Below are positions 1-64,000 of a DNA stretch of 64,000 bases, one piece after another. This stretch comes from Guillardia theta CCMP2712 (taxonomy: Eukaryota > Protista > Cryptophyta). The position numbers and the translations under genes are program-made. A model generated the notes under the pieces. It had not been told where the DNA came from. It ran no database searches and was given only the letters and a program-made list of their open reading frames with translations. The stretch lies in the NCBI RefSeq assembly GCF_000315625.1, contig NW_005434608.1:395483-459482 (forward strand), written 5' to 3'. Positions within the stretch are counted from its first letter, which is position 1. Every line of letters begins with the position of its first letter.

Positions 1-483
1 ACTTGGACGTGGGTGTCGCCGATGCACATCACGTTGAACTCATTCAAGACCAGGTTGAGGACAACTCCAGTGTGACCCTCCGGCCGGTAGCGCAGGTGCT
101 CGCACGAGAACAGCTCGACAACCTCCTGGAGGCTCAGCTCGCCAACGACGCTGCTGTCAATGGCGAACGACCTGAACCACTTCCCTGAGTGAGGATCGAA
201 CTTTCCGAGAGGCTTGGTTGCCGCCCCGAGCTTCTGCCCCAGCGGGTTCATCGCAGGCCGAGGACCCAGCGAGGTGAGCTTGTCGAGGACGTACATGCGA
301 GCCAGGCCATCTTGACCCTCCGGCATGCAGGGCGAGTCAGCATCTGACAAGGTTCTCGTACGAAGACCACTCTTCTTGCCGTCATCCTCATCCATCCTTG
401 GCATGTATGACGCGCTAAAGCTGGATGGTCCGGCTTCGTCGTCAGTGCCGCTCCATGACCTGCTGGACTTCATGACAAAGCCT
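1..483 (-). CDS. Partial multi-exon hypothetical protein, running off the left window edge; further upstream exons possibly reach ~910
   Basis: Minus-strand open frame ...GQDGLARMYVLDKLTSLG...ELFSCEHLRYRPEGHTGVVLNLVLNEFNVMCIGDTHVQ with typical codon usage. No confident family assignment. Confidence 0.5.
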
Positions 484-1188
484 GCCAAGCATGTGAGAGC
501 TCGAATATCGATTGAAATACGATATCAACAATCAAGCAATGGAGATGGAAAAAAGAACGGATCTCCTTGAAGCATCAAAACAATGAGGGAAGCAGGCCGT
601 ACTAAGATATCAGATGTGACTCATTGATTGCATCGTTCCAGTGAAAACCGGATTCTATGGCGCTCAAACATATCGAATGCTCTATCACGAGAGGATAAAC
701 AGTACACGTTCCATACATCATTTTCGGAAAGCGCTTTTCCCTCATGATGATTGAATCTTATGCAAGCATGCCTCTGCGACCCCACGACTCGTCACTGCCA
801 TCATCCACTGACTCTTATCCTCTAGCTCCATTACCCAATTCTTGACATCTGTTTCATCCTCAGCAGTCTTTCGTGACTTGCTTGCCTATCTTGTTATCTT
901 CGTTCATTCTTCTTCAACCTCCTCCTCTCCCCCGCGCCACTCCGCATCTCTTCGCAAAGGCCTCATGGTCAGGGCCATGGCGCGTACGTACTTGACTACC
1001 CACCACGGTACAAAATACTACCCTACCTAATTGGTGTGCTGTTCGTTGGTAACTGATATGGGTACTTGGACCGAAAGAGGAGTATTGAACTTAGAGGGGT
1101 GGGGTAGTGGGTAGGGGGATAAAATTTTCATTTTAAAGTTTTTAAGTTTTTACAGACGGTCTACTAAAAATCCAAGAGTAACGGTTCA

Positions 1189-4100
1189 TGTAACGTCGGA
1201 TGATCTAGTCGCCGATCGGAGTGCCATCGGTAGTGATAAATCTTCAGAGTCTAATCATGGCAAGCCGGCAGTCAGGTCCCCCGCCGTTCGGGCCCGGCCC
1301 GACACGGACCGGACCCGCAGGCCTGACTAACTTGTGTAAGAACTCAGGTTCTGACAAACCTCTCAGAAGTTCTTTCAGACGCGATAAGTTCAAGGGATGC
1401 GTCTAATCAGGTTGTGAACCAAGTGAAGCCTGCAGGTCCAAGCTAGTGGGCTGGAGCTTAGTCTGTGACTTAGAAGATCCGGTTGGTTGGAGCCTGGGGA
1501 AGCTGAGGCGACGCCGGAGGAATCAAGAGGCGCCGGCTGTCGAAGAGGCAGCACTCGTACAGTGGTGGAAGTAAGGCGGTGGTGTGTGAAGGGAAGCTGT
1601 TTGGTTGGTCTTGCTGCTACGAGTGTTGGGAATAAAGTGCTGGGGATTGTTGGGAAGTTGATCTGAGTTATCTGAGGTGTTTGGTTGGCTGTGAAAGTCA
1701 TTGGTGTCTTCGTGCGCACATCATCTGTGAGTCTTGGTCTTTGGACTTATCAGTCAGCTGTTGAGCTGTTCTACTAGTCATTCATCTGTGCACAGACTCT
1801 AGGAGTCAGGAATTGATTCCAATACAAAAAGAAAATTTTCTTTTTGTATTCACGAACAAAGGAATACAAAAAGACTCTACGATAAGATTCCAAGGACAAC
1901 GAGTTAAAGGGCTCTTGGTCTTTGTGCGTCGAATTGACAACGAGTTTGAAGGCTCTTTAAGGCTCCTGGTTGTTGTACTGTACGCTGTTACTCATTTTTT
2001 TTTGGAACGGTATTGGTAACTCCAAGTTGACGATCATGAGCATGCCAGATCTGCAAGAGGAGTTGAAACGAAGCCATGGTGATGTTCAGGTCGACAAGCT
2101 GAAGCATGGGAAGGTTACCTCCAAGGAAAAACTCGAGGACCTGTTCCTTCCTTTCTCAGGTGCCATGAGTCGTTTTCGTCCGAATCTTGGGGCTTGTTTC
2201 TTAAAACTGTTGGACTTGTTTCCGATTGACGAGACTGGATCGTTTGTTGGAGAATTTCATGAAATGTGGGAGTCGTCTCCAGAAGGTCTAGAAAAATTCT
2301 CTTCGCTGGAGTGGAAGATTCAGGTCACGGCGTTGTTTCTGCATGCAGGGTACATTTGGAAGAATGGGAAGAAATTCAAGGATGCTCTTGAGAAGTTTAA
2401 GAAGTTGCGAGGAAAATTCGAGGAGGCAATCGCAGCCAGCGAGGATGTGATTGATGGTGCTTCAGAGGATGGAGAGATGGGTAATCCACTCGATACATCT
2501 GTGGTTTTCTCTCCACACAAGTACCAGATATCACCGAGGTTGTTCAGATCCTCAGCTGATCGACAGGAGGTGGAAGTCTTATTTGAAGATATTGCTGAGG
2601 TACTTGTAAGCACGAACAGTTATTTTCGAGTGAAGCTAAAGGATGATTTCGACATAGAGTGGCAGATGTCAGGAGGAGGCAACTATCCTTTGGCATTCTT
2701 CAAAACTTTGGCACTGGTACGCTGGAATGTAAAGCAACGAAGTGGAGCTGAGCTTATCGAGCTTACTGAGGACGAAGGGAGAGATCAGCTCAGAGCGCTA
2801 GCGAAACAGCCACTTGAGTCTGAAGAAGCCTTCTGGAGGAACGTGGACAAAATCAAGCTACTGTTTAAGAATCTCAAGGATAGTATTCAAGGTGTTGTGG
2901 GGGCACACCAAAGGATGGGGCCGTTAGAGATCCAGATCGCTGAACTCTTGCATGCCAGGTGTAAAGAATCGACTTGTGAATCGTTGCAGTCATTGGCATT
3001 GAATAGAGAATTGCGAAATTGGAAGAAGAGTAATATGAGACCAGAAAAGATTTCTCTCGACGAAATATTCCACTGGGGGCGCATCTTAAAAACTAGAAGC
3101 AAGACGACTACGACCGTGACGCCCGCGATGGATGCGAAGGGAGACGTGTCAGTGGTGAATATCACTGTGGCAAGTGAACCGATGGTACCGAATGAACCGC
3201 AGGCTGTCGGAGAAGTTGCAGTGGGCAAGAAGAGATCCTCGGGGTCAGGCGAAAATAGTGGTCAAGCGGATTCGGGAGAGCATCGGTTGGGGGATGATAC
3301 TGAATATATGCCTGACGGTGCAATGTCTCCAGTTCCTCCAGCAGGCAGAAGAACACGGAGGGATTTCAAGGCGGAGCGAGGGGTCTTGGAAAGCAAATAT
3401 GTCAATCGAGATGTCGAAGTTCTTGTAAATGGTCAAGTAGAGCAAGGCAAAATTTTGCAGATGGTTTTCAAGGAGGGAAAGTTTCTCGCGCGGATTGTTT
3501 TCCCAACTCTCGACAATTACTGGGTGTTACGGTCTGTCACTGATCCTGACATCAAGTTTTTGGAACAAACCGAACAGAAGGCAATGGTGGTGCTTACAAG
3601 TGGGGAGACAATATCAGAGGCCTGCATGTTAGCAGATTATTACTCGTGCAGCTTTCCACCGAACGTCTTTGGTGATATGACCGACCATACCAAGGTTTTT
3701 AAACCCTGTCTTGATCGTGCAGCGGATGAGATCATGGATGTTGTCGAAGCTACAGTTGGGGGTTCGCCTGAAGTGGTTGTACTTTCCCAGCACAAGAAAT
3801 TTCCACAGTATCTGCAAGTTACACATATTGTGCAGGGGTCGACTGAATCTGAAGAGATCTTGTATGTTTGGGACAGGGGGGAAGACAGGACAAGCCTTCA
3901 GCCAGCATCCCAGCGTTTTGTTCCAGTATGGAGGGATGAGATGTACAAAACTCGTTTACAGCATGTCGATCCTGTGTCATCTGCCCCACAGGTCAGTGCT
4001 AATGTGGACCCTACTTTCAGGGATACGCGTCTTCTTGTGGCGAATCTAGCGTTGGTCTCTCCCGTATGGGACGCGGTGGAGCTGGCATCTGACCTGTTAT

Positions 4101-5047
4101 CTCTGATGTCTTCCGACCGTGACAATCCAGCTGCAATGCCTGAGAATCAGGCAGATTACGTGATGACAGCGGCTTGCGATGCAGGAAATGTGGAGAACGA
4201 AAGTAGTTTTGACAAGTTACCAGATCCCAAGACAAGGTCAGAGATGTTACGTCGTCCGGATCGGCATCTTTGGGAGCAGGCTGAAAAGGAGGAAATTGCG
4301 AAGATCGAAAGTCGTGGGGTCTGGGAAGTTGTTACGCGTGATCAGAAAAACAGGGAGTCAAATCATTCCGTCCTTGCTCGCGCCTTGTGGGTGTATGCTT
4401 CAAAACGAGACTTGAAGGGCAAGATCTTGAAACGAAAGGGGCGGCTAGTTATCATGGGCAACTTACTTCCTTCATCTGAAGAATTGTTTGCACCGACTAC
4501 ATCGTTGGACAATATCCGGCTCTTGCTGAGCATCGCGGCAGGCAACCGTTGGAGAATCACATTCAGGGATATCTCTGCTGCTTTCTTGTATGGTGACTTG
4601 GAGGTTCCTGTGTATTTGATTCCTCCAGATATCATGAGTCTTCCTCCTGAGTGCCTCCTCAAAGTCTTGAAGTCGCTCTATGGACTTCGCATTGCACCAA
4701 GGAGATGGTATCTTAAGTTCACGCAGGTGTTGAAGACGGTGGGAGCAAGTGGGATAGGACATGATGAGATCATCTACCGATACTCCAACTGTGCGGGGGA
4801 CGTCTTGCTTCTGACTGTCTTCGTGGATGACTTACTCATTGTCTCTCAAACTGAAGCAGTTAAGATTGAGTTTCTTGAGAAGCTCAACACAGTATTCGAC
4901 TTTTCGGGGAGTGAGGCAACAGGTACCTTCTTGGGCATTAAAATAGAACAGAATGACGATCAGGGTCGGATAACTTTGTCACAACAGCATTTCATTGAAA
5001 AGATTGTTGAACGCTTTGAAATCGTTGCCAGAGGTGTCAAAACTCCT
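1189..5047 (+). mobile_element. Ty1/copia-type retroelement, 3'-truncated (no RNase H, no 3' LTR); 5' boundary uncertain
   Basis: Intronless 1052-aa ORF ending in a copia RT, preceded by ~850 nt of non-coding leader beginning TGTAAC. The leader may be LTR/UTR, but this cannot be confirmed without a second LTR. Confidence 0.7.
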
Positions 5048-5128
5048 CCACTGACGCGCAGCCCCAAGCTTGTCGCGTCACACCCTCAACTTCTACGCAT
5101 CCCAGCACCGCAACTTGATTCGATTTGA
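2036..5128 (+). CDS. Gag-like helical region + copia-type reverse transcriptase (RVT_2), truncated
   Basis: RT motifs from ~4226: WEQAEKEEI, WVYASKRD..KRKGRLVIMG, FAPT, FRDISAAFLYGDL, LKSLYGLRIAPRRW, LLTVFVDDLL (4820-4831), FLGIKI, LSQQHFIEKIVERF..VKTP. The last ~26 aa are antisense read-through of the neighbouring gene. Confidence 0.9.
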   Translation: MSMPDLQEELKRSHGDVQVDKLKHGKVTSKEKLEDLFLPFSGAMSRFRPNLGACFLKLLDLFPIDETGSFVGEFHEMWESSPEGLEKFSSLEWKIQVTALFLHAGYIWKNGKKFKDALEKFKKLRGKFEEAIAASEDVIDGASEDGEMGNPLDTSVVFSPHKYQISPRLFRSSADRQEVEVLFEDIAEVLVSTNSYFRVKLKDDFDIEWQMSGGGNYPLAFFKTLALVRWNVKQRSGAELIELTEDEGRDQLRALAKQPLESEEAFWRNVDKIKLLFKNLKDSIQGVVGAHQRMGPLEIQIAELLHARCKESTCESLQSLALNRELRNWKKSNMRPEKISLDEIFHWGRILKTRSKTTTTVTPAMDAKGDVSVVNITVASEPMVPNEPQAVGEVAVGKKRSSGSGENSGQADSGEHRLGDDTEYMPDGAMSPVPPAGRRTRRDFKAERGVLESKYVNRDVEVLVNGQVEQGKILQMVFKEGKFLARIVFPTLDNYWVLRSVTDPDIKFLEQTEQKAMVVLTSGETISEACMLADYYSCSFPPNVFGDMTDHTKVFKPCLDRAADEIMDVVEATVGGSPEVVVLSQHKKFPQYLQVTHIVQGSTESEEILYVWDRGEDRTSLQPASQRFVPVWRDEMYKTRLQHVDPVSSAPQVSANVDPTFRDTRLLVANLALVSPVWDAVELASDLLSLMSSDRDNPAAMPENQADYVMTAACDAGNVENESSFDKLPDPKTRSEMLRRPDRHLWEQAEKEEIAKIESRGVWEVVTRDQKNRESNHSVLARALWVYASKRDLKGKILKRKGRLVIMGNLLPSSEELFAPTTSLDNIRLLLSIAAGNRWRITFRDISAAFLYGDLEVPVYLIPPDIMSLPPECLLKVLKSLYGLRIAPRRWYLKFTQVLKTVGASGIGHDEIIYRYSNCAGDVLLLTVFVDDLLIVSQTEAVKIEFLEKLNTVFDFSGSEATGTFLGIKIEQNDDQGRITLSQQHFIEKIVERFEIVARGVKTPPLTRSPKLVASHPQLLRIPAPQLDSI

Positions 5129-8100
5129 TGATCTCGCGCACTACAGTGAAGTTCCACTTCCCCTCAGCAACGCCCTCGACGTCCCACTCTGACGTTCCCC
5201 TCTCCTGCGACACACCCACATCCTCCCCCGTATTCCTCCTCGATCTTTTGCTCTGCACCAGGGACCGTGGGCTAGTCTCCTCGTCGAGACGCCGAGGAGG
5301 AGAGAGGCTCTTCTGATGCCGCTTGAGCTCGAGCTCTGTGACTGGAGCCTTCTTGGGCTGCTCAACAACAGCAGGCTCAGCGTCCGACTCAATCTTGCTG
5401 GTGAGGAGGAGCGGGGTGGACTGTGAGGTGACCTTGCCCCTCCTCGGGGAGATCGGGCGAATGGGGGAGTTGCTGTCCGTCGATGTCAAGTTGGTTGCAG
5501 AGCTGTTCCTGGGCAAACGCTGAGAGGGTCGACCTCTAGGCCTTCCCTTGCTGTTTCGGAGCGATGAGAAGAAGTCGTGGACATCGTCTTCGTTCACATT
5601 GCTGACCCGCAAAGGAAGCTGGAAGTTGAATGTTGTACCCTGGTAGCAAGTCAGGTCTCCAATGTCTGCTATCCCCTAGCCCTCACTTCCCATCTCCCCT
5701 TCCTCCTCTTTTCTTCCTCCTCCTTCCTTGCCCCCAAAGACAGGACGATCATCTCACCTTCCCAACTTCAGACTCGCACTGAATGTCACCTCCCATCAGG
5801 AGCGCGAGCTTTTTGCAAACGCTCAACCCCAGAGCTCCGTCCTTAAGAAGCTCCACACTGGTAGAAATGTCAGAGGCAAGCTGAGCTGACGCGGGAGAAG
5901 AAAGGGAGGAAGGTAAACGAGCAAGGGAGAAAGCAGCGAGAGTTAGTCTGCACTCACTCTCCGTCCACGAGGTTGTTCGAGTTATTGTGATTGCCAAAGA
6001 TCATCTTCAGCTGCTCCGAGTCCATACCAGGGCCATCGTCAATGACCAACATGCTGCAGTTGAAGCAGACGCGGCCCTTGCTGTCCACAAACGTCTCGGA
6101 GCCAGTCCTGGCCTCCACACGAATTTTCTCGATCTCTTCGTGATTGAGAGAGTGGGAGATGATCTTGGTCAAGACCTGCTGGATGCGGAAGGGATCGCCG
6201 ACCACGTTGAAGAACTGGAGCTTCGAGGTGTCGATGGAGACGGTGTCGCTCTCCTCGGAGAAATGTGAGCCAAGCGCTTCGAAGAGAAGGCGCAGGTCAA
6301 ACGTCAGCTCTTCAAGCTCTACTCCTCTGCAAGCATCAAGTGAGCGCCCTTAACGTCTGCAGCCCCTCTAATCACAGCCCTCCCTCCTCTCTTGCAAGCT
6401 CTTTCTCTCCCTCACCCTATGTTCTTTCACTCCTGCTCTTTCTCCTCTCTCACCCCATGTTGATCTTCGCGATGTCCAAGATGTCATCGATGATCTTCCG
6501 CAGCTGGTTCGCTCTCTCCCACGTCCCTTCCACCAGCGCGAACTGCTCGTCATCGATGTCCGTGTCTTGTAAGAAGGAGATGTTGCCCATGATGCCATTC
6601 AGAGGGTTTCTGATCTCATGGCACAGGAACTGCAGCTGCTCCATCTTTGCCTGCATGACGTGTGAGCCTATCATCTAGGCGAGAGAGTGTCAAGCAAAGA
6701 ACCTCATTGGCCGCCTCTTCTGCCAACTTGATCTTCTTCATGAGCTCCTTCTCTTGCCTCGTGGTCACGTCTTGCGCGAAGAAGACCACTCCCTCGACTG
6801 TGTCGTTGGTGGTGCGACGAGCTCCGGCGCTGACCAGCAGGTTCACAACCCCCTTGTTTCGCTTCTTGAAGATGACGTCGATGCAAGCGACTTCACAAAA
6901 TTTCATCGCATTCACTCGTTGCTCGTTGAGCTGCAAGGGATGACGTCAGCACAAGACACGCAAGGAACGCCGTTGTCCATCGCACCTTTTGACACATCTC
7001 GTTGGAGAAAACTTCCAGGTCGTTGCCAAATATTTCCCCGACAAGGCTCTTGCCGATCACTTCCTCGCGCTTCAACATGGTAATCTCCGCCATCTTCGAG
7101 TTCCACTCATTCACTTTGCCATCGTTCGTGCAGCAGAACACAGGGACGGCACACTGTGCGATCAACCTCTCATACTCAGCCGCTACCGACTGAGAAAAGT
7201 CCAAAGATCAGTCTTTTCTCGGTGAACGAATTCGGTGCAGACCAACCTTGCATCTCTCAAGAACAATCACTGACTCGGTGATGTCTTGACCAACAAACGT
7301 GACAGACGCTGCAAAGCCGCAGACTTTCTTGAGCACGTTTGCGTTCAGGAGGAGGTGAACGGTCTGAGAGAACAATCAAGAAAACAAAAGGATGAAGCAT
7401 AATTGCATGCAGACCTCTGACTTCTGCTTGTTGCTGAACATCTCAAGATGAAAAGGGTCTGTATCAATTCCTGCATTGGTATCGTCTAGGATGCTTGACA
7501 ACACAGTTCGGAACGACGCAGGGCAGAACTCCTTCAGCTCCTTTCCACATGCTTCTTCCTTTCGCAACGAGGAGAGTTGTTCCATCTTGGCGTTCCACTG
7601 CAAGCATGTGAACTCAGAAAAGACAGCAGACATGATCAATCCTGCACAGACCTGAATGATCACACCCGAACGATCTATGCTGAAGATTGGAGCATTCGCA
7701 GCGGAGATGATGTTAGACAGCTGGACAAATGTGAGATGGAAATCATGCTTGCACGTAAATCACCTCTGTAGCCATACGAAAGCTTTCAGTTCTGCTCTTC
7801 ACCCGCTGCTCATGAATTCTCATGCTCATGTCTTGGGTCAACTCTTGCCCTGTTGCCCACGACAAGATGTCGTTGACAAACTTCCCGAGATCCTGCACAT
7901 CCTCCAGGTCGCTCTGAGACCAGTCACGGCAGCCCGCCTCAGCGGACTTGTCATGCTCGATCTGTCTAAACCAGAGCAGCTCGCCTCCCATCTTGAGGGG
8001 AAGGCAGAGCATTCCACATGCGCACAAGGGATCACAATCATACCCCGAAATGATGTCGCGCACATCCCTGCTGCTCGAAAGCTTCCTGTCACTGTCGCTG

Positions 8101-9383
8101 TAAATCTCATCCACGAGCGCCTTGATGAAGTTCACATCCGGAGTCCTTCCGATGGTGTGGACCTCGCCGCTTGGCATGACAACAGCTCCTCCTGAGGTGT
8201 GGGGGACCACGGAGAGGAGGGAAGTCTCCTGAGATGCCACCAGCCCCTTGAGCGTGTCCACTCCTTCAAGGTTCTGCATCAAGTCCAGCAAATCTCCATG
8301 GATGTTGAGTAGCTTTGACAACCTTGCCTGCCGCTTCACCTCCATCAAGGAGTCCAGCTTGGAGAAGAAAGCCTGGCTCACGAAGTCGCACACAACTCGG
8401 TCATTGATCGACATGTGCTTAGGTTGCGAATAGTTATATCCGATCATGAGGCCCCAATCCCCAACTCTCTTGGTCCTGATGGACATCACAAAGAACGACC
8501 TGATGCCCATCGAGAGGAAATATTCCTTGGTGAAAGGATCAGTTGCCAGGTAGCTAGACTTGAGGATAGAAATCTGCGATTTGCTCAATGGGCCCAGGGC
8601 TTCCTTCACGAAGCACATGGGCTCGTAGTCAGCGTTGAGATCACGATCGATGCAGAGATTCTTAAAGCCGCACACTTGGAGCAACTGCTTGCTGGCACTC
8701 TGGAACAGGAACGTGGAGTCTTGGACGGACGAAGCCTTGTCCTCTGCGACAGGGATGAGGAAACCATACTCACTTTCAGAGGTAGAGAGTTTGTACAGCA
8801 CAATGCGCTCGTAGCCCAAGATAGAACGCATCGTTGAGACAACAGTGCTGTAGAGGCTCTTGAGATCGCGCTCGGCGAACACGTTTTCAATGGTTTCCCG
8901 AAAGCTGATCGTCAACTCAATCGGAGACTCTTCTTCTCGGGGCTCGATGTCAAGGATGACGTGGTCGTTCTCGTACACGAAGTGAATGTACGATTCCACG
9001 CCGCCCTTGAAAGTCACGTTGAAGGTGCCTGTAGACATCGAGTCTTTCTTCGCTTGCAACTCCGGCCAGGGCAGATTCGAGTCCAAGATTAGCTCGGACC
9101 AAGTTTTCCCGAGAATGTCATTGACAGCCCGGTTGATGATGCGATCCACGTTCTTACTGCAGCCAACCACCTTGCCAGTAGAGAGGTTTGCTACCAAGAC
9201 TGCGCCCCCCGGCTGCACTCGATGGCAGGAAGGTTCACCGTAATATGGGATTTGGATCGGAGCTCCCAAATCAGAGCGGGGGACATGACTCAAGTTGTTG
9301 CTGCTCCTTGTCCTACCTCGGCTTCGCATAAGCCTGGAGCTTATGATCTGATCCATCTCGTAGTACCTACGCCCAGCACCCAT
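5037..9383 (-). CDS. Phytochrome-like sensor histidine kinase (PAS-GAF-PHY-PAS-PAS-HisKA-HATPase), multi-exon, with a degenerate chromophore pocket
   Basis: VQPGGAVL (PAS), GYERIVLYKL..VAEDK (GAF), WGLMIGYNYSQPK, LLWFRQ..W (PHY), PAS exons (APIFSIDRSG.., WNAKMEQLS, PVFCCTNDGKVNEWNSKMAEIT), LCHEIRNPLNG (H box), DDGPGM (G1), GALGLSVCKKLALLMGG (G2). Confidence 0.85.
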
Positions 9384-12300
9384 GTTGCCTGCTTCAGAAA
9401 TTTGGGAGGGAATGGTAACAAATCTGTGAGGGGGGGAGCTAACTAATCGTTCTTATTGCAAGAGACTCCAATGATCTCGAGCTTTCACCCCGGCTGTCCT
9501 CTCAGACGGCTCTTCTCAATACAGCTCCTCTCAAACTTAGAGCTCCTCTCAAGCTTGCTGGCTCTGTCCGCTCCTCACAAGGCGTCGCATCGCAGCAAGC
9601 ATTGCCGGGTAGACAGTAAACTCAGGCTGTCTACCTACCCCAACCCGATGGACCCTCTACTGACGTGTACTACCCCCTATTTCCTCTTCTTGGTTGCCTT
9701 CGAAAAAGAGTCAGGCATCCACCGGTGATACCCACTACCCCCTATTGTAAAACCCACCCTATCGAGTAAACTCGATGGCAAGTCCACAGCACCCCACCCC
9801 CTGAACTGCTTCAGATCACCCCTATGGAACGTAGAAGAGGGCTATAAATTCCAAACCTGTTATAAGTTTGGGGATAGAATATGAAATATTTCACTAAAAC
9901 TTTGAAATATTCATAGTGACTTTGAGAATAGTAAAACCACATGGCCCATATGACTGAGATAACTCCACCTTAGATGTGCTGCAGTACCGGTGGATCTACC
10001 CACCTCACCCCCTTTTTATGCTGCGCGGATATAGGTTTACTACAGTGAAACCTCTTCCATGATCGGTCAATTCAAAATACATTTAAACATAAATTATTCT
10101 TTGGATTTGTAAATGTGTTCTATAAAGATAAAAAGAAAGGAAAGGGAGTCAGTTTAATGCGAAGGTGGCGTCCGTGATCATCAATGGTTGTCAGCTGCTT
10201 GCAGGTGGAAAGAATGAAAAGTATATTTTTGGTATCCTATCTTATAAGCCCCTGAGCCTCGTATCTCTACCTGTCAAGAACCACCTTGACGCCAGTGGAA
10301 ACAACCCCTGCCAAAGCCTTTTTATTTAAAAGTGATTATTCCTGGTACGTTACGATCTGGATATACAGGCAGATCCAGTACGAAAGCAGGAAGAAAACAT
10401 TTTAGGAATAAATTCCACAACATATTTTAAAAACAAGTTTGTTGGCCTTTTAGAGGCCTTCTGGTGTTAACATCAGATCAGTGCTGCCGCCATCTCTCAA
10501 TTATATTGATACTTGGGGCGGGCCCGATAAAGAACATAGCGGCCGGGCATTCGACAATTATGGAACCCGGCGAGCTTCCGGCGCTTCCGATGATGCTCAG
10601 TAACTCACTGAGCCGCGACAAGACGAGTCTCGAGGCTCGGAGTCCGAGTCAGGCGGCTCGCGGGGCCCTGAGTCACGTGGCACTTGTTCGGCGGCGAGTG
10701 AGGGCAAGCTTACTCCGTCACGCTGTCGCGGACGGCCCAAGCGAGTCAGGTTGTCAACTTTACGTCGAGTCGCGGCGGCATACTAGACGGTACTCTGACT
10801 GCGGCCAGCCTGCGGAACTTCGGAAGCCATCCAAGTCTCCAGTTCAGGTTTAAGTTCAATCACGCGCATATAAACTTGATACTGGCGACTGAGACATTCC
10901 AAGTTCCGCCGAGCCTCGTGGTCAATCCTCGATGATGTTGAGGTCCGACCAACAGCTGCCACAGCAAGTCAGCAGCGCCGGGGGCCGGGCTCCGACCGGG
11001 CCGCCCGGTGCAACTGAGGAAGAAGCAGACTTGAGGGAATACCTGGGACATCCGGCCCCGACGTGAAGGAAGAAGATATGCCAGGGCTGAAAGCATCGCA
11101 ATCTACGTGGAGTCGGACAGAAAGTTCAGCAGCAGAAGCGGAGGGACAGAACTGAAGTAAGATAGAGGAAGGGGAAGAAACCTCTCCTGGCAGAAGCACG
11201 CCCCCAGCGACAGGATCGCCCATCCGAGGAGAGTGAGGAGAGGCCACAGGCATGTGACGCACACAAGCCAGATCCATGCTGGGACCTGGAGGATCGTCTC
11301 AGCCATGGCTTGTCAAGGTAGCAGGTGAGCAAGAGACCTCGTACATGCGCCGGATCTTGTCGGCAGCGTTCTTGGTCCAAACCAGCGCAACCGGAGAGAC
11401 AACCTAGAGCAGGGAGGAGAGTAAGGAACACGAGGCGCGCTCGTACGCCGCGTGGGTGGCGCGAGGGGGGATTTGGTGGGGGGAGAGGGGACGTTGGAGA
11501 GGACCTCTGTGCCACCGGAGACTGTAGCGATGGTGCTGTAGATGCTGCGACAGAGTGAGAGGAGCAAGACGTTGAGTCCTCCTCGCCTCTCCTCAGTGAT
11601 GCCGTAATCGCTCCGCACCCAGACAGTGCTGGGCCGACCTGTTGCCACAAGAGGGGAGAAGAGTGTAGCGCCGATGTTGAGGAGGGGAGGAGCAGAGTAA
11701 GAGGATGAATCAGCGAGGAGAAAGAGGAGGAAGAACGGAAGGGAAGTTGAGACGGAAGGAAAGTGAAGGGGGAGGGAAAGGGGAAAGGGCGGGGGAAAGG
11801 GAAAGTAAGAACAAGAGAAGGGAAGAGAAGGAGTCCCACCTTGTAGATACCAGTTCACTCCCTGTTCCCACTTCTCCTTCCAGCCCGCGCACGTGATTAT
11901 CCCGGGCGAGCAGCAGTCTGACGCAACCGCCCAGTAGGCAACCTGGACGCCGCTGTAAGGAGCAGCTGACAAAGGAGCAGGAGAGTTCGCGTGCCTGCTT
12001 GAGCGAGTAGGATGTGCCCACTGCGGTCTCCGGGACGATGGGTGCTGCGCACACTTGCTGACCGTCCTGGATTGGAGTGAGGAGAGGGAGAAAGACAACA
12101 GGGTGAGAGGGGGATACTCGATCTGCTGAGACGGTGTTGGAGTGATCGACGATGGTACCTGAGAACGCAATTGAGGAGAACAGCAAGGAAGGAAGCGGCT
12201 GAGGTTGGCTGAGGCGAGCCTCGGAGGAGCAGTGAGCATGAAGAATGGCGGTTAAAAAAGGGTAGTGAAGGGGCGAGGAAAAGACCGTCAAGAAATCCAT

Positions 12301-12719
12301 AGATTCCAAGGTGAGCCTTTGGAAGACGAGAGGGAGCAGGGTCGATGAGCAGTTCTGTGTGCTTGAGGTAGAAAGAAGATTGAACGAAGAGATCGGCTGG
12401 AAAGAAAGATCCCAGGATAGAGAAAAACGCGACCTGAAGGATGAGTTTAAGAAGACAATGAATGAGGGGAGGATAAGAGAGAGGGAGAAGCAAAGACATG
12501 CGAATATCAGAAGCTGGGAGAACATAGAGGAGATATGAAGGAGTGGGGAGAGGAAACTCCTTGCAAATAACGACACTTGCCGTTATTATTAATGTCCCAG
12601 CAGGAAACTCCCACTCATCCGTTTTGATTGAAATGACAATTCCTGTCAAACAACACCAGTGAGGTGAAGAAGGAGAATAACAATGACTAAGAGTGAGAGT
12701 GAAGGAGAGGGTGATAAAG

Positions 12720-12807
12720 AGGGAGAGGGAGAGGGAGAGGGAGGGAGAGAAAGGGAGAGGGAGGGAGAGAAAGGGAGAGGGAGGGAGAGAAAGGGAGAGG
12801 GAGGGAG
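12720..12807 (+). repeat. Purine-only tandem repeat, 20-bp unit GAGGGAGAGAAAGGGAGAGG, ~3.5 copies
   Basis: Directly visible at 12741-12807, preceded by a GA-rich run. Confidence 0.9.
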
Positions 12808-13315
12808 CAAGGCCGCAAGTGAGAATCAACCGATTAGAAATAGTCCTCCTAGAACAGACCCCCAGATTATACACATTTTCGGCATCCCATGATTCAAAGC
12901 TGCGCAGCATGGAAGGCAAGATTCAGTAGTTGAGGTCCACTTAGGAGAAGGCAGGAGGACGAGCAAGGAAGCAATAAGAGCAAAGCGAGGAGGTAGAGAA
13001 AGAGGAGGAGGAAAGGGGAGGAGGTGAAAGCTGAGACGGCTCACCCGTTAACACTATCATCCCCTCGAGGAACGACATGAGTACTAACGCCGACCCCCAA
13101 AACTCTGCAGAGAGCAAGGAAGGAAAGGACAAGCAAAACACGAGTAATCAGTACGAAAGAGTATCCGCTCAATCACAAAGTAGAATGCAAATGACGAAAC
13201 AGAGGAAGGAGGAGATCAGATGAGATTACTTAGAAAATCTCTTGACTTGTTCACAAGTTGTCTCCGAGCTGGAGAATGAAGTCAGGTCCCTCTCACTCAC
13301 AATGCGCAAAGCAAT

Positions 13316-14004
13316 TCATCTCATCGCACATGCTTCACGTTGCATCTGTCTCGCCTGATTCAGCTGCTCTCCTGCATTTCGATCTTGAGAAACTCGACGT
13401 GGAGATCTCCCCTGCTCTGCTCCCTCCCTCACCAACGTTGAAGAACAAGTTTCCTCCATCCCATTTGTAGTTTCTTGCCCGCTATACATCTCAGTCAGTG
13501 GGCATCGTGACCACGAACAGGCTCTGCCTCTTTCGCAGCTTCTTTGTTCCATCCCCAGCTATCATGTCGGCATCAGATACAGCCTCAGCCCATCCAGTGT
13601 GCCAACTCACCCCACGTCCTGCTCTGCTATCCCCTCGTCGTACTCTTTCCGCTTCTCAGGATCACTAAGCACCTGTCGACCGTCGTCATCCTCCTGCATC
13701 TGCGCAGCCTGCAGGCCAGGCGAATGATCCTTACCGTGTATGCCTCGTTGAGCAGGGCGAACTTCTGCTGAGCCTGAGGGTCATGAATGTTCTTGTCGGG
13801 GTGAAGCTTGATCGCCAGCTTCTTGTATGCCTTCTTGATCTGGGCATCTGCACCCCCGGTCAACTCTGTGCAGGCTGGAAGACCTCCCTTCGACCCACCA
13901 GAAACATCCTTGTCCACTCCGAGGATCTCATAGTAGTTCTTCTTTGTGGCCTCCCCTCCGTTCTCGTCCTGGTTGATATCAGGGGGGCGAGTAGTGCTCG
14001 CCAT
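13316..14004 (-). CDS. DnaJ (J-domain) protein, multi-exon; 3' end approximate
   Basis: [38 protein letters not shown]|[12 protein letters not shown], with an intact HPD motif. Confidence 0.85.
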
Positions 14005-14841
14005 GAGAGGAGGCGGTGTCTTCACAGGGCTGGACTTGTTGACATCATCCTGTCCATCTCACTTTCATCATGCCTGCCAAGAGATTGGTAGTTAGCACAT
14101 CCGTCTCCCAACTCCGGTCCTTGGCCTGGGGAATTCTTTCCTCTCTGACTCTACTCCTCATTCGTTCTAGTACTGCATGACCCCCTTCTAAGTTCCCGTT
14201 CTCTCATCAGATGATTCCTGTATCCCCAAACTTTCCCCTGTTACCCTCTGCCCACCTTGTCCTTCCCTGTCCCAGTCGTTCTCACACCATTGGCGCCCAT
14301 CCACCTGCTTTGTCTTGCCGCCTCCTTTGCCCTCTCCCTGATCAAAAATGGCCTTCGTTGCGAATCCGTGATGTCCCCGATTTTTCAAATATTTTGAAAG
14401 TAGTCATCATTATTTGAAACTAAGAAGTAGATAATTTTCAAAATGATTCTGAGATTTCTGATGGCCGTGCTCTCAGTTTAGACGGGACCCCGGCCGTGGC
14501 CCTCGGCGGGCCGGGTAGGGCTTGAGTGGGGATGTGGGGTCAGATACATCTAAAGGGGGTTGCAAAATGCTGACAGAGGGAAACGAGAGCGAAGGAGAGG
14601 GAGGGAGCGATAAGGGATGGATATAGGAGCGAGCTATGGCTGAAGTCATGTTTCATGAGAAGGAAGATGGTAGGTGGGTAAGGTGGAAGCTGCATAAATT
14701 CGATGTTGAAGAGGAACGAACATGGTTGTATATTTGGGGGTGCAGAAAGAATCGAAGAATTGCAGTGTTGTGCGACGTGGGAACTCTCATTTATGCAGTG
14801 CCTCCGTTGCAGGTTTTCTTATCTCGCCCACTGGTATCAAA

Positions 14842-15858
14842 ATGCGCTCCTGGATTGCTCCCCTCTCCGTCGTCCTCGCTACGATGACCGAATTCTCCAA
14901 CGCCTTCACCCCCACCGCTGTTCCGGCTAACGTGAGGCCCTCGCCTCCTCCTCTTGTTGTACTGACGGGCTGCAAGCTCCGTCCATCTCGCACCGCCAGC
15001 TGCGCTCTTCGCATGGGCCTCGACCAAGAGCTCTCGCGCAGGAGCCTCATCCAGGGTCAGTGCCATGGGGGGGGTTCGAGTTGGTTGACAGCTAGCAGGC
15101 TTGTCTGTGGCTGCTGCTGGTGCTGCTCTTCCTGTATTTGCAGCAGAGAAGACGAGCAAGAAAGGTATACAGAGGATGGGCAGCGCTACCTGCTGGTGCC
15201 TGACAGGATGCGGCCAGGGAGTGAGGCTGTGATCGTGAAGCCTGGCCTGTCCTACGTCGACAAGAAGAAGAACGATGGGATCCTGAGCGGGCTGACCGCT
15301 GGCGTGAACGAGGGAGGTGAGAGGAGTCGCCGCTGCTTGTTGGAATGTGAAGGGGTTGACCTGCAGACTTTGTTGTCATCGACTACATCGCGTACCTTAG
15401 AGACGGTGAAAAGTTTCTCCCGTTGCTCAGTCACTGAACCATGCTGTGGCTGCAGGCACCATCTTCGACAACACGCGCAAGAGAGGCAAGCCTGTCGCCT
15501 TCCAGGTGCAGCGAGTAGGTGCGAGTGCGTGTTTGTTGAACGGTGAGGTGGGCAGGTCGGGAAGAAGCAGGTGGTCCCAGGCCTCGACCAGGGGATCATT
15601 GGGATGAAGGCAGGAGAGGCAAGGCAGATCTTTATGAAATCTGAGTTTGGTTATGGAGCACGAGGAGTTTGTCTCGAGGATAAGGGTTGCTTGGTAAGCT
15701 TGCTGCTCGCTACTTCTCTCCCCCCCCCCCCTTCCGATGCCCTCCCCAGCCCCCCTGTCCTCCTTCTCCTCTTCCCCTAACGATCTTCACAGGTTCCTCC
15801 TAACACTGATCTCGTCTACGACGTTACGCTCATCAGTGTTGGACCTTCGCCAATCTAA
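14842..15858 (+). CDS. FKBP-type peptidyl-prolyl isomerase, predicted thylakoid lumen, multi-exon
   Basis: Signal peptide ending SNA-F, transit peptide, SRRSLI twin-Arg plus hydrophobic stretch. FKBP core VGKKQVVPGLDQGIIGMKAGEARQI..FGYGARG..VPPNTDLVYDVTL. Confidence 0.85.
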
Positions 15859-15931
15859 GAGACTGGTGTGTTGTGGAGGAGATGCGAGGGGTTCGAGTAG
15901 CAGGATACAGCAAGTCTCCCTCACGTGCCCT

Positions 15932-18661
15932 TCACTTGTCATCCCCCGAGGCTTTGATCTCCTCCATAACTGTTGCCGCCTCCTCCTTGAGCGCCGCTAG
16001 CTTCTCTTCATCCCCTGGCTTGAAGAGCCACTCCTCGAAGATGGTGTTGCCCTGCCTCAACGTGCCCAGCAGCCTCCCGTCGAGCGACCAAACGCGGACC
16101 AGATGGTCGAACCCTATCGAGATGATCTCCCGCTTCCCCTGCAGCGCTGAGATCGACCGAACGCAGTCGTGTGCATGCCATTGCTGTAGCACGGGGAATA
16201 CTTTGTCGCCGTCCGCAAGTTTCGCCCCCGTTCCTCGTTGCGAGTCATTGAAGCTCTCCCTCGGATTAGGGGGAGGAGGAATCGGAATCGAAGTCGTTCC
16301 CCTCCTCCTGAGCCGCAGCTCCAGGATGTCCGTTGCCTGGGGCTCAGGAACCGGTTGAAGCTCCATACTTTCATCCGGTCTAGAGAAGTTCTTGAGGTTC
16401 TGGAGGAAGACGTCGAGGGACCTGACCTTGATCTCTCCCCCCTCGTCTCCTGTCACGACGCACTTCTCCTCGGGGAAGAAGGCGGCGCACAGGACGACGC
16501 TGTAGACACTCTGGAGGAGGATGTTCTTAATCCTGCTGATGCACTTGAAGCGGAGCGAGACGTGAGCTGGGGGCATCCCCCACAGGCAGACGTTGCCCAG
16601 GATGTCAGCGGAGAGGAGGAGAGGGAAAGGCTCGAGGAACGTGAGGACTGTAACATCCTGCGAGTGGCCCTTGCAAATCCCCTCCAGCACACCCAGCCCG
16701 TAATGCCAAACTAGGATGTGGCCGTCGGCTCCTGACGTGGCCACCAGCTTGAGGGAGAAGGAGTTGGCCAGGCACGTGATGTCCTTGGAGTGACCCTTCA
16801 TCGTCCTCAGCAGCACTCCCTCGTCGTTGTCCATGTCGTCGTGGATGCAGACATGCCGATCCCAGGAGGAGGACAGCAGGCACTTGTCGAGATTGCAGTA
16901 GACGAGCTGGGAAACTTCGTCCCCGTGGGCCTCGAAGGACTTCATGAGAACCCCGTTGATGTAGTTGTGGCAGGTGATGTTCCCTTGGGCGTCCCCGATG
17001 AAGAATTTCCTTTGACGGTCGTCCAGGCACATTGAGATGATCGGGTAAGGCGAGATGTCTGGGAAACTTTTGAGGAGCTGCCCGGTCGACGAGTCCCAGA
17101 TGCGGACGGAGCAGCCGGCAGCGGTGATGAAGGAGTCGATCACCTCGTTGTAGAGGGCGCAAACTATCTCCTCGTCGTCAGTCAGCTCGGGGGTGTGAGA
17201 GAAGCAGAACTCGAACTCCTGGAACTTCCTCGCCCCAGCGGCGATGATCAAGTTCTTGCTGGGCAGGTTGATGTACTGCTTCACATCCTGCAGCCCGGCA
17301 TCGCAAGAGAAGCTCTGCAAGCACTCAAGAGTCCGCAGGTCCCACACCTTGAAAGTCCCCGACTTGTCTGCAGAGAGCAGCTGGTATGCCCCCGTGCGCA
17401 AGGCCACGATGTGGAGGCCGAGCATCGGGGCTCTATGCCCGTGCAGCTCCGTCAGCTTCCTCTCAACGAAGGGGTTCCAGATGAGAATTTCGTCTGACAC
17501 GCCGGCACTCACGATCATCTTCAGCTCGTGCGTGTAGGCGATGGCGATGATGCCGTTCCTGTGCCCTCTGTACACCTTCTTGGGCTTCTTGCCCCCTCCT
17601 TTCTCCCACAGGATCATCGTCCCATCCAGGTATCCCGTCAGAATCCCATCCAGCGAAGGAACGTCCACAATCACTTTGATCGCACTCTTCTGAGCTTGCA
17701 TCTTGACGCTCTTCTGCTCCATCGCGGTGATGTCCCATGTGAGAATATGCCCGTTCACACTCCCGGTGAAAAGAGTAGCGCTCTCTGCATCCCAGAACAG
17801 AGTGTTCTGGTTGTCAGGAGCAACCATCATCGGGCTTCCATCGGGCTTGTTACTGATCACCGCGAACCCGGAAGCCTCCCATACTGACTGCGTGTCCCAG
17901 ATCGTGATGGAGGCGTCGCAAGTGACGGCAACGATCAACTTCTTTACCCGGTTGTCGATGTAGGTTGACGCAAGGACTGCCGCCTTATGAGCAAGGGAGT
18001 GGACGTGTCTCTTTCCGAACAGATCGTAGATCAACAAGTCAAGACTGTTGTTGATGGTAATCCCGATCCAATCTGTCGATTCGTAGTACGATATGCTCTC
18101 TACTTTCTTGGGCAAACTTCTGTCTTCCCAGACCTTCTTTGGGTTGTATCGCATCACCGAACTCGCCTCTAATGCGCCCTCCGCCATCCCTTGCTCATGG
18201 ATGTACTCGTAGAACTCATCCCACTCCATCGTCGCATCCCCATTCACGTCCACCTGAGCAAAAAGCTCGCACAGGGCAGCGACGAGCTGCTCCTCCCGCA
18301 CACTGTTCTTGGTGAGGTACTTGAGCATCACCTTGACAAAGGCCGTCAGCGTCAGGCCATCTTCTTCGTCCATGAACTCTTGACGAATGTCTGATAGATG
18401 ACTCGTGTCAAGGATCATCATGATATCGACCATTGTCTGCGTTTTCCTCTCCTTCATCATCTCCCTGCGTTGAATTACCGTATTGCGCTCTCTGGATCTC
18501 TCCTGGACTTGCATCCTGTTGTTGCTCATGTTGGTGGATTCTCCCTTCACAACAAGCTTCCGATGACCTCCACACTGCGCTAACCCTGATAGGTAGCTTC
18601 GGATGGTCGCCAGATTGTTTTCGGTTTGTTTTGCGAATTTCACCTCCTCCATGGTGGCCAT
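15932..18661 (-). CDS. EF-hand + WD40-repeat protein (WDR49/EFCAB8-like)
   Basis: 909-aa ORF with LFAQVDVNGDATMEWDEF (EF-hand) followed by many WD repeats (ITIWD, ILTWD, GHRNG..LIWNP, FKVWDLR, VRIWD, GHSKD, GHSQD). Confidence 0.85.
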   Translation of the reverse strand: MATMEEVKFAKQTENNLATIRSYLSGLAQCGGHRKLVVKGESTNMSNNRMQVQERSRERNTVIQRREMMKERKTQTMVDIMMILDTSHLSDIRQEFMDEEDGLTLTAFVKVMLKYLTKNSVREEQLVAALCELFAQVDVNGDATMEWDEFYEYIHEQGMAEGALEASSVMRYNPKKVWEDRSLPKKVESISYYESTDWIGITINNSLDLLIYDLFGKRHVHSLAHKAAVLASTYIDNRVKKLIVAVTCDASITIWDTQSVWEASGFAVISNKPDGSPMMVAPDNQNTLFWDAESATLFTGSVNGHILTWDITAMEQKSVKMQAQKSAIKVIVDVPSLDGILTGYLDGTMILWEKGGGKKPKKVYRGHRNGIIAIAYTHELKMIVSAGVSDEILIWNPFVERKLTELHGHRAPMLGLHIVALRTGAYQLLSADKSGTFKVWDLRTLECLQSFSCDAGLQDVKQYINLPSKNLIIAAGARKFQEFEFCFSHTPELTDDEEIVCALYNEVIDSFITAAGCSVRIWDSSTGQLLKSFPDISPYPIISMCLDDRQRKFFIGDAQGNITCHNYINGVLMKSFEAHGDEVSQLVYCNLDKCLLSSSWDRHVCIHDDMDNDEGVLLRTMKGHSKDITCLANSFSLKLVATSGADGHILVWHYGLGVLEGICKGHSQDVTVLTFLEPFPLLLSADILGNVCLWGMPPAHVSLRFKCISRIKNILLQSVYSVVLCAAFFPEEKCVVTGDEGGEIKVRSLDVFLQNLKNFSRPDESMELQPVPEPQATDILELRLRRRGTTSIPIPPPPNPRESFNDSQRGTGAKLADGDKVFPVLQQWHAHDCVRSISALQGKREIISIGFDHLVRVWSLDGRLLGTLRQGNTIFEEWLFKPGDEEKLAALKEEAATVMEEIKASGDDK

Positions 18662-19317
18662 GGACTCTGTTGATCCTTTTTAAGGAGAGGGATTCAAGTT
18701 CGTCAAGTGAGGATGAAGCATTCACCTGACAAGAGATTCAGTCAGGTTGAATTCAATGGCAGCAACACAATGCCCTTGCATACAAGCCAGCATGTTGCAA
18801 ACAGCCACGACAAGCAAGAAACGAAACCATCATTACCCCTTCTCTCTCAACTCCTCTCTGCCTGCTTGCCTGCCTCTTGGTCAGCCATCCTTCCCTTCCC
18901 TTCCCTTCCCTTTCATTGCCTCCCTCCCCTCCCCTCCCCTCCCTCCTCCTCCTACTCCTACTCCTTCCTGGCAAGATTTGCACATTGTTCTTCAACGGAA
19001 GCTGCCGTTTGAAACCGTTTTCTTTTACACATTCTCATTGATTTTTTTATTGGAAACATTGCAGTGGGATGGCGGTAGAGTAGGGGTCATCAAATTTATG
19101 GGGTGGTACTGTACTACCAAAAGGTGGGTAATACAGTGATAATACATAGGGTCCGAGATGAAACTGAATATTTCCAGGGTAGGGTAGGGAGCATTTTGAA
19201 GGAAAAAGAAAGGTTGGGGCGGGGGTGGAACTCTGCCGAGGATTCATGCACGTGCGGCAGTGAAGGCGCGCGGCATGCGGAGGAGATGAGAAGCAGGTGA
19301 GTGAGCGAGTGAGGGGA

Positions 19318-19398
19318 GATGTTGTCTGTGATGTTATGAGAGAAGATGTCGTCTGTGATGTTATGAGAGAAGATGTCATCTATGATGTTATGAGAGAC
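19318..19398 (+). repeat. 27-bp tandem repeat (GATGTCGTCTGTGATGTTATGAGAGAA), 3 copies
   Basis: Directly visible, with few mismatches between copies. Confidence 0.9.
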
Positions 19399-19763
19399 GA
19401 TATTGCCTGTGATATTATGGTTGAATCATGATCTTTGCCTCTTGCAGCTTGCTGTATATTGTTTAATTTACTTTGAAGTGTGTATGCTCCGTCAATGGCT
19501 GTTGTATCTACGGTGCTGTTTTTCCCGTGGCATGCACCGTTTCAACAAGCAGCAACATGCGATGAATGCGGGTATCGGCGGACTGTTGTTGTCTAGATGA
19601 GCAATCTGCTTCACCCCAAGCTACATCTGACATGTTCCCTATGTCGATTTGTGTGTCGTTCACTCCTGAGAGTATTTTTGTGTATCCTTCATGTTGACAT
19701 TGGATATGATTCCAGGTTCCTCAGGGATAAAAACCCTGTGACAATGCACTTCGCATGTACATT

Positions 19764-21220
19764 ATGTATCATAAGATATTTTTTCCAATGTAGAATGTGT
19801 TCTTGTACAGTCAAACCTGAGTAAAATGTCGATTCTATTCTGCACCTTGTCCAGCGCGTTCTGCAGCGAACGCCACCTCAACGTGTCCACCGCACACTCG
19901 TCGATCGACAGCCCCTTTACGATGTCCTGCTTAGCCTGTGATCATGCACTCATGCTGTAGCTTATCTATCACGATCCAGGGCAACGTAAACCTGAGCGCC
20001 GAAGAGAACATCCCCGATTTCTATCACAGCCAGGAACGAGGGGAAATTGTGTTTCATTCACCCTTCATGTTCCAAGGTTCTTCTAGGTCCTTCTAGATCG
20101 CGGACAAGGTGGATACCATCGAACCACCTCATCAACTTGCGTCATCGATTCAACGGCGTCATCTCTCCCATGTATCGAAACCCGAACTTGGAGAAGCGAT
20201 GACGAAACAAGCAGAGCAAGACAACTGCAGCTGCCATGGCGACAAAGGCGAGCTGTGCGTTGTCTGTACTGCTGCACCATACTCCAGGTCCCTCGCACCC
20301 ACCTTGCGACCTCTGCATGGAGCTTGCACGAGCATCGAAGTCGCTAGCCGACATCCCCGCTCCTCGTTGTGTAGGAGGCTGCCGACACATGTTGAGATCC
20401 TCACCGTGCCATTGGCACAGGTACCGTCGAACTTCCATGAAACGGTCGCGCTTTCCTGACATCCTGCGATGCTAGGGATGGGGTTTTGTCGAGCAATGCA
20501 GGAAGAAGGTGGGGAGGATGAGAATAGAGCCAACAGAGAGCGTGAAAGCAGAGCGCGAAAGGACAGCCCTCACCTTCACTTCAGTTCCCTTGCGGTGTAA
20601 TCAGAAACAGCCAACGGCACGGCTCTCCTCCAGCAAGCAACGTAGAGCATCCCAGTAGTCGTTGTCGTCTTCATCATCGTCCTCTCTCTCCTGGAACTCC
20701 TCCTCGCTCTTCCTCGTATAGCTTACTGCCTCCCATGGCTCTTCCTTAGGTCAGAGGACCCCACCCATCATCTTGAAGGTGGTTCACGGGGAAATAGACC
20801 CCTGTGACATCAAGCTGTACCCTCTTGCAACCTGCTTGCAACCAGGCTTAGCTTGCAACCATGTGGTTTGGAGGGGACGAGGGACAGGAGTGATCGAGGG
20901 ACCAGCCAAGTCAACGATGTCGTACACCTGAGCATAGCAGACGATGGTGAATGAACTGAGGGGACAGCTGCTCGGATGCTATCAGGATCAACCTACGGAG
21001 CTGGTCTCCCTATAGACTGAGACACGCAGGATCCTCGATCCGGTAGCATCGTTATGAAGGAGCGGCAGCGAGCCCTGTGTGATCTCCTCTTCCACTGCCA
21101 TTCTAGAACTTTCCGTCTACTGTCTCGGCTGCAATGTAGCAACATGTCGGGGAAAGCATTGACGAGTTCGTAGTCAGGGGAGCGAGAGCAGATGGGGGAA
21201 GGAGAGGAGTCGATAAACAT
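19764..21220 (-). CDS. Probable multi-exon hypothetical protein with one transmembrane helix; structure unresolved
   Basis: Coding-looking pieces: acidic EEEFQERE..DDNDYW, RYLCQWHGEDLNMC..LAFVAMAAAVVLLCLFRHR (TM followed by basic residues), AKQDIVKGLSIDECAVDTLRW, separated by GT..AG segments. Confidence 0.35.
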
Positions 21221-21533
21221 GCACTGACATGGTCAGTTTCTTTCACCGCTCAGATGGGATGGTGTCTCTGAGAGAACTCGCAGGTGACTGAAGCAAAGTT
21301 TGATCTTAAGACTGTACGTTAAAGTCGGCATGAAATGGACAGGCATCCAAGTTTCGATGTGTCAAAGTTGATTGAAGATGATTCAAGAGACCTCGCGTAT
21401 CAAGTTCCTAGTCTTCAACCGACGACACTTGTTCTCTTTGACACTTCATCGATATTTCGTGGTATGGTCCAAACAAGCAGGGTATATCACACAAACGTGT
21501 CTATTCGCAGGCAGGCCTTGTGTCTATTGCCGA

Positions 21534-24500
21534 CTATGTGACCTCCTCGTCCGTGATGAAGTGGCTACCACCAGCACATTGGTAGCCTCCATCAACCTTG
21601 ATCCACTCAAAGTCCATCGGGCACCTTCCGAGCGCCTTGATCCTCTCCTGCCTCGCCTCCTCCTCCGCAGTCTTCTGTTGCCCTTGCTGAAGGATGAGAC
21701 GCCTGACCTGCTTCAAGAAAGGAAGCCTGCATCCTTCTAACCCGTACCGCACCTTGTCCTTGTCCTGAAACCCTCCTTGTCTCATCACATGATCCACTAC
21801 ACGATCGTCGATGGATCGACTGAGCATGGCCTCCAGGTCATCGAGGGAGTAGCCCAACTCCTTGCAAGCTTGCTCCAGGAGGGGAGATAGCAGACTGGGA
21901 TCTGCCGAAGAGCTGTCTTGCTTTCTTGTGTTGAGAAGGACTTTCTTGATGTTTCTGTTCCTCACAGGTTTAGCTGCTGCAGGAGGAGTCGCCATGGGAG
22001 CTTCGAGGACATTTCCTTGTGATGTTGAAGATGCTGGGTGAGCAGGCGATCTCAGCCATGAGCTGTGTTGGCTCGGCTCAGCAGGAAATGATTCTTCCAT
22101 TCGAGTCTCCTTGCGCTCGTTCTTGACGTCCTCCTCCATCTCCTTCTCCGTGCCAACCTGACTTCTTCGTTGAAAGATCTCTGAGAACGTTTTCTCGATG
22201 TCCTCACTCGTGTACGATCCATCCACACTTTGACTTGGGGTAGTTGATGCTTCGCGCAGGCGATAAGCACGGTGGCGGTACAGCCCCTGTACAAGCAGTC
22301 AGACGTTCGAGCGTGAGATGGGAGACAATACCGTGAGGACGATCTCCACCACGTCTCGAGCTGAAGCCCATCCTTGTAACTTGGTCAGCCTCTCGTACTT
22401 CTGCAGGAGAAGATCGTGGCATTTCGATGAAATCTCGATCCCAGCCCTCTTCACTTCCTCGATCGTAGCATTCAAAGCTTGACTGGCCGTCCATGCGTCA
22501 AATGTCAACCTGTACTTGTCAAAGCGACTTCGGAAACCAGGGTTCACACTCTTGAACAGCTTATCCATCTCTTCTTCATAACCTGCAAGGATCACCAGCA
22601 GATTTCCCTTGAACTCCTCTTCGGTCATCAACGATATCATCGTCTCTACAGCCTCCATCGCGTACGATGACGTGTAAGTCTCGTTGCTGTGCTTCGAGTT
22701 GCAGAGGCTGTACGCCTCATCCACGAACAAGATTCCTCCTTTGGCCCGGCTCATCGCCTTTCTCACGATCGTCTTGGTCTCTCCCACATACGTCCCTTGC
22801 AGAGATGTGCCGCTGACGACGATGACATCATCAGAGGGGAGCACGTGCAGCTTCTTGAACAGCCTCCCCATCCGTCTCGCTACTGTCGTCTTCCCTGTCC
22901 CCGGTGGTCCAACAAAGACCATGTGGCTGTCAGCCAGCACGTCTGCTGGATCCCGCTCCTCTCTCTCCGCGATCGAGACCATGGCGATGATCTGCTCCAC
23001 CATAGTCTGCACGTTGGAGATGTTGTAGAGGCCGGCAAAGATGGCATCCACCGACTCGTCGTCGTTCTCTATCTCAAAGTCAGCCAATGTGAGGACGTTC
23101 CACTCCATGGCTGATCCAGCAGCCGTTGAGAGCCGTCTGGCCTTGTTGACCTGCAGTGACTCGCGTTACACTGGGTAACGATCTCAAAGCAGGAGCTCGC
23201 CTTGGCCTTGTTCACCAGAGAGGCAACAGTCGCTGCGTTCCTGGTCCCGTGCAGTCAGCGATCAAGGCAGGAAGAGGCGGCTGGGCGAGTGGTACCCGAA
23301 GTTAGGGAGCCTCCTCCGCTGCCAGAGAAAGCGAGAGATGGTAGGGATGTCTTCAATGTCGGCGAACTTGAGGCCCTCGTCCTTGACCTTCATGGTCAGG
23401 ACCTGCTGCATCTCGTACTCGTTGAGGTCCTCAAAAAGAAGCCCGAAGTCATCAAAGTTGAATCTTCGCTTCAGTCCCGCGTTGTTCTCAAACATGTCCT
23501 TCATCTCTTGTTTGTAACCTGCCAACATACTTCATCGATGTAGATAAGCGAACACTTGTCTCACCCGCAAGAATGACTGCAGACCGGCATGTGATGAAGC
23601 GAACGCAGCTGCGAGTCAGCAAATGACAGGAGCGCACCACAACAATTCAACCTGCGATGTCGCTGCCTGCTTCACCATCCAGCTTCTCCACCAGGGTGTC
23701 CAGCACGTTCCCACCATATTGGTTGGCCTTGCGGTTGGGGTCGAGGATGTACGCTTCATCGATGAAGAGCACCTTACCTCGCGCCTCCTCTATCACGTTC
23801 TTGGTGATAGTCGCCGCCGATCCTTCAGCGTTGCCTGTCAGGTCGGAGGGAGTGACTTGGATCAGGTCCCCTACGGAAAGGAGGGAACATTCTTTGAGGA
23901 GCTGACCGTACAGTCGAGCTACTGTTGTCTTCCCGGTCCCTGGGTTCCCATAGAAGATTCGATGCAAGGAGATGCTTTCAGGTTTCCCTCCCAGCAGCTC
24001 GTTCTGGTACGAAATGGCGCACAACTCCACCAGTTTGGTCATCTGCTCCTTGACATTCTTCAGCCCGATCATCTTGTTCAGTTGCGCTAGTGTCTTGTTG
24101 TCTTCTACTGAAGGCTTCGTCCCCAGGGCGTCTTGTGTGGTTATTGTTCGATACTCCTCCACCCTGACCGGTTTGTTCGCCAGCTTCAAACTTCCCAATC
24201 GTTCCATCTGATTGTGTACAATGTTCTCCACGATCTTTTCCACGTCCAGCGCATTTCCGAATCCCACCTTTGGTCGATTGCCAACGAGCCTTCTGGCCAG
24301 GGTTTGAGAGAGGTCGATCTTACACAGATGCTTCGGCTCCAAGTGAAGGCCTCTTTCCCTTAGAAACCGAATGAACAGGCGCTGGAGTTGACGCTCGCTG
24401 AAGTCAGGCAGCTCGATGGTGTGGATGATGGAGGTGAAGGGAATGAGATGCGTCGACAGCCTCTCTCTTACCAGCATGCGGTCCCCGATGATGATGAAGT

Positions 24501-27500
24501 TTGTGTTGACTCGGTGACGACGGATGAAGGCGAAAAAGCTGTCCAAGACTTGATTCGACTCGTTGGGCTGCTGATCTTTGGGCCTCGGGATCAACTGGTC
24601 CACGTCATCAAGGACGAAGCATCCTCCGATCGCCTGCGTCATCAACGTCTCCAGTCTTTGCGCCGGGTCCTTCTCCTTGAGAACGTCGAAGGTGCTCGCC
24701 TCAACAAACTTCGCCTCCTCGGATGCAAGCTGACACATGGAGCGGCCCAACAGCTTCCCAGCTGTAGTCTTCCCGGTCCCTCGGTTGCCGATGAGGAGGA
24801 GGCACTGAGAAGCATGAATGTGGTGCTTGATGGGCGAGTCCTTGTTGAGAAGCGCCTAACGCCAGCAGGTCACTCGTACGACTTGTCGCTGCCTCCGTTA
24901 CCTTCTTGACATGCACCAGGGCATATCGTTTGAGCTCCGACAAGCCTTCTAGACCTATCAGCCTGCGAGGTAGCGTTAGATCCACAGGGAGCAGCGCAAG
25001 CATATTGTGCGCTTACTGGTCCAGCGACTCTGAAGTGAAGCCGTATGCAGTCTTGGCAGCTATCCATTCTTTCTCTTCTTGGGATGTCTTCTTCTCAAAC
25101 AGCCGCAGGTCAGCAGTCAGAGGCTGCTCCTTGAGCTTTCTCAAGTTGTCTTGCTTGACAAGCTCATAGGTATCCGTGTGAACATTCAGGTGATGAAGAA
25201 CCATCAGCGCACAAGCACTCTGAAGCTCTTCAGGCATGGTCAGATCGCTTGTTAGCAAAAAGTGGAGATAGTAGACGTAAAAGAAGTAGGGATCGATCAC
25301 TATAGTCTTGTGCCTGATGACATCTTGGATGTAAATGTCGAGCTGCTTCTCGGCCTCGTCGATGCTGAATCCTCTTTCAATCAGCGAGCAGGCATAATAA
25401 ATTCGAGCATCCATGTTTGTTTTGCACCCATCTCTGCACTTCTCCATGAACGGACGGTTGATGGCGTCTTGTGATGTGAGACGCAAAACATCTTCCCGTA
25501 ATGACAAGATCTCTTCTGACAGCATCGGTTCAGCTCGAGAGAGAATGCTGCAAATAATCTTGGCCCTGTCATGATCTTTCAATCTCATGAAGAAATTTCC
25601 TTGCCGGATGGCATGATGTACATCTCTTTCTCTTCCGCCTGCCAGAAATATTCCATCTTCGAACATAGCTACACTCTGAAAGAAATGGTTTTCAGTCCAG
25701 ATGTTTGCTCCAGCTTTTATGAGAGCATGTAACGACTTTTTCAACCCGGCCAGGCTCAAGTAGTGAGCTATAGTATTCCCAAATCGATCGCGCAGGTTCA
25801 GCATGTCAGCCATTGTCTTGATGACTCTGGTCATTTGACTTCCATCGTATTCTTCTCTCAACTGAGAATCTTCTGCTTCCATCGACTTCTGTATCGAATT
25901 GACTATCGCGTTGTTCTTCCGTTCGCTGCTGATCGCTCCGAAAGTTTGCATTCCTCTGCTCACGAGATGATTCTGCTCGGGCTGACGTTGGACCGACTTG
26001 TTCTCTCCCTGACTCACTGGCAGCACATCGAAGGCAGGAAAGGGAGGAAAGTCAGCAAATCTCGGTCGAGATCGAGTCGGAAGGGAAACAAGGCGAGAAG
26101 CGTCGACTGACTGAGTCGCTCCATTGATCTCCACCTTCCTCTCACTAGCTTCAAGCGTGTGCTCCTCCACCGAAAGTTTTCCCACTGAAAACTCAGAAAA
26201 GCTTTCGCACTGCCCTGTCAAACCCTGAGACAGAACAAGCACATACATGTTCTTCGATTCGGGCAATCTGTCCTGATTGGCATTCTTAGTCTGCACTCGT
26301 CTTGCGAGATCTCTGTCAAGACTGCAACAGCTGATGGCCTTCTTGTATTCATCGCAGGTAATGTAATCATTACACGCCGGCAAGGAATCAAAGATCTGGC
26401 TCACTTGATCCTGGTGGATTCTTTGCTGCAGGCTCTGGAAAAGAACTTCAGAGAGTACTCGTCCTTTGCGCTCTTTGTCAAGTCTGTTAAATTCGTAGTT
26501 GAGATCTGGAACATGAAAGTCAGGGCAGTTCTCTCGTGCCTCATCACACTGCACGCAAGAAGCTTGTTTCAAACTTGACACTCGTGAGCACTGCTTGCAT
26601 CGATAAAAGGTTCGCAAGTTTCCACACATCTTGCAGCCTTTCATTCCCCGATTTCCAGAATATCCGCAGGAATCACACTTCCAAGTAGCGACATGTTTGC
26701 TGATGATCATTTGAGTCATCTTGTCGTAGTCATCGTGTCCCATCAAGATCGGACGAGAGCGAGCAAGCTTGAGTTTCATTCTCTTGCGATGCCACTCGAT
26801 GAAGTACGCAAGCGCTTTTTCATCCGAAACAGTCTTCAACTCCCACAGTCGTGACCATGCTTGAAGCGTGACAAGACGAGTGATTTTCTCGACGTCGATC
26901 TCGCTGCTGACACCAAGTTTTGACAATGCTTCTATGAGCGACTTCTCATCGTCCTCGTCAAATTGAGCAGCATGGGAAGATTTGCACAAAGCGCTGGAGG
27001 GAAGTAAGCAAGGTCGTGAGCTTTTAAAGTCCATCCAGACGACTTGTACATTTCTCTGAATACTTTCGCGCATCACTCCGGCATGTACTACAACCCCAAC
27101 AGCATTCTTGCCTACCTTGACAGTTTCTGGACTTCCCAATTGGACCACATCTCCTCGCCGAAAAACGTTAGCATCTTCAGGTCTGAGATCTTTCCCATCG
27201 AAGAACTCTATCCTAAACGGATCTTCTTCTGCATAGACTGCGACGTTTTTCATTCCTTCTCCATCAACATTGCCCAAGGAACATACGACAACTCCGACTT
27301 TTTGCTGAGTAGCAGTGCCTAAGACTGTAGAGTTCCCCTTATACTGGTGATCTAGTTGTACTCTGGTTCCGCCCTGCAAATAATCACACGGCACCAACAA
27401 TATCGCCAGACCTCTGATTTTGCAGTTGATGCCGCCTGAATCATGCACATGTATTCTTACAACTTTTGCATCGCTGTTCGTAAGCATTGTGAAACTTTTG

Positions 27501-28799
27501 AGATCGTCAGACTTCGAAATCGGCAGCTTCAGTTTTCCCTCAGATCGAAGCTTTGATTGCACTTTCTTGGATGTCAAGACCTCAATTTGCTTCGGGCAAT
27601 AACTATCATCGCTACCTTTAACAAACATTTGAACAGACTTGATGAGGTAGCCTTCGGCAATGTGAGCCTCAACCCAGTGCTCGCCAGAACGACCATCCGA
27701 TTGCCAATATGTGGACTCATCTTGATCAAAGAGCCGGTCAAGTGTTGACGACTTACTTGAACTCTTCATGTCAATGACTCCTGCAGGACCTGAACAAGCA
27801 ACGTGGAAAGTCAGAAAAGCCGGAGCCCGGCATTTGCAGCAATGTTATGTACAAACGTGGAAATGAAAGCATCTGCATTCCCACTTAAAACTCCCATCCT
27901 GCTTGACTCACCACTAAAGCTTGAATCGTCGCTAGCGCTTGATTCTCCGCTAGAGCTTGATTCTCCGCTAGAGCTTGATTCCTCTGAGCCCTTGCTAGAG
28001 CTTGAGTCTGTGCTCGATTTATCTGTGCTCGATTTATCTGTGCTCGATTTATCTGTGCTCGATTTATCTGTGCTCGGGTTGTCTCCAGGCGAGATTGGCA
28101 CATCTTCTGCTGGCATCCATCCAAACCTTGTTCCATCCGCAAAACTCAGATCCGATGCGGAGTAGGTGCAAATAGCGCCACTGAAACCAAATCAAACACG
28201 TCTCACACGCACAAACACGCGCACTTCTTTAACGACGCCACTTTGACCTGATAGTCTTGAGAAGCTCCTTGGACTTCAAGCAAGTGACGGCTGGTCTCTA
28301 GCACTATGCCATATCGATCTTCCTGTGAGAATCCCAGGCAGTGGTGAAAGTCTGCAGCACAGAAGGAAAGCTCAGCATCAACAGGTACTGATGACATGCG
28401 CTTCTTTGAACTCAGAACCACGAGGTCGCCAGCCTGAAAATCATCGAAATTTTCCAGAACCGTGTCTCCGACTGCTTCGTCCTCGACCTTAACATCGGAT
28501 TCTTGCACAGAGCTTCTTGATTGCAAGAATTCAAGAAATGCTTCATCGGTCTGTTTGATAGATTCTTTGTTCAGAAACCACGTGATCTCGTCCTCCACAA
28601 ACGTTAAACTCTGTTCTTCTGGATTACAGCCTTGAAAGCATTTTGCTAATTGCGTGGAGGTTGTCATGAAGCCGGCATTGGATTTCTTGACAAACAAGGT
28701 GGTGAGGTCGAGCTCGACTTCACCCTCGTTGCCGTCAAACTTGAAGTCTGCGATCTCGTCCAGCCGGAGCGACTCATGCCTCGACAGCGACGGCGGCAT
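21534..28799 (-). CDS. Giant multidomain AAA+ ATPase: SH3-like repeats, DOC/APC10, 2x RanBP2-type Zn finger, EF-hand pair, ankyrin, 3x CbbX/SpoVK-type AAA, C-terminal C-x4-W-x6-Y-x-C-x-GG-x-H motif; roughly 2,200 aa
   Basis: ORFs join across short introns (e.g. ESLDQ|LIGLEG at ~25015-24962). DOC: TYWQSDGRSGEHW..SDDSYCPK. ZnF: WKCDSC..CKMC and CKQC..CVQC. Ankyrin: DRFGNTIAHY. Walker A: GNRGTGKTT, GNPGTGKTT, GPPGTGKTT. Walker B: FVLDDV, LFIDEAY, LFVDEAY. Confidence 0.85.
27935..28076 (+). repeat. Coding tandem repeats: 18-bp (CTTGATTCTCCGCTAGAG) and 15-bp (GATTTATCTGTGCTC x4), giving SSSGES and SSTDK linkers on the minus strand
   Basis: Directly visible; unit lengths are multiples of 3, inside an exon of the AAA gene. 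Confidence 0.9.
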
Positions 28800-28913
28800 G
28801 TCGGACCCCAGCAAAGCCGACGAGGTACAAAACGTGTCGAGTTGCGAAAAGAGGTTTTTTCATAGGAACAGAACGTGTCAAGAGGAACAGAACGTGTCAT
28901 AGAGCGACTCGGC
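28800..28913. promoter_or_regulatory. Putative compact bidirectional promoter with a 17-bp direct repeat AGGAACAGAACGTGTCA x2
   Basis: 114 nt between divergent predicted ATGs. Repeats at 28864-28880 and 28883-28899; a third AACGTGTC core at 28831-28838. Confidence 0.6.
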
Positions 28914-31900
28914 ATGGGTTGCGGCGGAAGCGTCCATGCCACCTCCAGCCCGTCAGAGGTTCCGATCGACGTGGCCACGAGTGAGTTTCCGCTGCATGCT
29001 AGGTTCCAAAGAGAGACCGCGTCCATCGCTGCAGCTGACATGAGCACGCTCAAGTCTACCAATCCAGCAATCTACCTGTGCAAGGGGCCTGATCGAAGCC
29101 TCCTGCACAAGCTGGAGATGAAGATGCGGTCGTCAGGGTTTTATGTCCTCGACATAGCAAACGTTCCCAAGGACGTGTTTTTGAGTCACTCGTGGCAGAA
29201 CAAACTTGATGGGACCAGCACTCATGAACAAGTCAAACGAATTAGTATCGAACTAGAGAAGCGAGGATGGTCGACTTTCTTGGATGAGAATGACATGAAG
29301 CCTAATCTGAAATCTTGCATGGCTCAGGCGATAGAGCAGTCATATGTCGTGATCATCTTCTTGACCAAGAGTTACATGGACAAGGTGAACAACGATGACG
29401 TCAACGACAATGTCTGCTTCGAGTATTCAGCGACTATCAGCCAAAAAGGCTCGGGAAGAATGTTTATCCCTGTCATTCTTGAAGAATTCGAAGTGAGAAA
29501 AGGGCTGCAGTTTCCCAAGGACTCGAAGGCATGGTATGGGCCCGTAGGAGCTGAGATCGGGAAGAGGAGGATGTACCTTGATTTCCTGAATTCCACAATG
29601 TTCGAGACCAACATGAATCGACTTGATCAAGCTCTGAAGGAGCTTGTTCCCATCAAGCACTCTCCAGCTGCCAAGATGTATAACACGATATCATCAGGAA
29701 TCATGAGAAGCGATGTGGTCGTGATCTTTGTTGGCAAAGGGACCCTGCAATGTAGCACTGTGTCTGAGGAGTACATGGTGGCAGTCAGCATCCAGAGACC
29801 AGTGTTGCTGGTGATGTATGACAGAGATGTTTCGGTAGAAGAATGTACCCGCATGTTTCCTTCCAATCATGTTCTGAATCTGTCGGATAGCTCTTTGCAA
29901 GTGGGGGATCAGGGCTGGTCGGAAGCAGTTTATGCGAAAATTCTGCAGATCTATGAGCAAACGAATGAAATTGACACGAATGCCACGTCAGCCGGGAGGT
30001 CTCAAGACCAATCAGAGCCAACAAGTAAACGAGATGTCGATGCAACAAGGTCTTTTTCAGTGGAAGAAGTTGTGGGATGTATTGGGGGCCGAATAGTTGC
30101 GTCAAGAATCGAGTTCAATGATTCTCATGTCATAGCACAAGGTGCGTGTGGTAGAGTTTATCGTGGAACACTGCAATCTATAGGCAATGTAGCTGTAAAA
30201 GTTCTCTCACCCATTAATGGCAAACCACCTAGCAAAGAGCAATATGATCAGCTTGTTAGAGAAGCAAAGATTCTCAGGGTAGTGCGATCGCCTTTTTTTG
30301 TTCAAATGCTCGGAGCCTGCAACATAGACGACGATAATGCTGACTCGACAGCAATTTTGGATTTCCGTTCAATCGTTTTCACCTTGTACGAGAACGGAAC
30401 ACTTCATCAGCATCTCTTCGATGCAAACTATAGCAAACTCCCTTGGAAGCTTCGACTGCAGATCTTGTGGCAAGGTCTTGCTACACTTGAGAGCTTTTGA
30501 AGCGACTGACTTGTATACAGCTGCCCGTGGACTGGTAGAGTTGCATAATCTTGGGGTTTATCATCTAGATTTCAAGCCGGCGAATATCCTTCTTGATGAG
30601 AAGATGAACGCAAAGATTGGTGACTTCGGGCTCTCCAAGGTGATTCACAACCAGGCTGATACCATGGACTCCCGACTGCTGCTTGCCATGTCAAGAACCC
30701 GCCATAGTGCAGCAGGCACAGGTCAAATCTTGCTTTGAAAAGCATTTTGCATACGTTGATGACTGGTGGATGTTGCAGACGGATACATGTGTCCCATTTA
30801 CGTACAAACCAAGAGGATTTCACAGTACATCGATATCTACAGCTTCGGAGTGAGTTTGATGCAAATCGTCCGCAAGGAGCATGCCGTCACTGGCGATCAA
30901 AAGCTGCTCACAGAGAAAGTTGCAGATGACGTTCGCACGAATGATTTGAGCCAGTGGAGGTATGATCGGGAAGCAGACTGGGACGCCGGAACAGCGAGTG
31001 ATATCACGTTGTTTGCGTTGCAATGTACAGACCTGAAGGAGAGCGAAAGACCTTCAGTCGAACAAATCCACATTCAACTTTCGTCCGCCCTCGGAGTGCA
31101 TCAGCGCATCGATGACACACCATACCTGTTCATCCGAGTGAAGTTTGAAGGGCATCGGGAGCTAAAGAAAGTGTGTGTTAGCATCAACGCGGACCTTGAC
31201 AGCGTGAGGGAGAAGCTGAGAAGTCAATTCAGACTCAACTGGAGGTCGTGTGAAAGTATCACGTTGAAAGGAAGGCGCTTGTCGGAACTGTTCATAATCA
31301 GGGACATGATGTCTCCGGGGTTCGACCCGAGCTTTGACGTCAAGACGGACACTCTTTATTTCCAGTCAAGCGTGCGGGCTGAACCAGAGCAAGTGGAGGA
31401 GAACAAGTCGAAGCAAGCAACGTCCATGAGCTCCAACAAGTCCATCAAGGCAAAGCATCGTCCCATCCTAAGTGCATTGGCGATCGCTGCTGCTCCAGGT
31501 TCACCCCAGGAAATCAAAGAAACCATTGCGCCTTCTCTAGATATTCTATCGAGTGAAGGAATCAACCTTAAAGATGTTTACGAGAAGATCTCACAAGGTA
31601 GCAGAGATGCTGAGAAATTGGCCCAAGGCTTATCAAAGAAAGAAAAATTGTACGTCATGCATATTTTGGAGCTGCTGAAAAACAAAAATGCAAGAAAGAT
31701 AGCAAAGCTTGCAGCTCGAGACATGCGCTCAGCTTTGTCTCAATCGGATTCATCGTCGGGTTCACCGTCAAGCTCATCGTCAGAATCTGAATCAGAAAAG
31801 AAGGATAGTGGACAGGAGAAAACGAAGAAGAAAAAGAAGTATCAGATAGTCTATGAACGTTTCAAATCCTTCTGGGAGCGACTTGCCAAGATCGCGGCCC

Positions 31901-34900
31901 TCTCCCCCCCTCCCGAGGACCTTCTCCTCAAGCTGGAGCTGGACTACTTCGACAAGTCTGTCATCCAAGACCTCGAGGCCGCCAACTGGTCCCTCCGAGA
32001 AGCCATCCAGCTCGTCTTGATCGAGGGCAAGCGAGACCTCGACGAGGTGGCTGGCGACGTCGACGACAACAGCAAGGCGAAGCTTGGGCTGTTCTTGAAG
32101 GAAGTCGAGGCGCAGGAGGCTCGCCTGAGGGCCGCAGGAGAGTCGGAGCTGTTCAAGCCCTCCCAGCGCCCCTCCTCCTCTACCGAGAACAAGCTGCTGG
32201 CCAAGTACGACCGCGTGCTGCAGACCTTGGCGTGGCTGCTGGTCTCGCCGGACGCGGAGGGGAAGCAGAGCAAGGCAGCGGCGCTCCGAGAGCTCGTCGA
32301 GCCTCATCTCCTCCAGGATCGCCTCGACATCTTGACGGCGGCAGACGCGCTCGCCGTGGGCACGAGGAGCAAGGAAGCTCTCACCGCCGGCAAGTCGGAG
32401 GCTGAAGCTCTGCTCATCGACAGGCTGCTCGAGCATGTCCACGCGGGGGTCAATGACCTCTCCTCGCGGCGAGCGAAGCACAACCTCGACGTGCTGGAGG
32501 CTCTGGGCAAGAAGGAAGACGCCTGGAGCGAGCAGTCGGCTTTGGGTATCAAGCAAGCGAAGAAGCACGACCTGCTATGGAAGCGCTTTGTGCAGCTGGT
32601 GCTGAAGCCGTCAGAAGCGAGCAAGTCACGGTATCGGATCTGCTCTGGGAGCCAAGAGGACGAGATGAAGTGTATCTTTGATGACATCTTACCTCGCATG
32701 GAGAAGTGTGGGTGGGACATTCGGATCCCTCTGATCAGGTTTCGAGAGGGTGAAACTGACAGAACTCGGTTTCTTGCAACAGTGACGGACAAGAATGATT
32801 TGCAACTGCTGGAGTATGTGTTTGATAACTACATTGCCAGTCATCTACCTCAAAGCTCTAGCTCGGTCTTTCACTGTGACAGTAGCATTGCATGGTTCTC
32901 TCTGCAACAATTCACTCTTCTGTCCTGTGTTGCTCAGCTAAGCAGCCAGGACTTGTTTGACAGGAGTGATTTCAGGCTGGCTCATCAAACTCTCCATGAA
33001 GTTCGTCGTATGTATATGGATCAGCTTTTACGTGCTACAGCAGACAACTATACCTCCTTGATCCCCAAAGTTGAGAAATTCTGGGATGGAGTGCGTGATG
33101 AAAATGTCTTGATCTCAGATCTTGACGCTGACGAGGCAGCACTGATGAACATCCTTCTTCGATTGCATACTGCTTTCTCCCAGAGCTCAGCCGACAGACA
33201 GGCGTCAATCAATGCGATTCTAAAAGATCTCCTGCCCAAGAATGAAATCGAGGTTTGTTTGTGTAGCTGATACGAATATCAAAGCATATGAAGCTCCTGT
33301 TGGGCAGGTGTTGATCGTTGGGTGGGCGTGTGTAGATGATTCGAGAGACCTGAAAGTTAAACAAAACTTGCGGGACAGGATAATATTTTACATCCTCAAT
33401 CAAGCGACCTCGGACTCATTCCCTGAAGAGCTTGAGGTATATGAGACAAAGTCTCAACCCCTAGCTTGACTGCGTTGATTGTCGACAGGATGCTTTGGAT
33501 CAACTGCTAGCCGTCCATGTTGTTACTGAAGCTTCAATGTTGTCGTCGCAAAGGTTTTTCATGAATTCGCTCATTTGTCCTTGTCAGGAATAGACTAGAT
33601 GGCAATCATGCTAAGTTTTTGCGGCAAGTCATGATATGCATAAAAAACATCAGCCCATCTTTGCTCAAGGTAAGAAAGCATGATACAGATCTCCGAACAC
33701 ATAGCAGTGGTGCAGGAAGCTGTGGACAACAGCACTCAAGTTGCGATCAAAACCAACATGTTGACGGAGAGTGCATATGAAAAGACTTTTCGCTCGAAAG
33801 AAGACGCTTTTCGTCGTGCTGCTCAGGTGATTTGGCTACTGAGGTGTTCCACCCTCAAGATCACATGGAGCTGAACACATTGCGACAGCTCTGTGATGCA
33901 GATTGCGCCGAGAGATATAAGACAGAGAGGATGTTTCCAGGTGCGTGTACTTTCATTCACCTCACGACAGTCATGTTTCAACATCAGGCACATTGGAGAG
34001 GGAGCGAGAACTGATGATTTCTCACTTCTTTGAGGTGAGGAGATGCTAGCATAGATTTAACCATGTCGGCACTGAGTTTCAACATCTGCAGCCGATGAAG
34101 GAAAAGTTAGGGTCTGGCATCACAGACGCGATTAAGAAGATGTGGAATGGAACGCTATCTCTCTCTAAACTCTGCGAAGGTCAGAACATACGGGCCTTGC
34201 TCCTTCTTGCCACCTGAACCTGCGCTTTCAGATCTTAAGGATACCAAACACGTTGGGGCGAGATTCAGCATTTGGAAAACCATCAAATTCACAAAACAAT
34301 ATGGTTTGAAAGATTCAACATGTGCAGATCCAGATAAAGGCGAGATCATCTACTACAACGACGAGACAGAACAAGAAGAGGATGAGGGGAATGATATTTG
34401 GACCCGATTCAAATCCTTCTGGGAGCGACTGGCCAAGATCGCGGCCCTCTCCCCCCCTCCCGAGGACCTTCTCCTCAAGCTGGAGCTGGACTACTTCGAC
34501 AAGTCTGTCATCCAAGACCTCGAGGCCGCCAACTGGTCCCTCCGAGAAGCCATCCAGCTCGTCTTGATCGAGGGCAAGCGAGACCTCGACGAGGTGGCTG
34601 GCGACGTCGACGACAACAGCAAGGCGAAGCTCGGGCTGTTCTTGAAGGAAGTCGAGGCGCAGGAGGCTCGCCTGAGGGCCGCAGGAGAGTCGGAGCTGTT
34701 CAAGCCCTCCCAGCGCCCCTCCTCCTCTACCGAGAACAAGCTGCTGGCCAAGTACGACCGCGTGCTGCAGACCTTGGCGTGGCTGCTGGTCTCGCCGGAC
34801 GCGGAGGGGAAGCAGAGCAAGGCAGCGGCGCTCCGAGAGCTCGTCGAGCCTCATCTCCTCCAGGATCGCCTCGACATCTTGACGGCGGCAGACGCGCTCG

Positions 34901-35406
34901 CCGTGGGCACGAGGAGCAAGGAAGCTCTCACCGCCGGCAAGTCGGAGGCTGAAGCTCTGCTCATCGACAGGCTGCTCGAGCATGTCCACGCGGGGGTCAA
35001 TGACCTCTCCTCGCGGCGAGCGAAGCACAACCTCGACGTGCTGGAGGCTCTGGGCAAGAAGGAAGACGCCTGGAGCGAGCAGTCGGCTTTGGGTATCAGG
35101 CAAGCGAAGAAGCACGACCTGCTATGGAAGCGCTTTGTGCAGCTGGTGCTGAAGCCGTCAGAAGCGAGCAAGTCGCGGTATCGGATCTGCTCTGGGAGCC
35201 AAGAGGACGAGATGAGGTGTATCTTTGATGACATCTTACCTCGCATGGAGCAAGACGGGTGGGACATTCGGATCCCTCTGATCAGGTTTCGTGATGGGAA
35301 AAGAACGAAAGATGATTTGATTCAGGGCATTGAAGACCCTCTTGATGTACAACTGCTGGAGTATGTGTTTGATACATACTTTGCAACCTCTGTCTGCGAG
35401 AATTGA
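28914..35406 (+). CDS. Predicted N-acylated TIR-TIR / IRAK-Pelle-like kinase / ubiquitin-like / helical-repeat protein, multi-exon; roughly 2,000 aa
   Basis: MGCGGS start; [40 protein letters not shown]; kinase [54 protein letters not shown]|[20 protein letters not shown]. Exons can be traced through 33.3-34.2 kb (e.g. intron 34180-34231 restores KLCE|DLKD). Confidence 0.85.
31858..32827 (+). repeat. Intragenic duplication, copy 1 (~0.9-1 kb)
   Basis: Near-identical to 34405-35374 at a constant offset of 2547 nt. Confidence 0.95.
34405..35374 (+). repeat. Intragenic duplication, copy 2
   Basis: Only a handful of substitutions versus copy 1 over the first ~840 nt, then progressive divergence. 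Confidence 0.95.
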
Positions 35407-35851
35407 ATTTCGAGTGTAGTTCTAGTCTCATCTCTGCTATAGTATGTGCAATATGATGTATAAAGTTTGATCAAGACTATGAATGTGAAGCATTGACTGA
35501 CAATTCTAGTGCGGCTCCGATGATGCCCGGTGCTGCTCAGTGATGCCTCAGCTTGGCCCCCGGCCGGGCCCGCCGGCTGACTCACCGGGGGGTCCGATCA
35601 CCGCACTGAGGTCTTGCTTTGTATCCTTAGGGATACTTGTGGCGCCAGTGCTTCCCTTCGGAACCCACAATGGAGTGACGTCATGAAGGCGTGGCGAACG
35701 GACAGTTGATAAGCAGACAAGACAGACAGACAGACAAGACAAGACAAGACAGGACAGGACAAGACAAGACAAGACAGAAGTAGAGATCGGGGAAAGGTGA
35801 TCGAGTGATCGAGTGAGATAGGAAGGGAAAGAGCGTGAGACTGAGGAACTC

Positions 35852-47891
<12,040 letters not shown>

Positions 47892-47961
47892 GAGGTCGAC
47901 AGGCTATTATGTGAATACAACTCAAGTTAAGATGAGACAAAAAGTATAGTTCAGCCTTCAA

Positions 47962-48564
47962 TCAATTGGGTGTACTCTCCATGATCGCAATGACATCCAC
48001 AAGAGACTCTTCCCGTCGAAGCGCCTCCACCTGCCGACATGGTCAGCACAGTCCTCCCCCTCCTCTCTTGCCTCGTCGTCAATCCTCTCCTCTCACTTCC
48101 AAACTCACCGTTGCCGACAACTTGTTCTTGTTCTTCGTCAGAACACTCATCAGCTTGATGATCGCCCACCTCGCCTGCTCCGCCGTCACTTCCTCCACGG
48201 AGCATTCCAATCCTTCCTTCACCCCCATTTTCTCCTGCCCCCCTCGTTTCCTCCCTCCTCCTGCCCCCTCCCCCCCGACTCCCTCGTTCCCTCCCTCGCT
48301 CCCTCACCTGCCCCTGCATCTTCTCCGGCTGCATCACGTCGTAGCTCATGAGCATGCAGGTGTCGAGCTGCTGGAAGCAGAGAGCTCCGTTGATGCTTCC
48401 TCCGAACTTGATGTACTCCGCCACCGGCCCCGCAAGCAGCGTCAAGCTGGAGGCGAGCAGACGTCAGATGACGCGAAGGAGACGGAGACAGCGATCAGAG
48501 GTAACGGCGAAGAGAAGGAGAGCAAGATTGTTACGAACACGAAGAGCAGGATCAGGATCAGGAT

Positions 48565-48603
<39 letters not shown>

Positions 48604-48604
48604 A

Positions 48605-48642
<38 letters not shown>

Positions 48643-49666
48643 TCAACAAGAAGCATCAAGAGAGGAGCACAGCAGAGAAAGGAGGCAGAGGCTTCCCATC
48701 GCCCTCAGCACCTGAGATGATCGATCTCCTTGCTCGTGTACCCGTTCCTGATCGGCTCCGGGTTCAGCCCTCCGAACATCATGTCCCCCTACTCGCGGAC
48801 AACGTGAGCCGACAACCTGCTGCCTCCTCTACTCACATCGCTCGGGATCTCACTCTCCAGGGACGCCCAGGGGGGCAGGCCGAGCGGACGGTTCCTGGGA
48901 ACCACCTGAAGCCTCTCGTCATACCGACAGTCTCCCCCTGACAGCTCCTGCCCACCTCGGGGTCTCCTCTCCTTGACGAGAAGACCTGAGCTCTTCCTGT
49001 CGGCCTTGTCCGCAGAGGATATCCGATGTACTCCCTGCTCCTCTCGTCACGTCGCTCCTCCCCGCCCTCCCTCTCAGCACCTGCGGTACTCCTGCACTGG
49101 GAGGCCACACATGTACGCCACCATGAGATGAGCCGCCTTTAGACTTGCGTCATCCCCCTGCCCCCTCCCCTCCTCCCTTTCTCCTCCCCATCCTTCCCTT
49201 CCTTCCTTCCTTCCTTCCTCTTCCTCCTCCTCCTTCCTCCTCCTCACATCCTCCACTCTTCCCCCCTCCTTCCCTCCCCCGCCCCCCCCCCCGTCTTCCT
49301 CCCTGCCTGCTCCTTCCCCCCTCCTCCTCCAGTCTTACCTCGGATACCAGGGCCCTCTCCTTGTAGTCATCGTAGTTCAACTGCCAGAACCTGCTCCTCC
49401 GTCAACCCTGCAGCAGCGCTCACACCGCCTCCTCCACCTCTGCACCAGCCAGTCGTTGACTTGCTGCCCGAAGAAACCAGATGCGATGTTGAGGAGGAGG
49501 GCACCGTATCCCAGGTCCGCAAACGTCTGTGCGGAGGAGCTGGAAAGAGCTCCGACCTTCTCCAAGTACCCGGCGAAGATCAGGCCCAGCCCTCCGAACA
49601 TAAGCAGAGCTCCTGAGAATGAGTTCTTGACCTTGGGTGCAACTCGTCAATACGAGGCAGGCAGCC

Positions 49667-49711
<45 letters not shown>

Positions 49712-50782
49712 GGGTGAGCGTGAGGAGGAGGAGGAGGAGGAGGAGGAGGAGGAGGAGGAGGAGGAGGAGGAGGAGGAGCTACCTGGAGGGCCTTGTAGGA
49801 GCTGACTCCAAAGGAGACGTCCACGCTCCCTTCCTTGGTCTTGCTGGCGCTCAACAGCTGAGGAAGGCTGTTGCCTCCTCGAAAGCCCATCGCTCCCAGC
49901 TCAGCATCCAGCCGGTTCCACACCTGCAGCTTTCCTGCCGTCTACCAGGTTGATAGCTCAGGACGGAAACAAGGAGGGGAGGCAGGAGGACCTTGAGGTC
50001 GTCGAGAGCGTCAGTGGTCCTTGAGATGTCAGTTCGTGATCCGGTGACGGGGACGAGGCGAACATCCTTCAGGGATTCGATCACAGCTTCGTAGGTGAGC
50101 GCGTAGTCATGCGCAGCTTCTGCGTGATGCTGAAAGTCTGAGGTTGCGATCCTTCGCTCTGCGTCGTCCGCTTCCAAGATCGCCTCTCGGGACTTTTCGG
50201 CGTACTTCTGCGCCAACGTGGTGGTTCCTCGCTCTCGCTCAGCCTTTTCTGCAGCAGCCGCAAGCCTTGCAGCTTCTCCTGCCTTGCTCTCTGCCTGGTT
50301 CTTCAGATCCTGGATCTGCTTCTCTTTCGAATACTTCCTTGCAAACTCTGCGAACTTGTCCAACTCCGACCCCTTCAAGGAAGCTGCCTTCTGCTGCGCT
50401 TTCTCTGCTTCCTCCGCTGCCTTCCTCGCCTTCTCCAGCAGCATCTCTGCTTCCTTCTGTTTGTTTAGCCTCGCCTGTACCCAATCCGATTCAGTCAAAC
50501 TTGGAAGAGAGAGAAGCGAAAAACACCTCTTCCGAGTTGTTAGATACATCCATGCGCAACGAAGTTTTGCTGTTCCTGCATACCCGCGAAGAGCGTGCAG
50601 AGAGCGCACATCGACTTGATGTGGAAGATGACAGCAAATTGAGAGCATTCAAGTGGGTGGCCTCGAAGGCAAGCGCAAGAGAAAGCACCTGATACAAATC
50701 GGATCAAAGTGAGCAACAAGTGGGGTTGGGGATTGCTTACAAAGGAGGATAAGATTAATGTCCTTATCATCACCGGAGCCAT
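47962..50782 (-). CDS. Plastid-targeted peptidase M41-like (FtsH protease-domain-only; VIR3/At5g27290-like) protein, multi-exon
   Basis: MAPVMIRTLILSSF|VLSLALA-F targeting; coiled coil; two TM segments; YKERALVSE|AAHLMVAYMCGLPV; LLAGPVAEYIKFG; ARWAIIKLMSVL..ALRREESLVDVIAIME. Confidence 0.75.
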
Positions 50783-51613
50783 AACTACCCAATGCTTCTG
50801 CAAAGACGTCATCAGCGACAAGAGCATGGAGCTTTCCTTCAGTCGTTTGCTACGCCTTGTCCTCCTACAACTCCATCCGGCGCTACCTCTCACAACCGGC
50901 TGACTTCCGTGTCCCTGCCCTCTGTCGTTCCTGTTCCTGTAACCACTTCACTCGAAGACATGACCCACTATCCCTACTCCTCCTTGCTCGCTCGCCTCCT
51001 CTCTCTCCGACCTCCATCGCACGTTCGAGCTTCCATTCCATGTCACCATTCCTTCGATTTCTTACGGCTAGTACCCTGACCCCACCCTCTACAACTAGGC
51101 CTATTACCCTACCTCTGATGATCGATATGGACAAATTACCCCGTACCAACTTCTGTAAAAAACATTTAGCTTATGGGTAGGGGTATGTACCCCACCGTAC
51201 AATGATACTTTAGAACCCCTACCCCTCACTGAAAATATGGAAAGAATGGACATGCTGGGCCACTGGAGGAACCACAGGTGAAACAACAAACGAGACAACA
51301 AGGGAGGACAACAAGACAAGCGACAAGACGTCAAGAAACGAGGAGACGAGATAAGACGAGACGAGACCAGGCAAGCAACAAGACAAAACAACCAATAAGA
51401 CAAGACAAGACAAAAACAAGCAGTGGAAGAAGAATCGGACGGTGAAAGAAAGATGAGAAAAGGAGAATCGCCCTACACCACCAAGAATACGTGAATTCAT
51501 GGAATAATCGATTTCGCTATCGTTGGATTCAACTTCTTGATCTAATTTACAACCCGCTGGTGTCTACATATGTACAGGAAGGAAGCAAGAGCACTCGCAT
51601 CCGTTGAAAGCCT

Positions 51614-52299
51614 CTAGTACGAGCCACTCGAGGATTCTGTTGTCCCGTCTGAATCGGAGCTTTCATCCTTTCTGCCTTTCTTGCTGACCTGCATCACGTG
51701 TAAGGAGAGCTCTGCATGCTTGTATCGGAGCACCTGGCGCACTGGTGCTGGTTTAGCGTTGGGGTCGCGCATGCCCCCACCCTCAGCCTCCAAGACTTTG
51801 ATCAGAGCATAGAACTCAGGGTAGGCTGTCGAACCAGTAAGCCGCTTCCCCTGGCTCCTTCCTCCCTCACCTATCTGCCCATCGCCGTCCTTGTCGGCCT
51901 CGCGGATGAGCTCGTCGATCTGGGGCAGGTTTTGTCTCAGCAAGGGGCCCGCACATGAGCAACGGACCAGGTCGTCATCGAGGTTCTCTCCGATCGCCTT
52001 GTACACTTTCGCAAGGTCTGCTGCCCCGAGGTATCCGTTGCCGTCTCTGCCGCACGCCGACGTCACCATCGGAGCTCATAACGATGGGCCGGCACCTGTC
52101 GAACTGCTGGAAGATGTTTCGAATATCGCTGTCTAGCAAGAACTTGCTGTCCCGAGAGCATGTCAGGGGAAGCCTCAGGGACTAGTTTCGACCTTGTCTG
52201 CTTCTCCAAGAGGCGTTTCTCCATGAGCGTCATCGCTCCAACGTCTGAGGACATGCTCCTCTGACTGAGCTTCCGACTTGAACCTGAAGACTTCGGCAT
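51614..52299 (-). CDS. Small EF-hand (calmodulin/centrin-like half) protein, multi-exon
   Basis: IFQQFDR|[19 protein letters not shown]|[16 protein letters not shown]|AYPEF. Confidence 0.85.
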
Positions 52300-52592
52300 C
52301 CTTGGCAAAGTAGATCAGACATTCAGAGATCAGCTGACATTCAGATTTGACATCTTGAAAATGATCAGCCCTGCACTAACATCTGCTTGCAGAGGCATAT
52401 TGCGATATAGTTCGAGGTAGCCAGGTGGAAAAGGGCTACAGAAAGTGACAGCAATATTTGCTAGGTATCTCTACAAATCTGCTCCCTCATCCTGTAAATA
52501 CACTTTCGTAACTGCAAGCCAATTCGGTGTCTGCCAAACTCGAGTCTTAAGCGATTCCGTTGGGAGTCAGAGGAGCAAGGAACCTTCAGCCT

Positions 52593-53090
52593 CCATCGCT
52601 CTCTCTCTCTCCCTCTAGTCTATCCTGCCATCGCTCTCTCTCTCCCTCTAGTCTATCCTGCCATCGCTCTCTCTCCCTCCCTCTAGTCTATCCTGCCATC
52701 GCTCTCTCTCCCTCCCTCCCTCTAGGCTATCCTGCCATCGCTCTCTCTCTCTCGCTCTCCCTCTAGTCTATCCTGCCATCGCTCTCCCTCCCTCCCTCCG
52801 TCTTAGTCTATCCTGCCATCGCTCTCTCTCTCGTCCCTCTAGTCTATCCTGCCATCGCTCTCTCTCTCTCCCTCTAGTCTATCCTGCCATCGCTCTCTCT
52901 CTCCCTCTAGTCTATCCTGCCATCGCTCTCTCTCCCTCCCTCTAGTCTATCCTGCCATCGCTCTCTCTCTCTCTCCCTCTAGTCTATCCTGCCATCGCTC
53001 TCTCTCCCTCCCTCCCTCTAGGCTATCCTGCCATCGCTCTCTCTCTCTCCCTCTAGTCTATCCTGCCATCGCTCGCTCTCTTTCCTGCCA
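52593..53090 (+). repeat. Minisatellite: core CCCTCTAGTCTATCCTGCCATCGCTC, ~13 copies, with variable (CT)n/(CCCT)n linkers
   Basis: Directly visible; unit ~32-41 bp. Confidence 0.95.
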
Positions 53091-54033
53091 CTCTCCCTCC
53101 CCTTGTGGTTAGAGCCCACCCTGATCATTCTTGAGTGAAAAGATTTTATCCTTCGGGGGGTAGGGTTATCAACCCACCCACCGTTTCAACATGAGAACTC
53201 TTAGGAGCATGAGGTAGGGGGAGGAAATTTGAGCGAAAAGTCCGCCAGAACTGAGGGGGTGGGGTCCATACTAAAAATAGTTTTTGTGTACAAATAGTTT
53301 TTGTTTCTGCCGGACCTATCAACCGCCTCCTCCAATGACCCACTACCCCACCCCCATCCGGTCCCTACGATCACCCCCTCACTTCCACGACTTTACCACC
53401 CCTGGAGTTATTGACCCCGGATTCCCTCAGTAGAAGTACCGGTGCTATTTCTCGGCGAAAGCGAAGCTCTCAACATAGGAAGGGGCGCCAAATAATGATC
53501 TCATGGCGAGACGCAGGGGTGGGGTAGTGGAAACAGGGTGGGGTAGTCAAAGGCAGGGAGGTAAACTTTTTGGGGAACGGAGATTGACGAAAGATCAGAG
53601 GCTGAAGTGGGGGGTGGGGTAGTCTTGGAATGGAGGGGTGGGGTATAATGAATTATTAATTGATTCGAGCCCTGGGGTGGACTGGAAGAAGGGGTCAGAT
53701 CTGAACCAAACATTCGAAAGCGAGGTGGGTGGGGTGGTCCATGGGGTGCTTCTGTGGGAGGGTAAGGGATGGGATTTCACGGGGTAGGGTAGATCACAGC
53801 ATGGGTATCGTTGCTACAGGGGTAGTCCAATCGGGTGTTGTACAGAACCAGGGTAGGTACATGGGCGGTAAATGTGCGGGGTAGGGTGTTGGGTCGGTTG
53901 AAGGGGGTGGGGTCGGTTAGCAGTTGGCAATGCACAGGGGGTTGGTTCGGGAGTTGAGCGACCGGATGCCTGGGCTGATGCGCGGAAACTGGTTGCGATG
54001 GAGCCCGGGGGAGACGAGGAAGATGCTTCAGCG

Positions 54034-57000
54034 ATGTGCTCCTCTCCCTCTCTGATCTCAGCTCGCGCTGCAGTTTCAGCCCAATAGACAGCAAAGTCAC
54101 GTAGCGAACGCTGGTCACAGGAGCGCGCTGTTGCGGGCGAGGTCGCAGAGGGCACCATGGGGTGTGGAGTATCACGACCTGTCCTATCTGAGGATGATGT
54201 AAAGCTTGTCAGTCCATGTGCACTTGTGAAACTAAAACATTCTCGTATCAGGAGGGCTGGAGAACCGAACAATCTTTCAGCAGAAAGAATGGAGAAGACA
54301 GCGCCTCCAGCAGTGATCTCGATGTGAGGACAAGTTCTTTGCGAAGACAACTCATGACTACTTGCACAGCTCAAGCGCAGAAGAAGCACGCCCGTCAAAA
54401 AGATGATCACTCAAAATTTGAAGAAGAGAATGAGCATATTCAGTAGGAAGGACGACGACGATGAAGATGAGTGGTACCAAAGGTCAATGGCGTCTGTCGC
54501 GATGGCACAATCTGATCCTGTTCATGCAGAGCGATGGAAAATCGCAGTCGTGCAAATGACTCGATTTTTGTTCCACTCCTGAAAGAAAATGCTAGGTCTC
54601 TTGTTAACTTCACACTGGTTGCTGGAAACCATCCAGCACTCTTGAAGCTTCCAAGGGCCCTCGAGAACGTCGTCAAACCAAGGCTTGAGATAAGACAGGT
54701 GAATGTTTGCTTGTCTGCCCACCGCTCGATGATATTTGCGAAGTTCAAGTCGCACACGATGGACAACATCAAAGTTCGGCGAATGTGTGATGAACTGTTG
54801 TCACTGGAAGATCCCAACTACAAGATGTCAGACTCAAACATAAACAAAAAATTTGATGACACAACATGGTTGAAGACTCTTTCAATAAGTATTCGCTGTA
54901 CTAGACTCGTGAAAGTCACTGAATCTGTCAACAGCGCGAGGAAATCATGTACATGGAATTCGACTGTCGTGTAACCCAGAAATTTCAATTGGAGGATATT
55001 TCATTATCTCTCAAATGTTGAGCTACATTCAAAGCCTGTTATTTCTTGATGTATCACAGAACAATCTGACAGCAGCTGAAGCAAGGTGATGGATGTGACC
55101 TTCTTGTCGGCTGACCGCTGACAATCACTGCAGAGTCTTGTCGCTTGGGTTGCGACTCAACTGTTCCGTTCAAGAGCTACGAATGAAAGACAACAGGATT
55201 GGAGCCTCGGGTGCAACGAGTCTATCAGAGACTCTGAGAGTCAACAAGACTTTGCTCGTTGTAAGTTTCAATCGTCTGATTTGAATGTAAGGATGGCCTT
55301 GACTCGATTTTACAATGCAGCTTGATCTTCGGGGAAACAACATAAGAGGGCCAGGAATATGCATGTTAGCGGATTCAATGCAAGACAATATGACGCTCAC
55401 GGATATGGATCTGCGATGGAACTACACCGGAGAATCGTCAGATTATGTAGAAGCGGCTATCATCGATTTGAACAAATTCTGCGAACGAAATCTGAAATCG
55501 GTCGAAGTAATTTTTGAGAGAGTGTGTGACATTGACTGTCATGCGTTTCATAGGCTATTGAAGTTGATCTTCTCGATGAGACAACTTCGAAACAACCAGG
55601 TAAGAGGAGATGTTTTCGGAGCTGCTCAGTATTGATCTTCACGACAGAAACACAAAATTCGATCAATGCCAGTGAGAATGGAGAAGAGAATGGTAATCAT
55701 TCCAACTCGGCGAATGGGGAAAACGGCACGGACGATGTCAAGGAGACAGGAACAAAGATCATCGGCGAGAGGAGGATGATGCGGGAAATAGACGCGACAT
55801 TTCGAACGGCTTCTGTATCATCCCTGGGGCTGCCCAAGATGGAGGATGGACCAGCCGCGCGGATTGTCGTGGAAGTTTTCAGAGCCAAGAACCTCCCGCC
55901 AGTCATGTGGAGCACGGGGAAAGATGATGAGATACCTGGGATGCCGCACGCGTATTGCATGTGCTCGCTGAACAAAGAGCAGCACCCTTCAGAGATCAGC
56001 AGGAAGGACTACAACCCCTGCTGGAATTTCAGCTGCTCCTTCAACGTCTACAACATGTGGAACGTGCTGGTGGTGAAAGTCGCGCATACCCCATCATCTG
56101 TGAAGCGACATCGCGACGACTATGTCATCGGCACTGTCAACATTCCCATCGGCTGGGTTGTGAATTGGCGAGGAGTTACCAGAGGGCTGGATGGCCTCTA
56201 TCGCGCCTTCTATCGTTCTGTCGGCGCAAGCACAGGCACAGTCTACCAGAGTTGTTCATGTCTTGATAGCAATGGGGTGGAAACATCTTTCTTTCAGACC
56301 CCAGAGGCTGCGGCTCACGCCTATGACGAAGTTGCATTTAAGAAAGACGGCGAGCGAGCACAGCAAAACTTTTCTAGTGACAGCAGCGTGATTGGGCTGC
56401 ATGTAAAAGAAGAATCATTCCATCTGGTTGGCGATGATGGAGTTGAAGTCGTTGGAGTTCAGGCGGGAGTTATCAGCACTATTAGAGTCAGGCTGAAAAT
56501 GTTCTTCACTGGTGTCAACTACATGGAAATCGTTCTTGACAGGTCAAAGCTTGTCTGCCCTTTGCTTTCACAGCCTTGCTGACATTTGTCCGCAGAGCTT
56601 TTAAGCTGCCTAAGATGGACACAGGACTAGGTTCCTGCGACGCCTACTGCGTGATCATGTTCGGCGACTACAAGTTTCGAAGCAAGGTAGTGAAGAACTC
56701 TCTGGACCCAGTGTTCCGACAAAGCTTCCGGGTCGAGATACCTGCCAACTTCGACAGCGGGGAATGTCGCGTGCAGGTGTGGGACTGGGATCGGTTTGAC
56801 GAAGACGACCACATGGGGAATGCGATTGTACAAATAAGCAGAGGGAAGCTCGGAACGACTGAGCTAGACGGAGAGCATGACATCTACTTCCCTGACACGA
56901 TGGAGACAGTGAGAAACAGCAAAGGGGAGAACTCAAAGATCCGTTTGAAATTCTTGTACTATCCAGCTGGAAGCAGCGAGGACAAAGACAGCGACTCTCT

Positions 57001-57049
57001 CTGTAGCAGCAGCACAGGATCATTGGCGAACAAGCTTGATCCTGTGTAA
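54034..57049 (+). CDS. RNI-like LRR + C2 (with inserted AP2/ERF domain) + C2 protein, multi-exon; start codon uncertain
   Basis: LRR: LDVSQNNL, LRMKDNRIGASGA..LRVNKTL, LDLRGNNIRGPG, MDLRWNY. C2a: VEVFRAKNLP..PHAYC..YNPCWNFSCSF. C2b: AFKLPKMDTGLGSCDAYC..KNSLDPVF..VWDWDRFDEDDHMG. Confidence 0.8.
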
Positions 57050-57124
57050 TGAGTAATCAGTTTTGTTCCGACATGTCTTTTATTTTTTGAATGAAACTTT
57101 ACTAAATTACACGGCATCTCACCC

Positions 57125-60100
57125 TCAACCATCGAGTACGGTGATCTTGGGCAGTGAGCTTGCGAGCTTCTGCGACAGCAGTGCGTGACCGCCCCGGACA
57201 AGTCGAACCGTCTCAAGGTCCGTCTCCTCCCTCAGGGCCTCCTCGTACCAGGACTGGATGGCGAGCGAGCGGTCTGCAAACAGATGCGTGAAGAGCTCGT
57301 CGGGTATCGTCATGAGCATGCGCGCGAGAGCGAAGAAGACGCAGCGGCGGATGTAGGCCTGCAGGTTTCTCAGCTCCCAGGAGGGTCAAGGAGCTCTCAG
57401 ATCCTACCTCGCGATGCTGCCGCAAGCTGGGGTGACTGGTCAGGTCCAGGAGACCCGACGCGAGCATCGGGGTAGCGGGTGAGTTGCCGCAGCACTCGAT
57501 GAAGACGCCGAGGCTGGAGATCATCCGCCCGAGGATGTACATGTCGACGTGGAGGAGACGCTGAGAGGTCTGCTCGTTCCAACCCGACAGCATGCCGAAG
57601 AAGAAAGCCTTGGCGTGCTTGCCGAACTGATTCTCCTGCGGCCTCGGGCGTTTGATCTTTGACTTGTTGCTCCACCGACGAGTCTTGCCGAGGCTCGGCA
57701 GCGTGTCGCCCTCCTCCTCCATCTGCGGGGGCTCGGGCATCTTGTGCAAGGACGAGAGTTGAAACGCTGCGTCCACCAGCACGTCGATGGCGTCAACGCG
57801 AGTGGCGACAGAATCGTTGGAGCTCCACACACACTGAGAGACCCTAGTCAGGAGCCGACCAGCTCCTCGTCCTCCCTCTCCTCCTTCTCCTTCTCCTCCT
57901 TCTCCCTCTCCTCCTCCTCCTCCTCCTCCTCCTGCCCACCTTGATGAAAACTTGAGCCACGTGGGCTGGGTCAGCAACTGAGAGCGCGAGGAGTCCGCGG
58001 CGTTTCCTCCCTGCAAAGTCATGCATCACGAAGCTGTCCTGCAGCCTGAGCAGAGCTCCTGTCGAATCACATGTCAGTGCAGCTGAGGGAGGGAGCTGGA
58101 ATGATGAAGGGGAACAGCTGGGAGGAGGGGAACATTACTTGCGATCTCTGCGTAGTCTTCTCCTTCCAACATGTGCGAGGACTCAACAAGCTCTGGCAGA
58201 GCGAACATGGCAGCTTCAATCTGCAGGGTCAATGTCAGAAAGGCTCCTTCTCCCCCCCCCCTTTCCTCCTGCTCCTGCTCTTGCTCCTGCTCCTGCTCCT
58301 GCTCCTTGCCCATCTTCCTCCCCTATCCTACTTCTTACAAACCTCGTCTGGGTTCTGACTGGTCAGCCCTCGCAAGCACTGCCGCAGGTTCGTAGGCAGG
58401 GAGACTCTTCCTTCCCCATACCGCAAGGGCACCAGGTCTGACTCGACGTCTCTCTCCTCCACTGCTGCCTGCCGGGCGAAGCAGTTCTCAAGCTCGCTCT
58501 CCTCCACCTGGTAGGGAACGAGACCATCGTCGCTGTCGCTGTCGCCGTCGTCGATGAGGTGACTTGCACGTGCTGCTGGTCCTCCAGCCTCCTCCTCGTC
58601 CGTGCACGAGTCACTGCCTCCCTCCTCCTCGCTCTCGCTCTCGCTAGCGCTCGACAAGATGATCCGATCCGGGTCCTGACATGCCTGCCACTTCCTGCGG
58701 CCACTTGTCTGCTGCCGTCTCCTCTTCGGTCTCGTCTTCTTCTTCTTCTCCTTGTCCTCCTCCACTGTAACCTCCCCGTCATTCGGCTGCCCCTGAGAAA
58801 TACTCCCATTCCTCCCCTTTCTTTCGTCCTGGTGTGGCTCGGAAGCATCCTGAGCATGCGGCAGGGACGATGCCTCGTCCTCCTCGAACTTGATGGGGTT
58901 GTCTGGGTTCCAGATGATGGAGAACTGCTCGGCGAGTTGCATTCCGTGCCGGCGCATCCAGTCCACGTGCCCTGCAAGCCGCAGCTGATGACCGATGTCA
59001 GCCAACATGAGCGACCACAAGGTTGTCAGCTGGGAAGAGAAGGAGGGGGACTTATATCCGATGTGATGGCAGAGGAAGCAGAGGCATCGGCTGAAGGATC
59101 AGAAGCAGGAGAACCGAGAGGAGAAACGCAAGGCGGAGGGAGGATCAAGAGGGAAACAGGGGGNNNNNNNNNNNNNNNNNNNNNNNNNNNNNNNNNNNNN
59201 NNNNNNNNNNNNNNNNNNNNNNNNNNNNNNNNNNNNNNNNNNNNNNNNNNNNNNNNNNNNNNNAGGGGAAGGGACAGGGGCAGCGGCAGGGGCAGGGGAA
59301 GGGGAAGGGGCAGGGGCAGGGGCAGGGGCAGGGGCAGGGGCAGGGGCAGGGGCAGGGGCAGGGGAAGGGGCAGGGGCGGAAGTTTCTAAGATGCTGGACC
59401 TGGATAGCTTCCAAGACAAACGTGACAACCTGAGCCTCCTCGATGGCTGCTCGGCCTCCCATCGCATGCTGGAGTTGGAGGGTCAGGACAAGAAGCGGCA
59501 AGAAGGAGGTCATCACCAAACATCGGACGAGCAACCAGAAGACCCGAGACTGGTGCTCCTCGTCCCTCGTCTTAGTGTAGCTCTCGCTGGCAAACAGCTC
59601 TGACAGAGATCTCGTGACCGCATACAAGTTGCTTCGCTTCCCTTCGTACCGACTCATCTGTGAATGTGATGTGATCAGTACAAACCCCAGCACTCCCCTC
59701 CCCCTTCCCCTCCCTCTACTCCTCTTTCTCTGCCTGTCTGCCTGTTGGTCTCCTTCCTGCCCTCCACTTTCTCTCTCTCTCCTCCCACCCACTCGCTCCT
59801 GACTCTCACTCTCTCGCTTACCTCAAGATAGTCTGTGCTCAAGACCATGAGCAAGATTCGTTCTTTACAACCTCTCTGCAGCGAGACTCGATTGATCATG
59901 AGCTCTCGGAACAGCAGGTCTCGCACTCGCTCGTCCTCGAAGCACATCGGAGCCACCAGGTCAACAACGAGTGAGTTCACCCTGCCCTCTCCGAGCGTCG
60001 GCCTTTCTCCGACCAGGTCGCTGGGAGCGGAAGAGATGAGGTGGTGCAGGAAGGTGTCGAGGTGACGAGATTTGAGGTTGCCCAGGATGTTTCGAGCGAT

Positions 60101-61251
60101 GATGATCGACCTCCGCTTGTTGTACTTGCTCAACGTCTCCTCTACCATCCGCTTCTTTGCCGTCACTTCATCAACAATAGAGGATGAAACCTTGCTCCCT
60201 TCCTCCGGCCCCTTGTCCTCCTCCGCCACCACCAGGTGCCTCAACAGCCAAGTCGCCGATAGCTGAGACTGTCCGGTGATCGCCATCTTCCCGAAGAGAG
60301 AACCGGCGAAAGCAAGGCAAGGCTTCAAGGCTACGAGCGAGTCCTCGTCCTCTTCGCCGACTTGAATTGGGGTTTCTTCGAGGAAACGGAGACAGGCTGT
60401 TAGGAGGAAAGGAAAGTATTCCTTGGGGTGGAAGAACTTGGGGACCTTTCCGTCGAGTTTATTGCCGATGCGATCCGGCAGAGACACTAGCACCTGAGCA
60501 TCGTCAAGGCGTGAGGCACAGACGTCACAGGGTCACCTGCTCAGCATCCTCCTCGTTCTCCCCGGCAGCACTCTGGTCCATCAAGTCTCGCATGAAGTTT
60601 GTGATCCCCCCCGAGGAGAACCATGTTTGAATGAGGTTGCAGTGGTAGCTTCCTCGTATTTGTCAGATCTCCTCAGCTCGTTCTTGTCTCAACTCACTTG
60701 ATAGTAAACGAGTTCCCACTCTGCTTCAGCGCGTTGTTGAGGCCCAGAAGGGAGGGACCGGCACCCTCGATGAACCTGCAGCAGCGGGTGACCAGACAAG
60801 CTCGTTACTGCACCAAGGATATCATCACTTGCTGATGAAGAATACATCGTAACACTTGCTCCGCTCCTCCTCGCTCAGCAGTGAGAGGTAGTTCTCTCCG
60901 ATCTACAAGGCGATCATCCCCCAGAGGGTTGGGACAAGGCAAACCTTGCTAGAGAGCTTGACGATGAAGGGGATGTAGCGTCTGAGACAGAAGAACTCTC
61001 TCCTGCGTTCCTCGTCCTCTGCTCGATCCATCAGGCAAGGAAGCAAGATGACAACTCTCACTGTCTGACACCAGCCCAGCCAACTTGCTGAGACTCTCCA
61101 GCTCCTGTACCAGGGTCGAGAGGGAGGAGGAGGCGGAGGAAGCCGGTACTAACAAGGAGGGAGAAGGAGATGATGACGACGAAAAGGAGGAGGAGACAGA
61201 AGCATGGCGAACGATGCGGTCGATTGCCGACGCATGTATCGCTGCCGCCAT
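57125..61251 (-). CDS. TELO2: Telomere length regulation protein TEL2 (TTT complex), multi-exon, spanning an assembly gap
   Basis: LVSLPDRIGNKL; DSDSDDGLVPY..P..LRQCLRGL; GKTRRW; NQFGKHAKAFFFGML; LGRMISSLGVFIEC; H..AYIRRCVFFAL. Confidence 0.85.
59164..59263. other. Assembly gap (100 N), followed by intronic (GGGGCA)n
   Basis: Run of N; hexamer repeat at 59275-59378. Confidence 1.
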
Positions 61252-61431
61252 TGCGACTGCTGAGAAAAGGCAGCAAAAAATCCCTAAGGCACCAATTAGA
61301 CTGAGACTAGGGCAGAAATTTTGCTCGCTCAGCAAGGTAGGCCTTTTGGTGGTCATAGACAAGGGGGGTGGGTGGGACGGTACAATTAGTTAGTAGGGGT
61401 GGAGGGAAATTAGTATGAAAAGGAGGGGTCT

Positions 61432-61531
61432 NNNNNNNNNNNNNNNNNNNNNNNNNNNNNNNNNNNNNNNNNNNNNNNNNNNNNNNNNNNNNNNNNNNNN
61501 NNNNNNNNNNNNNNNNNNNNNNNNNNNNNNN
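61432..61531. other. Assembly gap (100 N)
   Basis: Run of N. Confidence 1.
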
Positions 61532-61908
61532 TGGATTTCGGCGATGGAAATCTCCTAGGCGGAGAGTGGAGAGAAGATGAGAGGAGAGGAGAGGAGTGGA
61601 GTGGAGTGGAGAGGAGAGGAGAGGAGGAGATGTGCGGTGAGGTGAGGTGAGGAGGCGAGTAGAGAACGGAGGGGAAACGAAGAAGGGGAAGGAGGAGGAC
61701 ACAGGGAAAACCTAAACCAGAGAAAATAGGGAACACGGAAAATATGGATAAGAGAAAGGCAAGCAAAAAATCAAGAAGGGAAAGGAAGATTGTGAGGGGG
61801 CAATGGACCGCAAGTCAGTCATAGGAGTTGAGGTGTATAACAGTGATTAGATCATGCCATAGCTGGTTACGGTTTGACGCATGGACCCTCACTGATGTTC
61901 CCTCGCAG

Positions 61909-62745
61909 ATGTCATCCATCAAGGAGATTGAAGAGGACATCCAGGAGCTCAAGACTCTGTTGAGGTCCTCCAAGCGTCCAAGAATCTCCAACATGTTGCA
62001 AACGCACCTGAAGAGCATGGAGGAGCTCGCGTCGGCCTGGAATCAACAGGCTGCCAGTATGAAGACCGCGCACGAGCAAGAAATCAAACATCTCAAGGAT
62101 CAGCAGCAAGCTCAGGCCAAGTCGCAGCCTCTCACCCCAGCTGTCAGCCAGCAGACCAACGGCTTGTCGACAACGACAGACTCCAACAGCGCTGAGCATC
62201 CGGCGGCTCCTGCAAAGGCCTCGGGCCCTCCACCCCAGAAGCTCCCTAACGCTCCCACGTCGAGTGGCGTGACGACGGCGTACAAGGACTTTGAGAGCCT
62301 CATGTTCCTGACTGACGAGTACAACTCACCCACCGTAACTGTCTACCTGGAGCTGAAGAACGTGGGGGAATTCAAGGACAAGGTCCAGTGCGAGTTCTTC
62401 GTGGATCGGGTGGACGTGAAGGTGTTAGATATCAACGGTGTGAACTACAGGCGGCACATCACCAACTTGTACAAGGACATCGTGCCTGACGAGAGCTCGT
62501 TCAAGGTGAAGAAGAACAGGATCGAGCTGACGCTGAAGAAGGTGAAGGGAGAGTACTCCTACGAGACGTGGAACGAGCTGTGCAGCAAGAAGCGACGCGA
62601 CCGGGAGAAGCAGCGAGATCCGATGAACAGCATCATGGAGCTGATGCAGGACATGTACGAGGAGGGCGATGACAACACGAGGAAGATGATCGGTGAGGCG
62701 ATGATGAAATCAAGACAGGGGAAGAACAACGGGATGGACATGTAG
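61909..62745 (+). CDS. CACYBP: Calcyclin-binding protein / Siah-interacting protein (N-terminal helical hairpin, CS domain, SGS domain)
   Basis: IEEDIQELKTLLRSSKRPRI; VTVYLEL..LYKDIVPDESSFKVKKNRIELTLKK (CS); DPMNSIMELMQDMYEEGDDNTRKMIGEAM (SGS). The ATG follows a CAG acceptor. Confidence 0.9.
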   Translation: MSSIKEIEEDIQELKTLLRSSKRPRISNMLQTHLKSMEELASAWNQQAASMKTAHEQEIKHLKDQQQAQAKSQPLTPAVSQQTNGLSTTTDSNSAEHPAAPAKASGPPPQKLPNAPTSSGVTTAYKDFESLMFLTDEYNSPTVTVYLELKNVGEFKDKVQCEFFVDRVDVKVLDINGVNYRRHITNLYKDIVPDESSFKVKKNRIELTLKKVKGEYSYETWNELCSKKRRDREKQRDPMNSIMELMQDMYEEGDDNTRKMIGEAMMKSRQGKNNGMDM

Positions 62746-62822
62746 AGATCTTCTCCCACAAGCAAACATCCGCCACATGCTGTCAATGAAGGAATCAAAG
62801 ATAACCTTCGCTCTGACATCCC

Positions 62823-63942
62823 TCAGATCTGCGTGTTGCCTGTGCGATCTTTGTAGTGTTGCGAGACGCATGCGAGGGCATGGAGCAGGTCCATGTTCCG
62901 CAGGTGATGCTTCTGCAGCTGCTTGATCGCATCCTCCTGGTCTTCATGTCAAGAGCTCCCAAACGAGAAGCGTCAGGTCACCTGTGCCACTAGCGAGCTC
63001 CTCTTCAGGGTCTCATTCTCCTGCACGACCACCTGCATGTCCATCCTCTCAGCTCGGAGCTGCCGCTCAAGCGTGCCTGACAGCTCCTCCTGCTCCTCAA
63101 GCTTTCGCTTCAGCATTTCCATGTCCTTTGTAGTTCTTGCCAGCATGTCGTCTCTGCTGCGGACCGCATCTGCCGCAGTCTTGCTGGCTCTACGGAGGTT
63201 CTCTTGAAGCTCTGAGTTCGCTTGCCGCAGAGATTCAACCTCCTCCCTTGTCGTGCTCGTCGCTTGCTGGTACCACTGCCCGCCCATCCCTTGCTCCTGC
63301 TCCAACATCTGCATGTCCTTCCCGCTGCTCTCATAGTCCACCGGGTTGCTGTAGGACGAGAGCTCTTGGAGCACGCTCCTCAGGGGATGAGCGTCCTCTG
63401 CAAGCGCAGGGCCGAACCAGTCGCGAGCAGAATCCTTGGAGAGCATCCCGCCGTCCCACGAGGACCTGTCTGTCTCCGGGGGCACCATGGAGCGAGCGCT
63501 TGCTATCCCATTGCCCTCCAGCCGGTGGCTCCAGTCCACCTGCGAGTGGGAGGAGGTCGTCCTGCCGTTCTCGAGCTTGTGGCCATCGTGGAAGCCGACT
63601 GAACGAGTCTTGCGGTACTGCTCGCAATCGCGGCAGCTGACGTCAGCCTGGGGCTCGAGGTAGCCGGGAGGGATGTGGCCGATCGTTTTATGTGCTGTCG
63701 TGAGGTGCCTGCTGCCGAGTCGCAGCTGGTCTGGGTTGTCGTTCTTGACGATGAAGTGAGCCGTCAGCTTGTTGATGGTCTCGGCGTGTGCGTCGCGTTC
63801 TTGCAAGCACATGAGGTACTTCCTCTGATGCTCCTCGTGGCGAGACTGCAGCTGCTCGCTCCTGCTCTTGAGCTCCGAGTTCTCCTTTTTGAGTCGGAGG
63901 AGACCTTTCTGCAGGTCTCCATCATACAGCTGCACTGCCGTC
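62823..63942 (-). CDS. 3' part of a coiled-coil hypothetical protein; 5' end lies outside the window
   Basis: 320-aa heptad-rich exon plus a short last exon EDAIKQLQKHHLRNMDLL..TQI*. Confidence 0.7.
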
Positions 63943-64000
63943 TAAACCAAACCTTGAACACACCCTCTCTTCCTTCTCCCTTTCTTTTCTTCGTTTTTTT

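What the first reader, a model, noticed from the sequence alone, without database searches (positions are those of the whole stretch)
28914..31370. Single-chain TIR to IRAK-like pathway: lipid anchor + TIRs + non-RD kinase + ubiquitin-like domain
Seen: MGCGGS (Gly2 myristoylation/Cys3 palmitoylation pattern). The kinase has IRAK/Pelle/RLK hallmarks ([23 protein letters not shown]) with HLD instead of HRD (30562-30570), and YMCPIY lacks the APE Glu. Next comes a beta-grasp-like segment ([44 protein letters not shown]). Established: animals link TIR to IRAK via separate proteins, non-RD kinases are enriched among pattern-recognition kinases, and kinase + ULD is the TBK1/IKK layout. Inference: a fused, membrane-tethered immune signalling protein in a lineage remote from both plants and animals.
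Basis: partly seen in the sequence, partly recalled or inferred. Interest (0 to 1): 0.72.

Follow-up and report, generated by a model that had tools for sequence, protein, structure and literature searches.

The report
Lipid-anchored TIR-kinase fusion gene in alga
A single-copy gene of a cryptophyte alga joins immune-type TIR domains directly to a kinase that most resembles the plant receptor-kinase / animal IRAK family. The lipid-anchor motif at its start is conserved, but the claimed ubiquitin-like domain is unproven and the reading frame runs 1.9 kb past the reported end.

Summary
The frame does not stop at 31370. It stays open to 33268-33270, giving a 1417-codon model.

Supported:
- MGCGGS is the true N-terminus. 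There is an in-frame stop 48 nt upstream, and the Hanusia phi orthologue starts MGCGFS.
- A complete TIR with a SARM1-like fold and a conserved Glu lies inside a second, ThsB-type TIR-like domain.
- The kinase has all catalytic residues, and HLD is conserved in Hanusia. Its nearest solved and database relatives are plant RLK/RLCK and IRAK4 kinases.

Not shown:
- The beta-grasp fold. There was no Pfam or PDB sequence match and the single-sequence AlphaFold model was useless. Only language-model look-alikes point to beta-grasp families.
- No kinase phylogeny could be run, and no RNA evidence was obtainable.

New here: the C-terminal 630 residues are orphan sequence. They include a 900-bp module that is 98.6% identical to the next ORF downstream.

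The closest published idea is the choanoflagellate 'Kinase TIRs'. I rate this a new variant of a known kind, of moderate interest. Overlapping windows of this scan noted the same stretch before.

The parts
28865..28899 (+). Two exact copies of a 16-nt direct repeat (GGAACAGAACGTGTCA). They lie in the 114-bp gap between the divergent start codons (28799 on the minus strand, 28914 on the plus strand) and may be a shared promoter element.
   Evidence: 2 copies against 0.05 expected by chance, and no other exact copy in the genome.
28914..28931 (+). N-terminal MGCGGS: Gly2 (N-myristoylation), Cys3 (S-acylation) and Ser6.
   Evidence: in-frame TAG at 28863-28865; the Hanusia phi fragment P0035 starts MGCGFS; no transmembrane-like segment anywhere in the model (maximum KD19 1.21).
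28914..30474 (+). Exon 1 (520 codons plus 1 nt): N-terminus, both TIR-type domains, linker, and kinase N-lobe up to helix E.
29067..29153 (+). First beta-alpha-beta of the outer TIR-like domain (about aa 52-80; AIYLCK...FYVLDI).
   Evidence: AF2 elements E13-16, H22-34, E38-41, pLDDT 54-77. Conserved in Hanusia P0035.
29163..29648 (+). Inner, complete TIR domain (aa 84-245), with a family-conserved Glu170 in the DNVCFE motif.
29664..29990 (+). Remainder of the outer TIR-like domain (aa 251-359: alpha-beta-alpha-beta-alpha-beta-alpha).
   Evidence: Pfam ThsB_TIR, E 7.2e-6, 26.8 bits against a cut-off of 21.2. AF2 elements H212-226 to H298-320, pLDDT 55-77. Conserved in Hanusia P0001 and in metagenome contig L008.
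30096..31095 (+). Protein kinase domain (TKL-type, non-RD), spread over three exons. Landmarks: VAVK Lys429; HLD at 30562-30570; DFG at 30622-30630; CPI in place of APE at 30790-30798; DIYSFGV.
30475..30520 (+). Intron 1: 46 nt, AAG|GT...CAG|C, phase 1.
   Evidence: The junction LQILWQ-A-ARGL matches the Hanusia transcript RLQIAVQAARGL.
30521..30721 (+). Exon 2: catalytic loop, DFG and a long activation loop.
30722..30778 (+). Intron 2: 57 nt, CAG|GT...GCAG|A, phase 1. It contains the in-frame TGA at 30736-30738.
   Evidence: Splicing restores [10 protein letters not shown] and keeps collinearity with P0092. The Hanusia fragment breaks off at the same point.
31117..31368 (+). Candidate small beta-grasp / ubiquitin-like domain directly after the kinase. 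Unproven.
   Evidence: Language-model look-alikes are nearly all beta-grasp families. No Pfam hit, no meaningful PDB hit, AF2 pLDDT about 32.
31369..31857 (+). Linker with a Ser/Lys-rich low-complexity stretch. Coding signal lies in the annotated frame.
31858..32838 (+). Orphan module duplicated at 34405-35384 in the next ORF downstream. Identity is 98.6% over 899 bp, then diverged. GC3 is 0.81, against 0.53-0.57 in the TIR and kinase exons.
32839..33270 (+). End of the open frame, with the stop at 33268-33270. In-frame codon-usage signal is weak here, so there may be a hidden in-frame intron or a young extension.

Best explanation
This is one nuclear gene of a cryptophyte alga. The assembly is 87.1 Mb in 669 contigs, and earlier notes of this scan name it Guillardia theta. 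The gene has three exons and an open frame of 1417 codons.

Its product is a soluble-type protein with no transmembrane segment, tethered to a membrane by N-myristoylation and S-acylation of MGCGGS. Behind the anchor the order is:
1. A ThsB-type TIR-like domain with a complete, SARM1-fold TIR inserted into its first loop.
2. A catalytically equipped non-RD kinase of the TKL group, most like the RLK/RLCK/IRAK family.
3. A small domain that may be a beta-grasp.
4. A 630-residue orphan tail.

Inferred mechanism: a stimulus drives self-association of the TIR module at the membrane. The inner TIR keeps the conserved Glu, so NAD+ cleavage may accompany this. Self-association brings the fused kinases together, and they trans-phosphorylate on the unusually long activation loop and signal onward. 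In effect the adaptor step (MyD88-type TIR) and the first kinase step (IRAK or RLCK type) sit in one chain.

Shown here: the gene structure, the domain content and order, conservation of the anchor motif and of HLD, and the nearest relatives. Inferred: lipidation, oligomerisation, kinase activity, NADase activity, and any role in immunity.
For: Gene model:
- reading frames, AG|GT donors, 4251 nt = 1417 codons.
- a Hanusia transcript spans junction 1.
- exon-by-exon collinearity with the kinase of P0092 (149-254, 259-311, 319-424).

N-terminus:
- In-frame stop at 28863-28865.
- The neighbouring gene's ATG is only 114 nt away.
- Hanusia P0035 begins MGCGFS and aligns from residue 1.

TIRs:
- Pfam matches.
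- AF2 with an 84-sequence alignment: mean pLDDT 73.8, inner TIR above 90.
- Conserved Glu.

Kinase:
- Lys, alphaC Glu, HLD Asp, Asn and DFG are all present.
- N-lobe best hits: FERONIA, Pto, SYMRK.
- C-lobe: 36 of 38 hits are RLK/RLCK/IRAK4.
- Hanusia kinase: lectin-RLK 76 bits, SYMRK 74 and Pto 71, against Raf 52 and RIPK2 50.
- Best kinase-only hit in the large library is an LRR-RLK.

Copy number and relatives:
- Single copy in its genome.
- A third relative with the same TIR-in-TIR then kinase order, on metagenome contigs L008/L009.
Against: - The 5' end, both introns in this species and the 3' extent are therefore models.
- The APE Glu is replaced (CPI). This can weaken the C-lobe and is seen in some pseudokinases.
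- The kinase family assignment rests on hit ranking, not a tree. Exon 2 alone ranks GCN2 and Chk1 first.
- The outer TIR-like domain is modelled at only pLDDT 55-77, and no Atlas cluster shows the nested form.
- The C-terminal tail has no relatives. It carries a very recent duplicate of neighbouring DNA with foreign-looking GC3, so part of the long frame could be young or mis-modelled.
- Nothing links the gene to immunity except its domain content.
Confidence: 0.6

Rival explanations
1. The output is the TIR, not the kinase. The inner TIR is an NAD+-cleaving enzyme like SARM1 or bacterial and algal TIRs. The fused kinase, possibly a weak kinase or pseudokinase, only regulates or localises it. 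Signalling or cell death would then go through NAD+ depletion or cADPR-type products.
For: - The Glu is conserved across the family, and the profile matches the Cat1 NADase at 5e-9.
- A different G. theta TIR was shown to make cADPR and deplete NAD+ (bioRxiv 10.64898/2026.04.20.719644).
- The APE Glu is missing from the kinase.
Against: - All core catalytic kinase residues are kept in both Guillardia and Hanusia, which argues for an active kinase.
- No assay exists for this TIR.
Confidence: 0.3
2. The kinase is a lineage-specific TKL that only superficially resembles IRAK/RLK. The TIR-kinase fusion would then be an independent domain shuffle with no evolutionary link to the animal TIR-to-IRAK axis.
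For: - The best own-genome paralogue is only 29% identical.
- Scores to RLKs are modest (37 bits for the N-lobe, 21 bits for the C-lobe).
- For the Hanusia kinase, BAK1 and FERONIA score no better than Raf and RIPK2.
- There is no Death domain.
- The gatekeeper is Phe in Guillardia and Tyr only in Hanusia.
Against: - Three independent pieces (Guillardia N-lobe, Guillardia C-lobe, Hanusia N-lobe plus catalytic loop) all rank RLK/RLCK/IRAK first.
- The FS..E.. lead-in and the GT.GY and DIYSFGV motifs fit that family.
Confidence: 0.3
3. The segment 31117-31368 is not a ubiquitin-like or beta-grasp domain. It would instead be a different small fold or a partly disordered linker.
For: - No Pfam family even at E up to 10.
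- PDB phmmer finds only spurious single ankyrin-like motif matches.
- The AF2 single-sequence model has mean pLDDT 32.
- No relatives were found to test conservation.
Against: - The language-model feature search has a high recognition value (3135). Its top named clusters are GRHL1_C (0.92), Ubiquitin_GT-1, TDP-43_N, CIDE-N, ANKRD40_UBL, PB1 and Rad60-SLD. I take these to be beta-grasp or ubiquitin-like families from the cluster names and my own knowledge; the tool does not state their fold.
- The low-confidence model still gives strand-strand-helix ... strand-strand in the expected order.
- The codon-usage signal is the best of the non-duplicated segments.
Confidence: 0.4
4. The long frame after about 31860 is not part of the mature TIR-kinase protein. 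It could be a recent duplication, a gene-conversion product or an assembly artefact that happens to stay in frame, or the mRNA could end or splice differently.
For: - 899 bp are 98.6% identical to the next ORF.
- GC3 is 0.81 there, against 0.53-0.57 in the TIR and kinase exons.
- A 100% identical fragment lies on another contig.
- The last 512 nt score negative for codon usage in frame.
Against: - An 829-codon frame without a stop is very unlikely by chance at 50% GC.
- The linker 31381-31857 scores as coding in the same frame.
- No stop or obvious donor follows DTLYFQ.
Confidence: 0.25

Closest known systems
Choanoflagellate 'Kinase TIRs' and 'Kinase TLRs' (Richter et al. 2018, eLife, PMC6040629)
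   Same: A kinase domain and a TIR domain in one chain without a transmembrane segment. The authors proposed that this bypasses recruitment of separate kinases.
   Different: - Their domain order is Pkinase then TIR; here it is TIR(s) then kinase.
- They reported the architecture as unique to choanoflagellates; this is a cryptophyte.
- This protein adds an acylation motif, a TIR nested in a TIR-like domain, and a long orphan tail.
Animal MyD88-IRAK4/Pelle module (Myddosome)
   Same: TIR-type input coupled to a TKL kinase. IRAK4 is among the best solved matches of the C-lobe, and the DIYSFGV motif is shared. The logic of activation by induced proximity also fits (my own knowledge).
   Different: In animals the link is made by Death domains on separate proteins. 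No Death domain is present here, the coupling is covalent, and IRAK4 is an RD kinase whereas this one has HLD.
Plant receptor-like cytoplasmic kinases (Pto, BIK1, PBL2, RKS1, RIPK)
   Same: These are the best or near-best solved relatives of both lobes. They lack an ectodomain. From my own knowledge, many (Pto, BIK1, PBS1) are N-myristoylated or palmitoylated at MG(C/S) N-termini and act just beneath immune receptors.
   Different: Plant RLCKs carry no TIR domains and no long C-terminal tail. The activation loop here is about 10 residues longer, and APE is CPI.
SARM1-type and bacterial NADase TIR domains
   Different: Sequence identity is only 13-20%. There are no SAM or ARM domains. Enzymatic activity is untested, and scaffolding TIRs score almost as well.
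TBK1/IKK layout of kinase, ubiquitin-like domain and helical scaffold
   Same: A small, possibly beta-grasp domain lies directly after the kinase and is followed by a long tail. I did not test whether that tail is helical.
   Different: The kinase is TKL/RLK-like, not IKK-family. There is no sequence similarity to ubiquitin or ULD families, and the fold is not demonstrated.

Membership tests
TIR domain superfamily (inner domain) | Sequence match to a TIR profile above the curated cut-off | tested here: met
   Pfam TIR_2, 60.6 bits against a cut-off of 28, E 2.6e-16
TIR domain superfamily (inner domain) | Flavodoxin-like TIR fold | tested here: met
NADase-competent TIRs | Catalytic Glu at the start of helix C (WCxxE-type motif) | tested here: inconclusive
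   Glu170 is nearly invariant in the 84-sequence family alignment. HMMER aligns it one turn from the Cat1 catalytic motif, while an ungapped reading puts it on the catalytic Glu. No residue-level structural superposition or assay was available.
TIR-like (ThsB/DUF1863 type), outer domain | Profile match plus a complete beta-alpha fold | tested here: inconclusive
   ThsB_TIR, 26.8 bits against a cut-off of 21.2, but covering only profile positions 24-97. AF2 gives the right order of elements around the insert at pLDDT 55-77. The domain could not be searched alone.
Active eukaryotic protein kinase | VAIK Lys, alphaC Glu, catalytic-loop Asp and Asn, DFG | tested here: met
   [18 protein letters not shown] and GDFG are all present. 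The APE Glu is absent (CPI).
Non-RD kinases | No Arg before the catalytic Asp | tested here: met
   HLD at 30562-30570. HLD is also found in Hanusia P0001.
IRAK/Pelle/RLK family (TKL group) | Nearest relatives are family members | tested here: met
   (PDB ranking). (the best kinase-only hit is an LRR-RLK).
IRAK/Pelle/RLK family (TKL group) | Monophyly with the family in a kinase phylogeny | not testable with these tools
   No named TKL reference sequences could be obtained, and the joined kinase domain was not searched.
IRAK/Pelle proper | N-terminal Death domain | tested here: not met
   No Death-domain match in Pfam at E up to 0.1. The N-terminal region is occupied by the TIRs.
IRAK/RLK | Tyr gatekeeper | tested here: inconclusive
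   Phe in Guillardia (IVFTLYENG) and Tyr in Hanusia (IIYRFYENG), by alignment with a lectin RLK.
Dual-acylated (myristoyl plus palmitoyl) proteins | Met1-Gly2, Cys3 and a small or Ser residue at position 6, at the true N-terminus | tested here: met
   MGCGGS with an upstream in-frame stop. MGCGFS in the Hanusia orthologue. The lipid modification itself cannot be tested here.
Ubiquitin-like / beta-grasp domains (TBK1/IKK-type ULD) | Beta-grasp fold | tested here: inconclusive
   Language-model look-alikes point to beta-grasp families, but the AF2 model is unusable at pLDDT 32.
Ubiquitin-like / beta-grasp domains (TBK1/IKK-type ULD) | Sequence match to a ubiquitin, ULD or PB1 family | tested here: not met
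   0 Pfam families at E up to 10. No relevant PDB hit.
Choanoflagellate Kinase TIRs | Pkinase followed by TIR, with no transmembrane segment | tested here: not met
   The components are the same and there is no transmembrane segment, but the order is reversed (TIR then kinase). Definition taken from PMC6040629.

The most novel reading that the evidence does not exclude
The protein is a self-contained 'receptor-proximal signalosome in one chain'. It would combine a dual-acylated, NADase-competent nested double TIR covalently driving an RLK/Pelle/IRAK-clade kinase, conserved across cryptophytes. That would mean the functional coupling of TIR domains to IRAK-type kinases either predates the split of animals, plants and cryptists or arose a third time by convergence. 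The TIR-within-TIR insertion would be a new way of building a TIR oligomerisation unit.
Probability: 0.2. Interest if true: 0.75.

Novelty: new variant of a known kind. Interest (0 to 1): 0.55.

Why it matters
TIR domains and IRAK/RLK-type kinases are the two most widely shared parts of plant and animal innate immunity, yet in both kingdoms they meet only through separate proteins. Here one chain carries both, in a tractable alga far from either kingdom, with a conserved membrane anchor. That gives a simple system for two questions. First, does TIR assembly (or a TIR-made nucleotide) directly switch on such a kinase? Second, is the TIR-to-IRAK-type link ancient or convergent? The gene also extends the 'Kinase TIR' idea, so far reported only for choanoflagellates. 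I found no paper in the searchable library that describes this gene or a TIR-kinase fusion in algae.

Tried and rejected
- **Word-based protein searches.** Exon 1 found only one Hanusia fragment. The exon-3 frame and the C-lobe plus candidate ULD found nothing. Length limits apply, and the window's own genome appears to be left out of the libraries.
- **Metagenome scans.** Two scans for further relatives found none.
- **AF2 on C-lobe plus ULD.** Run as a single sequence, it gave mean pLDDT 32 and was not used for fold search.
- **PDB phmmer.** With the ULD it found only summed single ankyrin-like motif matches to designed repeat proteins, which I judged spurious. With the inner TIR alone it found nothing.
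- **Atlas searches.** The feature search of the tail gave no usable hit. The shape search with the TIR model matched only the inner TIR, with no nested relative.
- **Internal repeats in the tail.** A 'G.RD' motif seen five times by eye is not better than shuffles, so I dropped it.
- **PADLOC.** Only a weak bSEFIR/TIR match.
- **Joined spliced protein.** It was not sent to any search. All searches were exon by exon, by reference.
- **Kinase phylogeny.** Not attempted, because no named TKL reference sequences could be fetched.
- **The cADPR-producing G. theta TIR of the 2026 preprint.** It is a different protein (L1IYH1, Roco-TIR type).
Full report
**Source.** The window is contig C66:395483-459482 of an 87.1-Mb assembly in 669 contigs. 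The only close protein relatives come from the cryptophyte Hanusia phi. Earlier follow-up notes of this scan name the genome Guillardia theta. Long open frames broken by short in-frame-stop segments show that it is nuclear eukaryotic DNA.

**Gene model.** Reading the DNA gives:
- Exon 1: 28914-30474.
- Intron 1: 30475-30520 (46 nt, AAG|GT...ACAG|C, phase 1).
- Exon 2: 30521-30721.
- Intron 2: 30722-30778 (57 nt, CAG|GT...GCAG|A, phase 1).
- Exon 3: from 30779.

Junction 1 makes [18 protein letters not shown] Hanusia transcript fragment reads RLQIAVQAARGLLDLH across the same point. Junction 2 makes [13 protein letters not shown], the expected GT.GY..P motif, and the Hanusia fragment breaks off exactly there. 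Compared exon by exon with the kinase of P0092, the pieces align to 149-254, 259-311 and 319-424, which is collinear with nothing missing. The activation loop is about 10 residues longer.

Exon 3 does not stop at 31370. The frame is open to 33268-33270. The model is 4251 nt, or 1417 codons. I did not send the joined protein to any search tool; every search was made exon by exon, by reference.

**N-terminus.** ATG 28914 is the first ATG of its frame, and an in-frame TAG lies at 28863-28865. The divergent neighbour's ATG is at 28799, leaving 114 nt between the two starts. Hanusia fragment P0035 starts MGCGFS and aligns from residue 1 at 46% identity. So Gly2, Cys3 and Ser6 are conserved at a real N-terminus. 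From established knowledge of N-myristoyltransferase substrates and of Cys3 palmitoylation in Src-family kinases, G-alpha subunits and plant RLCKs, dual acylation is the likely reading. No transmembrane-like segment exists (maximum 19-residue hydropathy 1.21).

**TIRs.** Pfam finds TIR_2 at aa 88-194 (E 2.6e-16) and ThsB_TIR at aa 231-304 (E 7e-6, profile positions 24-97 only). The exhaustive library search found 1385 relatives, almost all aligned to aa 86-245, so this is a complete, widespread TIR.

I folded aa 40-395 with AlphaFold using an 84-sequence alignment. Mean pLDDT was 73.8:
- The inner TIR is above 90.
- It is flanked by a beta-alpha-beta (model residues 13-41) and an alpha-beta-alpha-beta-alpha-beta-alpha series (212-320), both at pLDDT 55-77.

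This is the order expected if a whole TIR is inserted after the second strand of a second TIR-like domain.

**Kinase.** The Lys (VAVK), alphaC Glu, HLD Asp, Asn and DFG are all present. APE is replaced by CPI, and DIYSFGV and ERPS follow. HLD is also found in Hanusia. Nearest solved relatives:

| Query piece | Best hits |
|---|---|
| Guillardia N-lobe | FERONIA, Pto, an RLK pseudokinase, SYMRK |
| Guillardia C-lobe | RKS1, FLS2, IRAK4, SYMRK, BIK1, LysM-RLKs; 36 of 38 hits at E up to 0.1 are RLK/RLCK/IRAK4 |
| Hanusia N-lobe to activation loop | lectin-RLK 76 bits, SYMRK 74, Pto 71; then RIPK/CERK1 57, CTR1 54, Raf 52, RIPK2 50 |
| Exon 2 alone | GCN2 and Chk1 |

The exon 2 result reflects the Ser/Thr-type D.KP.N loop. 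The best kinase-only hit among 1.84 billion proteins is a plant-type LRR-RLK.

The metagenomic relative begins its kinase with [43 protein letters not shown], the classic RLK/IRAK lead-in. The gatekeeper is Phe in Guillardia and Tyr in Hanusia. There is no Death domain.

I conclude that the kinase is of the TKL group and is most probably RLK/Pelle/IRAK-like. A tree is still needed, and I could not build one because no named reference kinases could be obtained.

**Candidate ubiquitin-like domain (31117-31368).**
- Pfam gives nothing even at E 10.
- PDB phmmer gives only spurious ankyrin-motif sums.
- No relatives exist to build an alignment.
- The single-sequence AlphaFold model is unusable at pLDDT 32, although it draws strand-strand-helix ... 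strand-strand.

The only positive evidence is the language-model feature search. Its recognition value is high, and the named look-alikes are GRHL1_C (0.92), Ubiquitin_GT-1, TDP-43_N, CIDE-N, ANKRD40_UBL, PB1 and Rad60-SLD. I take these to be beta-grasp or ubiquitin-like families on the strength of the cluster names and my own knowledge. I put a beta-grasp fold at about 60%. Homology to the TBK1/IKK ULD is much less likely.

**Tail.**
- Residues after the candidate domain have no family.
- The stretch 31858-32755 is 98.6% identical in DNA to 34405-35301 inside the next ORF. Homology fades out by 32838/35384.
- A 100% identical fragment sits on contig C127.
- The duplicate has GC3 of 0.81, against 0.53-0.57 for the TIR and kinase exons. 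The last 512 nt score negative for in-frame codon usage.

The C-terminal third may therefore be a recent acquisition or gene-conversion tract, and the 3' model is the weakest part.

**Relatives and literature.**
- The gene is single-copy in its genome.
- Relatives with the same order are a Hanusia gene, seen as three fragments, and an unidentified eukaryote on ENA contigs L008/L009, which has a different N-terminus.
- Richter et al. 2018 (PMC6040629) described 'Kinase TIRs' (Pkinase then TIR, no transmembrane segment) as unique to choanoflagellates.
- I found no paper on a TIR-kinase in algae.
- A 2026 preprint showed that another G. theta TIR (L1IYH1) makes cADPR and depletes NAD+.

**Mechanism (inference).** The protein is held at a membrane by its lipid anchor. 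The TIR module self-associates on a stimulus and may cleave NAD+. The fused non-RD kinases are activated by proximity, and the beta-grasp candidate and the tail serve as regulatory or docking parts. The main rival reading makes the TIR enzyme the output and the kinase its regulator.

**Verdict.** This is a real and unusual fusion. It is unproven for the ubiquitin-like domain and wrong about where the protein ends.

Noticed in passing
window 31858-32838 and 34405-35384; also G000:C127:55069-55299: A recent segmental duplicate or gene-conversion tract (98.6% over 899 bp) is shared by the tail of the TIR-kinase frame and the next ORF (34147-35406). It has unusually high GC3 (0.81). A 100% identical 231-bp piece lies on another contig.
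   Followed up: partly
window 28865-28899: An exact 16-nt direct repeat (GGAACAGAACGTGTCA, two copies 3 nt apart) lies in the 114-bp gap between two divergently oriented start codons. It has no other exact copy in the genome and is a candidate shared promoter element.
   Followed up: partly
window 21534-28799, minus strand: The head-to-head neighbour gene carries an APC10/DOC-type domain and at least two AAA+ ATPase modules, with a weak NACHT-like match. It probably shares its promoter with the TIR-kinase.
   Followed up: partly
L010 (G000:C33:176000-185999), 616-4428 plus strand and 6099-8531 minus strand: A 1270-aa Roc-COR-TIR ORF lies convergent with an 810-aa kinase ORF. That kinase is the best own-genome match to this kinase's N-lobe (29% identity). 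The genome has at least 17 TIR_2 loci, most of them in ORFs of about 1300 aa.
   Followed up: partly
L008 and L009 (ENA metagenome contigs, about 1.9 kb): An unidentified GC-rich eukaryote carries a relative with the same TIR-in-TIR then kinase order. It has a different N-terminal region with no MGC start. The contigs end in the kinase N-lobe.
   Followed up: partly
window 31381-33267 (tail): Five by-eye occurrences of a W/L...G.RD...L...L motif are spaced 111-143 residues apart. They are not better than shuffled controls, and the fold is unknown.
   Followed up: yes
window 32839-32960: The stretch translating to [37 protein letters not shown] looks non-protein-like and lies in the segment with negative codon-usage score. 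It may be an unspliced in-frame intron.
   Followed up: no
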